Positions 1 to 61,633 of a DNA stretch of 61,633 bases are shown here, one piece after another (the stretch's first letter is position 1; every line of letters starts with the position of its first letter). The DNA is from a virus. Its lineage: Duplodnaviria > Caudoviricetes. Where the stretch lies: positions 1 to 61,633 of IMG/VR virus record IMGVR_UViG_3300010234_000011, one strand, 5' to 3'. A program made the position numbers and the translations under genes. The notes under the pieces are model-generated. The model worked only from the letters and a program-made list of their open reading frames with translations. It was not told the DNA's origin and did no database searches.

Positions 1-84
1 GGCTACGGCAGAGGCAGCGGCTACGGCAGAGGCAGCGGCAACGGCAACGGCAGCGGCAACGGCAACGGCAGCGGACGAGGATGA
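1..84 (+). CDS. C-terminal part of a (Gly-X)n micro-protein that begins at 61574 and spans the window junction
   Basis: Frame 1 reads GYGRGSGYGRGSGNGNGSGNGNGSGRG-TGA(82-84); in frame with 61574..61633; the stop overlaps the polymerase ATG (ATGA). Confidence 0.7.
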   Translation, partial: GYGRGSGYGRGSGNGNGSGNGNGSGRG

Positions 85-1925
85 CCCAGATGGACATAAT
101 TACGTTGGATTTCGAGACGTATTACGACAAGGACTACAGCCTGTCTAAACTTACTACGGAGGAGTATATACGCGACCCACGATTTCAGGTTATCGGGGTA
201 TCTACCAAGGTGAACGATGCCCCCGCGGTTTGGGAAACTGGTGCCGCGGCTGACGTGTTACGGCACTTGCACAGCCTACCGTGGAGCAGCTCAATGCTGG
301 TGGGCCAGAACACCATGTTCGACGGTGCGATCCTGTCGTGGCGGTGTGGTGTGCACCCGAAGGCGCTGGCGGACACGATGCTTATGTCGCGGGCAGTGTA
401 CGGCACCGAGGTATCGCACGGGCTGAAGGCGTTAGCGGAACGTACCGGTGTGGGTGCTAAGGGCGACGAAGTAATCCACGCTATAGGTAAGCGGCTAGAG
501 GACTTCACTGACGCGGAGCTTGCTAGGTACGGGGACTACTGCGTCAACGATACGGAGCTTACCTATACGATATTTCGTAAGTTCATGCTCGACGGTTTTT
601 CCCTCAAGGAGATGAAGCTGATCGACACCACGCTACGCATGTTCACAGAGCCGGTTATAGAGCTGGATGCGCGCCTGCTGCGGGACCACTTGGTATCGGT
701 GAAAGCCCAGAAGCAGGCGCTGCTAGACGCAGCGGGGGTGGCGGAGAAGAAGGACCTCATGTCTAACCCCAAGTTCGCGGACATACTCCGCACCTATGGC
801 GTGGAGCCGCCGATGAAGGTCAGTCCGACTACGGGTAAGGAAACGTTTGCATTCGCTAAGACCGACGAAGCGTTTAAGGCGCTTGAGGAGCACGAGGATA
901 TAAGGGTGCAGCATATTGTCGCAGCCCGGCTAGGGAATAAGTCTACGCTAGAAGAAACCCGCACCGAGCGATTTATTGATATAGCGAAGCGGGGCCTGAT
1001 GCCTATACCGATACGCTACTACGCCGCGCACACAGGACGCTGGGGTGGGTCAGATAAAATTAATCTCCAGAACCTGCCTAGCCGAGGGGCTAACGCCAAG
1101 CAGATCAAGAACTCCATGATGGCACCAGACGGCCACGTGCTTATCGACGCTGACTCTTCGCAGATCGAAGCGCGCGTGCTGGCGTGGCTCGCGGAGCAGG
1201 AGGACTTGGTTTCGGCGTTTCGCGACGGTGAGGACGTTTACAAGATTATGGCCTCGCGTATTTTCGACAAGCCAGTAGACGATATTGATAAGCATGAACG
1301 CCAGATAGGTAAGACCGTTATTCTGGGAGCGGGGTACGGCGTAGGGCACGTTAAGCTACAGGCGTTTTTGAAGATGCAGGCCGGGGTCGAGGTCAGCCTT
1401 GGAGAGGCAGAGCGTATTATCGGAATCTACCGGACCTCGAATGATGAGATAAGCGGACTGTGGAGTAGCGCGCAGTCTATGCTGAGCTTCTTGTCGCGCG
1501 GCAAGGCGATGGACTTCGGCCGCCCGAATGTGCTGGCGGTAGATGTCGACGAAGAGGGCGTCCTATTACCGTCAGGTATGTACCTGCGGTACCCTGACTT
1601 GCAACGCGAAAAGAAAGAGGACGGCTGGGGGTATGAGTACCACTACAAGGTACGGAAAGGACGTAAGTACATATACGGGGCTGCCGTTGTGGAGAACATG
1701 TGTCAGGCAATCGCACGGTGTGTTGTCGGCGAACAGATGTTAAAAATTGCCGAGCGGTATCAACCTGTGCTAACTGTACATGACTCGGTAGTGTGCTGTG
1801 TTCCGGAGGAGGACGCAGTGGAGGCGCAGGAATATATCGAGGCGTCCATGCGCTGGGTGCCGGGTTGGGCAGAGGGCCTCCCTGTGGATTGTGAGTCGGA
1901 CGTTAGTCGACGGTATGGAGGATAG
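81..1925 (+). CDS. polA: Family A DNA polymerase (3'-5' exonuclease plus polymerase domains)
   Basis: ExoI LDFETY; motif A DADSSQIEARVLA; motif B RQIGKTVILGAGYG; motif C TVHDSV. Confidence 0.95.
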   Translation: MTQMDIITLDFETYYDKDYSLSKLTTEEYIRDPRFQVIGVSTKVNDAPAVWETGAAADVLRHLHSLPWSSSMLVGQNTMFDGAILSWRCGVHPKALADTMLMSRAVYGTEVSHGLKALAERTGVGAKGDEVIHAIGKRLEDFTDAELARYGDYCVNDTELTYTIFRKFMLDGFSLKEMKLIDTTLRMFTEPVIELDARLLRDHLVSVKAQKQALLDAAGVAEKKDLMSNPKFADILRTYGVEPPMKVSPTTGKETFAFAKTDEAFKALEEHEDIRVQHIVAARLGNKSTLEETRTERFIDIAKRGLMPIPIRYYAAHTGRWGGSDKINLQNLPSRGANAKQIKNSMMAPDGHVLIDADSSQIEARVLAWLAEQEDLVSAFRDGEDVYKIMASRIFDKPVDDIDKHERQIGKTVILGAGYGVGHVKLQAFLKMQAGVEVSLGEAERIIGIYRTSNDEISGLWSSAQSMLSFLSRGKAMDFGRPNVLAVDVDEEGVLLPSGMYLRYPDLQREKKEDGWGYEYHYKVRKGRKYIYGAAVVENMCQAIARCVVGEQMLKIAERYQPVLTVHDSVVCCVPEEDAVEAQEYIEASMRWVPGWAEGLPVDCESDVSRRYGG

Positions 1926-1935
1926 GGGGTAGACG

Positions 1936-2169
1936 ATGACGTACGTTATTTTAGACCCGGTAAAGATGACCTACGACGGCGGGTACGCCTACAAAGATCA
2001 CGCCCTGAGAATGCTGGAGTTCTGTCGTACTACGTACAAGCAGCCGAGTATGTTCCTCGCGTTTATAGACGGCGACGCGGATTCGGCTCTAGCGCCGCAC
2101 TTTACGTGGATGGCGGATACATACCTTAAAGAGGTAGCAGAGGTAGCAGAGGGAGTATTGGAAGAATGA
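1936..2169 (+). CDS. hypothetical protein
   Basis: 77-aa ORF filling the gap between polA and the exonuclease, overlapping the next start. Confidence 0.6.
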   Translation: MTYVILDPVKMTYDGGYAYKDHALRMLEFCRTTYKQPSMFLAFIDGDADSALAPHFTWMADTYLKEVAEVAEGVLEE

Positions 2170-2834
2170 CTGAAGTCGGCGCATGGTCCTACAGTCGGAT
2201 CAAGAACTTTGAGACGTGTCCGAAACAGTACTACCACGTGAAAGTGCTAGGAGAGTTTCCGTTTGAGGGTACAGCGGCTACGCAGTACGGGACGGAATTT
2301 CATACTGCTGCGGAGAACTTCATCCGTAACGGCGAGGAGCTACCGGGTAAGTTTGTCCAGTATGCACCGCTTATGGAGACGTTGCGGGCTAGGCCCGGGG
2401 AGAAACACTGCGAGCTGAAGATGGGCCTGACCAAGGACTTGGAGCCGTGCGGATTCTTCGATGCCGAAGTGTGGTTTCGCGGCATTGTGGACCTATTGAT
2501 GGTTGACGGGACTACGGCGTATGTTGTTGACTACAAGACCGGCAAGTCTGCACGCTACGCAGACCCTGACCAGTTGGAGTTGATGGCGTTGGCGACATTC
2601 GCGCACTTCCCCCAGATCGAAGAAGTTAAGGCGGGACTGCTGTTCGTTATTGCCGATGAGTTTATCCGCGCGGAGTACGCGGTATCGTCGCAGGATGAGC
2701 GGTGGGCGCGGTGGTATCAGCGCCACGCAGCTATAGAGAAGGCGCACGAGTCGGGGGTGTTCAACCCGCGCCCGTCAGGACTATGCCGCGCACACTGCCC
2801 GGTGCTAGAGTGCGCACACAACGGCCAATCATAG
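2166..2834 (+). CDS. PD-(D/E)XK (Cas4/AddB-like) phage exonuclease
   Basis: WSYS..CPKQY N-terminus, GIVD...VVDYKTGK catalytic motif, QLELMA, C-terminal C-x3-C-x4-C cluster. Confidence 0.85.
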   Translation: MTEVGAWSYSRIKNFETCPKQYYHVKVLGEFPFEGTAATQYGTEFHTAAENFIRNGEELPGKFVQYAPLMETLRARPGEKHCELKMGLTKDLEPCGFFDAEVWFRGIVDLLMVDGTTAYVVDYKTGKSARYADPDQLELMALATFAHFPQIEEVKAGLLFVIADEFIRAEYAVSSQDERWARWYQRHAAIEKAHESGVFNPRPSGLCRAHCPVLECAHNGQS

Positions 2835-2843
2835 GAGTCACAG

Positions 2844-3140
2844 ATGGCGTATAAGAACCCCACCAAGGATCGGCCGTACGCACGAGAATACCAGCTACAG
2901 AAAGCCCGCGGCGAGTCCGGAGATCGCAATACACGGGCACGTGCCCGGTACGCCTTCGACAAGAAGCACGGCAAGAAGGCCCGCGAGGGGCTAGATATAA
3001 GCCACAAAAAGCCGCTAGCGCGTGGTGGATCGAACGCAGACGGAACCCGACTTGAAGCCCGGAGCACTAACCGGGCACGGGGCGGGGCTATGAGTAAGCC
3101 GGGAACAAAGACCGGGAAAAAGGTTACACGCAAGGTGTAA
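2844..3140 (+). CDS. small HNH-like endonuclease
   Basis: DISHKKPLARGGSN...NRARG betabetaalpha-Me-like motif; very basic. Confidence 0.7.
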   Translation: MAYKNPTKDRPYAREYQLQKARGESGDRNTRARARYAFDKKHGKKAREGLDISHKKPLARGGSNADGTRLEARSTNRARGGAMSKPGTKTGKKVTRKV

Positions 3141-3142
3141 CC
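3122..3142. promoter_or_regulatory. 21-bp palindrome copy (one arm mismatch), overlapping the HNH stop codon
   Basis: ggttacacg-caa-ggtgtaacc. Confidence 0.75.
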
Positions 3143-3157
3143 TAATGGAGGAAGTCA

Positions 3158-4693
3158 ATGCGGATTATCGACAACAAGGCGCTCCTGCTACGGACGCCTA
3201 ACCCTAAAATAGTCGCTAAATGTATCGCCAAAAGTAAGGTGGTTAGCGACGACGAAGTGTTGGTCCATTGGGACGTAGGCGAAGTAGCTACGCTGAAAAG
3301 TCTTAATATCGACGCGCCCTCCCCCCTGCAGGGACGGTACAGCTGGCCCGGACGGTTCACGCCATTCGACCACCAACGCACGACGGCAGAGTTTCTTGTA
3401 GCCAACAAAAAGTCGTTCTGTTTCTCTGAGATGGGTACGGGTAAGAGCGCCAGCGCCATCTGGGCGGCGGACTTCCTAATGACGCGCGGGTGCATATCCC
3501 GCGCACTTATAATCTGTCCGCTTTCGATCATGGACTCTGCGTGGCGGGCCGACCTGTTCAACGTAGCCATGCACCGTACCGTGGACATAGCGTACGGGTC
3601 CGCCGACAAACGGAAGAAGGTCATCGAAGGCGGTGCAGAGTTCGTCATCATCAACTATGATGGCGTGCGTGTCGTAGAGAAGGAGATACTAGCCGGTAAG
3701 TTCGACCTCGTGATTGTCGATGAGGCTAGCCATTACAAAAACCCCAAGACAGCTAGGTGGAAGTCGCTGAACCGTATAGTCGGTCCGGATGACTGGTTGT
3801 GGATGATGACAGGCACACCTGCTGCGCAGGGGCCAATGGATGCTTACGGACTAGCCAAACTCATTAACCCGACAGCAGTCCCCCGCACGTGGGGTGGGTT
3901 CCGGGACGTCGTTATGCGGCAGGTCACGCGGTTCAAGTGGGACCCGAAGCCCGAAGCGGTGGAGACAGTGCATCGCGTATTACAGCCCGCCATCCGCTAC
4001 ACCAAGGAAGAATGCTTAGACCTGCCCGATATGGTCTACACTAAGCGCGAAGTTCCTATGACCGCCCAGCAGAATATGTACTACAAGAAGCTGAAGAAGG
4101 ACATGGTGCTCCAGCTAGCGGACTCGGAAGTCACCACGGTGAACGCCGCTGTAAACATGAACAAGCTGCTACAGATTGCAGCGGGGGCGGTCTACACGGA
4201 TGGGGGCGACACTGTAGAGTTCGACATATCTGCTAGATACCAAGCGCTGCGGGAAACTATCGACGAGAGCAGCCACAAGGTCCTAGTGTTCGCGCCGTTC
4301 ACGAGCACTATACGGATGCTAAAGGAGCGGCTGGACGCGGATGGTATATCCACGGAGGTTATCGCAGGGGCGGTGCCGGTCGCTAAGCGTACCGAGGTAA
4401 TAAACTCATTCCAGAACAACACTAACCCGCGCGTGTTGATTATTCAGCCGCAGGCAGCGGCGCACGGAGTGACGTTGACGGCCGCCAACACCGTAGTATG
4501 GTGGTCGCCCACCCCGTCTCTGGAGATATTTGCGCAAGCCAACGCCCGCGTGCACCGCTCCGGTCAAGTAAATAAGTGCACGGTCGTACAGCTACACAGT
4601 GCTCCAGTGGAACACCGCATCTACAAGATGCTCCGAGACCGCGTGGACGTGCACTCTAAAATCGTGGCGCTGTACAAAGAACTGCTTGACTAG
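3158..4693 (+). CDS. SNF2-family (SF2) helicase
   Basis: EMGTGKS (motif I), IVDEASH (II), MTGTP (III), QANARVHRSGQ (VI). Confidence 0.92.
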   Translation: MRIIDNKALLLRTPNPKIVAKCIAKSKVVSDDEVLVHWDVGEVATLKSLNIDAPSPLQGRYSWPGRFTPFDHQRTTAEFLVANKKSFCFSEMGTGKSASAIWAADFLMTRGCISRALIICPLSIMDSAWRADLFNVAMHRTVDIAYGSADKRKKVIEGGAEFVIINYDGVRVVEKEILAGKFDLVIVDEASHYKNPKTARWKSLNRIVGPDDWLWMMTGTPAAQGPMDAYGLAKLINPTAVPRTWGGFRDVVMRQVTRFKWDPKPEAVETVHRVLQPAIRYTKEECLDLPDMVYTKREVPMTAQQNMYYKKLKKDMVLQLADSEVTTVNAAVNMNKLLQIAAGAVYTDGGDTVEFDISARYQALRETIDESSHKVLVFAPFTSTIRMLKERLDADGISTEVIAGAVPVAKRTEVINSFQNNTNPRVLIIQPQAAAHGVTLTAANTVVWWSPTPSLEIFAQANARVHRSGQVNKCTVVQLHSAPVEHRIYKMLRDRVDVHSKIVALYKELLD

Positions 4694-4714
4694 CTCACAC
4701 GGGGACACTATACA
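4685..4714 (+). promoter_or_regulatory. sigma70-type promoter
   Basis: CTTGAC-N17-CTATAC, resembling the alphaproteobacterial RpoD consensus CTTGAC-N17-CTATAT; upstream of the AAGGAGG RBS of 4754. Confidence 0.6.
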
Positions 4715-4753
4715 GCACTATATATCACTATACATCACGACAAGGAGGATGTC

Positions 4754-5167
4754 ATGAATGACGTAGAGGCAGACGTTGACGGCCTGTCACTAGACCGATT
4801 GACTGACGTATACATAAAGATACGCGACGCCCGCAGCGCGTTGAAGCGTCAGTTCGACACCGATGACGGAGAATTGCGGGGGAAGCTCGACCTTATTAGC
4901 GAACGGCTTTTGGAGTACTGCGCGACCAATGGCGTCGAGAGCGCCCGTACGCAGCACGGCACGTTCTTCCGGAAGGTTCGCAACCGGTATTGGGCCACGG
5001 ATTGGGGCGCGGTCCACGCGTTCGTATTGGAGAACAAGATGCCGGAGCTGTTTGAGAAACGGCTCAGCCAAGGCACGATGAAGCAGCTTGCAGAGGAGGA
5101 TGGTGTGGTAGTGCCCGGCGTTAACGTGGACAGCGAATACGTCGTTACGGTTAGGAGAAGCAAGTAA
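4754..5167 (+). CDS. phage replication-module protein (coiled-coil N-terminus), function unknown
   Basis: Strong RBS aaggagg; 137-aa ORF between the helicase and SSB-like genes. Confidence 0.75.
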   Translation: MNDVEADVDGLSLDRLTDVYIKIRDARSALKRQFDTDDGELRGKLDLISERLLEYCATNGVESARTQHGTFFRKVRNRYWATDWGAVHAFVLENKMPELFEKRLSQGTMKQLAEEDGVVVPGVNVDSEYVVTVRRSK

Positions 5168-5370
5168 TGGCAAACTATGTGCCAATACAAGAATTGGCGG
5201 ACCACTTTAAGGTCCACCTAAACACCGCATGGGCGTGGGTCCACGACGGTGTCATCCCGGAGGATACCTACATCAAGGTGCATCGAACCTATCGGTTTGA
5301 TCTGGACCGTATAGATGCAGCGATGCTTCCTAAACATGAACCAAAAACTGAGGAGTCTAACGATGAGTGA
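5167..5370 (+). CDS. excisionase/MerR-like winged-HTH DNA-binding protein
   Basis: IQELADHFKVHLNTAWAWVHDG.IP...KV..TYRF pattern (HTH_17-like). Confidence 0.75.
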   Translation: MANYVPIQELADHFKVHLNTAWAWVHDGVIPEDTYIKVHRTYRFDLDRIDAAMLPKHEPKTEESNDE

Positions 5371-6268
5371 TCTTGTAGTCCTGAAGCCCATGGCGGTTTC
5401 AAACAGTGTTGCCGCGGAGAGGATGCGCGAGGACGCTAAGAAGCTGTCTGGGCGCGGCGATACCCGCCGCATCAGTATCCGCGGGGGCCGCTTCCGGCTT
5501 ATGCTTGGCGGCGAGCAGGTCGGTAAGCCGAAGTCTGACCCGCTCAATATTATCATTGTACGTAACTCCCCCGTAGGACGTACGTATTATGACTCGGTAT
5601 ACGACCCCGATGACCCGCAGCCGCCCCGTTGCTGGTCTCAGGATGGCGAAGCACCGTCCCCCGACGTTGCTAAGGACGAACGTATGTCCCCAACCTGCGC
5701 CGCGTGTAAGATGAACATCAAGGGGTCTGGACAAGGGCAGTCGCGCGCATGTCGTTTCTCGGTGCGCTTGGCCTTGATGCTGGAAGGCGATCCGGATCAC
5801 CACATCTACCAGATGCAAATTCCGGCGACGTCGTTCTTCGGCAAGCGGTCAGGTACCGACATGGGGCTTCAGGCATACACCACGTACCTTACTGAGCAGA
5901 AGAACCTGCTTAACAGCGTGGTCACTGAGGTCCGGTTTGATGAGGACAGTGAGACGCCACGGTTGTTCTTCCGCCCGATCCGCAATGTGGATCAGGAGGA
6001 GTTGGACGTCGCGGATCAGCTCTATGAGTCCCCCGCGGCCGAGGCGGCGGTTACTATGACTGTGTTCCAAGCGGACAGCCCTGCGTCGGAGCCAGACGCT
6101 CCGGTACGGAGCGAAAAGAAGGAAGTCGTCGAGGTTGCCGATGACGATGACGATGACGACGAGCCCGAAGCCGTGGCTGAGCCTGTGAAGCGTAACGCTA
6201 AGACCTCGAAGAAGGTCGAACCAGACAGCGGCGAGGACCCCCTGATAACCTCAATCGCTGGGTGGTAA
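5363..6268 (+). CDS. putative single-stranded DNA-binding protein
   Basis: ATG at 5363 after gaggag; RISIRGG.F N-terminus, CxxC..C motif, acidic tail ending in Trp; lies before the primase. Confidence 0.6.
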   Translation: MSDLVVLKPMAVSNSVAAERMREDAKKLSGRGDTRRISIRGGRFRLMLGGEQVGKPKSDPLNIIIVRNSPVGRTYYDSVYDPDDPQPPRCWSQDGEAPSPDVAKDERMSPTCAACKMNIKGSGQGQSRACRFSVRLALMLEGDPDHHIYQMQIPATSFFGKRSGTDMGLQAYTTYLTEQKNLLNSVVTEVRFDEDSETPRLFFRPIRNVDQEELDVADQLYESPAAEAAVTMTVFQADSPASEPDAPVRSEKKEVVEVADDDDDDDEPEAVAEPVKRNAKTSKKVEPDSGEDPLITSIAGW

Positions 6269-6274
6269 TCTTCT

Positions 6275-6298
6275 GGGGCCGCGCAATCGTGCGGCCCC
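6275..6298 (+). terminator. GC-rich hairpin after the SSB-like gene (weak terminator or stabiliser)
   Basis: ggggccgcg-caatc-gtgcggcccc; poor U-tract. Confidence 0.35.
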
Positions 6299-6322
6299 CC
6301 TTCATACAAGAAAGAAGATGTT

Positions 6323-9226
6323 ATGGACGCACGGAAGTTTCTGGAGCGTACTGTCGGCACTGAAGGTTACTACTGTCTATTCGTATTGCAGCGCGGCGCG
6401 ACCGAAGCGGCAACGAAGAAGATACAGCGGTTTTTCGACACCATTGAAGACCTGCTACAGGAAGCCAATAAGTTCGACAGTCGCGGGTGGGATACGTATT
6501 TTAGTCTCGCTACATTTAATGAGGACAGCAACCGCTACGCCGCTAACGCCCGGCAGATGCGGGCGCTCTATTTAGACCTAGACTGCGGGGAGGACAAAGC
6601 AAACCCACCGGATGGTGGTAGGCCCAAGGGCTACATAGACCAGAAAGCAGCGCTGCGGGCGCTAACAAGTTTTTGCCGTGGGTACGCACTGCCGGACCCG
6701 ATAGTGGTTAATAGCGGCAACGGCGTACATGTATACTGGACACTGGACGTACCGGTTAGTGTAGCTGAATGGCGGCCGGTGGCCGCGGCGTTGAAGGCCG
6801 CATGTGTGTCCCGTGACCTTTTGGCGGACCCCGCGGTAACAGCGGACGCGGCGCGCATTTTACGGATACCGGGCACTCACAACTACAAATACGGCGAGGC
6901 GTCAGAGGTTGTCGTTTGGGACGGCGCAGATACACCGGCCCCGGTCAGCCTAGACACTATGGCAGACCTCTTGGGGGTTAGCGCCGGGGTGCCGCTTGTG
7001 CCGATGGATACCGCAGGTAACAGCCGTGTCCGTGAGTCCATGAGCGCCATGCAGGAGAAGCTGTCCTCTAACCTGACGAGCCGGTTCCGTACTATTCTGG
7101 ACCGTATAGTCGAGGGTACAGGCTGCGCCCAAATCGAGGGAATGGTCCGGGCCCCGGCGTCGGTGGATGAGCCGCTATGGCGTGCCGGGTTATCTATCGC
7201 AGCGCACTGCGCGGACTCTGAGCGTGCCATACAGTTTATATCAAAGGGGCACCCGGACTACGATCCGGACGACACGACGCGGAAGGCGCAGGGCATAAAG
7301 GGTCCATACACATGCGCTAAGTTCGACGGATACTCTCCGGGGATTTGCGAGGGGTGCCCGCACTGGGGCAAGATAAAGTCGCCTATCGTTCTAGGTAAGG
7401 AGTTGGATGCCGCCCCCGAAGAGCCGATAACCGTAGAGGTCCGCGACAGGGACACGGGCATAGTCAAGGAATACGACGTACCGAAACTCCCTAAGCCGTA
7501 CGTCAGGGGGTCCAGTGGTGGCGTCTACAAGATGACGGAGGACGAGGAGGGTAACCCGGATCACGTACTTATATACGCACATGACCTTTATGTGATACGA
7601 CGTACGTTCGATGCACTGGCGGGATCGGAGTCAGTGCTGCTGCGATTGCACCTCCCCAAGGACGGGGTGCGGGAGTTCTCAGTACCGCTGCACGTCTTAC
7701 ATTCGCGGCAGGAGTTCTCCAAAGCGTTAGCATCGCAAGGTGTGACCGCGCGGGGGGAGAAACAATGGGCGGCTATAGGATACTACATCATGGACTGGAT
7801 AGAGGAGTTACAGATGACTACTACAGCAAGCGCTGCGCGCAGACAGTTTGGGTGGACTGAAGGGTTGGAGTCATTTCTATTGGGGGACCGAGAGTACACC
7901 GAAGGTGCCGTTCGGAACAACACGCCGACACCTATGACCCAGCAGTACATCCCAGCATTCAAACCTAAAGGGTCGCTGGAGGAGTGGAAGGAGCTAGTCG
8001 CCGTATACGACCAGCCCGGTATGGAGGTGTATCAGCTGGTGATGTGTGCGAGTTTTGGGTCGCCGCTGATGGCGTTCATGCCCGACAGCGGGCTTACAAT
8101 CCACCTGAACAGCTCCACGGGCTACGGGAAAACAACGTTGCAGCTGGCTGCACTGTCCGTATGGGGCGAGCCGCAACTGCTCGCATTGGCCGACAAGGAC
8201 ACGGACAATTCCAAACTCCTGCGCCTAGAGGCTATGAAGAACATCCCTGTGGTGTTCGATGAGATGACAAGCACCTCGCCCGAGAACATTAGCGACCTAG
8301 TGTATTCCATAACGCAGGGTATGCAGCGGAACCGTATGGCCGGTGGGGCTAATGTGGAGCGTATCCGGGGAGAGCCGTGGGCGCTGATCGCTATCTCGTC
8401 GGGCAACGCTAGCTTCTATGACAAGCTGGATGTTCTGAAGGCTGATAACAGAGCGGAGAAGAGCCGCGTGCTGGAGATACGCATGGCCACGCACGTCCGT
8501 GCGGGCAGCAAGGCCGACATGTCCGTGTTTGAACGTAAGATCAAGCGCGAGTGCTATGGGTTCGCCGGTGATGTGTTCATAAACTACGTGGTGAACAACA
8601 AAGATCGCGTTCTGGAACTCATCTTGGGGGTGCAGGCACGGCTGGATGAGGCCGCGGGATTGGGTACCGCGGATCGGTTCATATCGTCGGGACTGTCGTG
8701 TTCGTTGGCTGCCGGTCTGTTGGCGGAGAAATTGGGCCTACTCCAGTACGACATGAAGCGCCTGTTCGACTACACGGTGGCCCTACTGGATACCCGCAAG
8801 GGGGAGCTGGACGCCTCTGCCCTGCCTGCTCCGGACCTGTTGGCGTCGTACCTTGCGGAGAACACGGATAAGATACTCCGGATCGACAGCACGCGGCGCG
8901 GTGGGGGTAGTTCGGACCTTGTTGTGCCAGACGCCGCTGCGCATGGGCAGCTAGTAGCGCGGTATGAACCGGACCTCAAGAAGCTGTATCTGCTACCAAA
9001 ACCGTTCCGCGGCTGGTGCTCCAAGCAGCAGCTCAGCTACGACGCCCTGCTCAAGGAGCTGGGGAATACATACACCGTGCGCCGCAACGTGAAGCGGCAC
9101 ATCACTAAGGGCACGCCTATGGAACCGCTGCACGCTAAGGTCACCATTATCGACATGGAACTCGCCGGTGAAGAAGCAACTAGCAACGTTGTGGCTATGG
9201 AGAGGCCCGCTGACTCCGCCAAGTGA
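6323..9226 (+). CDS. primase-helicase (AEP/RepB-like primase, DUF927-like region, P-loop helicase)
   Basis: LYLDLD and SGNGVHVYW (AEP motifs), ARILRIPGTHN, C..CPHW cluster, Walker A STGYGKTT, Walker B VVFDE. Confidence 0.85.
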   Translation: MDARKFLERTVGTEGYYCLFVLQRGATEAATKKIQRFFDTIEDLLQEANKFDSRGWDTYFSLATFNEDSNRYAANARQMRALYLDLDCGEDKANPPDGGRPKGYIDQKAALRALTSFCRGYALPDPIVVNSGNGVHVYWTLDVPVSVAEWRPVAAALKAACVSRDLLADPAVTADAARILRIPGTHNYKYGEASEVVVWDGADTPAPVSLDTMADLLGVSAGVPLVPMDTAGNSRVRESMSAMQEKLSSNLTSRFRTILDRIVEGTGCAQIEGMVRAPASVDEPLWRAGLSIAAHCADSERAIQFISKGHPDYDPDDTTRKAQGIKGPYTCAKFDGYSPGICEGCPHWGKIKSPIVLGKELDAAPEEPITVEVRDRDTGIVKEYDVPKLPKPYVRGSSGGVYKMTEDEEGNPDHVLIYAHDLYVIRRTFDALAGSESVLLRLHLPKDGVREFSVPLHVLHSRQEFSKALASQGVTARGEKQWAAIGYYIMDWIEELQMTTTASAARRQFGWTEGLESFLLGDREYTEGAVRNNTPTPMTQQYIPAFKPKGSLEEWKELVAVYDQPGMEVYQLVMCASFGSPLMAFMPDSGLTIHLNSSTGYGKTTLQLAALSVWGEPQLLALADKDTDNSKLLRLEAMKNIPVVFDEMTSTSPENISDLVYSITQGMQRNRMAGGANVERIRGEPWALIAISSGNASFYDKLDVLKADNRAEKSRVLEIRMATHVRAGSKADMSVFERKIKRECYGFAGDVFINYVVNNKDRVLELILGVQARLDEAAGLGTADRFISSGLSCSLAAGLLAEKLGLLQYDMKRLFDYTVALLDTRKGELDASALPAPDLLASYLAENTDKILRIDSTRRGGGSSDLVVPDAAAHGQLVARYEPDLKKLYLLPKPFRGWCSKQQLSYDALLKELGNTYTVRRNVKRHITKGTPMEPLHAKVTIIDMELAGEEATSNVVAMERPADSAK

Positions 9227-9473
9227 CCGATCCAGCCGCTACGAGGCGCGTACTAAGCGTGAGTTGGCGGACGGCATCTTTATCGGCGACCTTCGGGTCG
9301 TCGTGCACTGGAACCGGTGGGATGTCGGCATGTCGGTATTCATACCGTGCACGGATATCAAAGACCTTACGCGGCAGATGCGCCGGAGGGCACGACGGTT
9401 CGGGTACAAGCTAACGGTACAAGAAGAAGTAGTAGGTGATCTATTAGGGCTTCGCTTTTGGCGGCGCGTGTGA
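9168..9473 (+). CDS. small phage hypothetical protein (start uncertain)
   Basis: W..WDVGMSVFIP...GLRFWR pattern; last + strand gene before the terminator. Confidence 0.55.
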   Translation: MKKQLATLWLWRGPLTPPSDRSSRYEARTKRELADGIFIGDLRVVVHWNRWDVGMSVFIPCTDIKDLTRQMRRRARRFGYKLTVQEEVVGDLLGLRFWRRV

Positions 9474-9514
9474 TACAGAGCACGTGTCGTAACTGACACC
9501 TCCCTGTTGGACTA

Positions 9515-9547
9515 CCCCGGCGGCGTAACAACCGTCGGGGGTTTTTT
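9515..9547 (+). terminator. rho-independent terminator at the convergence of the replication and structural arms
   Basis: ccccggcgg-cgtaacaa-ccgtcgggg followed by gtttttt. Confidence 0.8.
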
Positions 9548-12500
9548 ATGTCAGGCCGAGCCATTCCCAGAACGACGACGAACTGTCCCGCTGCGGCGTT
9601 AACTCCTCGATACGGCCTCGCAGCTTCGGGTTGAGGCGTACACCGCCCACCATCTCTCCCGTCGTCCGGTCGAATGACTTCTTGGACGCCTCTCTGGACT
9701 TGCGTGTGATTTGGTACTCCGGGTATTTTTGGTTAAACTCGTAGATATCCATCATCGCCATGTCGATGCCCGTGCCGTCCCCCGCCCTTCTGGCGACGTT
9801 CAAGCGACGCATCAGCTGGCTACGTTTATCTGTTATCGCTGTTTCTATACGCTTACCGGCGGAGTTGGCCTCTGCCGCCCGCACAACAGCCGCAGACCCA
9901 ATACCCATAGTCTGCATGGCAGCGAAACCGACGCCCATAGGGGTAATCATATCCCCGCGCGTGGATAGCGCCCCTCCCTCATCGTAATAGCGATACCCCC
10001 GCATCAGGTTACGTATCTGCGCGGGAACCAGTGCCTCCCACATACGCCAGTACTCCCCGTCGTCGTAGAGCCTAGACGCTCGACGCTGCATACCGAGAGT
10101 CAAACCCACGGCGGGGCCGCCTATCCCCTCCAGCACGTTGAAGATTGGCGACTGATCCCCCGTACCCAGCGGGGGTCGGTAAATAGCGCCGCCGAGGCCA
10201 ATACGGCCCGACAGCGCGCCGCCGGTCATGTAGTTGGCGAGGCCGTAGTATCCCAGCTCGCCGATGTTCATACGCGCTAGTTCCATGAGCGTAGGCTCGT
10301 CCTCGTCCGTGAGCAACATATCATATATAGCCGCCGCCCCGGTAAGTAAGGGCAGCCCGGCGATCCCACTAAGCGCGGTCAAGTGCGTGAGGATGGACGC
10401 AAACTGTATTTTCGCCGCACGGCGATCAAACACCGCCTGCTTGAACTGCATAGAGTCCGCTCCGAACTCTTTGCGTGCCGCATCCAGCTCCGCGGGGTCT
10501 AGGAACGCCTGCTTAAACGCCGTCGTGATGAGGTTAAGCATGGCCAGCGGGTGGCGCTTGAACATGTAGAATGGCGTCGCAGCGCCCGCGCCGAACCGCG
10601 GCGCTCCGGCAGCCGGTATCGTACCGTTCGTAAGTTCAGTATCCGCCACCGCACCTTTAGCCGCCAGATCGAGGTCCGCCTGCGTAAGTTTATCAGACAC
10701 CCTCATGGTGCCGTCTTCGCGAATGCGCTTGCCCCCGGCCATGGCCTTTAGACGAAGATCAAATGCAGCTATTGCAGTGGTCTCGCGGGTAAGTGACTCC
10801 GTAGTGTGCATCATCCACGCGCTGACCCGTGACACTTTCTGTGCCGTGCCTGCGTTCTCTATACTGTCCGCCTCTAGCACGTCATAGATTAGGGAGTCCG
10901 CGAACAGCCCAGCGCGTTCCATAGCGCGCGCTAGCGGACTATAGTGGTTCAGGCGGTTGTCCCCGGCCGCGTAGTTGGCAGTGGCATCGAAATCGCCGAG
11001 GGTGTAGTTCTCCAGCGACCGCCCGCCGAAATTGGTCCGCTCCGTCCGCGTGCCCACCGTGCCATCCGGCTTGATGTACTCAACCGTCCGCTCCTTGCCT
11101 GACGCACCAAGCACTTTCATAGCGTGGTTGATGGCTGCATACGTTGGGGTGTATCCATGTTCTGCAGCGAGGTACGGTGCGATGAACACAGGCATAGACG
11201 TGAGGTTCATTAGTGCCGACGACGGGTTCGCGCCCAACGTCCAGAGGTAGGCGACGGAGTTTACGCCGCGGACAAGGGCGTTCTTCTCTTTGTAGATATT
11301 CTTCATGTTGGGAACGATGGCCTCGATATAGCCGTCGATTTTATCCAGCTCTTGCATGGACGCGCCAGCCGCCGCCCGCGCATTGCGGTGCGCGTCCATC
11401 TCGCGTTCTACGGCCGCCGCCTGCGACCCAAATTCCACATTGGCCAGCTGCCGGTTCAGTAGTCCGCCCTTGCGCAGCATGGTGCTGATGACATCACTTG
11501 CCGAGTCGTCAATGACTCCCTGTAAGGATTCCGGCATACCATCTTTGTCCCCCTTAGCCCCCCGTACCCCCGTACGTTTCCTATAGGACTGCATAAGCGA
11601 TTGCTCCGGCATCATCGCCAGTGCTAGATCGCCGATACTCTTACGAAGCTCGGTCGCCAGCTCCGAGACTTGCTTCGGGTCTGCCCCCTCTAGGGGGGTA
11701 TCAGCGATCTTCTTCTGCACCTCGTTCATCGCCTCGTGGACAAACGTTAGGTCCAGCGCTCCAGACCTGCTCCCGCCACCGCGGCTCCACGGTGTGAGCG
11801 TAACCTCTATACTGGTCTGCTCGACCTTGTCGTCCTTTCTAAGGGCCGCGACTACGGCTTCCTGCTCCTGTCGACTCATAAACGCGTGCTTGACGATCTC
11901 GGGCGGCTGGTCCGGTTTTGGGTACATCTGATACGTAACCCAGTACCTCCCGTCGCGCACGAGGGGGACGTACGCTGTAAGCGACGCCTGATTGAATATT
12001 TTGTTGTACAACTCGTCGTACATGGTCCTCTGCAGCTTCTCTTGCCCCGGCAGAAGGAGTTCCAACTTCCGCTTCAGCACCCGGCCGGTCTCGCCGTGCA
12101 TGTACTTGTAGTAGCCAAGTACGTTGTCGTACGCGCGCTGGACCTCCGGCGAAAAGGCGTCGTACGTATCCCGTAGTTTCGTGTACTCACCGAGCATTTC
12201 GGTGTCCGGATCGTACGCCGTTCTAGCCTTATAAGACGCGCGCGTCTTATCGGGCAGGGCTGCGTTGTACGCATTCACTGCCGCAGTCCGCTCGGCGTCA
12301 GAGTCAGCGTACTTGTACACGAAATCACTCATAGCACCCGTAGCGTCTTCTGTGCGGTACCGCCAGCTGTACTTCTCAAACCGCTTCGTGGCGTCCGCCC
12401 GCGACCAGCGAGGATCAATCTCCAGCCGCGATGCCTTGACGGTAAACTCGTTAAACGCCTTACGGGCAGACGCATCTAGGGGTTCCAGATCGCGGGCGAC

Positions 12501-15500
12501 GTCGTCGGCCATACGCTTGAGTTTCTCGTTTCTGCGCATGACGGTCTGGTGATGGTCGGTGACTACAGCCCATGCCTTCGCCGCCATAGGAAGCACGTCC
12601 TTGGCGTACTGAGTAAGGCTACGGAGCGGGACTACGAGACCCCGCCACACGCTGCCTACCTGCTTCGGCATCGGGGAGCGCGCTATAGTGCGCTGGATAG
12701 CGTCGAAGTTATCCTTCGCCAGCTCTGGGGCTGCGTCGTACGCGGACCGCATTACTCTACTCATGACCTTCGGGTCCGCCATAGAAGAAAATCGCGGTGT
12801 AGCGGTGTTCATCTCTGCCCCGACAGGGACGGCGGAAAGGATGCCGTCCACCAGCTCCGCGATCTCGTCAGTGGCCGCAATACCAGTTTCCGGGGTGGGG
12901 TACTTGCGCGGCTGCATCCCCATAATGCGCCTGATGAAGCCCTCCATTACCCGCTTCACCTTAGTGAGTAGACTTATCTCACTGTCCCGTTCCGCCATCA
13001 TGTCCAGCGCTTCTTGGAACCGCCCGTTAGTGAGGGCTTCGGCGGTAAACTCGTGCACATCCGTCAAGCTGGTGGACAGGTCCTCCTCCACCTGCAGTGA
13101 TGCAGCGGACTTCATGATGTTTTCCAGCCGTCGTCGCACCGGGCTGCTTGGTTTCTGCAGCTCGCTCTCGGTCGCCATGTGCACCGCTTCGTGCAGTAGC
13201 ACTGACTCATAGTCCTGCGCCCGCTCCGCTATCAGCATGGTGTTGGTGTCCGGCGTGAACGACCCGTAGGCGTACTTGTCGGAGAGGCCCCGGCGCAGGC
13301 GCGGGTCCGTGTCAGATACAACTTCGACCGTCGTGTTTCCGGTGTATTTGGACAGCTTAGACGCCAACTTCTTCATGCGTGCGTTACGTGCCGTGTAGCC
13401 CAGATGCTCAAGGGCCGCGGTCAGGTTCCCGGCGCGTAGGGCAGCACGTGCAAACGGGTGCAGGGGCGCGCGCAGAGAGGCGTGAACGGATTTTCGGCCG
13501 AGCTTCGCGGCATATTCGTCAGCACGCTGGTAGTTACCGTCCGTAGTGGCTGCGTCGGCCTCGGCCTTCGCCGCGTTCTCCTCCTGCTTCAGCGCCGCTA
13601 TCTGGGCCTCTAGGTCCGCTATCCTCGTAGCATCCGACCAACCAGACTGCTCCTGCTCCATCTGGAGGTCAATCTCCAGCTCGGTAATCCGCGCTGCGAT
13701 ATTCCTCGCGGCGGCTACGTCCTCTGGGGTCCCCACCGTGTAGTGGTGCTTCGCACGGCGGTCTAGGAATGTAATTGCGTCTGCGGACAGGTTATCGCGG
13801 ACCCACTCCTCTGCGACCTTCGCGCTCATTTTTGTGAGTCCGTCGTACAGCTTGGGGCCTTCAGCCGTCCCGACCTCTGACGCTTGGTTAGCGATTATCA
13901 CATCCAGCGCCGTTTCCGGCTTCGAGAACCGGGTAAAGAATCGCTGCGGCGCGAGAGTGCCCTCTTTCGCCGTCCCGCCCACCAACGCAATCAGCGCGTC
14001 ATAGTCACTTTCGGTAAGGGGGTCGAGCAACCCAGCTGTGTCCTCCTCGATGGCGTCCAGAAGTTCCCGCTCAGTAGGAGAAAGCGTGTCGTACCACTTA
14101 TTCCGACTGTCTGCGCCGACGCCCCGAAGTCTACCGCGCTTCTGGGCTTTGGGTGACGGGGCAGGTGCCTGCGCCGTACGAGGCGCACCTTGCACTTGCG
14201 CGGACGTTGGCTGCATATCGTTTGCATACGCAGTAACGGGGTTACGTACCCCACCGCCGAGCGCGTCCCGATTCCGCGCTTCCGGCTTGGCGGCCCACTG
14301 GTTCCCCCGGACCAGTGGCGCTTTACCTTTGTTGCTCTGGGCAAACGCGGAAGGGGCGGTCGTGGTCTCGGCATCTGGCGCAGCGTCTGGCGCGGTCGTG
14401 GTTTCGGCATCTGGCGCAGCGTCTGACGCAGTCGTGGTTTCTGTCTGGGGGTCCGCTATTGTTTTCCACCCCCCTAGAGCGGTAACGTCTTCGGGCGTTA
14501 GGACAATCTCTGTAGTCGGCTTGAAATCGTTATCCGCTGCGTACTCCAAACGGTCGTCGCCTTTGGGCATATCTATATAGCGTAGGGGGCCGCCGTCGCC
14601 CGCGAAGCCTTCCGCCCTCTCCCGAGAAGAAGTAACTGTATTTCCTAGCTTCGTTCCGTCGCTTGCAACATCGCCCCCATGGTACAGGCGAACATAGCCG
14701 TCGTCGGGATCCGCAGGTGCTGGCCCCACCGCAGGCGCGGCTTCTGGCTCCTCGAGCACATAGTTTTCCCAATCTTCTTCGGCCAGTGGCGCCAAAGCCC
14801 AGGGGCGCCGACTTCGGGGCGTCGGCGCCACTGGCGCAGGCGCGGCTTCTGGCTCCGCCGTAGGTTCGGCTTCGGCTTCGGCCACTGGCGCAGGCGCTGG
14901 TGCAGGCGCGGCTTCTGGCTCCGCCGTAGGTTCGGCTTCGGCTTCGGCTTCGGCCACTGGCGCAGGCGCAGGTGCAGGTGCAGGTGCAGGTGCAGGTGCA
15001 GGTGCAGGTGCAGGTGCAGGTGCAGGTTCGGCTTCGGCCACTGGCGCAGGCGCGGCTTCTGGCTCCGCCGTAGGTTCGGACGGCCATGGATTTAGCGTGC
15101 GCGATTTACCTCGCACGTAGGGAGGCACGAGGTTCGCCCTCTGAAGTCGGTTCATCAGATTAGTAGCTGGCCCCTGCGGTAGCCCCATTATCTCTCGTAG
15201 GGTCGGTATCGTCAGAGACTCGTACTCCTCCGTGTCCAGCGCCGCTGCGATTGTGTTGTATTCTTCCCGCAGATCGCCGTAGGCCACATTGGGAAAGCGG
15301 TACCCGCCAGTACTCGTCGTAGCTGCGGGTGCCCCAAGTTTAGCCGCTAGGGCTTCTGCGCGGCGGCTCCTGCCCAACGGTAGCGGTACGGAGCTACCAT
15401 CATCCGTATCCGGTTCAGCATCCGGCTCGGCATCCGGTTCGGCATCCGGTTCGGGTACGTCTTCCTTCGGGCCGCGGAACGGTCCCTGAACGGCACCGCC

Positions 15501-16400
15501 AAGACCGCCAAGAACAGCGGCACCAATGGCCACGTCGACGTATTCCGCAATGGCTTCGTCGTCGCCTATAGGCAGACCTGCCTGCGCGCGCTCTAGCAGC
15601 TGCTGTCCGACCTCTGTAGGAACTTCGGCGGCTACACCGCGAGCGCCGTACTGGCCTGTACGTACGAACAAATTTTTGGCTGACGGTAGTGGTACCCCCG
15701 ACCGCTGCAGACCCAGAAGTACCCGATCCGCCACAGAGTTCAGCGCGCCTTGCGCCACAGCGGTGGCTAGCGCCTTCCCGTATTCGCCGGGCTCTAGCGA
15801 CCGGCCGAGGACCTCCTCTTGGCGTTGAATGTTACTGCCAGCGAAGAGGGGAGAGACCATAGCCGTACCGCCCGCGATACCGCCCGCCAACGCACCCAAA
15901 GGGTTTCCGCCGGAAGCAATACCGCCCGCAATACCCCCGCCTACCGTTCCCGCTATACCTGCAATAGTATCCACAGCCGACCCGCCAGCCAGTTCGCCCG
16001 CGTAGGTAAGGGCCGAGGCGATGCTGTCAACGTCCTGACGAGATGTAGCAGGGGTAAGCCGACCAGCCTCCATGAGCTGTTCTTCGCGGGCGCTGGACTC
16101 CATGCCCGTACCCATACCCTCTAGCCAGTCAAAGTCCGCCTGCTCACCGGTACTGCGCAGCAGGGTACCAACCCTACCATAAGCGCCGGTCTTAGCCCGG
16201 TCCCATGCGCGCCCAAAGGCGGTGCCGTCATCATAGTCCTCGACGCCGTATTTGGCCTCGTAGTCGGCACGGAACTGAGCTTCCTGCGCCTCTACAAAAG
16301 CCTGCCCGCGAGCGGTCTCCGTAGCCGTTGGAGTGTCACCGTCGTATCTAAGCTCGTACGTGCGGCCACTATACGCACCGGGGACATATGCAGTGCCCAT
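9546..16400 (-). CDS. giant internal virion/ejection protein (large polyvalent protein) with zincin HExxH and PLxRFG-like motifs
   Basis: 2284 aa; last gene of the structural arm; LLHEAVHMAT...HEFTAEAL; YVPLVRDGRYWV; hydrophobic Gly/Ala helices; Pro/Ala/Glu linkers. Confidence 0.8.
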   Translation of the reverse strand: MGTAYVPGAYSGRTYELRYDGDTPTATETARGQAFVEAQEAQFRADYEAKYGVEDYDDGTAFGRAWDRAKTGAYGRVGTLLRSTGEQADFDWLEGMGTGMESSAREEQLMEAGRLTPATSRQDVDSIASALTYAGELAGGSAVDTIAGIAGTVGGGIAGGIASGGNPLGALAGGIAGGTAMVSPLFAGSNIQRQEEVLGRSLEPGEYGKALATAVAQGALNSVADRVLLGLQRSGVPLPSAKNLFVRTGQYGARGVAAEVPTEVGQQLLERAQAGLPIGDDEAIAEYVDVAIGAAVLGGLGGAVQGPFRGPKEDVPEPDAEPDAEPDAEPDTDDGSSVPLPLGRSRRAEALAAKLGAPAATTSTGGYRFPNVAYGDLREEYNTIAAALDTEEYESLTIPTLREIMGLPQGPATNLMNRLQRANLVPPYVRGKSRTLNPWPSEPTAEPEAAPAPVAEAEPAPAPAPAPAPAPAPAPAPAPAPVAEAEAEAEPTAEPEAAPAPAPAPVAEAEAEPTAEPEAAPAPVAPTPRSRRPWALAPLAEEDWENYVLEEPEAAPAVGPAPADPDDGYVRLYHGGDVASDGTKLGNTVTSSRERAEGFAGDGGPLRYIDMPKGDDRLEYAADNDFKPTTEIVLTPEDVTALGGWKTIADPQTETTTASDAAPDAETTTAPDAAPDAETTTAPSAFAQSNKGKAPLVRGNQWAAKPEARNRDALGGGVRNPVTAYANDMQPTSAQVQGAPRTAQAPAPSPKAQKRGRLRGVGADSRNKWYDTLSPTERELLDAIEEDTAGLLDPLTESDYDALIALVGGTAKEGTLAPQRFFTRFSKPETALDVIIANQASEVGTAEGPKLYDGLTKMSAKVAEEWVRDNLSADAITFLDRRAKHHYTVGTPEDVAAARNIAARITELEIDLQMEQEQSGWSDATRIADLEAQIAALKQEENAAKAEADAATTDGNYQRADEYAAKLGRKSVHASLRAPLHPFARAALRAGNLTAALEHLGYTARNARMKKLASKLSKYTGNTTVEVVSDTDPRLRRGLSDKYAYGSFTPDTNTMLIAERAQDYESVLLHEAVHMATESELQKPSSPVRRRLENIMKSAASLQVEEDLSTSLTDVHEFTAEALTNGRFQEALDMMAERDSEISLLTKVKRVMEGFIRRIMGMQPRKYPTPETGIAATDEIAELVDGILSAVPVGAEMNTATPRFSSMADPKVMSRVMRSAYDAAPELAKDNFDAIQRTIARSPMPKQVGSVWRGLVVPLRSLTQYAKDVLPMAAKAWAVVTDHHQTVMRRNEKLKRMADDVARDLEPLDASARKAFNEFTVKASRLEIDPRWSRADATKRFEKYSWRYRTEDATGAMSDFVYKYADSDAERTAAVNAYNAALPDKTRASYKARTAYDPDTEMLGEYTKLRDTYDAFSPEVQRAYDNVLGYYKYMHGETGRVLKRKLELLLPGQEKLQRTMYDELYNKIFNQASLTAYVPLVRDGRYWVTYQMYPKPDQPPEIVKHAFMSRQEQEAVVAALRKDDKVEQTSIEVTLTPWSRGGGSRSGALDLTFVHEAMNEVQKKIADTPLEGADPKQVSELATELRKSIGDLALAMMPEQSLMQSYRKRTGVRGAKGDKDGMPESLQGVIDDSASDVISTMLRKGGLLNRQLANVEFGSQAAAVEREMDAHRNARAAAGASMQELDKIDGYIEAIVPNMKNIYKEKNALVRGVNSVAYLWTLGANPSSALMNLTSMPVFIAPYLAAEHGYTPTYAAINHAMKVLGASGKERTVEYIKPDGTVGTRTERTNFGGRSLENYTLGDFDATANYAAGDNRLNHYSPLARAMERAGLFADSLIYDVLEADSIENAGTAQKVSRVSAWMMHTTESLTRETTAIAAFDLRLKAMAGGKRIREDGTMRVSDKLTQADLDLAAKGAVADTELTNGTIPAAGAPRFGAGAATPFYMFKRHPLAMLNLITTAFKQAFLDPAELDAARKEFGADSMQFKQAVFDRRAAKIQFASILTHLTALSGIAGLPLLTGAAAIYDMLLTDEDEPTLMELARMNIGELGYYGLANYMTGGALSGRIGLGGAIYRPPLGTGDQSPIFNVLEGIGGPAVGLTLGMQRRASRLYDDGEYWRMWEALVPAQIRNLMRGYRYYDEGGALSTRGDMITPMGVGFAAMQTMGIGSAAVVRAAEANSAGKRIETAITDKRSQLMRRLNVARRAGDGTGIDMAMMDIYEFNQKYPEYQITRKSREASKKSFDRTTGEMVGGVRLNPKLRGRIEELTPQRDSSSSFWEWLGLT
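14730..15080. repeat. Pro/Ala/Glu-rich coding repeats, including perfect (GCAGGT)x10 at 14968-15027
   Basis: Encodes (AP)n and EPTAEPEAAPAP repeats in the giant protein. Confidence 0.9.
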
Positions 16401-17632
16401 TACGCCGCCCTACCGTCGCCGATCTCGCCTACTACGGTGCCCCCACCGCCCCCGCCGAAGTTGATCCGGAGCGCCCTATTCACAACGTCCTTGAGACTCC
16501 GTAGCTCCTCCTCTGCCGTAATGCGCCCGGTGCGGCTTAATCCCGTGCTGCTGCCGGGGGGGATCGACAGCTTACCTTCCAGCTCCGAGATGCGTTCGAA
16601 TACTGGTCCTAAAGCGGGGTCGTACTCGCCTTTCGCCGTGGCTGCCAACCGCGCTATCTCCAGTTTCTTCCGCTCGATATCGAGAAGTTCGTCTTTGCGG
16701 TTCTTCTCGTCAACACGCGCCCGCCCGTCGATAAGGGCCGCTATGCCTTCTGATATGGCGGGACCGAAATCATTAGGGTTCCCGCTGGCCAGCTTCGCGC
16801 CACCGGCCGCTAGGGCCAGCCAGTCATTGTATTTCTCCGGCTCCACACCAGCGAACGGCCCACCGACAGTGTCGGGGTCTTCGGCAGGCGCGGGTTCAAC
16901 CTCAGGGTCAACCATGATGATTTCCTCGTCGGCGTCGAAGTAATCGGCGGGCATAGGGGGCCCCTCCATGGGGGGAAGGGGGAGCCGCAGCGGGTACGAA
17001 CCAGCATCGTCTATTTCGTCCCCGGTTATACTACCGAGTCTATCTATGTACGCTTCACGCTCCGCGGGAGACATATCTCGAAGTTCTGGGGCATTGGACA
17101 CCTCCGCCGCGGCAGCTGCGCGCGCCGCTTTCGCCTCTGGGGTCAGGGTACTAGGGTCGCTGTAGTCTATAGGGTTACCATCAGTCATATCTATGCCCGC
17201 GTTCCATATTGCGCGCGAGGGGTCATAGGAAAACATCTTCCACCACGGGCGTTTGGGCTCTACCTTCTGGCTCCCCAGTTCCATAATCTCTTCCAGCGTC
17301 AACACGTCACTTACACTTGACCCGGGGCCCCCGCCATACATACCATCCGCAGCGCGGATCGTCGGAGGGGGAGCCATGGCACCTGCCATGTCCTTGAGGC
17401 CGCCGGGGGGCATACCACTCTGGGCCACACGCGCTAGGAGGCTGGCCGCAACAGTCGGCTCCGGAGGACGAGGATGTCGCTGCATCGCACTCACGCGCTG
17501 GCGTTTACCTAGCTCCGCCATGGCCATAAATTTAGGTATCTGGCCGGGAGGCCCCTGCATGATAGCAGCCACCTGCTCATCAGACATACTACCCAACGCC
17601 TCTTCGCCGCCGTACATACTTGTGATACTCAT
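16400..17632 (-). CDS. putative internal virion protein
   Basis: 410 aa; overlaps both neighbours in the ejection-protein block. Confidence 0.6.
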   Translation of the reverse strand: MSITSMYGGEEALGSMSDEQVAAIMQGPPGQIPKFMAMAELGKRQRVSAMQRHPRPPEPTVAASLLARVAQSGMPPGGLKDMAGAMAPPPTIRAADGMYGGGPGSSVSDVLTLEEIMELGSQKVEPKRPWWKMFSYDPSRAIWNAGIDMTDGNPIDYSDPSTLTPEAKAARAAAAAEVSNAPELRDMSPAEREAYIDRLGSITGDEIDDAGSYPLRLPLPPMEGPPMPADYFDADEEIIMVDPEVEPAPAEDPDTVGGPFAGVEPEKYNDWLALAAGGAKLASGNPNDFGPAISEGIAALIDGRARVDEKNRKDELLDIERKKLEIARLAATAKGEYDPALGPVFERISELEGKLSIPPGSSTGLSRTGRITAEEELRSLKDVVNRALRINFGGGGGGTVVGEIGDGRAA

Positions 17633-18612
17633 CCCTGAAGCCCCCTGTACAATCCAACCCCGGCGATGCCGGTACCTAGCAGCTGCTGCAGCGGGTTATA
17701 TGGCGTGTATCCTATTTGCGTAGAGCTGGGCTGTACCGGCACGCCGGACATTATGCCGGACATGAGGCCGAGCTGCTGCTCCGGATACGCCGTTTGTCTA
17801 ACAAAGTCCTCGTACGCCAGATCGAGCCCTTGCTGTTGTTCTCCTTGCTGGGAACGCCCGATAGTCTCCAGAAGCTGCGCATTCTGGATGTCGCCTGCGC
17901 GGGCCATTTCGCCGAACCCGACGAGGCGGTTAAGCTGGTCTCCGCTATACCCCATAGCGCCGAGTTTAGCCTGCATAGACGCGACATTTTCACCCGCTTG
18001 GGACTGTTGACGGGCGAGTTCGGCGGCGCGATCCGCGTCGAACCCGACTTGCGCCTGCTGGTAGGCATTTTGTAGTCCGATAGCATCCATCTCGGTCATA
18101 CGGTCGAGCAGCCCGCGTTGGGCCACGCCTTCCTCCACAAATCTACGTGATCCGCCGAACGCACCTGCCTGCGCCGCGGCGGTGTTGCGGGCCCCCGCCA
18201 GCTCGTTGAAGTCGCGCGTCGCCCGGCTTTTCTGGGTGTCGAGCACGTTCTGGATGTACGGAGACATATAATCGGACGCCACGCCGGGGTCTATGAAGTC
18301 TTGGCGGGGGCCGTACTGGTACGGATTAGTGTTGTCGGCCATCTGCTGCGCTTGCGTAGCCTGCGCTGCTACCCCCTGTGTGGCCTGCGGTAGCCCGGCG
18401 ATGCCGGTACCCGCGATTTTTCGCGTGAGATCACGCGACGCATTTATGTCACCGCCGGGTTGCGCGATGCGCTGCCCGCCGTATGCCTGATACGGAGAAA
18501 GAGACTGCGCCTCAGTACGGTCCATAAGCCGTTTGTAGTACGGCTCCGCGTACTCCGGCAGGTTCGTCTGAATCGTCGTCGTCTCTGAGGGAGCGCTACC
18601 ACCTTTACTCAT
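17629..18612 (-). CDS. putative internal virion / DNA-transfer (pilot) protein
   Basis: MSKGG..TT..T.LPEYA start, YMSPY..NV, AGAFGGSR, Gln/Ala-rich helices, hydrophobic Gly-rich C-terminus. Confidence 0.7.
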   Translation of the reverse strand: MSKGGSAPSETTTIQTNLPEYAEPYYKRLMDRTEAQSLSPYQAYGGQRIAQPGGDINASRDLTRKIAGTGIAGLPQATQGVAAQATQAQQMADNTNPYQYGPRQDFIDPGVASDYMSPYIQNVLDTQKSRATRDFNELAGARNTAAAQAGAFGGSRRFVEEGVAQRGLLDRMTEMDAIGLQNAYQQAQVGFDADRAAELARQQSQAGENVASMQAKLGAMGYSGDQLNRLVGFGEMARAGDIQNAQLLETIGRSQQGEQQQGLDLAYEDFVRQTAYPEQQLGLMSGIMSGVPVQPSSTQIGYTPYNPLQQLLGTGIAGVGLYRGLQG

Positions 18613-19045
18613 CGGACAAATCCTTCTTGTAGGTCATATACGCAGGTTCCCAGCCGTGCGGCTGCATCCAACGCTCCCATGCCTTGCGGCCATATCCCTG
18701 CAGCTGCGTACAGCTGTTATCCCGTGCATACCGCTCCAACACATCCATAGTCAATTCTAGCCACTCGGACATCTTACCGCCGCCGACCCAATCCATTGCC
18801 AGCACGCGCTTTTCCGGCAGGTCCATTATCCGGGTAGTGAACGCCGCCACTGGCGTATCTCCATTCTCTAGAGCGACCCATAGGCCCAGCGTACCCTCCA
18901 TGAGATCGTTACGGATCGAATCCGTCGTGTACCCGCCCGGCGACGTGTCGACCGCCTTCTGCAGCATCGGGGCCACTGTATCCCATACAAACCCCACAGC
19001 CGGAGCCGGAACGGCGCTTATGCTTATGTTGGCGGCGATGTTCAT
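18605..19045 (-). CDS. GNAT-like protein of the virion block (T7 gp13-like position)
   Basis: WVGG..M..W...YAR...C......GRKAW.R pattern. Confidence 0.6.
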   Translation of the reverse strand: MNIAANISISAVPAPAVGFVWDTVAPMLQKAVDTSPGGYTTDSIRNDLMEGTLGLWVALENGDTPVAAFTTRIMDLPEKRVLAMDWVGGGKMSEWLELTMDVLERYARDNSCTQLQGYGRKAWERWMQPHGWEPAYMTYKKDLSDE

Positions 19046-20280
19046 GCTGCCATAAGAATTTCTGCCAGCCCAGCAAGTTTTGCTGCTCCAGCGCTACGGT
19101 CTCCCGCACCAGCGGCGCGTACCGCCTCCGCGGGGATTACAACCTCACCGTCATCTAGGAGGACGTGTTGCTCCGACCCCACCTGTCCTCCCGCGCTAGC
19201 AAGCTGCGTAGGCGGCGCAGCAGGGAGGGACGCGGGTATCATATCCGTCGCTCCGGCCCCTTCAACCATGCGCGTGCCGGACGGGCCCATAGGCGTGACT
19301 TCGGCGGGGGCACCCCCGCTCTCCACCTGTTCCACAAGCGCCATAAGTGCATCTTCGCCGTGCACCTGAACGAACTGCATTAGCACCGGCTCCGCCATCT
19401 CCGCGGGTAGCTCCCCACGCAGCGCGGCGTAGGCCATCGTGACGAGGTCCCGGTCGCTTGGCATCTCAGTACCCTGTGCGGCAATATCTGCTACACCGCC
19501 GGGAGATAACGGGACCGAGCCACCGGGAGTATCTACCATGTAACCGCCGGTATTAGCATACATCGTAGATGGTGCGGGATATCGGTCAGAGTAGTAGTAG
19601 TGCTCCGGATCAACCCCCGGCCGATACCCGGCAGGAGCAGGTTGGTACGTACGCTCTGCAGGGGGCGACTGGCCAACCCACTCACGTTCTTCTTCCTCCA
19701 ATCCGGGCATATTAGGATACAGTAGCCCCGGTCCGAGCGCCGCACCCAACGCTGCCGGTGTCCGGCTCCCCCATGGCCCTGTAGCGCCTGCCATTAGTCG
19801 GTCTGCCCACATCCCCTGCGTACCAGCGCCCGGTGCGCCTCCCTGCAGTCCCGTTGCGGTGCTCGTGAGGTACTTACTCATCAGAGTGTCCCCGGCGGGG
19901 GCTGCGGACGCGCCTACCGGCGGATTGGAGCTCCATATGGCGGGATCGCCCGCCCCTGCCATAGGATTAGCCGGAGCACCATTGGCGAACAGAGCTGGAT
20001 CGCCCATTCCCGGCTGAATGACGGCCCCTGTTGCCGGGTCAACCGCCAGACCAGCGCCGGGATTACCGCCCATGCCCATCGCTTGCCCTAGTTTACCCAT
20101 GCCCCAGCCGATACCGTAGCCCGTAATGCCTTTCTTCAGCGCGTCACCTACGCTGTCGCCTTGCAGCAGCGAGCCGATGCCGGTTCCGATAGACCCCGCC
20201 AGAAGGGGGCTCATTGTACCTAGCATACCGGCCCCGGAGGCAGCGGAACCCAGCAAGCTCAGAATCATAGGAAGTGCCAT
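19042..20280 (-). CDS. putative internal virion/ejection protein
   Basis: Hydrophobic Gly-rich N-terminus; C-terminal G.G..D.IPA...L.DGE.VIPA.AV motif. Confidence 0.65.
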   Translation of the reverse strand: MALPMILSLLGSAASGAGMLGTMSPLLAGSIGTGIGSLLQGDSVGDALKKGITGYGIGWGMGKLGQAMGMGGNPGAGLAVDPATGAVIQPGMGDPALFANGAPANPMAGAGDPAIWSSNPPVGASAAPAGDTLMSKYLTSTATGLQGGAPGAGTQGMWADRLMAGATGPWGSRTPAALGAALGPGLLYPNMPGLEEEEREWVGQSPPAERTYQPAPAGYRPGVDPEHYYYSDRYPAPSTMYANTGGYMVDTPGGSVPLSPGGVADIAAQGTEMPSDRDLVTMAYAALRGELPAEMAEPVLMQFVQVHGEDALMALVEQVESGGAPAEVTPMGPSGTRMVEGAGATDMIPASLPAAPPTQLASAGGQVGSEQHVLLDDGEVVIPAEAVRAAGAGDRSAGAAKLAGLAEILMAA

Positions 20281-20327
20281 ACCAGAACCTTCTCAGTGCT
20301 ACACAGTTATAGTCTACGTAAAATAGC

Positions 20328-20627
20328 TTACGGTGTCGATACCGTTACGGTTCCCACGGCACCTGTCCCAGACACCCCCGAAACGTGCGGAATCCTCGAT
20401 ACAACCACTTTTAGTACGCCATCGACCTGAAAAACAGTCCCCGTCTCTAGCCCAGCGTCCCCCCCGGATTGCAGGTTTGTGAACACCGTGAAGGTGTTAC
20501 GCCCCTCTCCGGGGTTCCGCGCTTGCTGGGTGTACAGCGCAATGGAGCGAACCAACTCCGCCATGTAGCGGTGTTCGTAGTCCATCGGAGGGACTGGAAA
20601 GTATGGTATGGGGGCATTACGGCTCAT
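20328..20627 (-). CDS. small virion/tail protein
   Basis: Follows the nozzle gene; ends in GVSGTGAVGTVTV. Confidence 0.6.
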   Translation of the reverse strand: MSRNAPIPYFPVPPMDYEHRYMAELVRSIALYTQQARNPGEGRNTFTVFTNLQSGGDAGLETGTVFQVDGVLKVVVSRIPHVSGVSGTGAVGTVTVSTP

Positions 20628-22519
20628 CAGGCCCTACCGTCCGGTCGAATGTTTATGCGGGGTATGCCCAGCCGCCAAGAGGTGTTGTACTGATCTGACT
20701 CAAACCGCAGCGACATAGCCCTCGCACGGAGTCGGATGTATTGCTCTTTGGTGTATTTCTCCACCGGGACAGATGCCGACCGCGTGACCGCGCCGTCTTC
20801 TTCTTTCGTTAGATAACCACCGCCGGGCCAATCCTTGGCCTTGATTGTTAGTGTGGCGGAAGGGGTGCCAGTAGAAGAACGGAAGGTAACATCGGGAATA
20901 ACCCTATCCGCGAATAAGTACCGATCCCCCGCATCCATATCTACAGGACTGGATTCTATGTACGAACTGATGCCGACCGGGGGGTTTTCGCTGCCGTCAT
21001 TGATGCCAACTTCCTGATAATACAGGTAATTGTCTGTACCTGCGGCTATGGAGTCCAAGAACACACCAGCCTGCTCCCAAGCCGTCCTCGCCATGCTGCC
21101 GTAGTACCACAACTGCTCTTGGTAGTTATATACCACATACCTGTCGTTTGTCGTGGAATCAGCGGACGGATAGAACCACCAGACCTCCGAATGCTCCGCG
21201 TTGTTCCCGCAGGCCACTTTGTTCTTCTGACTGCGGTTGAAGTTGCTGAACACATACTCAAGGACGGGGCATGAGATTTGTTGCACTGTGCCGTCGTACA
21301 CATGGAAATCTCCGTCGCCCATCCAGAATACAGCATCGCCAATGGATACTGCGCAGTTTGGACCCAGCGCCGTGACCGCCGTGGAAATCTCTGTAACGCC
21401 GAACGTAAACGGCGCCCCCAAATACTGAACAACATGCGCAGAAATATCTGTAAGCACCAGAACTTGCTGCCTAGTCCTGATCGCTGTGATGATCTCACTG
21501 CCACTACTAATCCGAATACTTCCCGCAGTGGTGTCAGCGCGAGTCTCCCACTCGGTGATGTCTTCTTGGTCACAAAACCGAATAAGGAGCGGGTCTTGCG
21601 TACCTATATTGTCCTCCGGGTCGCATCCGAAGGCCATAGCGTGCCTATCGCTGCTAGAGGTAATCACAACTCTCGCGATTGTCGGCGCAAGGTTGGAACC
21701 GGACAAAGAGGATAGCGCAACGGCGCGGGTGGTTAACGCACCTGTCCTGTCCCAATAGTAAACGCCGCCATTGCGAACGCAAAACAGCAAATCTTCGCCG
21801 TAGTTGTCGTGGGACCATGTACGAAGCTGCGAGCTAGTAACTGTGGTATCCGCGCTGTCGTTCCAGCCCCTCGTAGAACTGCGCGGGTTAGTAGCATCCG
21901 CCTCCCATACACCTGCCCCCCATCCGTTACCAAAAGCTACAGAGTCCAGCCCCGTGTTGATCTGGTACGCCCCAACGACAGAAGCGCCGCCGTCCCCGGC
22001 TTCGTCTGCGGCGATTGCAGCGTCCGTAACCTCAAACGTGTATGTGTTCCCGGTGAGAATGGCCGTGATCTGATGCTCCGCATTAAGCACGGCAGCGGTG
22101 ACGGTCCCCCCAAGCGTGACCGCCCCGGAGAAGGTAACAAAGTCCCCAATGGCAGCAGCGTGACCAGCGTCGGTCACCGTAATGGTGGTAGACTCGTCGG
22201 TCGCAGAAAAGGTCACATCGCCAGCGGCGGTCGTGACGCGGACTGGCGTTACGTCGTAGTAGTCCTGCCCTTCGAGGATGTAGTATTTCAGGTGGGTGCC
22301 GATGCCCAGATATTTGGAGTTGTCCAGCGCAACCCAAGAGTGCAGAGCGCGGCATGTGCCCTGAAAAGTCGTGGGCGCAACCTTTTCCCATCCACCAATC
22401 GTCTCAGGAAACCCCTGCCGAAACCGGACCTTGTCGCAGTCGATCCAGCCGCCCTCGTTAGCGTGGGGCGTGATATCGCGGTTGATTCCGGGCCGGAACT
22501 GGAGTGGGGTATACGCCAT
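20627..22519 (-). CDS. tail nozzle / tail tubular protein B (P22 gp10-like, beta-propeller)
   Basis: 630 aa, beta-rich; F.PGI..D.T...EGGW.D.DKVRFR.G.PE.IGGW N-terminus; position in a podovirus tail block. Confidence 0.7.
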   Translation of the reverse strand: MAYTPLQFRPGINRDITPHANEGGWIDCDKVRFRQGFPETIGGWEKVAPTTFQGTCRALHSWVALDNSKYLGIGTHLKYYILEGQDYYDVTPVRVTTAAGDVTFSATDESTTITVTDAGHAAAIGDFVTFSGAVTLGGTVTAAVLNAEHQITAILTGNTYTFEVTDAAIAADEAGDGGASVVGAYQINTGLDSVAFGNGWGAGVWEADATNPRSSTRGWNDSADTTVTSSQLRTWSHDNYGEDLLFCVRNGGVYYWDRTGALTTRAVALSSLSGSNLAPTIARVVITSSSDRHAMAFGCDPEDNIGTQDPLLIRFCDQEDITEWETRADTTAGSIRISSGSEIITAIRTRQQVLVLTDISAHVVQYLGAPFTFGVTEISTAVTALGPNCAVSIGDAVFWMGDGDFHVYDGTVQQISCPVLEYVFSNFNRSQKNKVACGNNAEHSEVWWFYPSADSTTNDRYVVYNYQEQLWYYGSMARTAWEQAGVFLDSIAAGTDNYLYYQEVGINDGSENPPVGISSYIESSPVDMDAGDRYLFADRVIPDVTFRSSTGTPSATLTIKAKDWPGGGYLTKEEDGAVTRSASVPVEKYTKEQYIRLRARAMSLRFESDQYNTSWRLGIPRINIRPDGRA

Positions 22520-22520
22520 C

Positions 22521-23873
22521 CTAGTCGTCCGTACCGCTGGATAATGTGTAGTGAATCTTCACGCCGTGCAGTCGTGCATTCACGTCTAGGTCATCTCCAG
22601 CGTCTGAGACATCCCTATATACCTCGAAATAAACCCACTCCTCCGCGCCCGGCGAACCAGCTACGGTGATTGCAGCGGTTTCCGCCGTTATCATCACATC
22701 GTCGTCGGTCGCAGAGTGGTCTTGCGCAGCCGCCCCGACCGCTGTGCCGAGTGCTGTTGTGAGCGCGTCATTGGACGCATAGGCCCCGGCGCGGATAAAC
22801 CACCGTACACCATCATTATCCGGCGATTGTCCGGTGGCGGACCAGACAAACTGAGCGACCAAAGTGCCCTCGTCCCAGCCTTTTGGCATCTGGATACCAA
22901 ATCCGCAGAATTGAGCCGAAGAGCTATCAAAGTCCATCGTGCGAAGGGCGATCAAGCTGGTGGCGATCTCCACCGAGTTTAACGTAGCGGCAGCAGTAGT
23001 AACCCTTGGAATCATCGCACCGGCAGGCATCCAGATGGTCTGCTGACCGATAGTCCCACCATCAGCAGCGGCAATGGCTGTGCCTGCTGTGTAGATGTTG
23101 TTCCCATCGACAGCCACAACACCCGCCCCAGAGCGGGTAAGCGTAGTGTCGCTGGCAGCAACCTCGATGCCATTAAACTGAGGCGTGTCCCCTGTACCAA
23201 GGCCAAGGCTGGTCAGAGCAGTGGCCCCACTCTCCCAAGCAAGTGCGCCCGCGCCCGTACCAACAAGGAACTCGCTGTCCGCAGCGTTGGCCCCGGTGGT
23301 GTTCAGGTCATCCAGAACGTCGCCTTGCGCCTGTGCGCCGAGGCTGGTCCGGGCAGTGGCACCGCTTTCGGCTACCCAGTTCGAGCCGTCTCCCACAATG
23401 ACGTTACCGTCCGTCACTGCGAGTGCAGCAATGTCTCGGAGTCCCGCGTCCCCAGCAGTTAGGGTTGCCGAGAGATCGACGACCTCCGCACCTGCGCCCG
23501 CACCGTCACAATAAACAATGGCGCTTGCGCCGTCAGTGACGGTAACATTTCCCCCAGAACCCTGCGTGAGGATCACGCTCTCACCAGAACTATTAAGGAC
23601 GTGGAACATCCGGGCGGAGTCGTTAGGTGAGATAGTTACGGTGTTCGTCCCACTAGGGCTTCCTGAGAACACAAGAACCCCGTAATGGCCGTCTGAAAGC
23701 GATCCGTCTGATACGGTCAGGGTGTGTGTCGTGCCGCTCAGTGTAATAGTGCCAGCAACACCCACCATTCTTTCCAGAATCTGTAGGTTATTACTGGTGA
23801 TATCTCCCCAGCTACCGGCTTTCTCGCCGTCAGCCATGATCTCAAGGCCACCGGTGGAGTAGGTACTAGCCAT
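22521..23873 (-). CDS. tail fibre protein
   Basis: MASTYS..GLE....GE..GSWG anchor; fibre repeats (SGATARTSLG); C-terminal domain paralogous to 28334..29065. Confidence 0.75.
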   Translation of the reverse strand: MASTYSTGGLEIMADGEKAGSWGDITSNNLQILERMVGVAGTITLSGTTHTLTVSDGSLSDGHYGVLVFSGSPSGTNTVTISPNDSARMFHVLNSSGESVILTQGSGGNVTVTDGASAIVYCDGAGAGAEVVDLSATLTAGDAGLRDIAALAVTDGNVIVGDGSNWVAESGATARTSLGAQAQGDVLDDLNTTGANAADSEFLVGTGAGALAWESGATALTSLGLGTGDTPQFNGIEVAASDTTLTRSGAGVVAVDGNNIYTAGTAIAAADGGTIGQQTIWMPAGAMIPRVTTAAATLNSVEIATSLIALRTMDFDSSSAQFCGFGIQMPKGWDEGTLVAQFVWSATGQSPDNDGVRWFIRAGAYASNDALTTALGTAVGAAAQDHSATDDDVMITAETAAITVAGSPGAEEWVYFEVYRDVSDAGDDLDVNARLHGVKIHYTLSSGTDD

Positions 23874-23931
23874 AATGGCCTCCTGTGTGTTTCGACGGCA
23901 CTATACGCATTACACAAACCCCTAGCTAGAG

Positions 23932-24831
23932 TTATGCGGCTATCTTAGTCCAAATCGTCCCCGGCGAGGGGGTTATTTCCGTCCAAGTAGTCCCCGGCGA
24001 GGGGGTTACCTCCGCCCAAGAGGTTCCGGGGCTAGGTACAATCCGCCCCCACACCGTGGCGAATCCGACGGAGCCAGTAGCAGATACACCCGTGACCGCG
24101 ACATTAGCGTCGCCAGTGACGGTAACAGAGCCAACCGCGCCTGTACCAGCGACCCCGGATGGGAATGTGGTGCAGCCAAGGGACAGGCCGACCCCGCCCA
24201 CAGCGCCCGTGCCAGCGACTCCAGAGACCGCGACATTGGCGTCCCCCGTTGCTACTGCCGCTCCAGCCGAACCCGTACCAAACACCCCCGTCAGGGGCAC
24301 ATTGGTTTGCACAGTTACCGTGACAGCGCCAGCGGCACCCGTGCCAGATACACCCGTTACGCTTACAACGTGCCGAATAGAAACAGCCTCAGAGCCAACA
24401 ACGCCCGTGCCAGACACCCCGGCCAGAGATACATTGGCGTCGCCAGTAACGGTAACAGAGCCGACACTTCCGGTGCCCGCGACCCCAGTCGGGGTGACAT
24501 TGGCTTCAGCAATTACTGTGACAGAGCCGACTGCGCCTGTGCCAGATACACCCGTAACAGCGGGAGAAATGTTAACAGACGAGGTTGCCGTCCCGACGGA
24601 GCCAGTAGCAGATACACCCGTAACATTGGCCGTTGCTACACCTGTAGCGGTGGCCGTCCCGACAGCGCCCGTGGCCGACACACCTGTGACCGAGACGTTA
24701 GCGTCACCAGTAACGGTGACAGAACCAACCGCGCCTGTGCCAGCGACCCCGGTAGCCGCAGCGCTAGTTATCGGCGTAGCATCACTATTCGCCGCTAGGG
24801 GGGCACTTGCGAGAGGCGAAAAACCAAGCAT
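23932..24831 (-). CDS. Gly/Val/Thr/Ala repeat structural protein
   Basis: MLGFSPLAS.PLA start; 11 copies of xGVxGTGxVGxVTV; three C-terminal PSPGTxW repeats. Confidence 0.7.
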   Translation of the reverse strand: MLGFSPLASAPLAANSDATPITSAAATGVAGTGAVGSVTVTGDANVSVTGVSATGAVGTATATGVATANVTGVSATGSVGTATSSVNISPAVTGVSGTGAVGSVTVIAEANVTPTGVAGTGSVGSVTVTGDANVSLAGVSGTGVVGSEAVSIRHVVSVTGVSGTGAAGAVTVTVQTNVPLTGVFGTGSAGAAVATGDANVAVSGVAGTGAVGGVGLSLGCTTFPSGVAGTGAVGSVTVTGDANVAVTGVSATGSVGFATVWGRIVPSPGTSWAEVTPSPGTTWTEITPSPGTIWTKIAA

Positions 24832-25175
24832 CAGGTCGGCTCGTGTCTAGTGGATGTGGATAGTCTACAGGCCATCCCCCGAAGCATAAAGTCCCCCCAC
24901 CCTTCAATTCGGTCAGGGGTTCTGGTGGTGGGTGGTTCCGCTGTGAGCAGGGCGATATGGGGGTTTTCGGAACTCCAATACCAAACACGCATCCCAAGAT
25001 GCGCGGCTATATTCGGCCACGAATAGCCAAATTTCTTAGCAGAAAGGCAAGTATTTGGCTCAAATTTCGAGACCATGCAGTGGTCTCCATACCACTTGCA
25101 CTCGCTAGCCATCGCCGCATTGGCAGCAAAAAGCCAAAGCAGGGCACCAAGGCCAAGGGCTATGAGGCGGGTCAT
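24831..25175 (-). CDS. secreted Cys-containing hypothetical protein
   Basis: Signal-peptide-like MTRLIALGLGALLWLFAANAAMA; 4 Cys; overlaps both neighbours. Confidence 0.55.
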   Translation of the reverse strand: MTRLIALGLGALLWLFAANAAMASECKWYGDHCMVSKFEPNTCLSAKKFGYSWPNIAAHLGMRVWYWSSENPHIALLTAEPPTTRTPDRIEGWGDFMLRGMACRLSTSTRHEPT

Positions 25176-25390
25176 CTCCTACACCCCGCGTCCAGTTTGA
25201 CGATCAACTCCGCCGCCGCGATCCGAACATCAGGATGCGGTTGCCGCTCCACCACGGCCTGCGCCAGAACGTCAGTTGCCCCCGCAGTGCCATCGCAGAT
25301 GGCCGCGCTAGTCCCGATCCTCACCGTCTCGCACCCGGCGATTGAGAAAACGGTTAGCAAGAGAAAGGTCGTCATGTATCGTTGCACCAT
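25172..25390 (-). CDS. putative o-spanin (Rz1-like lipoprotein)
   Basis: ATG 25390 after gaggag; hydrophobic stretch plus lipobox IAG-C; overlaps the end of the i-spanin candidate. Confidence 0.65.
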   Translation of the reverse strand: MVQRYMTTFLLLTVFSIAGCETVRIGTSAAICDGTAGATDVLAQAVVERQPHPDVRIAAAELIVKLDAGCRR

Positions 25391-25565
25391 CAATCTCCTC
25401 GCGCGTCTCGATCTGATTCCGCAGCGCCGTGTTCTCAGCCTTTTGCCGCCCTGTCTTGCGGCCAAGCAGGAAAGCCCCAATCACCCCGCCACAAGCGGCT
25501 AAGGCGCTGATTAGTGCGACGAACAGGCTAGTCAACGCAACGTCACCGGAGAGGTTGTGATCCAC
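25308..25565 (-). CDS. putative i-spanin (Rz-like); true start possibly TTG at 25535
   Basis: N-terminal TM segment then a charged coiled coil; between the holin and the lipoprotein. Confidence 0.6.
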   Translation of the reverse strand: MDHNLSGDVALTSLFVALISALAACGGVIGAFLLGRKTGRQKAENTALRNQIETREEIDGATIHDDLSLANRFLNRRVRDGEDRD

Positions 25566-25723
25566 CGTAGGACGATGTTCGCCGCGATAACAGCAACGGC
25601 AAGGCCACTCTGCTGAGAGGCCGTCAGGAGGTCAGTTACACCTGCGATCTCAACGCCCGTGATTGCACCAGCGATGATGTTGACCCACATCGTCTTGCTC
25701 ATCCAGAAAGGTTTCGAGTCCAT
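25532..25723 (-). CDS. putative holin
   Basis: 63 aa, two TM segments, K.FW.SKT.W.N start, NI.LR.IT..PV end; right after the endolysin. Confidence 0.7.
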   Translation of the reverse strand: MDSKPFWMSKTMWVNIIAGAITGVEIAGVTDLLTASQQSGLAVAVIAANIVLRWITTSPVTLR

Positions 25724-25724
25724 G

Positions 25725-26261
25725 TCATTTACTCCGTGTGAAGAAAGATTTCAGTGCTGCCAAGATGGCAGATAGCAGGCCCACCGCAGGCTCTGGACGT
25801 GCAGGAGGGGGCTTGGCCATGCCCGCGACGGGTTTCGGGCGGTATACACCAATCAGGCGTGATTTGCGATACCACTTTTCATTGACGGCGTTGTCCTGAT
25901 TACCGCCTAGGCAGAGGATGGACTTGTCTGTCTGTTTGACGAAAAACGCAACATGACCGGACCAACCGTTGTTGCCGCGTTCAAACACTACAATATCCCC
26001 CTCTTGGGCGTCTGCCAGCTTTACCTTTGTGTTCGACGGTGTGTCGGCATAGCTTCTGGCGTTCAGCTTGCCTGTGAAGCGATACCCGCCCCGCATCAGC
26101 ATCGAACCGACAAACGCAGCACACCACGGCGTCTCATCATCGCTGACCCAGCTATGGCCTACGTCTGCAAACCACTGAACCACTAATGGATTGTGTCGCC
26201 GCCCCACGATTTCCTTAGTGCCGATGAAGGTGCGGGCCAACTCATATGCTGCGTTAGTCAT
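25725..26261 (-). CDS. endolysin, TIGR02594-like NlpC/P60 (CHAP-type) peptidase
   Basis: DETPWCAAFVG, GDIVVF.RG, GHVAFF, LGGNQ. Confidence 0.88.
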   Translation of the reverse strand: MTNAAYELARTFIGTKEIVGRRHNPLVVQWFADVGHSWVSDDETPWCAAFVGSMLMRGGYRFTGKLNARSYADTPSNTKVKLADAQEGDIVVFERGNNGWSGHVAFFVKQTDKSILCLGGNQDNAVNEKWYRKSRLIGVYRPKPVAGMAKPPPARPEPAVGLLSAILAALKSFFTRSK

Positions 26262-26334
26262 TTCTTGTCTCTCCCGTTCCCTTTGCCGTTATCGCTAGCC
26301 ACCGCTGCCATTACTACTTGGAAACCAAGCAGTC

Positions 26335-26508
26335 TCATTTCAAAAGCCCCTCTATAAGCTGCCGGAAAGCCAGCCAGCCCCCGGCGATGGCTGCAATCCA
26401 GATGGCGACGGCTTTGGCCCCACTGATAAGCCATTGACGCCGGGCATCAGCCGTGATGATCTCACGCAGCGCGGTCAGCTCTTCGTCAGAGAGGGGTCGC
26501 TGGGTCAT
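26335..26508 (-). CDS. small single-TM protein (holin/antiholin candidate); not in the ORF track
   Basis: MTQRPLSDEELTALREIITADARRQWLISGAKAVAIWIAAIAGGWLAFRQLIEGLLK, upstream of the endolysin. Confidence 0.55.
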   Translation of the reverse strand: MTQRPLSDEELTALREIITADARRQWLISGAKAVAIWIAAIAGGWLAFRQLIEGLLK

Positions 26509-26517
26509 CTAAATCAC

Positions 26518-27195
26518 CTAGGCAGGCACGCTAGGGAATGCTGGGCGCAGCGCGAAATGTCCTGCGTCCCAAGAATCAGAAGTGGAACTGAACGCTGACG
26601 GGTTGTCCGCGCCCGCAACAGTATCAAATTGTGTGCTGAACCCGATTGAACAACCAGCACCACCCGAACCAACATCGTCATAGTACGAAACCAAAGCTGC
26701 ACCATCCCAACTGTGGGACATTGTGGTGATATCGTCGTCTAGAACACCGTAAATGCACCTAAGTGCGTTGTTGGTTATGGTAGTTTGGGAGGGAGGGTCT
26801 GGCGAGCCGGTCCCTTCAGCAAAGGTCGCTGTGCCGTCGATGGGTGTTGATGTGTCTACATACCTAAACGCCACCGCCATGTTCATGGAGGTGCTGCTGC
26901 TAATCAAACCAGACGCGGTTGTATCCGGCGTTGCCCCCATAATTTTGTAACAAGACTGCGAATGAGAGCCTGTTCCGCCGTCGCCTAAAATGGATGTGTA
27001 CCCCGTAGCAGTCGCCGTTCCGGAGCCGTCACCTCCAGAAATGATAATTACAACGTCATCTTCTAGGAGGCCGGTCGGCAGAGTGATCGTCCCTGTCGAT
27101 TTAGCTACAGTGACACTGCCCACCTGTATAATGGCGGACTCAACGCCGACACCGCCACCAGCCCCAAACCCAACGAGATTGTTGACTCTGAGCAT
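26518..27195 (-). CDS. putative receptor-binding/fibre tip protein (paralog of 27651..28334)
   Basis: MLRVNNLVGFG start; shared blocks with its paralog. Confidence 0.6.
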   Translation of the reverse strand: MLRVNNLVGFGAGGGVGVESAIIQVGSVTVAKSTGTITLPTGLLEDDVVIIISGGDGSGTATATGYTSILGDGGTGSHSQSCYKIMGATPDTTASGLISSSTSMNMAVAFRYVDTSTPIDGTATFAEGTGSPDPPSQTTITNNALRCIYGVLDDDITTMSHSWDGAALVSYYDDVGSGGAGCSIGFSTQFDTVAGADNPSAFSSTSDSWDAGHFALRPAFPSVPA

Positions 27196-27196
27196 T

Positions 27197-27625
27197 TCAG
27201 AACTTGCTCCGCAGCCACGCCTTGAATTGAGCGGCGGTGATCGTGCCTTGGCCCTTCAGGACACGCACGTCATTCACCACCTCGAACAGCGCAGCGCCAA
27301 GCACCTTGTCAATGCTAGACGCCTGACCCAATCGGTCCATTGCGTTGTCCTGACGCTGCTCAACCTCTGCGTCGATCTCTGCCTGCGTTTTGGCAACCCC
27401 TGCAATCCACACCTGCTCTACCCGATCAGCCAGAATGGCGTCATTATCCCTGACGGGGGCATGTTGTATTTCGGGGGTGTAAACAGGCTGGGGCGCTACA
27501 ATGTAGGGGAGCCACCAAGGTTTTCCCACTGCCTGCGCAGCGGCAGGTGACAGGTGGTTATCCGCATTGTCGAAGTCCTTGAACCCCAACAGATTTGTCC
27601 CATCAGTCTTTACATACCTAGTCAT
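27197..27625 (-). CDS. putative tail fibre assembly chaperone
   Basis: Located between the two RBP paralogs; V.Q.W......AEI.A pattern. Confidence 0.45.
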   Translation of the reverse strand: MTRYVKTDGTNLLGFKDFDNADNHLSPAAAQAVGKPWWLPYIVAPQPVYTPEIQHAPVRDNDAILADRVEQVWIAGVAKTQAEIDAEVEQRQDNAMDRLGQASSIDKVLGAALFEVVNDVRVLKGQGTITAAQFKAWLRSKF

Positions 27626-27650
27626 GAGTCATTCTCCATATACATATCCA

Positions 27651-28334
27651 TTACCCCCTCCTAAGTCCGAAGTGGACACCTTGCCATGCGTCGTTACCTG
27701 CGCCAGTGCAGACCGGCGGGTCTACTGCGCCAGATGACACACTAAGCAAGTCAGCCACAATGTATGTTCCGCCGTTACCAGAGGCTCCGTCCCAAAGAAA
27801 GTTTATGGTGTTTAGCGAACCGGCTTCCCACGAATGGGCCATCGTGGCGTCCTTATCGTCATCCAAATAATTAACAACAACCCTGAGAATGTTAGACCGC
27901 GTGGTCGTCATGGACGGCGCGTTAGGTAGTCCGAAACCGCCGTTTGCCACTTCCGTCGTACCATTGAATGGGTTCGTAGAATTTACATACCTGTAAGCCA
28001 TGCACCAGTTTGAGGATTTGGAACTACCATGCAGTCCCGTGGCTGATGTGTCCGGGGTTGCCCCCATAAACTTATACCACGCTGCGACCCGCGCGCCGTA
28101 GCCGTTGTCCCGGAAAATCTCAGTATATCCAGACTCCGCAGGCCCGTCGGAAACGCCAATATCAGTCTCATCGTCGCATGTCCCAACAATTACAAAGTCA
28201 CCTTCGGCCAGCCCGGCGGGCAATGTTATAGAACCGGTGCCGTCAACAGTGTTTGGCGTGCCAACAGCCTCGATAGGCGGACCGAAGTCCCCGTCTGCCA
28301 TGCCAAAACCCGTAAGATTATTCACAAGGTGCAT
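27651..28334 (-). CDS. putative receptor-binding/fibre tip protein (paralog of 26518..27195)
   Basis: MHLVNNLTGFG start; shared blocks YKxMGATPDT, LDDD...MxHSW. Confidence 0.6.
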   Translation of the reverse strand: MHLVNNLTGFGMADGDFGPPIEAVGTPNTVDGTGSITLPAGLAEGDFVIVGTCDDETDIGVSDGPAESGYTEIFRDNGYGARVAAWYKFMGATPDTSATGLHGSSKSSNWCMAYRYVNSTNPFNGTTEVANGGFGLPNAPSMTTTRSNILRVVVNYLDDDKDATMAHSWEAGSLNTINFLWDGASGNGGTYIVADLLSVSSGAVDPPVCTGAGNDAWQGVHFGLRRG

Positions 28335-29065
28335 TAGCTGTCATTCCCCGCATCAATGGCGTAATGGATTTTGATCCCGTGCAGTCGTGCATCCACAGCT
28401 AGGTCGTCGCTGGCATCACTCACATCCCGGTAAACTTGGAAGATGACATACTCCTCTGCACCCGGCGATCCAGCCACTGTTATAGCCCCACTCTCCGGGC
28501 TGATGTAAATGTCGTCTGTCGTCCCGCCCGTGTCGGTCATTGAAACTGCCGTGCCAAACGCGGTGTCTCCGGCGTCGTCGTTAGCAAAGGCCACTGCCTG
28601 AAGAAAGAACACCACGCCAAAGTTGGTGGCCGTGGATGGGTGTGACCAGACGCACTGAGCAACCAGAGTACTCTCATCCCAGCCCTTCGGCATCTGGATG
28701 GCAAACTGAGCGTGTTCGTCAGCAGACGTGTCGAAGTCCAAACTCTGGAGCATGACCTTGTTGGTAGTCGTTTCGGCAGAACCAGACTCAGCGCCCGTGG
28801 TTGTCCGTGCCGTCATAGCCCCGGCAGGTATCCAGATCGTTTGCTGGCCAATCGGGTCGCCCGCCTGCGCCACTACATCTGTCCCGATAGCCAAGCCAAG
28901 ACTGGTCCGTGCAGTAGCGCCACTTTCCCACGCCAGCGCACCAGCGCCAGTGCCAACTAGAATCTCACCATCGGCAGAGTTAGCCCCTGTCGTGTTCAGG
29001 TCATCAAGGACAGCGCCCTGCGTCTGAACCCCGGCGGGGGCTATTTTTGACGATAGTGTAGCCAT
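28334..29065 (-). CDS. short tail fibre / adapter (paralog of the C-terminal half of 22521..23873)
   Basis: Near-identical VLDDLNTTGAN..D.E.LVGTGAGALAWESGATA and IGQQTIW...IQMPKGWDE...ARLHG.KIHY. Confidence 0.7.
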   Translation of the reverse strand: MATLSSKIAPAGVQTQGAVLDDLNTTGANSADGEILVGTGAGALAWESGATARTSLGLAIGTDVVAQAGDPIGQQTIWIPAGAMTARTTTGAESGSAETTTNKVMLQSLDFDTSADEHAQFAIQMPKGWDESTLVAQCVWSHPSTATNFGVVFFLQAVAFANDDAGDTAFGTAVSMTDTGGTTDDIYISPESGAITVAGSPGAEEYVIFQVYRDVSDASDDLAVDARLHGIKIHYAIDAGNDS

Positions 29066-29083
29066 GTCAGCCCTTTCGTTCTA

Positions 29084-30619
29084 TTAGAGGTCCCAGAGTA
29101 CCATTGTACCGGCTTCAGACCCGTTGTGACTGATTGTACAAGTGCCAGAAGCATCACTTGTTCCAGAACACTGGTTACACCACTCAGTGGTACGAATATC
29201 CACTTCTGAGTCTTCAGCGCCGGTTATGTTTGTAAAGGTCGGAGCACCCTGCGACTGGTTGGCGTTACCACCACTCCACATGATAACACTGCCTGATCCG
29301 GCGGCTGTTAGGCTTATTTCGGTCGTGCCGCCAGAGTTATTACTGCTGACACCAGTTTGGCTGGGCGTGAGGCCACCACTTCGTATCAACCTGTACCTAG
29401 AGCATGTACCTTGGAAGACATTATTTATGCTCTGGTTTATTACAATGTCGCCAGAAGTTCCCGTAGGTACAGCAGCCCCGTAGATCATGTACCACTCACC
29501 ATCACCATCAGCAGTTGCCGTAGTCCCCAATTGAGTTGCTGTTACACCGCCGATAGTGACAGAAGTAACGGGGTCGCTCAAAGAGGTGCCAACAAATATG
29601 CCAAAGGCACAGATGATATATCTGTTGCTATCTGCGGCACCAAAGGACGCACTTGACTGTGTGTAAGAGGTCCTAGTTGTTTCGTCAGACCAAGTGTTGG
29701 TCCCTAGGTAGCTGTATCCTAGGGCAACATTGTCCCAAGAAATGGCCCCGTCGTTATTGAAGGTGTAAACATTGGTAGCACCCTCTGTAGTAACTACTGG
29801 GCTTCCGCTAGTGTAGATAGCTGCTGTTTCTGAGCGCAGCACTACGACGCCTGATCCACCAGCCCCGCCCTCAGAGTAAGTTGCAGCGACCGCTGCTCTC
29901 GCGCCACCACCACCGCCGCCAGTATTTGCTGTACCAGCCTCGCCGTATGTGTCGCCCGCGGACCCATCGCCACCACCACCAAGTCCACCAAGGCCGATAT
30001 CTGCAATATCACCTCCCGGTGCGCCACCGCCTCCGCCGCCGCCATAGTAAGTTCCGGAACCTGTGGGCCACTCTATACCGTCCCCACCATCGCCGCCTTG
30101 TGTATTTGCATCTTCACCCGCAGCCCCAGCGCCGCCTCCGCCCGCGCCTGCCCAAGCGGAGGCAACTCCATTAGTAGCGTCCCCACCATCAAACCCTGCA
30201 TCATTATCAACGCCAGTGTTCGTAGAGGGTTGGGTTGCTGTGCCGCCCGTGCGCGTCCCGCTCGATGGCAGACTCGCACCGCCGCCAGAACCACCGTTGG
30301 CCCCGTTCGTCTGGGAAGAGTTAAAACTACCACCACCGCCGCCGCCCTCTGCGGTTTTACCAAAGAAGGTACTGTCGCCGCCAGAAGTGGGGATTGTTGG
30401 CGAGGCGGTTCCGAATGCTCCCGCGCCGCCAGCACCTACAACAATGGTTTTTGTGCCCGGTTCATCATTGATATCAAAGGTTCCGGTAACAACGCCACCG
30501 CCGCCTCCGCCACCTGCGTGACGCTTACCCCCACCACCACCACCGGCAACAATGAGATATTCAACGATAGACGATAGAGCGCCGCCACCGCCAACGAACA
30601 TCTGCATGATCCCGGTCAT
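29084..30619 (-). CDS. glycine-rich tail fibre/adhesin
   Basis: ATG 30619 overlapping the previous stop; EYLIVAGGGGGG, many poly-Gly tracts, GGAGGSGVVVLR; beta-rich C-terminal domain. Confidence 0.75.
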   Translation of the reverse strand: MTGIMQMFVGGGGALSSIVEYLIVAGGGGGGKRHAGGGGGGGVVTGTFDINDEPGTKTIVVGAGGAGAFGTASPTIPTSGGDSTFFGKTAEGGGGGGSFNSSQTNGANGGSGGGASLPSSGTRTGGTATQPSTNTGVDNDAGFDGGDATNGVASAWAGAGGGGAGAAGEDANTQGGDGGDGIEWPTGSGTYYGGGGGGGAPGGDIADIGLGGLGGGGDGSAGDTYGEAGTANTGGGGGGARAAVAATYSEGGAGGSGVVVLRSETAAIYTSGSPVVTTEGATNVYTFNNDGAISWDNVALGYSYLGTNTWSDETTRTSYTQSSASFGAADSNRYIICAFGIFVGTSLSDPVTSVTIGGVTATQLGTTATADGDGEWYMIYGAAVPTGTSGDIVINQSINNVFQGTCSRYRLIRSGGLTPSQTGVSSNNSGGTTEISLTAAGSGSVIMWSGGNANQSQGAPTFTNITGAEDSEVDIRTTEWCNQCSGTSDASGTCTISHNGSEAGTMVLWDL

Positions 30620-31620
30620 CAGCTCACATTCCCCGTGACTACGCATACAGTACCGGAAATGAACAGGATGGTTGCCACCCCACGGGTAGCTAGGGTCATC
30701 GCAGCATCATTAGCATCTGTACCGGCAATATAGGCTGTAGTGATCGTACAGGTGATCGTGATGTCCCCCGTAGTATTGTTGAAGATGCTTATCGCATCCC
30801 CTTCGCTGAAGGTAGCGTCAGGGATCGTGATCGACCCACCGGTGCCTACCTGCACATACTTTCCGACATCTCCTGTGGCTAGGGTGTAGCTGCCAGTCTT
30901 AGTGCCTACAGCGGGAAGGTCCAAAAAACCGACACCGTTAGTGCCATCGACCGTCAGGGTGTTACTTGCGCCACTGATAGTCTTGTTGGTCAGGGTCTGG
31001 CTGCCTGCCTCCGTGACCACGGTGCCGCTGTTTACGCCGACCTGAACAAATATCTCCCAAGTCGTACCGTCGTAGACAAACCGGACCAAGGCACCGCCTA
31101 TGTCCATTGTCATGTCGGCGGCGTCCCCCTCAATAGTGGAGCCGTTCCGACCTATCGTGAGGTTGTTGGCGCTCCAGTCATCGGGGTCTGCGACAGTCAC
31201 CGTATCGCCTGTAGCGGGACTCGCCGGTAGGGTTAGCGTCCAAGTGCCGCCGTTCGTGTCAGCTAGAATACTCTCTCCGGCCACTGCTGTGTACGTCGTG
31301 GTCTTGCTTAGGAATGCCGCGCCAGCAAAATCCGCAGCGATAGCCGAAACGAAAACCACCGCGCTCCCAGTAAGAGAAATGGCGGAATCAGCGTTGCTAC
31401 TCTCGATAACAGAACGCGACAGGGTCGTCCCAGAAGCGGTGTATGTGCCGTCACCGATTTCCCAGCTAACGCCGTCTTCGATGACGTAACGGACGACATC
31501 TGCGTCCACCACCCCGGCATCAGCAAAGCTCTGGTATCCAGTATCCGCCGAACCAAGCGTGATCGTCCCCGTACCAACCGTGGCCGTGGTCATCTTCGCC
31601 CGATTTACGAGGACTACCAT
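30619..31620 (-). CDS. tail fibre protein
   Basis: L.NRAK.TT.T.GTGTITLGSA anchor; TLTLPASP.TGD.V; QTLTNKTI fibre motif. Confidence 0.75.
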   Translation of the reverse strand: MVVLVNRAKMTTATVGTGTITLGSADTGYQSFADAGVVDADVVRYVIEDGVSWEIGDGTYTASGTTLSRSVIESSNADSAISLTGSAVVFVSAIAADFAGAAFLSKTTTYTAVAGESILADTNGGTWTLTLPASPATGDTVTVADPDDWSANNLTIGRNGSTIEGDAADMTMDIGGALVRFVYDGTTWEIFVQVGVNSGTVVTEAGSQTLTNKTISGASNTLTVDGTNGVGFLDLPAVGTKTGSYTLATGDVGKYVQVGTGGSITIPDATFSEGDAISIFNNTTGDITITCTITTAYIAGTDANDAAMTLATRGVATILFISGTVCVVTGNVS

Positions 31621-31628
31621 TCTGTGTC

Positions 31629-32063
31629 CTACGCAATACGAATTATGGCGTTGCTAGCGTCAGCAGTCGGGAACGTCACAACGAAATCGCCCGCCGTAGC
31701 CGTCTTGTCCGCGCCGAAGTCCAGAACACAGACGGTCCCCGTGCCCAGCGTGGAGTTGTAGATCAGCGCGCCGCGAGCCGTGAAAGTGGCCGTAGACCAA
31801 GTGCTGTCCGCAAAGTCCGTGAGTCCGGTGGTGCCCGAAGTTGTGGGCGTCACGTTAGTCAACGTGTTGCCACCAGCAACATACGCTGTACCGGAAATCT
31901 CATTAGTGACAGTGTAATCCGTCGTGGCCGCAGTAAACGATGCGTTGTTGTCATACAGCGCGATCTTGAACGTATCACCTGTTGTCAGCGTGAAGTTGTG
32001 TTTCGCCTCCATAACTTCGCCTTTGAACGAAGTGCAGAGGAAGTCACCAGTAAAAGCCATCAC
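31629..32063 (-). CDS. tail-associated structural protein
   Basis: FK.E.....HNF...GDTFKIALY...YVAGG..L...ARGALIYN...VLDFG.DK pattern. Confidence 0.7.
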   Translation of the reverse strand: MMAFTGDFLCTSFKGEVMEAKHNFTLTTGDTFKIALYDNNASFTAATTDYTVTNEISGTAYVAGGNTLTNVTPTTSGTTGLTDFADSTWSTATFTARGALIYNSTLGTGTVCVLDFGADKTATAGDFVVTFPTADASNAIIRIA

Positions 32064-32335
32064 AGCCTCCTTATCATGTTACCGAGTTGTTCGTGCCCAG
32101 CGTCCTTCAGGGCATTGTATACTGTAGTTCTGTCGCTCTGAATAGCACGGTCTAGGTACATCCGTATCAGAACTTCAGCGTGGGCCTTGAACGCATGGGC
32201 CTGATCCCGGATGGCAGGTGGCGCAGTGTCAGATACGGCCACCAGCTTGTCAGCGCACTGCTTGGCAAGTTCTTCCGACGTGAACCCCCTGTTATGGGTT
32301 GTCAGAACGTTAACGCCATTGAGGTGCATGTTCAT
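32060..32335 (-). CDS. hypothetical protein of the structural block
   Basis: 91 aa, overlapping both neighbours. Confidence 0.65.
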   Translation of the reverse strand: MNMHLNGVNVLTTHNRGFTSEELAKQCADKLVAVSDTAPPAIRDQAHAFKAHAEVLIRMYLDRAIQSDRTTVYNALKDAGHEQLGNMIRRL

Positions 32336-32973
32336 CTTGACGGCTCCCCGCCTCTATATGTGTCCATCATCGAACGTCTGGCAATGCCGTTTACCTGCGC
32401 CAGTGCCTCTTGGTAGCGCGCCTCGTACTGCTGCATCAGGTCGGCCTCGCCCTTCATGAACGTGTACGCCTCTACTAGCGTTCCGTATAGGAGCGCCGTT
32501 TCGGCATTATCGCCCAGCCAAGATGTGGCGCTGGTGACGATGGACGGAGGATCGAAGTAGTAATGCAGTTCCACCGTGTAACTAAGTGTGGGCGTAGGGC
32601 CGATCAGGAAGTGCCCGTCACTGGAGGCATCATCGCCGTCAAACTGCGCGTAATACTTAGGAACCCCGGTCGTGGCAGCGGCAGGGTACGCCTCCCGGAT
32701 GAAGTTGGAGTCCTTCTCGATCAGGTAGGTATGCTCACTATCCGCGTCGATAGTCGCCAACGAGAACGGAACAAGGAAATCACTAGGCCGTGCAAGGTAC
32801 TTACTGTCCGCAGCTAATGTAGCTGTGGAGTTTTTACGCAGCTCTGGGATCAGAATTGTCCGAAAGATACGCTCCTCGGCCTGACGAATGAACGTAGGAA
32901 TTTGGGCGACGAAAGTCGTCTCCGCATACTCCGTGTAGTTCTGGACCGCCGTAGTGAGTTCTGTGTAGTTCAT
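32332..32973 (-). CDS. head-tail adaptor / tail tubular protein A-like
   Basis: MNY.EL..A...Y.E...IPTFI.QAEERI, G.PKYYA, GPTP...Y.VELHY, LLYG.LVEA..FMK. Confidence 0.7.
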   Translation of the reverse strand: MNYTELTTAVQNYTEYAETTFVAQIPTFIRQAEERIFRTILIPELRKNSTATLAADSKYLARPSDFLVPFSLATIDADSEHTYLIEKDSNFIREAYPAAATTGVPKYYAQFDGDDASSDGHFLIGPTPTLSYTVELHYYFDPPSIVTSATSWLGDNAETALLYGTLVEAYTFMKGEADLMQQYEARYQEALAQVNGIARRSMMDTYRGGEPSR

Positions 32974-32976
32974 GGC

Positions 32977-33252
32977 TTATCCATCGCGCGTGAAGCGCCC
33001 GCCACGGGTGGCAGCGCCCATTCCCTTACAGACCATGCCGCCCTTGGCCATCTTCTTGGTATTTCGCCGCGGGTTTTTCTTCGGTCTCGTCTGGCCCTCC
33101 TCGGGCGACGGAGGGTACTGATCCGCATTCTCGGCGGTGGGCGAGAGGTTCTCCTCGGGGGGCCGTGGCTTCGGCCGCTTCGTAGGCTTCGTAGGCTTCT
33201 TGCGGTCTTTCACCCGCCGCAGGACTTTAGGGCGCATAACTGTACCGGGCAT
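32977..33252 (-). CDS. small basic protein
   Basis: Lys/Arg/Pro-rich; MAKGG.V.KG.GAATRG..F C-terminus. Confidence 0.6.
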   Translation of the reverse strand: MPGTVMRPKVLRRVKDRKKPTKPTKRPKPRPPEENLSPTAENADQYPPSPEEGQTRPKKNPRRNTKKMAKGGMVCKGMGAATRGGRFTRDG

Positions 33253-33253
33253 C

Positions 33254-33568
33254 TCAGTCTCCTATTACTGTGACAGTACCAACACTGCCGACCATGTAGA
33301 ACATATTAGCACCAACCGGGTCCCAGCTGGATAGAGCGCGGCTGGTCGTCAGACCGGTATCGGGCCGCGCATCCCTTAGCGTCTGCGGATCGAAGATACG
33401 CACCTTGCCCAAGAAGTTCTGCGGGTGGTCCAAGTCTACTACATCTTTACCAATCCGCATACCGGTCTTTGTACCGTTCTTGTACTCCCAAACAAGGTCC
33501 GCAAGTGGGTATCTGGCCCCGGTGCGGTCGCAGTAGCCGAACGCGTATTTACCCTTAGCGTAGGCCAT
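33254..33568 (-). CDS. small structural-block protein
   Basis: YAKGKYA.G.CDRTG..Y.L..L, D.DHPQ, LRDARPD; ends GSVGTVTV. Confidence 0.7.
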   Translation of the reverse strand: MAYAKGKYAFGYCDRTGARYPLADLVWEYKNGTKTGMRIGKDVVDLDHPQNFLGKVRIFDPQTLRDARPDTGLTTSRALSSWDPVGANMFYMVGSVGTVTVIGD

Positions 33569-34233
33569 CAGTGGGCTCCATACGGACGAATATAGAACGA
33601 CGCTCTGGTCTCATCCTCGTCCGCCGCCATCTGGAACTGCTGTTCATAGTCCTGCTTTAGCATAGGGACGCGCGCCGCCGCTTCCGGCTTCTTGGCCGCT
33701 ATATTGAGCGCGAGCCCCGCGACCAGCGCCGGTACAAAGCGCTGGGGCACGCTAGCCGTCGTCCCTACGCCCGACGAAACCCCGTCGATGCCGACAAGCC
33801 TGTAGTACGCCAGCGTGTAAGTGCTAGCATCAGGAACCGGCCACAGCGTGGCTGTAACTGAAGTTGTGCCTCGGTCCACGTAAATCTGAGTCGGCCGACC
33901 CTCACTGTTCTTATTGGTCTGCTGCGCGTACGTAGACACGCTGATCCTCTGCAGGGTGGTATCCACCTGACTTGTCCCAGTCCCGGTCCGCAGCTGGTGC
34001 TCGATGAGGTCGATTGTATCCGTAGGCATGGTGTATGTAGCCGTGCCGTCGGTCAGGGCCTGCGTGCCCGCAGCAATCGTGAACAAGTTAAGTCCGCGGT
34101 TCTGCCACTCGATAGTGAGCAGGTTCAGACTGCGCCGGATCGTGCGAAGATCGTAGCCACTGCGCATTTCTACACCGGCCCGCTCGTACGCTTCCTCAAA
34201 CAGCTCAGAAAGTTCTGGTACGACTACTGCCAT
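33568..34233 (-). CDS. head completion / DNA stabilisation protein (P22 gp4-like)
   Basis: EEAYERAG...RSGYDLRT.RRSLNLL..EWQNRGLN, GRPTQ.Y, LWPVPD. Confidence 0.7.
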   Translation of the reverse strand: MAVVVPELSELFEEAYERAGVEMRSGYDLRTIRRSLNLLTIEWQNRGLNLFTIAAGTQALTDGTATYTMPTDTIDLIEHQLRTGTGTSQVDTTLQRISVSTYAQQTNKNSEGRPTQIYVDRGTTSVTATLWPVPDASTYTLAYYRLVGIDGVSSGVGTTASVPQRFVPALVAGLALNIAAKKPEAAARVPMLKQDYEQQFQMAADEDETRASFYIRPYGAH

Positions 34234-36407
34234 GGTGCCCCCGGTACCCCCGCGATACCTGCCGCAGCGGCGGCGCTAACGTCAGGGTGTGAAAAATAAT
34301 ACGACGAGGGAGCCACTGGTACGGGTGAAGGTACATACGGTGGAACCACAGGTCCGGGAGCGGGGGCGACGGGCGGCCACGGTACGCCCGGCGGCCACCA
34401 AGACGGAGCCTCGTCAGGTAGAGGGGGCGTGCCCCCATCGTCTCTATCGTCGCGGTCCTCACCGCGTCTCCATCGGCGGCTGTCGCCGTTGCGGCGTTGC
34501 GCAGAAGAAACATATCGTTCAGCGGGATTGTTAGGGTCCCCTAGGGGAATACCGCCCATAGCATTGATACCCATACCGGCCAAACCGAACAGCGGGTTGA
34601 CCGCCCCCGCGAGCGCGAGCGCGCCCCTCGGGATTTTTCGGCTCGACTCAAAGGAGGGGTCGAACTCGTTGGCAATCGACCCCATCGGGGCATCGGAAGC
34701 GGTAGCAGGAGCAGGAGCCGCCCCCACGTAAGTTTCGAGCTCGTCGCCTGGGACTACTGGCAAACCGCCGGGGTCGTAGTCCTCTGGGGGACTGTTCTGG
34801 ACAACTACGGGATCACTAGAGGGGTATTCCCCTTCAGGGCGGGCCCGGGGGCGAGTACCGGGGATGCCAGCAGGTGTCGCAGCCTCGAGCGACGGCTGCG
34901 CCCCCCAATATTCCGGAAACCTCTGCCCCATAGTTTGGCGGGCATAGGCCTCTTGCGCGCGCGCGTTATACTCCGCCTCAGTCTCGTCGGGCCGCTCGTT
35001 CGCTAGTGCATTCCGCTGCTCCGACGAGACGGGACCACCCTGCGTCGTGGGCGCAGTCGTACCAGCGGCAGCGGCCTCCCTCGCATTCGCGGAAATCTGC
35101 GCACCGGATTGGCTATAGCCGCCGCCAGCCGCTAACGATTCTAGCACGCGCTGATCCGCAGCCAACCGCGCGGCCTGTTCCTCGCGGTTGGCTGCGCTTA
35201 TACGGGCCTGCGTTGCGTTGGTTACCGGCACTTGGTCAGGGTAGGGGGCAGTAAAATCCTCTGCAATGCGCGGGTACCGGGGAGTCGGCTCCAATCCTCC
35301 AAATGCGGGGTCGAGGTCTGCTTTCTGTTGCGCCGATAAAATGGGACGCGTCCGACGTGGCTGCGGTTGCTGCGTGACTCCTCCGAACTGATTGCGCATC
35401 CAGTCTGGTAAATTAGCCTGCTGCGCAGCCCCCGCCGCCATCTCTGCCTCAGTTGGGATTTCCTTGTAGTCGGCGCCATATATTCGCGCATACGGGTCGC
35501 CGGACTGCGGCTGTTGAGCCCCCGCATTCGCGGTTTGAATCCCCCTATTGATAGCTTCGCGTACGTCATTGGGGGCCATCGTTGACGGAGCTGGGTAGGC
35601 CGGACCCTGCATCGGACCGGGGTAGGCCGGACCCTGCATCGGACCGGGGTAGGCCGGACCCTGCATCGGACCGGGGTAGGCCGGACCCTGCATCGGACCG
35701 GGGTAGGCCGGACCCTGCATCGGACCGGGGTAGGCCGGACCCTGCATCGGACCGGGGTAGGCCGGACCCTGCATCGGAGAAAACCCGAAATCGTGGGGCC
35801 TCGCCTTTGGCGGCGTCGCCCCGGCCTCCGGCGCGGCACGTGCGTATGCGTCCCGCAAGCCCGCGGCCTCTATCTCTGCCAACTGGGCCATACCCGCAAT
35901 AGTTTGGTGTGCGGGGGGGCCGCCCGTAAGCGCAGTTCTCGCAAGACTCGGCCCTTGGCCGTAGCCTACAGCGTCGGTAACCGCCTGCGGCCCTCCATAT
36001 CCAAGAAGTCTCTGAGCGACAGGACTCGCGCGGTTCACCGCCGCTGCTATTCCGGCGGAACCAGCGGAGCCGGTATTGCCGAAGCCTAAGTTAACGTTGT
36101 TCCCGTAGCTGGTTGCCCGCGCCTGCGGCACAGAGCTGCCGAACGACAGACTAGGGCTACTCCCCGTCGATGCCTTAGGATTACTATTGCCCCCGGTCGA
36201 GACATACCGCTCGGAATCCTGCGACGAACTTTTGGACTTATTGTTGCTCCCAGTAGACTTATAGCGCTGAACGTCCGCGCCGCTCACGTTCGCGGAAATC
36301 TGGGCACGGGACTGACTGAAGCCGCCGCTGCTAACGGGCTTGGGCTTATCAACTTTAGCCTTCTTAGGCTCCGCTACAGATGCCCATGAATTACCTACCG
36401 CCGCCAT
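34224..36407 (-). CDS. long low-complexity (Pro/Gly/Ala/Gln) probably disordered protein
   Basis: 727-aa ORF with RBS ggggg, co-directional within the structural operon. Confidence 0.65.
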   Translation of the reverse strand: MAAVGNSWASVAEPKKAKVDKPKPVSSGGFSQSRAQISANVSGADVQRYKSTGSNNKSKSSSQDSERYVSTGGNSNPKASTGSSPSLSFGSSVPQARATSYGNNVNLGFGNTGSAGSAGIAAAVNRASPVAQRLLGYGGPQAVTDAVGYGQGPSLARTALTGGPPAHQTIAGMAQLAEIEAAGLRDAYARAAPEAGATPPKARPHDFGFSPMQGPAYPGPMQGPAYPGPMQGPAYPGPMQGPAYPGPMQGPAYPGPMQGPAYPGPMQGPAYPAPSTMAPNDVREAINRGIQTANAGAQQPQSGDPYARIYGADYKEIPTEAEMAAGAAQQANLPDWMRNQFGGVTQQPQPRRTRPILSAQQKADLDPAFGGLEPTPRYPRIAEDFTAPYPDQVPVTNATQARISAANREEQAARLAADQRVLESLAAGGGYSQSGAQISANAREAAAAGTTAPTTQGGPVSSEQRNALANERPDETEAEYNARAQEAYARQTMGQRFPEYWGAQPSLEAATPAGIPGTRPRARPEGEYPSSDPVVVQNSPPEDYDPGGLPVVPGDELETYVGAAPAPATASDAPMGSIANEFDPSFESSRKIPRGALALAGAVNPLFGLAGMGINAMGGIPLGDPNNPAERYVSSAQRRNGDSRRWRRGEDRDDRDDGGTPPLPDEAPSWWPPGVPWPPVAPAPGPVVPPYVPSPVPVAPSSYYFSHPDVSAAAAAGIAGVPGAPWQ
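35593..35778. repeat. perfect 27-bp tandem repeat (6 full copies plus 1 partial)
   Basis: Unit gggtaggccggaccctgcatcggaccg; encodes GPMQGPAYP on the - strand. Confidence 0.95.
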
Positions 36408-36419
36408 GAGTCAGCCCCC

Positions 36420-36692
36420 TCAGCTATAAAAGATCGTCGCCGACGTGACGTTCGTAGCAGCGGATACCCAAGGATCACCCCTGATACCGTTGTCGGGGAT
36501 GAAAATCTCAAACCCAGCGTTCTGGGCAAGATCGACGTCAACAAGTGTATCGCCGCCGTTGCCGTTTGTGATTGTCAAACGTCCAGCGCCGACATTATCA
36601 ACCAGACCGACAATATAGCGCATACGAACCGTGCCAACAGCTACATCTCCGGTGGCAGTAACACGTTTAGATGCGCAGTCAGATAGGGACAT
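36420..36692 (-). CDS. small beta-rich virion protein
   Basis: 90 aa, RBS ggag, within the head gene block. Confidence 0.65.
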   Translation of the reverse strand: MSLSDCASKRVTATGDVAVGTVRMRYIVGLVDNVGAGRLTITNGNGGDTLVDVDLAQNAGFEIFIPDNGIRGDPWVSAATNVTSATIFYS

Positions 36693-36742
36693 CTCAGTAC
36701 TCCATTGCTAGTAGGGGCGGGAAGTCCCGCCCCCGTATTTCC

Positions 36743-36853
36743 TTAACTACCGCTGCGACGCCGCTGGACAACCAGATCGGCGCGTTTGACAGGTTTCGGC
36801 GGGGCCTTCTTGGCCACCGCCTTCTTCACAGCCGTTTTCAGTTTACCAGCCAT
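36743..36853 (-). CDS. 36-aa basic peptide
   Basis: aaggag RBS, ATG 36853; MAGKLKTAVKKAVAKKAPPKPVKRADLVVQRRRSGS. Confidence 0.5.
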   Translation of the reverse strand: MAGKLKTAVKKAVAKKAPPKPVKRADLVVQRRRSGS

Positions 36854-36864
36854 CAGATAGCTCC

Positions 36865-37482
36865 TTAGTTGTCTGCGTAGCCGTGCATCTCGATCAGGAA
36901 CTTGCCCGCAGTGTAGGTGGCCGCAGTGTCTCCGGTGCCCGCAGCCAAGTAGAGGTAGTAGTCTGCGGTCGGCCATGCAGTGAACACGTCAGTGGCCCCC
37001 AAAGTCGCGTCTCCGGCGTTAATCAACTGCGCGTAGTTCGTAAGACCCGTGACGTCAGCGCCGAGAACGCCCGTGGCAACCGAGGCATTGGACAAATCAA
37101 TATCGTTGTCCCCGCCAGCGGGGGTTTCCAGACATGTCATTGAACCTGCGTAGATCGTGCCGTTGTTCGCAGCGGTGACTTGGCCGAGGTGGGCCGCGCT
37201 GGCCCCAGTGCCGATGATGTCGTTGGCCGTGGCCACAGAGTCCAGACCCGTCAGGTCAATGTAGATGCGCGTGTAGAAGTGAGTGATGCCGTCCATAACG
37301 GTCTTGACGACCGAGGCTTTATAGATCGTGCCCGTGCCGTCAGAAATGCCGGAGCCTTCGGTCATTGGTGCCGAAGTCGTAACGCCGCGTGTCTGGGTAT
37401 ATACACCAGTCGTGGCGTTCTTGGAAACCTCAAGGAAGCCGTTCTGAGAGCGGACTGCCCCAGTAAAAGTTGTAGTAGCCAT
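36865..37482 (-). CDS. virion structural protein (head decoration-like)
   Basis: MATTTF.G.VRS.NGF start; beta-rich; strong RBS caggag. Confidence 0.65.
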   Translation of the reverse strand: MATTTFTGAVRSQNGFLEVSKNATTGVYTQTRGVTTSAPMTEGSGISDGTGTIYKASVVKTVMDGITHFYTRIYIDLTGLDSVATANDIIGTGASAAHLGQVTAANNGTIYAGSMTCLETPAGGDNDIDLSNASVATGVLGADVTGLTNYAQLINAGDATLGATDVFTAWPTADYYLYLAAGTGDTAATYTAGKFLIEMHGYADN

Positions 37483-37566
37483 GTCTATCTCCTGTCGTGG
37501 CTAGTGTCAGACGCACCATGCGCCTGTCAGGGATGCGAGCATCCTACACCTACCTCGTACGAATAG

Positions 37567-38412
37567 CTAGGGAAGAAGCGCAGCTATACCTTCCGGTCTG
37601 GGTTTGGGTCCGGATACACGGGCGTCTCTGTTTATCTTCCGGTGGGCTGCGACAACGGCCTCCCACATTTTGGGGCTGGGATCGGCGTACCCGGGACCCT
37701 CGGTTAGAAAATCAGGAGGGTACACCTCATCTGTCTTGGGTTGTGCCAGAGCATCCATACGGTACCTCTTATCGCCGATACGCGCACTGATCTCACCGGG
37801 ACGTAGAAAATACTCGGCTAGGGCCGCCCTACTTACCCCATCCCAATAGGGCATATTCGGGGTAAGGTCATATAGTTGCTCCTCATATACGTCGCCCTTT
37901 GGCGCGTAAGGCTCGCCCATACTCGTAAGATCGTCTACTCCATGCCCGACCTCATGCCCTAGTGTAATGTCCTCAGCGGAGTAATGATTCTGGTACGACT
38001 GGCTTGGTTCATCCCAATAGCTGGCCTTATTGGGAGTATCTCGGATGTATCCACGTACCCCAAACAGACGACCGTACCTACCGGCAAGCTCGGAGTCCTC
38101 CGGCCTAGGGCGTAGAGTTACCAGCGTTTGCGCTAGACCGGGAATCTGGTCGAAATCCTCTTCGCTACTCAAATAGTCGGATACCGTGTTTTCCACATAG
38201 CTGTTTGGCTCCCACCCCTCCATAACTTCGGCAAACTTCCCCGTAGATTCAAAGTCCGCCCAAGTGTACGGCGTACCCTGATCTAGCCCCATCCACACGC
38301 CTTCCCCGAAAAGCGCCAGCGTCTCTTCCCATATCTCCCGCTCGTCAGCGCCCTGAAGCGACATCGACCGGGCGTGGGACTCGGCCTCACCATCTGTTGG
38401 AACCCATGCCAT
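37567..38412 (-). CDS. LPD23-like / zincin (HExxH) protein
   Basis: Start reassigned to 38412 (aaggaag RBS); A..M...G....IW.ET N-terminus; TLGHEVGHGVD; YFLRPGEISAR. Confidence 0.6.
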   Translation of the reverse strand: MAWVPTDGEAESHARSMSLQGADEREIWEETLALFGEGVWMGLDQGTPYTWADFESTGKFAEVMEGWEPNSYVENTVSDYLSSEEDFDQIPGLAQTLVTLRPRPEDSELAGRYGRLFGVRGYIRDTPNKASYWDEPSQSYQNHYSAEDITLGHEVGHGVDDLTSMGEPYAPKGDVYEEQLYDLTPNMPYWDGVSRAALAEYFLRPGEISARIGDKRYRMDALAQPKTDEVYPPDFLTEGPGYADPSPKMWEAVVAAHRKINRDARVSGPKPRPEGIAALLP

Positions 38413-38469
38413 AGCTACTTCCTTATGCTGCGTGCAGCATACACATACTGGCAGCGTCGAGCTAGGATG

Positions 38470-38494
38470 AAAAAGGCCCCTCCGAAGAGGGGCC
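38470..38494 (-). terminator. rho-independent terminator after the major capsid gene
   Basis: - strand ggcccct-cTTCGg-aggggcc-ttttt with a cUUCGg tetraloop. Confidence 0.9.
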
Positions 38495-38529
38495 AATTAC
38501 TCGTTACGCACTTGATCTAACCGGCTAAA

Positions 38530-39435
38530 CTAGGCGCCGGGTGACGCAAACATGCCGAGCGGATCGCTCGCGCCAAACACATAGCGTTCGCGCGCTTTGT
38601 AACGCACGTTGCCTGTGTCGAAGTCGCCGTCCATGGACGTTGACATCGGGGTACGGGTGAAGTGCTTCATCCCGTTCGGGCAGTCTGTCTTGAGGAACCA
38701 CGCATCAGTATCTGTCAGGTAGTGATTGACACGAAACCCCTCGGGGATTGACCCGTTGGACACCATAGCGTTGATGTCGTTGTCTGCCGTACCCACCCGC
38801 ATTTCCGTCTGCAGAAGGCGAGTCGCGGTAAACATAAGCGCCGGTGGGACAATCAGCTTGCGTGGCTGGCACGCAATCAGAAGGCCCCGTTCGTCAACAA
38901 ATGCCGCGATGTCAATAATCGCCTGTTCGAGAGATGTCTCGTTCAGGTCTGCAGCTGTCGCCAGCTCGTTTCGGTTATTAACACCCGCAACAGTCGGGTG
39001 GTCCGTGTCGAACAGATACTGTCCGTCACCGGTTGTGTACGTGTCGAAGCCAGTATTAAGCAGCGACGCGGCTTTGACCTGCTTGGTGTATGCCATCGCA
39101 CGAGCAAGTGCTTTGGTGTACCTAGCGGACAGGGAGTCGTAGAGGTTGTCCTCCATCGCCTCTTCCGTGATACTGAAGCCCATGGCCACAGTTTCATGGA
39201 TGTATTTGGCGGTGAACGCTTCCTGACCATTGTCGTACGAAATGGACTCGCCTTCCTGCTTAACAGGGGCGGCTCCAAAACCGGACAATTTGGTCTCTTC
39301 CTCGAACGAACGCTCTGACGACTCATTGTCATAAATCTCAGCGTGCTCGTTCTCGTACTTCTTATACTCCAGACCGAACAGTGCGTTCAGGCCGGGTAGC
39401 AGCTCTTTAAGGAGCTGTGCGCGGGTAATTGCCAT
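38530..39435 (-). CDS. major capsid protein (HK97 fold, Mu gpT-like)
   Basis: MAITRAQLLKELLPGLNALFG, GFG.APVK.EG, ARYTKALARAM; follows the scaffold and decoration genes and precedes a strong terminator. Confidence 0.88.
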   Translation of the reverse strand: MAITRAQLLKELLPGLNALFGLEYKKYENEHAEIYDNESSERSFEEETKLSGFGAAPVKQEGESISYDNGQEAFTAKYIHETVAMGFSITEEAMEDNLYDSLSARYTKALARAMAYTKQVKAASLLNTGFDTYTTGDGQYLFDTDHPTVAGVNNRNELATAADLNETSLEQAIIDIAAFVDERGLLIACQPRKLIVPPALMFTATRLLQTEMRVGTADNDINAMVSNGSIPEGFRVNHYLTDTDAWFLKTDCPNGMKHFTRTPMSTSMDGDFDTGNVRYKARERYVFGASDPLGMFASPGA

Positions 39436-39447
39436 TAGTCAGTCTCC

Positions 39448-40062
39448 TTACAGCCCGACGTTATTGGTGTAACGATGGAAACCATCGTTGAACTTAACCA
39501 ACACGTCAGGATACGTATCCGAAGGTGCAGACACGTGTGATACAATACGGAATGACTTAGCGGTCGTGGCAACCGTAGCATCCAACGCAGAGGTGGAATT
39601 GCCAGTCACAGTCGATCCCGTGCTAGTAGACTGCACAGCGGCGAACGTGGTGTTCGTGCCAATGACAGTCTGCGCTCCTGCAGCGTCGAGCTGCGCTTGG
39701 AACAACACATTCGGATCGTCTACGACGAGAGCCCGAATCTCTGTACCGGTGGGAGCCGCGTACCCTGTGGGGTAGTACTGAGCAGTGACGAACTGACCCT
39801 GCGCATTAACATACGAGCACCCAACGAAGACGCCGAGAGCACCGATGCTGCTGCCGCCAAGGTTGTTAGTCGTTGCGTCTGCACCGGACGCAGTGGCCAG
39901 AGCCACATATCCGTCGGCACCAAGAATAACGACCTGACCATAGTACAGGTTAGTCGCTTCTCCGGCCGGGTCGATGAGATACTGGGTAACCGCCCCAGAA
40001 TACGGTAGGCCGTCCGCACGTTTCACCGGCTTCAGGCCATAGGGAGAGGCAGTGCTTGCCAT
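39448..40062 (-). CDS. capsid decoration/cement protein
   Basis: PYGLKPV, GVFVGCSY, VVDDPNVLF; immediately upstream of the MCP. Confidence 0.65.
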   Translation of the reverse strand: MASTASPYGLKPVKRADGLPYSGAVTQYLIDPAGEATNLYYGQVVILGADGYVALATASGADATTNNLGGSSIGALGVFVGCSYVNAQGQFVTAQYYPTGYAAPTGTEIRALVVDDPNVLFQAQLDAAGAQTVIGTNTTFAAVQSTSTGSTVTGNSTSALDATVATTAKSFRIVSHVSAPSDTYPDVLVKFNDGFHRYTNNVGL

Positions 40063-40101
40063 GATTAGTCTCCTATAGCGAAAAAAACTACCAGAGAGGG
40101 G

Positions 40102-40548
40102 TTATCCCTCTCCGAACGATGTGCGTGTGGACCGATCCGGTTTAAGGACGGGCATACGTGGATCAGACTGCTTCAGATACGAATTATCAACTGACGCCAT
40201 CTGACTGTCGGCTTGTGCAAGCTGTTGCTTGATACGGTCGTCGGAAATATCCTTGTCGATGGCGCACAAAAGCAGCCCGCCAGACTCGATATTACCTTCA
40301 AATTTGGAGTCGTGGTCCGGCAGGGCCATGATCTCCGGGTGGTCGTCGGCCCTCACAGGCACATAACCTTCACGGAACCGCGCAGACACATTGGGACTAT
40401 CACTTTGCCCCTGTGTAGAAGTCCGCACATACCGGAAATGAACCCCATCCTTGGGGTTGGGTGTCGCTAGCGCTGAAGGCCGTACCCATGTCTTCTTACG
40501 GGCTGTACGCTCTCGCGTATCCTGATCTCGTGGGGTGCGGTCAACCAT
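40102..40548 (-). CDS. head morphogenesis protein, function unknown
   Basis: W.RPS.L..P....G..FRYVR...N.S.RFREGY.PV...GGLLLC; between the scaffold and decoration genes. Confidence 0.7.
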   Translation of the reverse strand: MVDRTPRDQDTRERTARKKTWVRPSALATPNPKDGVHFRYVRTSTQGQSDSPNVSARFREGYVPVRADDHPEIMALPDHDSKFEGNIESGGLLLCAIDKDISDDRIKQQLAQADSQMASVDNSYLKQSDPRMPVLKPDRSTRTSFGEG

Positions 40549-41533
40549 TGTCTTGGTCCCTCATAACTTGTTCAGCGTACTGTTTGTTGGTGACCCCTAA
40601 ACGCTTAGCAATAGCGGCCTGCGACGCGGTTAACTTTACTCGGCGTGGTGATTTGGAGGTTCGTGCTGCGGGCGTCACCACGTTAGTCGCCTTTCGTCGG
40701 GGAGTAACCGTCTCCGCCTCTGAAAACTCATCAGCAAAACGCCGCCGCATGGTGGCGTCTATCTCTGTATAGTACGCATCGCTGTTAGGATCAACGCCAT
40801 TTTTTACTAGACGTTCGTGGATGCCCAGCGCAGCGCCGGTCATTTCCTCGTTCTTACCGTACCAAGAGTCGTTCTCCGCCAGCCATGCCTTCTGCTTGGG
40901 GTCAAGTTGCGGTGGTTGTGGTGCCGCTTGTTGGGGCTGGGGTTGGGGTCGGGGCTGAGACGGGGTAGCCGCCTGCTGTTGGCGTGCCGGGGGCCGCCAC
41001 GATTCAATCCGGTACAAGTCGTTCTGCGCCCGCGATAGCGACTTCTGCGCCTCCATCAGCGCATCTGTGTCCCCCGCCTCATACGCTTGCCTATATGCAG
41101 ACTCCGCGTTGGCCATTTGTGCCTCCGCGCGCTCCTTGGCCTGCGTTACTGCGTACTCCTGCCCCTTAGAGGACATCTCCTGCAGGCGCTGATTGTCCTG
41201 CTGCACGGTCTGGGCGTAGTTGATCGCCTCCTCCCGCTGGCGGATAGCCTCCTGCCGCTGCCGTTCCGCCTCTTTAGCCTCAAACGTCAGCTTTTTAAGG
41301 CGTTTCTGCACACCTTCACTGTAGTTTTCCAACTCAGTGTCGTCCGGAATATCCGCCGCGACGTCCTCGGCCCTGCGGGGCTTGTCCTGCGGATCGACTT
41401 CATCAACAACCTCTACCTCTAGGTCATCGTCGTCCTCTTTTACCTTGGCCTCGGCCTCGGTTTGCTCCAGATCAGCGTCGAACTCATCCTCGAGATCGTC
41501 CTGCACGGGGTTTGGGGTGGCGTTCATACTCAT
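40541..41533 (-). CDS. capsid scaffolding protein
   Basis: Acidic N-terminus, long coiled coil, basic C-terminus (V.LT.SQ.AIAKRLGV...YA). Confidence 0.75.
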   Translation of the reverse strand: MSMNATPNPVQDDLEDEFDADLEQTEAEAKVKEDDDDLEVEVVDEVDPQDKPRRAEDVAADIPDDTELENYSEGVQKRLKKLTFEAKEAERQRQEAIRQREEAINYAQTVQQDNQRLQEMSSKGQEYAVTQAKERAEAQMANAESAYRQAYEAGDTDALMEAQKSLSRAQNDLYRIESWRPPARQQQAATPSQPRPQPQPQQAAPQPPQLDPKQKAWLAENDSWYGKNEEMTGAALGIHERLVKNGVDPNSDAYYTEIDATMRRRFADEFSEAETVTPRRKATNVVTPAARTSKSPRRVKLTASQAAIAKRLGVTNKQYAEQVMRDQDNG

Positions 41534-41895
41534 ACCCTCTCAAATTCGCGAGGATCGGATACAACCGCCTCGACAGTGTCATCGTTAATAAGGCGAAACT
41601 CGGAATCCCGGAGCTTGAACCGAGTCCCGGAGTACGACCGGAACAGGACAAAGTCCCCCACTGCGCAATACGGCCCTGAAACAAACTTGTCCGGGTCTGT
41701 GTACGCATCTGGCCCAGCGGCTACGACGTAGCCAATGATAGAGGCTGTCTGTTCTCGGGATTTTAGCTCATCGGGGAGATATACGCCCCCCTTAGTCTGT
41801 TTCCCTACCTCTACAGTCGCAATAAGCAGCTTGTAACCTGTAGGTGTAGGTAGGAGGTCCTGTACCTCCTGCGGAATATTTGTACCCTCGTACAT
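41530..41895 (-). CDS. groES: GroES-like co-chaperonin
   Basis: P.GYKLLI, TKGGVYLPD mobile loop, VVAAGPDAY, VGDFVLF..YSGT, RLINDD.V.AVV. Confidence 0.85.
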   Translation of the reverse strand: MYEGTNIPQEVQDLLPTPTGYKLLIATVEVGKQTKGGVYLPDELKSREQTASIIGYVVAAGPDAYTDPDKFVSGPYCAVGDFVLFRSYSGTRFKLRDSEFRLINDDTVEAVVSDPREFERV

Positions 41896-41964
41896 ACTTT
41901 AGTCCTTCGCGACGAACTGGCCCGCCGTAGCCTGCACCGGACAACCCGGCGATGTCGTGCGCCC

Positions 41965-42147
41965 CTAAGAGTCTAGGTAGCGTTTCTCAACCTCAGTCGT
42001 CATAGCCAGCACATCCTCAAGTGCGCGTATGCGCGACGTCATGCGTATATACTCCTCCATAGTAGCCGCTCCCCCGGAAGCTACGGCGTCAGCGAGAGTA
42101 GCCCGCATATCCTCAATCTGGGACCTAAGCCCCTCCAGAATCTCCAT
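41965..42147 (-). CDS. small coiled-coil protein after the portal
   Basis: 60 aa, overlapping the portal stop. Confidence 0.65.
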   Translation of the reverse strand: MEILEGLRSQIEDMRATLADAVASGGAATMEEYIRMTSRIRALEDVLAMTTEVEKRYLDS

Positions 42148-44596
42148 TATCTGCCTCTCCGGCCATGGACTCGGCCAATTTCAGACTCAGCTCGGCGCTC
42201 TTATGCCGGTCTTCCCTGTCTGTCTTCTCTACCTCGGTGGCCAGACGTGCCGCCACGTTGGCGGCGTTGCGTTTGATGTCCGACTCCAGCCGCTCCTCGC
42301 CAAGTGTCAGGTTCCCGGCGATCTTCTGCGCCTCCAGCTTGAGTTTCTCGGCGTCCAGCACGGCGTCGTGCTTGGCCTCGGCCTCTTTCAGCGCGATTTC
42401 GCGCTCTTTTATCTGCAGCTCGGTGCGCTGAATATGCGTAAGCGGGTCCTTCTCGGCGTCTTCTTGGGCCTTGGCCGCCATCTCGTCCTTGTTTTTGTTG
42501 AGTAGCCTGTCTGCGGCTTCTGCGACGAGACGCGACACTTCCAGCTCCACCTCTTCGGACATCGGCTCTTCCGGGTCCGGCATGGGCACGCCCAGCTGCT
42601 TCTGTATCTCGGTGCGATACGCCATCGCCACATGTTCCGTAATATGCGCGGCCATAGCGGCCTGAATAGCCCCGGCGAACGGCGACTGTCCCACCATCTC
42701 CCTTATCTTGGGGTCCTCCGCCGCAGCCATGTGCACCCGGATGTGTGCTTCATGGTCCTGATACTGGAACGCCTTCACCGGCTCCTGCGTCAGCAACGCC
42801 ATATTCTCGGTAGCCGGGTCCGCGGGCTTGAGGTCGTCCGGCAGATTTATGATGTCCTCCGCGTCCGGGATATTCAGCGCCTCCAGCATCCCCCTGTGCA
42901 GCTTGCCTATGTCGTACAGCTGCGGAGCCTGCTGAGACAGCTGTAGCGCTGCCTGATACTGTACAACCCGCTGCGCCATTGTGGCTGCGTTGGGGTCAGA
43001 CACGGGCAGGATATCTATCCTGTCATCAAAATCCTTCGCGCGAGTGGCTCCCTCGTCCACGTCGTAGGAGTACTCCGGACCCATAAAGTCCCGCACAACA
43101 GCAGCGATCAGGACGAGTTCCTTGCGCATGGCGGCGTGCAGGCGCGCCTGAACCCCCGACATAACCTTCATGGACCGCTCCAGCAGGGCAAGCGTTGTCC
43201 CTACCGGTGCCTCCGGATTCATGTTCCCTACCTGAATATCTGCGATAGACCCGATCCTGCGCCCCTCGTCGACAATATTCCCCAACAGCTGGTAGAGCAC
43301 GCTGGACGGCTCCTTGAAGGGCAGCGGCATGAGCGCATCGCGCAAAGATGCGCCGGGGACGTCGATGTCCCGGAACTCTCCGGGAGCGAGCGGGGTGTCG
43401 TCCCCCTTGATGCGCGCCCCCTTGGCCTTAAACCCGGCAGGGAGGTTAGACAGCGTACCTGCATCTATCAGCTGTCGTAGGATGGACGTAGCGGACTTCG
43501 TGAGTCCGCCTATGAGATGGATGAGGCCAAGGCCGTAAAATCCCATGCCCGGCAAGTACTTATAGTGAGTAAAGTGCACCCGCTTACGCTGCTTAGGGTC
43601 ATCTTCGTACCAATTCCTGCGTATGGACAGCACCGTACGCGATGTTTTGTCTATTGTGACGATGTACGGTAGTGGGAGCGCGGCATTATCATCATCATCA
43701 TCATCTTCATCCGATTGCGGCAGCACCATCGTCACATGTATTTCAAGGATAGTATGCCGGTCGTCGTCATCCAGCACTGCGTCCTCTCCGGCCAACTCGT
43801 TATACTTCTCCTGAATATCCGAAAATTCAGGTGCAGGCTCCGGCAGCTCCACATCATCATAAAAGCCCGCTGCCTGCAGCTGGAGTACCTCCACAGGGGA
43901 CTTCTTCATTACGTGGGTGTATCGTTCGCAGGTAAGTAAATCGCTGGCCCCGTATGGAGCCACGAAATCCTCTGCGGGTACAAATACGGACTTAGGCTGC
44001 TCAAACACCGGGTCGAAATACACCTTCTTGAAGGCGCTACCAGCCATAGGCAGCTGGAACAGCATCTGCTCGAGCTCATCCCGGTAGTCCGTCATCTCCG
44101 CCGTCAGGAGGTAATTCAGCTCGTGCTCCACACGCGCGGACTGCTTGGTCTTTTCAGGAGTTGCCTTACCGACAACCTTGCAGCGTACCGGACCGGCAGC
44201 GGGGAATAGCTCTCCCATGGCCTGCGCCTGAAACCTGACGATTGCCTCCGTAAGCATGGGGTGGAACACCCCGGCAGCGCCCTGCCACGGAGCCGAGCGG
44301 TCCTCGGACTTCAACCCCAGCAAATCCAGACCACCCACATAGGCGGTCGCCCAGTCCCTACGCGCCGTACGGTCGTTCTCGAAATCCTGCACCAGCTCTG
44401 CCGCCAGCGAAGCCAGCGCGGATTCATCCAGCGTCGCCACGAGGTTCTCGTCGTGGTCCCCACCGTCCTCCAGCAGGTCCTCCAACATGTCGACAGCGTC
44501 CTCCCCGTCGACCTCAATCTCAATCTCGAACTCGCTGTCCGGAATCTCCTCAACCACGAAAGGTGTGGCTGCGCGCTCTACGTTATTTACTGCCAT
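42125..44596 (-). CDS. portal protein (podovirus/P22-like)
   Basis: 823 aa downstream of terL; HP.L.EA.VRFQA, GSAFKKVYFD, LRQL.DAGTL.NLPAG; C-terminal coiled-coil barrel. Confidence 0.88.
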   Translation of the reverse strand: MAVNNVERAATPFVVEEIPDSEFEIEIEVDGEDAVDMLEDLLEDGGDHDENLVATLDESALASLAAELVQDFENDRTARRDWATAYVGGLDLLGLKSEDRSAPWQGAAGVFHPMLTEAIVRFQAQAMGELFPAAGPVRCKVVGKATPEKTKQSARVEHELNYLLTAEMTDYRDELEQMLFQLPMAGSAFKKVYFDPVFEQPKSVFVPAEDFVAPYGASDLLTCERYTHVMKKSPVEVLQLQAAGFYDDVELPEPAPEFSDIQEKYNELAGEDAVLDDDDRHTILEIHVTMVLPQSDEDDDDDDNAALPLPYIVTIDKTSRTVLSIRRNWYEDDPKQRKRVHFTHYKYLPGMGFYGLGLIHLIGGLTKSATSILRQLIDAGTLSNLPAGFKAKGARIKGDDTPLAPGEFRDIDVPGASLRDALMPLPFKEPSSVLYQLLGNIVDEGRRIGSIADIQVGNMNPEAPVGTTLALLERSMKVMSGVQARLHAAMRKELVLIAAVVRDFMGPEYSYDVDEGATRAKDFDDRIDILPVSDPNAATMAQRVVQYQAALQLSQQAPQLYDIGKLHRGMLEALNIPDAEDIINLPDDLKPADPATENMALLTQEPVKAFQYQDHEAHIRVHMAAAEDPKIREMVGQSPFAGAIQAAMAAHITEHVAMAYRTEIQKQLGVPMPDPEEPMSEEVELEVSRLVAEAADRLLNKNKDEMAAKAQEDAEKDPLTHIQRTELQIKEREIALKEAEAKHDAVLDAEKLKLEAQKIAGNLTLGEERLESDIKRNAANVAARLATEVEKTDREDRHKSAELSLKLAESMAGEADNGDSGGA

Positions 44597-44881
44597 CTAA
44601 CACTTCCACCGTTTTCTGGCCTGCCGCAAACGACTGTTCGGGTCCTTGGCCGCCTTTGGGAACTTCTTCATCTGCCCGGCCGAACGTGCGCAGAACGATT
44701 TGCGCCGCTTCGCCGCCTTACTGCCCTCTTTGACTTCGCCGGTCACAGCAGTCTTTAGCTTAGAACCGGGGTTGGCCTTCCGGTGCGCCGCTACGCCCTT
44801 CTTAGTCATACCAGCGCCAGACTTAGTCTTGCGGTAGTTCCCGCCTTTGCCGGTGGTTCGTGGTATAGATTTGCCCGCCAT
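44597..44881 (-). CDS. small basic phage protein between terL and portal
   Basis: GMT.KGVAA.R.ANPGSKLK...RRKSFCARS.G...DPNSRL.QAR.RW.C. Confidence 0.7.
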   Translation of the reverse strand: MAGKSIPRTTGKGGNYRKTKSGAGMTKKGVAAHRKANPGSKLKTAVTGEVKEGSKAAKRRKSFCARSAGQMKKFPKAAKDPNSRLRQARKRWKC

Positions 44882-44884
44882 GGC

Positions 44885-46432
44885 TCAGTAATACTCGACT
44901 TTGTGCCGATATGGCAATGGTTCGTCGTCGTAGTCTGTAGGCAGCGTGATAAACCCACCCTGCCGAAACCGCATCAGCGCCATTACCGTAGAGTCTACGA
45001 GGTCATCATTTCTACCATTAGGAAACGCCGCGATCTCCTCAACGACCTCGTCAGCCCACGGCTTATTCGGCACCCAGACCATGCCACTAGCGATAATATC
45101 AGCGACAGCGTTGAGCCTCGCGTACTTGTCACCGGTACCCCGGTGGGGCGTATACTCCTGCACGGGGATACCCGTACGGCGTAGTTCTTGGTATATAGCC
45201 GTACCCGCGGACTTCTTCTCCACGATAAACGAATCCGGCTCCCACTTGTTCCAGTGCTGCAGGCAAACGTCTTTCAACTCCGGAAACTCAAAACGGTCCT
45301 TAATGGAATTTAGTAAGATCAACTCGTAACGGTCTGTTTCTTCGTTATTAAACACGCCCCACGTAGTAAGGGCGGTGAAGTCGGCACGGTTGTGTTTCTC
45401 TGCCGCAGCGTCGAGCGAGGAGATGACGTATTCGCAGGTGGGGGGTTTATCCTTATCCCAGCGGCTCCACCACTCCCGCTTGACCAATGCGGCTTCTTCG
45501 GACGTGGGGTCCTGCTGATACTGCGCGTTCCACTGGAACAGCGGCATACTGGCCTTGGTGCGGTGCAGCGCCTTCAGATCAAAGAACTCCGGCCACAACG
45601 CCGTCTCGTTCTTCTCCCCGGAGTTCAGGATCGCGGGGAACTCAAACACCTCGTACTGGTCTGCATCGGGTTTTTGTATCATATCGCGCGTAACGCGCCC
45701 AATCAGGTCGTCCTGCGACCACCGTGTAGCCACGATAGCTACAGCACCGCCCGGCATCAGGCGGGTCCGGGCCCCGAATGTGAACCACTCATACGCCTTA
45801 TCAAACACGTTCAGATTGCCGCCAAGGATATCCTGCTCACTATGGGGATCGTCCACTACCAGCAGGTGCGCACCCCGGCCTGCTAGGGCCGCCCCGACGC
45901 CCGTAGCATAGAACTCACCCCCGGCACTGGTGTTCCAGCGCCCTGCACTCTTGCTGTCGATGGACAGCTGTATATCCGGAAAGACCTCCCGGTACTCCGG
46001 GGTGGCAATTAAGTTCCTGATCTTCCTACCGAAATCCACGGCGAGGTCCGTGGTGTGGCTGACAAGCATAACTTTGTGGTCCGGGTTTTTGCCGAGATAC
46101 CACGCGGTGTAGTATATAGATACAAGCTGAGACTTGCCGTGCCGCGGAGCCACGGACACGCATATACGGTCGCGTTTCCGGGCCTCGATATCCTCCAGCA
46201 GGGTCGCCAGCCGGGCGTGGTGAGCACCTACTTTGTAGTCTTTCTGCATGTGCTTGCAGAACTCGATCAGGCTCGTCTGCCGCTTGAGGCGCGTCTTTCG
46301 TACCTCCAGTTCGTCCATCATCCGGCTGACCTCGGTCAGCTCGTGCGGCGATAGCCGATCTATGTTCTTTAGCAGGAGCTTCAGCTCCGCCTCGGAGAAG
46401 CCGAGGTCAACCATCATCTGGCCCCACGTCAT
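44885..46432 (-). CDS. terL: terminase large subunit
   Basis: Walker A APRHGKS, Walker B LLVVDDP, TRW..DD coupling motif, RNase H-like SLDAA...DDLVDS. Confidence 0.92.
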   Translation of the reverse strand: MTWGQMMVDLGFSEAELKLLLKNIDRLSPHELTEVSRMMDELEVRKTRLKRQTSLIEFCKHMQKDYKVGAHHARLATLLEDIEARKRDRICVSVAPRHGKSQLVSIYYTAWYLGKNPDHKVMLVSHTTDLAVDFGRKIRNLIATPEYREVFPDIQLSIDSKSAGRWNTSAGGEFYATGVGAALAGRGAHLLVVDDPHSEQDILGGNLNVFDKAYEWFTFGARTRLMPGGAVAIVATRWSQDDLIGRVTRDMIQKPDADQYEVFEFPAILNSGEKNETALWPEFFDLKALHRTKASMPLFQWNAQYQQDPTSEEAALVKREWWSRWDKDKPPTCEYVISSLDAAAEKHNRADFTALTTWGVFNNEETDRYELILLNSIKDRFEFPELKDVCLQHWNKWEPDSFIVEKKSAGTAIYQELRRTGIPVQEYTPHRGTGDKYARLNAVADIIASGMVWVPNKPWADEVVEEIAAFPNGRNDDLVDSTVMALMRFRQGGFITLPTDYDDEPLPYRHKVEYY

Positions 46433-47018
46433 CCAGACGGGCCAGAAGCCCGTGCAGGTCCTCCTCTACAGGAGTGACGTCGATAATATCGTTTGTAGTA
46501 GTCAACTTCGACAGTTTTGTCCGCAGGGACTCCCGCAGGTCCTCTGTGGTCTGGTGGGTTATCGTCACTTCCTTGCGGTCGGAGAATAGCCCTACGTCAG
46601 TAATTTTGCCCAGTAGCTCCAAGGCACGCATACGTATCCGGGGGTCGGGGTTGTCCGACTCCTCCATCAGCTTGTTCGTTACGTAGTGGCGTATCTGTAC
46701 AGCGTCGTTCGCGACCTCGGTGCCAAAAGTTTTAAGCATCTGGTCGATGTGTCGTAGTGCGGCCGGGGTCATATCACCCATCCGTTTTGTTGTGACGTGG
46801 CGGGATGCCGTGTCGGGTGCAGCCGCGTAAGATACGAGTATCGCCGCAGCGTTTTTGCGGTCCTCGGCAGAGGACGTACCTATACTCATACCATTTTTTA
46901 CCAAGTATTCAACCGTAGCAGCTGCAGCGGCGGCACGCTCGGGGAGCGGAAGCGACAAGGGCGTAGGTGTGGTGGGGGTGCGGGGACCTAGGGTCGGTAT
47001 AAGGACTAGCTCTGGCAC
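46407..47018 (-). CDS. putative terminase small subunit
   Basis: Directly upstream of terL; RMRALELLGK...VGLF. Confidence 0.6.
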   Translation of the reverse strand: MPELVLIPTLGPRTPTTPTPLSLPLPERAAAAAATVEYLVKNGMSIGTSSAEDRKNAAAILVSYAAAPDTASRHVTTKRMGDMTPAALRHIDQMLKTFGTEVANDAVQIRHYVTNKLMEESDNPDPRIRMRALELLGKITDVGLFSDRKEVTITHQTTEDLRESLRTKLSKLTTTNDIIDVTPVEEDLHGLLARLDDVGPDDG

Positions 47019-47636
47019 TCAGGTGGTAACCCCGTCAATATCGTTGACTGACCGCACACCGTCCCGCAACGCCCCCTGTTGCATTGTTCGATACGCCCTC
47101 CTCACTATCTGCCTAGCGCGTTCGCGCCCAACGCTCAAATGCGACCCGATTTCCTCAAGCGTTGCGCCTTCAAAGTGCATTGAAAGGGCGACACCGTGCC
47201 GTTCTGGCAGATCATCCGACCACTTAGCAAGCAGGCGGCGTGCTTCTGTCATACTACCGCTTTGCAGTTGGGGCAGTTCCTCCGTATTCATCTCAATCTC
47301 TGCGGTGGACTTCTTTGCGCGCAGATTGCGGATGTGTTCCGGCCACAGTTCGTCAGGATACATTGCCAACGCCGCAGCGATGTTGCGCGATACTTCGCGC
47401 CACTCGCCCTTCCTCGTGACCGGACTAGAACGCAGGCAAATCAAGGCATTTATAGCTGTGACGTTCTGACCGCTTGCCCGTGCGAACGCCGCAACACTGG
47501 GGTGTGCCTTTCTGATTGCCCTTAGCAGTCGGCCGTTGCGAACGCCGATTTTTATGTTGAGGTCCTTTGCCTCGTCTCGGGCCCCGGCTTCCGCCTTGTG
47601 CAGCTTTTCTGGGGTATATAGTGTGGGTTTAGGCAT
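47019..47636 (-). CDS. two-HTH regulator: Ner/XRE-like N-domain plus sigma70 region-4-like C-domain
   Basis: IAAAL..YPDELWP (Ner-like); L.ER....L.M.F....TLEEIG..L.V.RER.RQI (sigma region 4). Confidence 0.7.
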   Translation of the reverse strand: MPKPTLYTPEKLHKAEAGARDEAKDLNIKIGVRNGRLLRAIRKAHPSVAAFARASGQNVTAINALICLRSSPVTRKGEWREVSRNIAAALAMYPDELWPEHIRNLRAKKSTAEIEMNTEELPQLQSGSMTEARRLLAKWSDDLPERHGVALSMHFEGATLEEIGSHLSVGRERARQIVRRAYRTMQQGALRDGVRSVNDIDGVTT

Positions 47637-47663
47637 CGTTGATCCTTTCTCGATCAGTGGTGC

Positions 47664-47692
47664 GGGCGGTGGCTGCTGATACAGCCCCGCCC
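47664..47692 (-). promoter_or_regulatory. leader hairpin, copy A (twin at 60349..60378)
   Basis: - strand gggcggggctgta-tc-agcagccaccgccc, shortly upstream of the RBS of 47636. Confidence 0.6.
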
Positions 47693-47936
47693 TTTTTGTA
47701 TTAGCTCCGCAAGAAATGTCAAGGAATCCCCGGACCTAGGGGGGTAGGTGTGGGAAGTATAGGATACCTGTTCTAGATCAAGGGCTTAGGGGGTAGGTGG
47801 GGGTCCGTTCGGCTAGAGGGTACTTGTATGGGGGGACAAAACGGGAACAAATGAGATTCGTTTTAGTGGAATAGAATTACACAGACGCGCGCCCCCGCCC
47901 GCCAAACAGGGGGGGACGCCCCCGGTAGGGTCTATA

Positions 47937-47957
47937 GGTTAAACGCGGCGTGTAACC
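47937..47957. promoter_or_regulatory. 21-bp palindrome copy (one mismatch), 9 bp upstream of a TTGACA -35
   Basis: ggttaaacg-cgg-cgtgtaacc; TTGACA at 47967-47972. Confidence 0.75.
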
Positions 47958-48044
47958 TCAGATCGGTTGACATGTGCCTCATTATGCTGCAATGTGTTCA
48001 TACGCGCTGCATTGGACGGCGCGCAACCAAACTAAGGAAACGAA

Positions 48045-48614
48045 ATGTCTACATTCAATCTGACGGCAAAGCGGATGACCGCTTTGGAAAACGCGGTTAG
48101 CGCCATGGTGGCCGCGCATAATGCGTCCACCTCGTTCGCGGGAACCGTTGAACAGCTGGCCAAGGCGGGTTTCTTGCCAGCCCACCTCACCTCGAGCGGC
48201 CAAGGCGGCAAACAGCCCGCTGGCGTCGCATACGAGGCCGCGATGGATATGACGGCGGTTCGCCTATTCAACGCCGCGGAGATGGCGATATGGCAAGGCG
48301 AAAAATGCAAAGAACGGTCGCGTTTGTCCAATCGGGCGTCCAAGTCCGTGGGACACCTGCGCAAAGCGCTGGATACGGCGGTTTTGTCCGAGGCGGGCGC
48401 GCACCGAACCGCGCGCGCGGGAAACACGAACAGCCCACTCGATGTAGTGCGCAATGTGTTGACCAAGGCTAACGCGCCACTTATCGCGTCCGCAAAAGCG
48501 GAAAAGCCGACAGAGGCGCAGGCGAAGCGGATTGCCGCTTTTGGGGGTATTGATATCCTCAAGATCACAATCGGCGCAATCGACGCTGCGCTGGCAACCG
48601 TACCGAAAAAATAA
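48045..48614 (+). CDS. stand-alone Ala-rich, helical-looking hypothetical protein
   Basis: taagga RBS; own TTGACA upstream; followed by two terminators. Confidence 0.75.
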   Translation: MSTFNLTAKRMTALENAVSAMVAAHNASTSFAGTVEQLAKAGFLPAHLTSSGQGGKQPAGVAYEAAMDMTAVRLFNAAEMAIWQGEKCKERSRLSNRASKSVGHLRKALDTAVLSEAGAHRTARAGNTNSPLDVVRNVLTKANAPLIASAKAEKPTEAQAKRIAAFGGIDILKITIGAIDAALATVPKK

Positions 48615-48620
48615 TACATC

Positions 48621-48650
48621 AACCCCGCGCCAATGGCGCGGGGTTTTTTT
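48621..48650 (+). terminator. rho-independent terminator 1
   Basis: aaccccgcgcca-a-tggcgcggggtt followed by a T-run. Confidence 0.88.
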
Positions 48651-48659
48651 GTGCCCATC

Positions 48660-48686
48660 GCCCGGCCAGTTTGGCCGGGCTTTTTT
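48660..48686 (+). terminator. rho-independent terminator 2 (tandem)
   Basis: gcccggcca-gtt-tggccgggc-tttttt. Confidence 0.85.
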
Positions 48687-48708
48687 GTGTCTTGCGTTTG
48701 GCGCATCG

Positions 48709-48956
48709 CACCAGTTTCGTGTACAGCGTAGAGCATGGCCATCGGCGCATCGACACGCCCCACCAGTTTCGTGTACAGCGTAGAGCATGGAGCATGGAGG
48801 TTACACGCGGCGTGTAACCTTGGCGCGCGCCCCACCAGTTTCGTGTACAGCGTAGAGCATGGCCCACACCGTAATCGTAGTCTAGGCAGCGACGTATTCC
48901 GCAACGCCAGCCATGCTAGCGCGTACAACCAGTTTCCAGTACAGCGTGGAGCGTTG
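48709..48956. repeat. interspersed 30-bp direct repeats (3 perfect, 1 degenerate)
   Basis: caccagtttcgtgtacagcgtagagcatgg at 48709, 48761 and 48833; accagtttccagtacagcgtggagcgttg at 48928. Confidence 0.9.
48799..48819. promoter_or_regulatory. 21-bp palindrome copy
   Basis: ggttacacg-cgg-cgtgtaacc. Confidence 0.85.
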
Positions 48957-48960
48957 TGGC

Positions 48961-48981
48961 GGTTACACGCGGCGTGTAACC
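48961..48981. promoter_or_regulatory. 21-bp palindrome copy
   Basis: ggttacacg-cgg-cgtgtaacc. Confidence 0.85.
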
Positions 48982-49084
48982 TTTATTTTTATGTTCCGAC
49001 CGCCCTTGGTCGATGGCCACGACCAAGGCTACACCCCCAGAATTAGCCTGTCAACCCCCCGAAAAACACCTAAAATAGGTGCGA

Positions 49085-49105
49085 GGTTACACGCCGCGTG
49101 TAACC
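49085..49105. promoter_or_regulatory. 21-bp palindrome copy
   Basis: ggttacacg-ccg-cgtgtaacc. Confidence 0.85.
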
Positions 49106-49752
49106 GACTTGTGAAATTTTATAGTTTGTTCCCAACGCTGTAGCGGCGACTAAGGCGACTAAGCGGCGCTTCGCCGCCGTGTTTTTAGGCGATGAACCCC
49201 TAGTGGCAAGCTAGCGCAATATTTACCTTGAGTCAGGCCGTTTAAAATCAATAGGTTAGATACAGGCGCACAAAGTAGAGGTTCAGAAGTTCTCACAACT
49301 ACTGCGAAATGAACCCGGACGAGCGCGGCTAAGGCACTGAAAAACAAGGATGTTGATGTGTACTTGCCCCAAAGAACCTCTGGTTTGGCCAAAATCAGTG
49401 CTCTCCAGCACGGATGGTGTTGTTGTTTTTGCCGAGTCCATCAAACCGCCAAACCACGCAGTTTTTCTGAAAACCCAGAACACTCTATTTTTGAGGTTCA
49501 GCAGGTTCAAAAGGGTCATTTATCTATGTATTTAACTATAAACCCTATAATAATAAGGCAAATCAGTGCAAGATAGCCCATGCAGGACAGAGGCGCACAA
49601 ATGCCCCAAATTGTGTGCACTTGACATGCAAAAAGCACCCCTAAAGGTTCACTATGCAAAGTAGAACCCCCTTTTTAGCGAAAACGTGTTTTGTATAATA
49701 GTCAGTACACATATTCTCTTACCTCTTCGCCTTTAAGTTGTAGTCAGCCCGA

Positions 49753-49773
49753 GGTTACACGCCGCGTGTAACC
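49753..49773. promoter_or_regulatory. 21-bp palindrome copy upstream of the AP2 gene pair
   Basis: ggttacacg-ccg-cgtgtaacc. Confidence 0.85.
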
Positions 49774-49842
49774 TATCCACGCAAGTTACCCCTTGTCATT
49801 CCGCTATCCACAACCTATCTCCTGCGTAGGAGGACGATTACC

Positions 49843-50349
49843 ATGAAAACACGACCTACACCCGAACAGCTGCACGAACTGCTGATAGTTAATGAGATCA
49901 GCGGCGACCTGACGTGGCGCGAGCGCCCGCCGGAAATGTTCAGCCACTGCAAGGACCCGGAAACCGCTGCATATAACTGGAACGCACGGCACTCTGGAAA
50001 ACCTGCATTGACCGCAGCATACCGGAAGGATGTGCCAGACCGCCCATGCGGTAAGATTTGGAACCGACGCTACTTTGCCCGCGATGTGGTGGAGGCGATG
50101 GTCATGGGTAAGTGGCCGGAGCCGCACGTCCGGAGCCGATCCGGCGTGACAGGCGTATACCATATAAAGGGCGGGCCCACAGGCGAACGCTGGTGCGCAC
50201 GTATCCTGCGCGACGGGAAGCTGCATAATCTGGGGACATACCGCAAGAAGGAGGATGCCATAGCGGCGCGGAAGCGTGCCGAGGAGCCGGAGGTAGTTGC
50301 TAAGCCCGTGGACGATACCGCTTGGGACAACATCAAGGAGCTGCTGTAA
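49843..50349 (+). CDS. HNH-endonuclease-derived AP2 DNA-binding protein lacking the HNH catalytic core
   Basis: Aligns by eye to 60400..60960 at the N-terminus (LHELL...G.L.WRERP.E.F.HCK.PE.A...WNA.H.GK.A) and AP2 domain (SGV.GV...W.A.I...GK..LG....AIAAR); the DH.NG..DN...NL segment is absent. Confidence 0.75.
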   Translation: MKTRPTPEQLHELLIVNEISGDLTWRERPPEMFSHCKDPETAAYNWNARHSGKPALTAAYRKDVPDRPCGKIWNRRYFARDVVEAMVMGKWPEPHVRSRSGVTGVYHIKGGPTGERWCARILRDGKLHNLGTYRKKEDAIAARKRAEEPEVVAKPVDDTAWDNIKELL

Positions 50350-50651
50350 TGGAGGTTAGTAAGGAACTGCGCGACCGCGTACTACGCATGAAGGCGAACG
50401 GCTGGCAGCCACAAAACCGGAAACCTCCGGTGGCTAGAACCCTGCGGCCGGTCACCGCAGATGGGGCAACAGGCGTCTCGTACGCCGCAGGAAAATACCG
50501 TGCCACCATCATAGAAAACGGCAAGCATCGGACGATTGGTCGCTTCAACACCAAGGAGGAGGCCGCGGCAGCACGTCGCGAAGCGGAGCGGCAGCGGAAG
50601 CGACGGCTACAGGTGCGACTAGCGCGGGAGAAGGTTACACGCCGCGTGTAA
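50349..50651 (+). CDS. AP2-domain DNA-binding protein
   Basis: ATG 50349 overlapping the previous TAA, RBS aaggag; GATGVSY..GKYRA.I..NGK...IGRF.TKEEAAAAR.EAE. Confidence 0.75.
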   Translation: MEVSKELRDRVLRMKANGWQPQNRKPPVARTLRPVTADGATGVSYAAGKYRATIIENGKHRTIGRFNTKEEAAAARREAERQRKRRLQVRLAREKVTRRV

Positions 50652-50653
50652 CC
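50633..50653. promoter_or_regulatory. 21-bp palindrome copy supplying the stop codon of the AP2 gene
   Basis: ggttacacg-ccg-cgtgTAAcc. Confidence 0.85.
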
Positions 50654-50711
50654 TCGCCAGTTTCCTGCCCCACGTAAGAACTAATTAGGTGGTATACGAA
50701 CTAATTAGGAC

Positions 50712-50740
50712 TTGACAACTGTGTCCCAATGTGTCATACT
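50712..50740 (+). promoter_or_regulatory. strong sigma70 early promoter
   Basis: TTGACA(50712-50717)-N17-CATACT(50735-50740). Confidence 0.8.
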
Positions 50741-50746
50741 GTGATT

Positions 50747-50783
50747 GTTCAGGCTTCACTGTCTGGGCGACGCTCTTTGACAT
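50747..50783 (+). promoter_or_regulatory. rrn/nut-like antitermination site (boxB-like hairpin plus boxA)
   Basis: gttcaggc-ttcact-gtctgggc hairpin, then CGCTCTTTGACA (50771-50782) vs boxA consensus (C/T)GCTCTTTAACA. Confidence 0.6.
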
Positions 50784-50798
50784 GACTGGATTGCCATA

Positions 50799-50850
50799 GG
50801 TTACACGCCACGTGTAACCTGCCCAGCTAGGTTACACGCCACGTGTAACC
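50799..50850. promoter_or_regulatory. two tandem 21-bp palindrome copies (50799-50819, 50830-50850)
   Basis: ggttacacg-cca-cgtgtaacc twice, 31-bp period. Confidence 0.85.
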
Positions 50851-50869
50851 GATGATGCAGGATCACAGA

Positions 50870-51260
50870 CAGATGGATAGCAGCACCGCTGCCCGTTGTT
50901 CGTGAGTGAAGTAAACACACCTATGGTTGCCCTCCGGTGTGGTAGAATTGCCTAGGAAGCCACTCGCCTGTAAGCGCACCGACCGTGCCCGGTACAGGCC
51001 AGCGAACAACGCGCAGATATGCTATCTGAAAGATGACTGGCGGCGCTTGTGCGCAACACGACACCACCCCTCAGCCCCATGCAAGTAGCCGCTAATGCCA
51101 CGTTCATCCCAACCACCGCACCTGCCGAGAATGTAGGGTAAGCGGACGTCCCCAGCACGACAGTGCTGGCTAAGGTGGTCCTACGGTACACGAAAAGTAC
51201 AGCGACAATATTCTGGCGGGCTGCTAACGCGGCCCGTTCAGCCATGCTGTTGCATGTAAC
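50870..51260 (+). ncRNA. candidate large structured non-coding/leader RNA
   Basis: No credible ORF; many nested complementary segments (listed in findings); downstream of a strong promoter. Confidence 0.55.
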
Positions 51261-51281
51261 CACCAACCAAGGAGAGACGAT

Positions 51282-51416
51282 ATGACATTTAACGACCAGA
51301 CCCGCACCTTGCGCGAATGGCTGCGCCACGAACTGGACGCATTGCCGCGTACAGTAACCCTGCCGGGTTACACGCCGCGTGTAACCACTAACCAAGGAGG
51401 ATTGAAAAATGACTGA
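51282..51416 (+). CDS. 44-aa early micro-ORF (not in the ORF track)
   Basis: aaggag RBS; MTFNDQTRTLREWLRHELDALPRTV... Confidence 0.4.
   Translation: MTFNDQTRTLREWLRHELDALPRTVTLPGYTPRVTTNQGGLKND
51366..51386. promoter_or_regulatory. 21-bp palindrome copy fused to an AC-rich RBS leader
   Basis: ggttacacg-ccg-cgtgtaacc-actaaccaaggagg. Confidence 0.85.
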
Positions 51417-51618
51417 CACATCAAACGGATATGTTTGCTTTTACAAGGACCAGCGGATCGAAGTCCATGCCGACACTTCCGCCAACGCGCAGATCAGCGC
51501 CTACAACATTCTCAAGGGGATGTACCCGCGCCGCAAGATCAAGGCGTGGGAAATCACGGTGATGCTGGCGGAGCGGAGCGACGGCACTGCCGTCGTGCAC
51601 AGTACGCAGCACCTTTAA
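51409..51618 (+). CDS. small early hypothetical protein
   Basis: Strong RBS; GYVCFYK..RIEV.A.T...AQ, I.VMLAE. Confidence 0.7.
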   Translation: MTDTSNGYVCFYKDQRIEVHADTSANAQISAYNILKGMYPRRKIKAWEITVMLAERSDGTAVVHSTQHL

Positions 51619-51640
51619 CCACTAACCAAGGAGAACTACC

Positions 51641-52555
51641 ATGAACATGAACCTTCCCGCCCCGACGGCTGTGCCGTCTCTCGCCAGCGCAGCTGTGTTA
51701 GTAGCGCTCCACATCGGCAAGTGGGGCGCGTCCAAGAAGGACAAGCGCGCGTCCGCAGAAGTGGCGCGGGTTAACCACGTCACCGACGAGAAACTCGTTA
51801 GGACGTACAAGACTTTAATGTCCAGCCCCAAGTTGAAGGCACTACAGTCGTTCGTTACCCGCGCGTACGAGATCAACCGCAATATGACGCTGGATTGGGC
51901 CGCGTCGGGAGGGCTGCGCCTATGCCCGACTACGGTATACCCGGAGCACGTACATACAATGTCTAAACTGAAGGCGGAATACGACCGCCTCGTGGCTGAT
52001 TTCGGTGCAGACTACAACCTGCTTGTAGTCAGTAAACAGGCGGAACTGGGGTCGCTGTACGATCCCGCAGACTACCCATCGTGGGATATATTGGCACGGA
52101 AGTTCTACTTCCGTGTTGACGTGATGCCCATCGCCGACCCAAGCGGTACGGACATCCGGCTGGATATTGCAGCCGAGACAGAGGCTCACATCCGCGAGCA
52201 TTATCAGCGGATGCACGAGCAGACGCTACAGCAGGTCACGCGTGGCCTGTGGGAGCGGGTCAATAACCTACTTGTCGGCGACGACGAGAAGGGAACTGTC
52301 GGGCTTATCCAGAACCTCGACGAGGGCGGGCGCATGTCTGCCCGCAAGCTGGACGATGCTAAGGAATTGGTGTCCATGCTCGACGACCTGAATATCACGG
52401 GCGACCCGGCGCTTACCCGTGCAGCGTTGTCGCTGCGCGAGGCGTTTGCTTACGTCGACGACGTGGCGGACGTCAAACCCAAGAGCGGCGGACGCGATAC
52501 GCTCCGTCGCGACCTTGAGACAGTGAAGGCATCGCTGCCGACACTGGGCTGGTAA
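51641..52555 (+). CDS. DUF3150-like protein upstream of the AAA/vWA pair
   Basis: A.LV.L.I..W...K.D, LGSLYDP.DYP, LNITGDP.L; gene context. Confidence 0.65.
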   Translation: MNMNLPAPTAVPSLASAAVLVALHIGKWGASKKDKRASAEVARVNHVTDEKLVRTYKTLMSSPKLKALQSFVTRAYEINRNMTLDWAASGGLRLCPTTVYPEHVHTMSKLKAEYDRLVADFGADYNLLVVSKQAELGSLYDPADYPSWDILARKFYFRVDVMPIADPSGTDIRLDIAAETEAHIREHYQRMHEQTLQQVTRGLWERVNNLLVGDDEKGTVGLIQNLDEGGRMSARKLDDAKELVSMLDDLNITGDPALTRAALSLREAFAYVDDVADVKPKSGGRDTLRRDLETVKASLPTLGW

Positions 52556-52580
52556 CAGCCCCACCATCACCACCACCGGG

Positions 52581-52601
52581 GGTTACACGCAACGTGTAAC
52601 C
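52581..52601. promoter_or_regulatory. 21-bp palindrome copy
   Basis: ggttacacg-caa-cgtgtaacc before the AAA gene. Confidence 0.85.
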
Positions 52602-52626
52602 TCCAACCAAACTGAGAGGAAACACC

Positions 52627-53709
52627 ATGAATATGTACGATCTAAATATCAATGAGTGCGTGGCGCTCATTGCAGCTACCGGGCACGAGGTAACGACCCT
52701 CGTGCAGGGCGACATGGGTGGGGGCAAGTCCTCCGTCCTGACGATGCTCGCCGAGAAATTTTCCGGCCATACGTCGTTCTACGCGGACATGACCACCAAG
52801 GACTTGGGCGATGTTACGATCCCCAACATCGCCAAGCTGGACGATGGGACGGGGTATGTCACCTACCTGACCAACGAAGAGTTCGGTGTGCACCTCGACA
52901 AGCCGATCATCCTCATGATCGACGAGTTCGGTAAGGCCAACCCGGCGGTAAAGCTGGCTATGCTGCGCCTCATGCTAGAGCGTAAGATTGGCAGCTATAC
53001 GCTGCACCCTGAAAGTATCGTGTTTGCCACGACTAACCTTGGTGCGGAGGGTGTGGGTGATCTGTTGCCGCCACATGCGCGGAACCGCATGTCGGTTGTC
53101 CGCATGGCCAAGCCGACCGCTGATATGTGGATCGAGTGGGGGATCAACAACAATATTGACCCGGCCCTGCTTGGGTGGGTTAAGGACAACCCGCACTGTC
53201 TGGACTCCTTCACGGACGTGACGGACCCGAAAGAAAATCCATATATCTTCCACCCGCAGGCCAAGGAGCGTACAGCGTTTGTTACGCCGCGTTCGTTGGC
53301 ACTGTTCTCCAAGACGTTGGAGAAGCGCGATATCTTGGGCGACAAGATCACCACCGCCCACGGCGTCGGGTTGATCGGTGCGCAGGCTGCGTTCGATATG
53401 CAGGCGTATATCAAGCTGGGGGATCAACTGCCGTCACGGCAGGATATTCTGGACAGTCCGAATACGGCCCCCGTGCCGTCGTCGGTAGCGGCTATGTGTA
53501 TGGTGATCTTCCGTGCGCTGTCCACCATGGACCGCGAGTTCATCGACCCGTGGATGGACTACCTCGTGCGTCTGCCTGAGGACAGTCAGGGGCTGTTCGT
53601 AAATGGCGTCCGCGCCGACAACTATTCGCACAAGGGCATAGCGATGACGAACAAGAAGTTCACCCAGTGGGTGGACAACAGCAAGTTCTTGTTCACTGCC
53701 GACGTATGA
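52627..53709 (+). CDS. MoxR/CbbQ-like AAA+ ATPase
   Basis: Walker A GDMGGGKS, Walker B ILMIDE, sensor-1 ATTN, arginine finger NR, sensor-2 TPRS. Confidence 0.85.
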   Translation: MNMYDLNINECVALIAATGHEVTTLVQGDMGGGKSSVLTMLAEKFSGHTSFYADMTTKDLGDVTIPNIAKLDDGTGYVTYLTNEEFGVHLDKPIILMIDEFGKANPAVKLAMLRLMLERKIGSYTLHPESIVFATTNLGAEGVGDLLPPHARNRMSVVRMAKPTADMWIEWGINNNIDPALLGWVKDNPHCLDSFTDVTDPKENPYIFHPQAKERTAFVTPRSLALFSKTLEKRDILGDKITTAHGVGLIGAQAAFDMQAYIKLGDQLPSRQDILDSPNTAPVPSSVAAMCMVIFRALSTMDREFIDPWMDYLVRLPEDSQGLFVNGVRADNYSHKGIAMTNKKFTQWVDNSKFLFTADV

Positions 53710-53718
53710 CACCACCGG

Positions 53719-53739
53719 GGTTACACGCAACGTGTAACC
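53719..53739. promoter_or_regulatory. 21-bp palindrome copy
   Basis: ggttacacg-caa-cgtgtaacc between the AAA and vWA genes. Confidence 0.85.
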
Positions 53740-53759
53740 CCCAACCAAGGAGAATTACT

Positions 53760-54956
53760 ATGAACGACCTAACCACATCACAACGGCTCAGGAAGGCCGG
53801 TATGGCCATCATGGCGCACAAGGAATACGTCGCCATGAACGGCGTGTTTATGATTGGCACAAAGCGTGCCGAGGCCGACGCCGCCAAGTGTCCTACCGCG
53901 TACACGGATGGGATTAACGAGGTATACGGCGATGATTTCGTCGCTACCTTGAGCGATCCAGAACTGCGCTTCCTTATGATCCATGAGTGCAAGCACAAGA
54001 TGCGGCGCGATATGGCTGTGCACAAGCACCTGTGGGATTCAGATCGGGGGCTTGCCAACAGCGCCTGCGATTTCGTCATTAACGGTGAGATAGTCGAGGC
54101 CCACCGGAACGACGGCTTCGCCACCATGACGGGGCCGCTCCAGCAGGGATGCTACAATCCCAAGTACACGGGCTGGAGTACGGTGCGCGTGTTTAACGAT
54201 CTGCGTAAGCAGCAACAAGAAACTGGCAAGACTGGCGGCGGCGGCAACGAGCCGTTTGACGAGCACGACTGGGAAGCTGCGCAGGATATGACGCCCGAAG
54301 AAGCAAGCGAGATTGCGCGGGAGATCGACACCGCGCTGCGTCAGGGCGCTATAGCAGCGGGTAAGTTGGGCCTCGACGTCGCTCGTGATATGCAGGAGTT
54401 GCTCAAGCCCAAGATTGACTGGCGCGAGGTGCTCCGCGAGTTCATCACCGAGACGTGTGCCGGACGGGACTACAGCACGTGGCGTAGGCCCAACCGTAAG
54501 TTCGTTAGTGCGGGTGTGTACATGCCAAGCGGCGTGTCGGAGAAGGTAGGACGCATCCTTACCGGCGCAGATATGTCTGGGTCCATCGGCGTGCGGGAGC
54601 AGAGCGTTATCCTTGGTGCGATTGCCGACATGGCCGACCTCGTGCACCCGGACGGTCTGGATATGGTCTACTGGGACACGGAAGTGCGGGCGCACGAAGC
54701 GTACGACGCCTCCGAGGTTAGCACGTTCGTGCAGTCTACTAAACCGCGAGGCGGTGGTGGCACGGATGTAGAGTGCGTCCCTGCGTTCATGCAAGAGGAA
54801 CAGTTGACGCCGCAGTGCGCGATCATTCTAACTGATGGTTATCTGTATGGCGGCTGGGGCGAGTGGCCCTGCCCGGTGCTGTGGGTAATCTTCGACAATG
54901 CCAGCGCGACGCCGACGTGCGGCACAGCTGTTCATGTGGAAACAGGAGATTTGTGA
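53760..54956 (+). CDS. DUF2201-like metallopeptidase plus vWA protein
   Basis: Start reassigned to 53760 (aaggag); PTAYTDG, HECKH (HExxH), N.ACD.VIN; MIDAS DMSGS, GGGT, LTDGY. Confidence 0.85.
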   Translation: MNDLTTSQRLRKAGMAIMAHKEYVAMNGVFMIGTKRAEADAAKCPTAYTDGINEVYGDDFVATLSDPELRFLMIHECKHKMRRDMAVHKHLWDSDRGLANSACDFVINGEIVEAHRNDGFATMTGPLQQGCYNPKYTGWSTVRVFNDLRKQQQETGKTGGGGNEPFDEHDWEAAQDMTPEEASEIAREIDTALRQGAIAAGKLGLDVARDMQELLKPKIDWREVLREFITETCAGRDYSTWRRPNRKFVSAGVYMPSGVSEKVGRILTGADMSGSIGVREQSVILGAIADMADLVHPDGLDMVYWDTEVRAHEAYDASEVSTFVQSTKPRGGGGTDVECVPAFMQEEQLTPQCAIILTDGYLYGGWGEWPCPVLWVIFDNASATPTCGTAVHVETGDL

Positions 54957-55156
54957 TGCCATACGGCAGCGGCAGCGGTAGCGGCGGCGGCAGGGGCGAC
55001 GGTAGGGGCAGCGGTAACGGCAACGGCTACGGCGAAGGCAGCGGCGACGGCAGGGGCGACGGCAGCGGCACTGGCAACGGCTACGGCGACGGCAGCGGCG
55101 ATGGCAGCGGCAACGGCAACGGCTACGGCGACGGCTACGGCAGCGGCAACGGGTAG
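54956..55156 (+). CDS. (Gly-X)n micro-protein 1 (66 aa)
   Basis: TGATG coupling to the vWA gene, RBS aggag; MPYGSGSGSGGGRGDG...GNG. Confidence 0.7.
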   Translation: MPYGSGSGSGGGRGDGRGSGNGNGYGEGSGDGRGDGSGTGNGYGDGSGDGSGNGNGYGDGYGSGNG

Positions 55157-55167
55157 GAGGTGCAGAT

Positions 55168-55341
55168 ATGCCTGACGGCAAAGGCAAAGGCTACGGCAAC
55201 GGCAACGGCTACGGCGGCGGCAGCGGCAACGGCAGCGGCAGCGGCGTCGGCAGCGGCAACGGCAGCGGCAACGGCAACGGCGACGGCAGCGGTAGCGGCG
55301 ACGGCGGGGGCGACGGGCAGGCCGTACGAATACAACTATAA
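55168..55341 (+). CDS. (Gly-X)n micro-protein 2 (57 aa; not in the ORF track)
   Basis: RBS aggaggt at 55155-55161; MPDGKGKGYGNGNGYGGGSG...GDGQAVRIQL. Confidence 0.7.
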   Translation: MPDGKGKGYGNGNGYGGGSGNGSGSGVGSGNGSGNGNGDGSGSGDGGGDGQAVRIQL

Positions 55342-55367
55342 CCCAACTGAAACTTAGGAGACTACAA

Positions 55368-55682
55368 ATGCAGATACTCAAAGAGCTAATCGGCCAGAAG
55401 GTCATCATCCGTTCCGGCGACAGTGGGGTGCACTATGGCACGTTGCAGGAATGGGAGGACGGCGCAGTCCATCTGACTGACTCGCGACGTCTGTGGTACT
55501 GGGAGATTGACGGCGAAGGTGTGAGCCTGTCTGAAGTGGCCATTCAAGGCGTCGATCAGAAGAAGTCGACGGTCACCATGACCCTGCCGCATATTTTCGT
55601 CAGCGGCGTGTGCGAGATTATCCCGGCACATGGGCTCGCTATTGCCACAATCGAAGGTGCACCCATCGGTAAGGCTAAGTAA
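55368..55682 (+). CDS. DUF6948-like small beta-barrel protein
   Basis: IG.KVIIR...SGVHYGTL......V.L..SRRLWYW....SLSEVA..GV...EIIP pattern (family recalled, not searched). Confidence 0.7.
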   Translation: MQILKELIGQKVIIRSGDSGVHYGTLQEWEDGAVHLTDSRRLWYWEIDGEGVSLSEVAIQGVDQKKSTVTMTLPHIFVSGVCEIIPAHGLAIATIEGAPIGKAK

Positions 55683-55703
55683 GGTTACACGCAACGTGTA
55701 ACC
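55683..55703. promoter_or_regulatory. 21-bp palindrome copy directly after a stop codon and before an RBS
   Basis: TAA-ggttacacg-caa-cgtgtaacc-accaactaaggag. Confidence 0.85.
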
Positions 55704-55723
55704 ACCAACTAAGGAGAGAGATT

Positions 55724-56572
55724 ATGATGAATACGTTTCAGGATGTGAGGGACCGATACAATAGTATCAGGCCCGTACTCAGTAACCTGCACTCCGAGGA
55801 GCAGGATATACGCCCCCTAGACAAGCGCAGTAGGAAGTGGGAGCGCATCCAGAAGGTGAGCAACAAGTGCTACGCACTGGTCGGCGGGTATGTGGATGAC
55901 GGCGTCTCATACTGGGCTTGGAGTGACAGGGGTGATGTGCCTATCCCCGACATAACTACAGTAGCGCCAATCGTATGGCGTCCGAACCAGATCACTATTC
56001 GTAACGGGCCGTCAGGCCGCATAAGCTGGCATAGGTTTCTGCGTGAGTATTTGCCGTACGAGTTTACGTTTACAGTAGAGCAGAGCGGCGAACACTACAT
56101 CAGCGTACTCGGCGATGATGCGCGGTACTATCTGCCCCCGAACAACAACGTATACCGGACTAAGAAACTGGTGTTCAAGTGGGTCGATAGCAAGTGGCAG
56201 GTCCACGGCAAGACGTACGAACCGGCGAAGTTCCGGTACCGTATAGATAAAGTCGCTAAAGCTAAATACGCCGACGCTATTAGCGACGTCCGTGAATGGG
56301 TGCGCCTAATGGAGCCGGTGCTGGGGAGTGTAGGTTGGATAGCCATGCGAGAGGCAAGACTCGCTGCGTTCCCCGACGGCCGCAGCCCCGGCGACGGCAA
56401 TCCCGTGCGAGAAGCCCTGTTGCAGCCCGAAAATCCGGAGATGCGGATGTGTATACTGCATGAGTTTATGTACGACACAAGACCCAGTGGCGAAAAGTCC
56501 TTCTCCAGAAGGTTTAACGAGTGGATAAACTATAGCGCGGGTTTCCGCACCAAACAAGGAGAGCAAGAATGA
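55724..56572 (+). CDS. hypothetical early protein
   Basis: 282 aa, strong RBS. Confidence 0.7.
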   Translation: MMNTFQDVRDRYNSIRPVLSNLHSEEQDIRPLDKRSRKWERIQKVSNKCYALVGGYVDDGVSYWAWSDRGDVPIPDITTVAPIVWRPNQITIRNGPSGRISWHRFLREYLPYEFTFTVEQSGEHYISVLGDDARYYLPPNNNVYRTKKLVFKWVDSKWQVHGKTYEPAKFRYRIDKVAKAKYADAISDVREWVRLMEPVLGSVGWIAMREARLAAFPDGRSPGDGNPVREALLQPENPEMRMCILHEFMYDTRPSGEKSFSRRFNEWINYSAGFRTKQGEQE

Positions 56573-57480
56573 CGTACACAATCAACCACAGATACATGGG
56601 GCTAATCGGAACACGGCGGGATTTCGAGGCGGAGTACGCGGCAGGGTGGCCTCCGGCCCCCACAGCTGCTCAGGAAGAGTTATTGGACGCAGCGACCAGA
56701 ACGTTCCCGCGGTTCGATGCTGTCATGCGGTCTGGGAGTAACGCCATCTATATATTCGATCCCGATCAAGACTTCGTCTCGCTGGCGATGCTGTCCCATG
56801 ATGACCTACGTACTCGCGGGGACCATTTGGGGAACCGCCGCACGTTCAACGTCACAAGCTGGAACATACGAAACGATAAGTACGCATCTACCAGCGAGGG
56901 ATACAATACGATCCGGCGTACAAAGCTGTCAGGTGCGCTTAGTGTAGCAACCAAGTACGTGTCACGGCTACCGATAGAGCGCCTAGTGAACGTCAGCTTA
57001 CCGTTTGCATGTGAGTGTTTACGCACTGCGGTTGGCGAAGTTTACAAAGAAACGGAACGCACAAAAGCGCGGATGGGCGTGAACTATGTTAGCAACGATA
57101 AGCCGGTTATACGCATACTCACAGAAGTTGCTAAGTTAGCGGATACGCTACCAATAAGCGACGAAGATAAGCGTGACCTCCTAGCGTTTGCCGGTTCCCA
57201 AAGTGCTGCTGCCGCCCCTGAGAACGCCATGCCCGATATGCGGTTCGTACACTACGACAGACGAGAGGATGTATATCACGTGCAGGACATTCGCCACTCC
57301 GGCAGCGGCAGCGGATATCACAAGCTAAATATCTCGGGCGACCCTATGCGTTACACTGAAGCCAATCTGCCGGAGTTTATCCGCGACAAGACGACCGTGC
57401 TACGCATTATGGATACGGGGAAATTAGTACCCGGTATCGGCGCACGCTTGTGCGACTCGGTTTGGTACGTCGTTGCCTGA
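56569..57480 (+). CDS. hypothetical protein; C-terminus resembles the next gene
   Basis: 303 aa; LPEFIRDK..VLRI...VPGIG.R vs LPKWLQDKL.VLRI...VPGVG.R in 57473..57733. Confidence 0.7.
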   Translation: MTYTINHRYMGLIGTRRDFEAEYAAGWPPAPTAAQEELLDAATRTFPRFDAVMRSGSNAIYIFDPDQDFVSLAMLSHDDLRTRGDHLGNRRTFNVTSWNIRNDKYASTSEGYNTIRRTKLSGALSVATKYVSRLPIERLVNVSLPFACECLRTAVGEVYKETERTKARMGVNYVSNDKPVIRILTEVAKLADTLPISDEDKRDLLAFAGSQSAAAAPENAMPDMRFVHYDRREDVYHVQDIRHSGSGSGYHKLNISGDPMRYTEANLPEFIRDKTTVLRIMDTGKLVPGIGARLCDSVWYVVA

Positions 57481-57733
57481 GCTAAAGTCACCGGACACCA
57501 CGTACCGCGTCTCTATAAACCCGACCACGGGGGGTATTGACGTTATGTGTTTCGGGATAGGTGAGGCTGGTGCACGTGTGGAGGGCGTGTATAATGATGT
57601 AGAGAGTCTGCCCAAGTGGCTGCAAGACAAGCTAACCGTCTTGCGTATTCTGCATGATCCACCGCCGGTATGTGATGTACCCGGCGTAGGTCGCCGGATG
57701 GGGCGCGACCTGTATTGGGTCTATCGGGAGTGA
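57473..57733 (+). CDS. hypothetical protein
   Basis: 86 aa, overlapping start. Confidence 0.65.
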   Translation: MPELKSPDTTYRVSINPTTGGIDVMCFGIGEAGARVEGVYNDVESLPKWLQDKLTVLRILHDPPPVCDVPGVGRRMGRDLYWVYRE

Positions 57734-57736
57734 GAT

Positions 57737-58022
57737 ATGACACCAGAAGCTAAAGTGAAACGGAAGGTAGTAGCGCAGCTAAAGAGTTTGTCTGCCTACT
57801 ACTTTTATCCTGTAACGGGCGGCTACGGACGCTCCGGAGTACCCGACATCGTCGGGTGCTACAACGGTCGGTTCTTCGCGATAGAATGTAAAGCCGGGAA
57901 GAACAAACCTACACCACTACAACAGAAGAACATCGACGAAATAACGAGTGCGCACGGAAGTGTGTGGGTTGCCAATGAACTGAACGCGGATGACACCGCA
58001 AAAATCCTGAAGGAGACTACCA

Positions 58023-58030
<8 letters not shown>
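57737..58030 (+). CDS. VRR-NUC-like nuclease / Holliday junction resolvase
   Basis: PEAKVK, SGVPDI, F.AIECKAG...T.LQ. Confidence 0.85.
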
Positions 58031-58617
<587 letters not shown>

Positions 58618-58625
<8 letters not shown>

Positions 58626-58701
58626 TCTTGGGGATATCGTAGGCGGGGTTTGCCTCGTCATCATAATTGTGGGGGTGCTCTACGCACCCCTGCTTTTCTA
58701 G
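58618..58701 (+). CDS. 27-aa single-TM peptide
   Basis: MPNLGDIVGGVCLVIIIVGVLYAPLLF; purine-rich RBS. Confidence 0.4.
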
Positions 58702-58715
58702 GTGGAGGCACCGGA

Positions 58716-58997
58716 ATGACCAACAACATCGTTGATCTGGACGCGCAACGCCCTCACGTCGCGGGCCCCGTTATCTGCTTGCACTGCGAACACGAGTGGG
58801 TGGCTGTAAGGCCGGTCGGTACGCACCCGATGGAATGCCCGAAGTGTCAGGCGATGATGAGCTACGCATGGAGTAATGTTCGACACGGCTTCACGGCGCT
58901 GTTGGGCGAGGAATGCTGCGGTCCAGCGTTGAAACTGGCCACGCTGGTTCACCGGCTCGGCATCATCGAATTTGGTGACAACACGGGTCACGAATAG
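58716..58997 (+). CDS. zinc-ribbon protein
   Basis: ggagg RBS; CLHC.HEWVAV...ECPKC. Confidence 0.65.
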   Translation: MTNNIVDLDAQRPHVAGPVICLHCEHEWVAVRPVGTHPMECPKCQAMMSYAWSNVRHGFTALLGEECCGPALKLATLVHRLGIIEFGDNTGHE

Positions 58998-59008
58998 GAG
59001 AGAATGAC

Positions 59009-59473
59009 ATGACGACGATCACTGACTACACGCCTATAGCGCTGCCGGAGCCAACCCGAGCGAGCATCGAAGGGGGAGCGGATAAAATCGTGGTGCCGCT
59101 TCACCACCAATACCCGACCGACGACCACGCCCTGCTGAAAGTGCGCGAAGATCATTACGCGATCTTCGAAACGCATCCGCCGCTTGTACATAGGTTCCAG
59201 TACCTGCTGCCGATCCTTCCATATTCTCTTTACCGGGTTGAGGAGGAGTGGCGGTCTTTTCTGTACTGGCGCGGCAAGGGGAAGCGGCAGAAACGGGGCG
59301 AGGTGATCTTTTTGAAGCACGAGTTTGAGGACATGCCGCGCATAAAGTGGAGTCCCCCGGAAAAGATGCCGGAGGCGCTTACTCGAACGTGGTTTCGGAC
59401 CGGTAAGGTTTCCGTACAGCGGGCCGAGACGGGGTGGACTGCGGTGGCGGAGGTTTCCCATGACCATAGTTGA
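59009..59473 (+). CDS. hypothetical protein
   Basis: 154 aa, aggag RBS. Confidence 0.55.
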   Translation: MTTITDYTPIALPEPTRASIEGGADKIVVPLHHQYPTDDHALLKVREDHYAIFETHPPLVHRFQYLLPILPYSLYRVEEEWRSFLYWRGKGKRQKRGEVIFLKHEFEDMPRIKWSPPEKMPEALTRTWFRTGKVSVQRAETGWTAVAEVSHDHS

Positions 59474-59774
59474 AGAGGTCTCAAAAATGATCCTCGAAGG
59501 TTACCGGCGGCATGAGATAGCGGAGAAGCTGGGTATCAGCGAAATGAGCGTCAGCAACGCGCGACGCTACGCAAACAAAAAAGGCGCTGGACTTCCATAC
59601 TTTCGGCGCACCTACCCGCCGCGCCTGACCATTGAGATGGCAAATCAAAACTGCCGTGAAAAGCTGGTGCGGGAAGCGGAGGCGCGCGGGCTTACGACAG
59701 CGCGGCTGGCGGGACACATCCTCACGCGGGTCATCAAGGATGATCTGATTAATGCGGTGCTGGATGATGCCTGA
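59460..59774 (+). CDS. HTH DNA-binding protein
   Basis: G....EIAEKLGISE.SV HTH; C-terminal EA.ARG.T...LA..IL..V..DDL..AVLD. Confidence 0.7.
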   Translation: MTIVEEVSKMILEGYRRHEIAEKLGISEMSVSNARRYANKKGAGLPYFRRTYPPRLTIEMANQNCREKLVREAEARGLTTARLAGHILTRVIKDDLINAVLDDA

Positions 59775-60018
59775 AATATTCACAATAGGAGCCGACAATA
59801 TGGCAGTAACAGAAGTGCTGTTTGCTTACACAGACTATCTGGGCAAGCTGTCGGTGCGCCGCGCAATACCGAAACGGTTTTGGCACGGCTCGACGCAGTA
59901 CCACCCAAACGAGCAATGGATCATGACGGCCTACGACATGGACACGGAAAAGGACCGCGACTTCGCGTTGAGCGGTTGCCATTTTATGACAACTTCATGG
60001 AGAGTAGACGATGACTAA
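59767..60018 (+). CDS. stand-alone WYL-like domain protein
   Basis: F.YTDY.G..S.RR..P..FW.GST.YHP..QW...A.D......RDFAL. Confidence 0.7.
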   Translation: MPEIFTIGADNMAVTEVLFAYTDYLGKLSVRRAIPKRFWHGSTQYHPNEQWIMTAYDMDTEKDRDFALSGCHFMTTSWRVDDD

Positions 60019-60307
60019 GGCAGCGAAGCTGGCCACGGAGCGAGGTGCGGTGGCGCAGGAGGGGTGGATGCTTTTAAGCGTTAGCCGCCACCCGAACAAG
60101 GCTAGGGTCGTATTGCGCCGCCCGCCCGGCGGCTTCCGGCGCTTTAAGTCGCTATGGCTGACGACCACGCCAGTCGAGATTAATGGATGGGGATGGATCA
60201 GACTGGACCCTCGGCCACCGACAAATGCGTACGGCGCTACGGAACCGCGAGTGCTGATTTCGACAAGTGGCAAGGGTGGCTGGAGGCGGCTAGAAGTTGG
60301 CGATTAG
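60011..60307 (+). CDS. hypothetical protein
   Basis: 98 aa, ggag RBS, overlapping start. Confidence 0.5.
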   Translation: MTKAAKLATERGAVAQEGWMLLSVSRHPNKARVVLRRPPGGFRRFKSLWLTTTPVEINGWGWIRLDPRPPTNAYGATEPRVLISTSGKGGWRRLEVGD

Positions 60308-60348
60308 TCGACGAAGCTGGACACGCGGCTGTCCTTTCGGTAGGAAGG

Positions 60349-60378
60349 GGGCGGGGCTGTAACCAGCAGCCACCGCCC
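60349..60378 (+). promoter_or_regulatory. leader hairpin, copy B (twin at 47664..47692)
   Basis: gggcggggctgta-acc-agcagccaccgccc just upstream of the ggagg RBS of the HNH gene. Confidence 0.6.
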
Positions 60379-60399
60379 ACACAGCGAATGGAGGTCGCC

Positions 60400-60960
60400 A
60401 TGTCTAAAACATCTATAATCTCAGTCTCAACACTTCACAAGGTCTTGCGTTGCGACCCCGACGCCGGAACGTTGCACTGGCGCGAGAGACCCGTCGAGCT
60501 TTTTGGCCACTGCAAAAATCCTGAACATGCTTGCGCTTCGTGGAATGCCAAACACGCAGGTAAGGAGGCGTTTACGGGGGACGACAGCAAGGGCTATCGG
60601 AAAGGCAGAATCTTCCATCGCCGCTACCGAGCCCATAGAGTACTCTACGCGATGGCGACAGGTGCGTGGCCGCCGGATCAGATCGACCACGTGAACGGCG
60701 TCAGGACCGACAATCGGATCGAAAACCTACGGAGTGTTACCCACGCCGAGAACGGACGCAATCAGGCCATTCCCCGCAACAACACCAGCGGCGTCATGGG
60801 AGTGGCCCGGCGCACGCGGGGTAAGAAGTGGCACGCGCAGATCAAGGTTGGCGGCAAGCAAATCCACCTAGGCTCGTTCGACGACAAGGACGAGGCCATC
60901 GCAGCCCGCGCCGCTGCCGATATCGAACACGGATTTCACGAAAATCACGGGCGCGACTAG
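60400..60960 (+). CDS. HNH homing endonuclease with C-terminal AP2 domain
   Basis: Start reassigned to 60400; AHRV...WP..QIDHVNG.RTDNRIENLR.VT..EN..N; NTSGV.GV...W.AQI...LGSF. Confidence 0.9.
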   Translation: MSKTSIISVSTLHKVLRCDPDAGTLHWRERPVELFGHCKNPEHACASWNAKHAGKEAFTGDDSKGYRKGRIFHRRYRAHRVLYAMATGAWPPDQIDHVNGVRTDNRIENLRSVTHAENGRNQAIPRNNTSGVMGVARRTRGKKWHAQIKVGGKQIHLGSFDDKDEAIAARAAADIEHGFHENHGRD

Positions 60961-61070
60961 GGCGGGACGGAGGAGTAAGCAGGGACTCAACTCCGTCCCT
61001 AACCGCTGCGACGTGGGAGAGGACCAAGTGCAGCGGTTACACACACTTAACATAGCACGGAGGATATACA

Positions 61071-61562
61071 ATGACAAAGAAAGAGGCACGGGTATGGGCG
61101 CACCTGCTAGGGAACCGGCGGGCAAGCCCGGAGGAAGTAGCCGACAAATGCGACGTAGGTGTTGCGTTTGTGGAGGGCCTCATCGCACGAATAGGCACCC
61201 CCGAAGAAGTATGGCGTAACGAGGACTCCGCCCCGCTACCTGACACAAACCCAAAAACGGCGTACGGTGAAGCGAAGCCGAAACTGTCCAGCACGCCGTT
61301 CAGTGCGTTATGGGATATGGGTGCTGTGTTCGAGCTTGGTGCGGCAAAATATGGTCGCTTCAACTGGCGGGCGCACGAGGTCAGCGCGACTGTCTATTTC
61401 GATGCTGCGATGCGGCACCTATCAGCGTGGATGGACGGGGAAGCGACGGACCCCGAGAGTGCGCAATCACATCTAGCGCATGTCATGGCCTGTATGGCGA
61501 TTTTGATCGACGCGGAAAAAACAGGCAAGCTAAACGATAATCGGCACGAGAGTCCAGATTAG
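61071..61562 (+). CDS. dATP/dGTP diphosphohydrolase (DUF5664-like) with an N-terminal HTH-like extension
   Basis: NPK...G..KP.LS..P, GAAKYG.FNWR, YFDAA.RHL.AW.DGE..DPES...HLAH..AC..IL.DA. Confidence 0.8.
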   Translation: MTKKEARVWAHLLGNRRASPEEVADKCDVGVAFVEGLIARIGTPEEVWRNEDSAPLPDTNPKTAYGEAKPKLSSTPFSALWDMGAVFELGAAKYGRFNWRAHEVSATVYFDAAMRHLSAWMDGEATDPESAQSHLAHVMACMAILIDAEKTGKLNDNRHESPD

Positions 61563-61573
61563 GGGGTACAAAT

Positions 61574-61633
<60 letters not shown>

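Follow-up and report, generated by a model that had tools for sequence, protein, structure and literature searches.

A conserved 5' module and a fast-changing folded core in the early-operon leader of an uncultivated marine-type phage and its relatives

The stretch at 50870-51260 (+ strand) of the phage genome studied here is the fast-evolving folded middle of an untranslated leader of about 0.5 kb, which runs from a strong promoter to the early genes in an uncultivated marine-type phage and three relatives. The leader opens with a motif reminiscent of boxA, a signal that prevents early stops of RNA polymerase. Together these leaders define a new, small family of structured leader RNAs that has a conserved 5' module and a fast-changing core and is absent from Rfam. 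We assign a probability of roughly 0.5 to the reading that the leader acts in cis, its boxA-like element recruiting host Nus factors so that RNA polymerase crosses it without Rho termination. The DNA analysed (the window) is IMG/VR record IMGVR_UViG_3300010234_000011, a virus record of 61,633 nt rated 99% complete, from which a phage RNA polymerase is absent and in which the early and replication genes lie on the + strand behind the leader.

A first-pass annotation had described 50870-51260 as a novel two-domain structured RNA at the front of the early operon. Its placement holds, as the stretch lies on the + strand, directly 3' of a near-consensus sigma70-type promoter and at the head of the early genes. 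The palindrome (50830-50850) and the half-site tgtaacc (51255-61) said to bound it are both present. The conserved 5' module (50766-50862) falls outside the proposed limits.

A homologous leader occupies the same genomic place in the IMG/VR phage records G001, G004 and G005 and in the read-derived variant X4. The layout is kept across four phage lineages: a sigma70-like promoter, a small hairpin, a boxA-like GCTCTTT(G/A)(A/T)(C/T)A, GCC(C/A)CAGCTAGG, an operator-like palindrome and CGAT(G/A)ATGC are followed by P-long, a closing helix that covaries and surrounds a core of several hairpins, then by an A/C-rich tail that bears a GC-rich hairpin, and by a Shine-Dalgarno site. Judged by sequence comparison, the core is hypervariable between lineages and the flanks are conserved; the lineage-specific part inside P-long measures 156-322 nt and the leaders 373-569 nt. 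With a probable start near 50747, the window's leader spans about 535 nt up to the ATG at 51282; should the doubtful first ORF prove spurious, its length becomes about 660 nt. Its features are as follows.

50712..50740, + strand: sigma70-type promoter TTGACA-17-CATACT with TG before the -10, 10 of 12 matches
50766..50862, + strand: 5' module, boxA-like element through motif D; match to covariance model R2
50771..50782, + strand: boxA-like element CGCTCTTTGACA, the sole match to YGCTCTTTRNNA in the window
50799..50819, no strand: palindrome copy 1, GGTTACACG-CCA-CGTGTAACC, operator-like; as RNA, a 9-bp hairpin
50821..50831, + strand: motif A, GCCCAGCTAGG, identical in G001 and G004 and GCCACAGCTAGG in G005
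50830..50850, no strand: palindrome copy 2, the positional equivalent of the palindrome in every relative
50850..50858, + strand: motif D, CGATGATGC, also CGATGATGC in G005 and CGATAATGC in G001/G004; partly complementary to the boxA-like element
50860..50866, + strand: 5' strand of P-long, GGAUCAC, partner 51175-51181
50875..51027, + strand: domain I, three-way junction; its closing helix is long and interrupted, its hairpins lie at 50916-41 and 50966-99
51050..51115, + strand: C-rich, G-poor stretch, mostly unpaired and rut-like; GC skew -0.44 at 51050-51109
51073-83, + strand: conserved motif B, AGCCCCATGCA, common to G001; AGCCCCACGCA in G004
51116..51145, + strand: hairpin C, outer stem CCGC/GCGG, inner stem CCUGC/GUAGG, loop CGAGAAU
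51152..51169, + strand: hairpin D, CCAGCAC-GACA-GUGCUGG, with four stem changes in X4 and pairing kept throughout
51175..51181, + strand: 3' strand of P-long, GUGGUCC, partner 50860-50866
51217..51236, + strand: GC-rich hairpin CGGGCUGC-UAAC-GCGGCCCG of the 3' tail, without a U tract after it
51255..51284, + strand: half-site TGTAACC, ribosome-site cassette ACCAACCAAGGAG and ATG of a doubtful 44-codon ORF

Promoters of the sigma70 type with a TG extension (10-11 of 12 matches) precede all four leaders, those of the window, G001, G004 and G005, and the boxA-like element follows the predicted start by about 25-55 nt in these four records. Iterons and an AT-rich stretch are found just upstream of the region. 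At the equal relative place G001, G004 and G005 carry GCTCTTTATCA, and X4 carries GCGCTCTTTGATA, at a loose end in its flank. Compared with GYTCTTTAANA, a gamma-proteobacterial consensus and possibly not that of the host, GCTCTTTGACA of the window and GCTCTTTATCA of the relatives each match at 10 of 11 positions (PMC5725501), the single mismatch per lineage falling at position 8 or 9. The relaxed boxA pattern is not rare: at least one match to the window pattern was found in 26 of 100 window shuffles, and GYTCTTTRWNA occurs four times in G004, once within the leader. The element is paired with motif D in the R2 consensus and with the Shine-Dalgarno site in the four-way fold, so that its conservation could reflect pairing rather than Nus binding.

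Model R2 was built only from the 5' modules of G005, G001 and G004, and the window was scanned with it on both strands with filters off. It matches once, at 50766-50862 (18.7 bits, E 0.015). Pairing within the module reaches 94.7% of cells; the figure for shuffles is 84.4% (equalled in 1 of 500), and with partners slid it is 30-40%. The model detected the module in none of six more distant relatives (G002, G003 and G006-G009). The window holds 13 copies of the palindrome, against 0 in shuffles, with invariant arms and variable centres. Copy 1 is missing at its place in X4 and G005, and there G001 and G004 have a different hairpin with an identical loop and a covarying stem in which two pairs are swapped.

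P-long corresponds in position to a helix that G005, G001 and G004 carry right after motif D, and compensatory changes distinguish the lineages; a covarying closing helix of 7-12 bp was found in four of four lineages. When 50851-51200 is folded alone, P-long is the minimum-energy pairing (probability >0.93). It lies outside the minimum-energy fold of the window's full-length leader, where its pair probability is about 0.06 and forcing it costs 1.2 kcal/mol. The X4 change 50863 U>C turns a P-long G-U pair into G-C, and a G-U to G-C change is also seen in hairpin C, whose two-tier form recurs in G001 and G004; there, both partners differ in three of its four outer pairs. The hairpin D changes in X4 comprise a double change that turns A-U into G-C and two others that yield G-U. 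Further 3', the GC-rich hairpin lies at the equal relative place in G005, G001 and G004; it is unchanged in X4, which makes that comparison uninformative here. Where the window has the TGTAACC half-site, X4 and G005 have a full palindrome.

All complementary segment pairs listed in the first-pass annotation are present at the coordinates it gave, and the observation itself is partly confirmed. Domain I, closed by GGAUAGCA/UGCUAUCU plus CUGC-C-CGUUGUUCG/CGAACAACG-C-GCAG, is the minimum-energy fold at -62.2 kcal/mol and clearly better than shuffles (z -4.08, 1 of 200 equally good). The whole of 50870-51260 (+ strand, z -1.70, equalled by 5 of 100 shuffles; - strand, z -1.20) and domain II alone (z -1.80, 8 of 200) are weaker. 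The division into two domains, as stated, is not supported by the relatives, which have one closing helix, here 50860-66/51175-81, around a lineage-variable core. With the leader folded in context, the long-range helices proposed for domain II practically vanish (accacc/ggtggt, probability <=0.005; catgcaa/ttgcatg, about 0), and the gtac-acgaaaa-gtac hairpin suffers a breaking change and insertions in X4. The local hairpins CCAGCAC-GACA-GUGCUGG and CCUGC-CGAGAAU-GUAGG are real, as X4 changes preserve their pairing. In domain I, X4 has two substitutions and a 13-nt deletion, by which hairpin 50916-41 loses its apex but not its stem; one substitution, 51007 C>U, gives a G-U pair. Domain I is nearly identical in the window and X4, against a divergence of about 10% in the adjoining sequence. 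Changes in X4 disrupt the minimum-energy helix 51038-39/51093-94, and no counterpart of domain I was found by sequence in G001, G004 or G005.

The expectation that selection maintains RNA pairing is borne out for part of the region, in the X4 changes, the G001/G004 test, P-long and hairpin C. When the 109 substitutions of G004 are placed on a structure derived from G001 only, 25 pairs are broken against 41.0 +/- 3.7 expected (0 of 3000 simulations), and eight double-sided changes compare with 2.9 expected (20 of 3000); the reciprocal test gave 1 of 3000. For the window and X4, the 17 substitutions in 50870-51260 break two pairs against 5.2 expected (183 of 5000), and over 50745-51290 the test was not significant, both comparisons being underpowered. 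On sequence comparison, P-long, hairpins C and D and the G001/G004 fold all have the backing of compensatory changes. The z-scores are consistently stronger on the + than on the - strand: -4.64 (0 of 100 shuffles equally good) against -2.05 for the G001 leader, and -4.51 (0 of 100) against -2.61 for G005. Strand discrimination from covariation is incomplete: the G001/G004 consensus fold of the - strand is lower in energy (-117.75) than that of the + strand (-96.55) and has 10 compensatory pairs, and of the two substitution tests on the - strand, one is significant (21 of 3000). In the core, four-way MAFFT alignments of entire leaders are unreliable. Model R1, built from the G001/G004 core, scores 8.5 bits on the window leader, equal to unrelated sites, and thus gives no evidence for core homology.

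The absence of a known family, as the first-pass annotation had it, was confirmed: no Rfam 15 family, pRNA, 6S, ribozymes, riboswitches and large ornate RNAs included, reaches the gathering threshold in the region; elsewhere in the window Mu-gpT-DE alone does so (37480-37532). With permissive settings, 50600-51450 returned five matches (E 0.031-8), all to miRNA models and far below threshold, four of them at the palindromes and one at 50964-51056. The leader had no nucleotide match among GenBank phages, nor did the downstream 304-aa protein match anything there or, on its own, in IMG/VR. Exact palindrome scans gave 0 stretches in IMG/VR, one in species genomes and 12 in metagenome contigs, where the related ones are two short fragments (L007 and L015), neither spanning the leader. 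Two scans that combined motif B with the hairpin C loop returned 2 and 38 stretches, among which only L034 (= G004) and L017 (= G001) are related; the others fall into two unrelated protein-coding gene families and singletons. The first gene behind the G001/G004 leader showed no further relatives, and a DNA search of the window leader against G001-G003 yielded nothing significant. Sequencing runs with part of the stretch amount to 16 rows, no RNA among them, and for runs X1-X3 the reading is confined to the parts with coverage. Searches of a limited literature collection turned up no phage leader of a similar kind.

Among the options offered in the first-pass annotation, antitermination comes closest, with the difference that the signal is boxA-like (of the nut/rrn type) and not a put-like RNA. 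The abundant ncRNA, whether protein decoy, anti-defence RNA or ribozyme, finds no support as stated; the core is not conserved between lineages, and no ribozyme or riboswitch model matches. In the reading we favor, host RNA polymerase would start at the sigma70-type promoter, and the boxA-like RNA would recruit the host's NusB/NusE-centred Nus complex, as in lambda nut, rrn leaders, suhB and CRISPR arrays. The polymerase would thereby cross about 0.5 kb of untranslated RNA with C-rich stretches and avoid Rho-dependent termination, and read-through possibly extends to the hairpin-punctuated operon behind the leader. The palindromes are most likely binding sites of a phage regulator gating this transcription. 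The structured core would tune what follows, be it translation of the first gene or processing; the highly structured stretch of about 200 nt between nutL and lambda N offers a parallel. We infer the start site, the strand of the RNA and any dependence on Nus or Rho.

An rRNA-like layout also lends itself to another reading, in which the core (50860-51181) is cut out, for instance by RNase III at P-long, and accumulates as a lineage-specific trans-acting ncRNA (decoy, anti-defence RNA or host-protein binder), the boxA-like element helping a structured RNA to be made and folded as in rRNA operons. A boxA-like element followed by a long-range helix around folded RNA resembles the rrn leader-trailer arrangement (PMC10250234). 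P-long covaries, the core is hypervariable between conserved flanks, and domain I stays nearly identical between the window and X4 while the neighboring sequence differs by about 10%. However, P-long has merely 7-12 bp, transcription continues from the core into genes without a terminator, and the core shows no complementarity to other parts of the genome (perfect complements of at least 8 nt; blastn-short). We regard this reading as unlikely. Its extension, in which the phage imitates an rRNA operon, a boxA-loaded, Rho-resistant polymerase transcribes the folded core, the excised core accumulates early and its sequence turnover reflects an arms race, e.g., as a decoy for a host defence or RNA-binding factor, is decidedly doubtful. 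It is improbable that the role of the region is confined to its DNA, as an operator, a promoter or an origin-proximal control region, with the folds a by-product of palindromes and GC-rich sequence. The 13 palindromes combine arms that do not vary with centres that do, as is typical where a dimeric protein binds DNA, the iterons and AT-rich stretch lie immediately upstream, and some covariation signal appears on the - strand too. Against this, none of the helices that fold best and covary (domain I, hairpins C and D, P-long) is a palindromic repeat, substitutions that create or remove G-U pairs preserve pairing on the + strand, where z-scores are stronger, and the G001/G004 hairpin behind the boxA-like element keeps its loop while swapping two stem pairs.

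Immunity of the P4 CI or P1 c4 type would have a small RNA, processed from the leader, pair with repeated sites in the same transcript and cause premature termination or a translational block. In such systems, repeated target sites in the leader are complementary to the processed RNA. The long untranslated early-operon leader and a lineage-specific core, as heteroimmune phages would need, are in keeping with this, but the repeated complementary sites were not detected at the same thresholds; palindromes aside, perfect complements of at least 8 nt within the leader come down to a 9-nt strand of a domain I stem and one 8-nt pair, and elsewhere in the genome the core has no match. The chance of such a mechanism is slim. 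So is that of a riboswitch, ribozyme or other ligand- or catalysis-dependent RNA, to which the multi-way junctions and stable fold would be suited: no Rfam family reaches threshold, and a core not conserved between lineages is a poor fit to a conserved pocket or active site. Least credible is that the region encodes one or more small proteins. The + strand holds ORFs of 30-53 codons and the - strand one of 155 codons, but none has an ATG with a ribosome site, and the long one runs antisense into the downstream + strand genes. The earlier statement that no ORF is credible is upheld by X4, whose 13-nt deletion and 10 inserted letters break every frame, and by the relatives, whose leader ORFs are not in conserved frames (G001 and G004 use different ones). 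The 44-codon ORF at the 3' end is likewise not conserved, because the contig of run X1 skips 51263-51343.

To our knowledge, lambdoid phages and a few cellular loci are the only settings in which boxA-type antitermination has been described in detail. Should the motif prove functional, uncultivated phages of marine and estuarine waters, not related to lambda, would use the host Nus machinery for the early operon and drive it through an unusually long folded leader, and Nus/Rho control would reach further in phage biology. The leader family also gives a handle on early-gene timing in these orphan phages.

The phi29 pRNA is a two-part folded RNA with a three-way junction, made from the first early promoter at the genome end. 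No Rfam family matched the region here, and an ordinary large terminase and a match to a family-A-type DNA polymerase indicate that the window does not carry a phi29-type packaging and replication set. HK022 put RNA acts in cis behind early promoters and makes host polymerase resistant to termination; it has about 70 nt in two stem-loops and is not known to need Nus factors. The leader described here would likewise be a cis-acting RNA just behind an early promoter, but its conserved signal is boxA-like and its folded part much larger and variable.

The pL-nutL-N region of lambda is closer in layout. Its nutL lies about 200 bp ahead of N, the RNA between them is highly structured, and both systems have a promoter-proximal boxA-type motif, a hairpin, a long structured untranslated stretch and then the first early gene (PMC5725501). 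Host polymerase transcribes the lambda region and would transcribe the leaders here. The leaders here are, however, two to three times longer (373-569 nt), and the likeness shown is one of layout. Where nut has boxB, a hairpin whose conserved loop binds an arginine-rich phage protein of the N type, the boxA-like element is followed by an operator-like palindrome or by a hairpin specific to the lineage. These hairpins differ between lineages, a boxB-type loop was not found, and no N-like arginine-rich protein was recognized by eye among the small ORFs behind the leaders, which lack family matches.

In rrn leaders, boxB, boxA and boxC are combined with leader-trailer helices around the rRNA; shared with them are a small hairpin before a boxA-type motif and a long-range helix enclosing folded RNA (PMC10250234). 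P-long stands in for the leader-trailer helix, with 7-12 bp instead of a long RNase III stem; boxC was not recognized, and the enclosed RNA is lineage-variable (156-322 nt) and followed by protein genes. In CRISPR arrays, boxA raises expression along the untranslated array (PMC7862264), and suhB and CRISPR arrays have, in untranslated RNA outside rRNA operons and lambdoid phages, a boxA that affects downstream expression (PMC5725501; PMC7862264); the leaders likewise have their boxA-like element in untranslated RNA. Those loci are cellular, with short leaders or arrays of repeats, whereas here the element stands at the head of a phage early operon, before a large folded core.

The segment at 50870-51260, which the first-pass annotation had described as a two-domain RNA at the front of the early operon, corresponds to the variable core and 3' tail of a conserved untranslated leader, the most conserved part of which lies just upstream. 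Syntenic IMG/VR records were collected in two ways, by scanning for a degenerate form of the palindrome and by searching with an alignment built on the 304-aa protein encoded downstream, and three of them, G001 (stretch L022), G004 (L023) and G005 (L071), carry a long non-coding stretch at the equivalent place. Each stretch is preceded by a sigma70-type promoter (10-11 of 12 matches, with TG), and the predicted leaders measure ~561, ~569 and ~373 nt, respectively. Together with the window and X4, a variant assembled from a public run, they make up a leader family of four records and one read-derived sequence. Between the window and the three records, likeness is limited to short, collinear blocks.

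Layout of the window and blocks shared by the leaders
9546-47636, - strand: structural genes
~48045 onward, resuming at position 1, + strand: early and replication genes
Ending at 50740, + strand: sigma70-type promoter, near-consensus TTGACA-17-CATACT with TG
50772-82: boxA-like element, GCTCTTTGACA (GCTCTTTATCA in G001, G004 and G005)
50799-819 and 50830-850: two leader copies of the palindrome GGTTACACG-CCA-CGTGTAACC (block of the same type in G005 and X4; mainly AGTTAGA-N5-TCTAACT in G001 and G004)
50860-66 / 51175-81: P-long, the closing helix round the leader core (G005, 2351-58 / 2499-2506; G001, 6310-18 / 6559-67; G004, 2432-40 / 2683-91)
Motif A: GCCCAGCTAGG in the window, G001 and G004; GCCACAGCTAGG in G005
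Motif D: CGAT(G/A)ATGC
Motif B: AGCCCCA(T/C)GCA in the window, G001 and G004

Judged from the promoter, the transcript would begin near 50747 and is predicted to run through two palindrome copies, the flagged segment and a ribosome site to an ATG at 51282. A contig of another public run, X1, joins 51262 to 51344 and skips 81 nt (51263-51343), among them the ribosome site and the beginning of the 44-codon ORF at 51282. This ORF is thus not conserved and is unlikely to be a gene; the leader may extend to the ATG at 51409.

The record is 99% complete (CheckV; 61,633 bp, no end repeats), and on sequence comparison its phage is an orphan lineage. In GenBank, no phage large terminase exceeds 45% identity to that of the window (best, phage 023Pt_psg01 and Pelagibacter phage HTVC027P), and the protein directly behind the flagged segment had zero matches among the GenBank phages searched. 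The genes of the early block include those for an N4 gp24-like ATPase, a DUF2201 protein, DNA polymerase, exonuclease, helicase and primase. The scanned window proteins included no phage RNA polymerase, and transcription by the host polymerase is therefore assumed. The first gene of the - strand block (47019-47636) weakly matches a family of RNA polymerase sigma factors over residues 131-194 (E 3.3e-6); its product could be a late-gene regulator or merely a helix-turn-helix protein. At 9546-16400 (-), a 2,284-aa ORF matches a DarB-like antirestriction family in its C-terminal residues 1850-2266 (E 8e-27). A tRNA/tmRNA search of the window found none; a tRNA-like sequence was seen by eye in the divergent control region of G001 (L022 ~3583-3660).

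Four direct repeats of ~30-40 nt with the core CCAGTTTCGTGTACAGCGTAGAGCATGG, interleaved with palindromes, occupy 48701-48958, after two terminator-like hairpins (48621-48680) and before an AT-rich stretch (~49110-49740). In G001, a comparable array of CACCAGTTACTTCAGGCGGTGGTG occupies L022 ~5215-5430, and GGAACATTA repeats lie in an AT-rich stretch; both arrays resemble the iterons of an origin or a partition site. Two small ORFs of the window (49843-50651; 168 and 109 aa), placed after the AT-rich stretch and ahead of the leader promoter, resemble HNH endonuclease families only in their AP2-like part, and a third, full HNH-type ORF lies at 60187-60960. Since G001, G004 and G005 have no genes at the site of the AP2-like pair, the pair looks like an insertion. 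Shortly behind its leader, G005 has an ORF (L071 3157-3378) consisting nearly entirely of GGC-TAC/AAC repeats (Gly-Tyr/Asn-rich).

The leaders of relatives fold far better than their shuffles do on the + strand and by a smaller margin on the - strand, with z-scores of -4.64 (+) against -2.05 (-) for G001 and -4.51 against -2.61 for G005. G001 and G004 are identical in 353 of 462 aligned columns, and on the structure predicted from G001 alone the 109 substitutions of G004 break 25 pairs against 41.0 ± 3.7 expected (0/3000) and make 8 double-sided changes against 2.9 expected (20/3000); the reciprocal test gave 1/3000. On the - strand, one direction was not significant (2743/3000) and the other was (21/3000). 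A two-sequence consensus fold of the pair failed to separate the strands (+, -96.55 with 11 compensatory pairs; -, -117.75 with 10).

All complementary segments listed in the first-pass annotation are present in the window, and its expectation of folding beyond shuffled sequence held clearly for domain I and not for the whole. When its own stretch is folded, domain I (50875-51027) emerges as the minimum-energy structure, clearly better than shuffles (-62.2 kcal/mol, z -4.08, 1/200), and the full 391 nt reach only z -1.70 (+) and -1.20 (-). Domain II alone gives z -1.80, and its two proposed long-range helices have pair probabilities of at most 0.005 when the whole leader is folded. No counterpart of domain I was found in G001, G004 or G005.

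A covariance model of the 5' module, which runs from the boxA-like element through motif D, was trained on G005, G001 and G004 only and has a single match in the whole window (both strands, filters off), at 50766-50862 (18.7 bits, E 0.015). Of the cells in the four-row alignment, which is model-fitted and so favours pairing, 94.7% are paired; shuffles gave 84.4% (1/500) and slid partners 30-40%, and five pairs are altered on both sides. The module is absent from six more distant relatives. In every lineage P-long begins directly 3' of motif D and has its partner far downstream, and both sides of its pairs 2, 4, 5 and 6 differ among lineages. In the window it costs 1.2 kcal/mol relative to the minimum for the full length (pair probability ~0.06), and it becomes the minimum-energy pairing (>0.93) once folding is restricted to 50851-51200. 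The enclosed core measures 322 nt in the window, 156 in G005, 258 in G001 and 260 in G004, and is unalignable among lineages apart from hairpin C (51116-51145), whose two-tier shape is common to the window, G001 and G004, with three of four outer pairs altered on both sides and loops CGAGAAU, CGAGAAU and CUAGACA. The window leader scored no higher than other sites with a G001/G004 core model. On the 3' side of P-long come first an A/C-rich stretch and then a GC-rich hairpin that lacks a U tract; a palindrome, reduced to a half-site in the window, and the ribosome site follow.

Public runs contain parts of the stretch, none listed as RNA. The X4 contig (2,021 nt) spans 50823-51256, where 21 letters differ and 23 are gaps; its flanks are unlike the window at 80% likeness. 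Divergence is uneven, with two substitutions and one 13-nt deletion over 50864-51055 and 14 substitutions and 10 inserted letters over 51056-51200. Through the deletion, hairpin 50916-41 loses its apex and keeps a 4-5 bp stem. Pairing is kept at 51007 (C>U, G-C to G-U in the long domain I helix), at 50863 (U>C, G-U to G-C in P-long), at 51134 (G-U to G-C in hairpin C) and in all four stem changes of hairpin 51152-69 (51157/51164 A-U to G-C; 51154 and 51166 to G-U). Changes at 51093/51094 disrupt a minimum-energy linker helix, and the short hairpin 51186-200 is broken and split by insertions. A permutation test over 50870-51260 (+ strand, all 17 listed substitutions) found two broken pairs against 5.2 expected (183/5000); it was not significant on the - strand, nor on the + strand over 50745-51290, and conservation of the predicted pairing between window and X4 is only suggestive.

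The palindrome GGTTACACG-N3-CGTGTAACC occurs 13 times in the window (3122-55703) against 0 in shuffles, 12 of these copies within 47937-55703 and mostly ~20 nt upstream of a ACYAACCAAGGAG ribosome-site cassette and start codon. Its arms are invariant and the three central bases variable, as is typical of sites bound by dimeric DNA-binding proteins; the pattern is also compatible with a role as RNA hairpin. X4 and G005 have GGTTATACG-N3-CGTATAACC, the two arms altered in step. A lineage-specific regulator probably recognises the palindrome, either in DNA or as an RNA hairpin.

The boxA-like motifs lie ~25-55 nt downstream of the predicted starts, with a small hairpin upstream in each lineage, and match 10 of 11 positions of GYTCTTTAANA, a gamma-proteobacterial consensus that may not be that of the host (PMC5725501); the Legionella CRISPR-array boxA is given as GTTCTTTAAAA (PMC7862264). 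The pattern YGCTCTTTRNNA has one match in the window, and at least one in 26 of 100 shuffles; a relaxed pattern has four matches in G004, one in G005 and none in records G006-G008. The support for a boxA thus comes from the position of the motif and from its conservation among leaders that have otherwise diverged, the unaligned flank of X4 among them. As the motif can pair with motif D and also with the Shine-Dalgarno site (a 7-bp pairing in the window; kept in 4/4 rows), pairing alone could explain part of this conservation.

Beyond the observed layout, fold stability and conserved pairing, the mechanism we infer, at a probability of about 0.5, is that of a cis-acting early-operon leader in which a boxA-type signal would give antitermination, a palindrome-binding regulator would gate the leader, and the folded core would tune translation or processing. 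Long untranslated C-rich, G-poor RNA is a natural Rho target, and the leader has such a stretch at 51050-51109 (skew -0.44). The hypervariable core and a layout resembling that of rrn would suit a processed RNA acting in trans; nothing observed points to processing, and we regard this reading as unlikely. The palindromes would suit a purely DNA-level element, a reading made improbable by the non-palindromic covarying helices and the + strand bias of the z-scores.

An antisense system of the P4/P1 type would require repeated targets, which were not found, and has very little probability. The same holds for a riboswitch or ribozyme, given the lack of any model match and of a conserved core. Indeed, the segment has no match at the gathering threshold in Rfam, in line with its proposed novelty; the only match in the window is an unrelated Mu-gpT-DE RNA at 37480-37532 (-), within the structural gene block (74.9 bits, gathering score 49). 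With permissive settings, 50600-51450 yielded only five weak matches, all to miRNA models, four at palindromes and one at 50964-51056. That small proteins are encoded is most improbable of all, as the X4 indels shift every ORF of the region, which agrees with the earlier view that the segment holds no credible ORF.

No leader of the kind preferred here, cis-acting and with a boxA-like element, was found described in the literature searched, a search limited in coverage. Phage leaders of the boxA/nut type are a known kind; the size, closing helix and variable core of this one were not known before. The closest precedent is lambda nutL-N, where nutL lies ~200 bp upstream of N, the intervening RNA is described as highly structured, and N translation is also repressed by the Nus/N complex (PMC5725501). 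A second parallel is the rrn leader, in which boxB/boxA/boxC are followed by a helix flanking folded RNA (PMC10250234).
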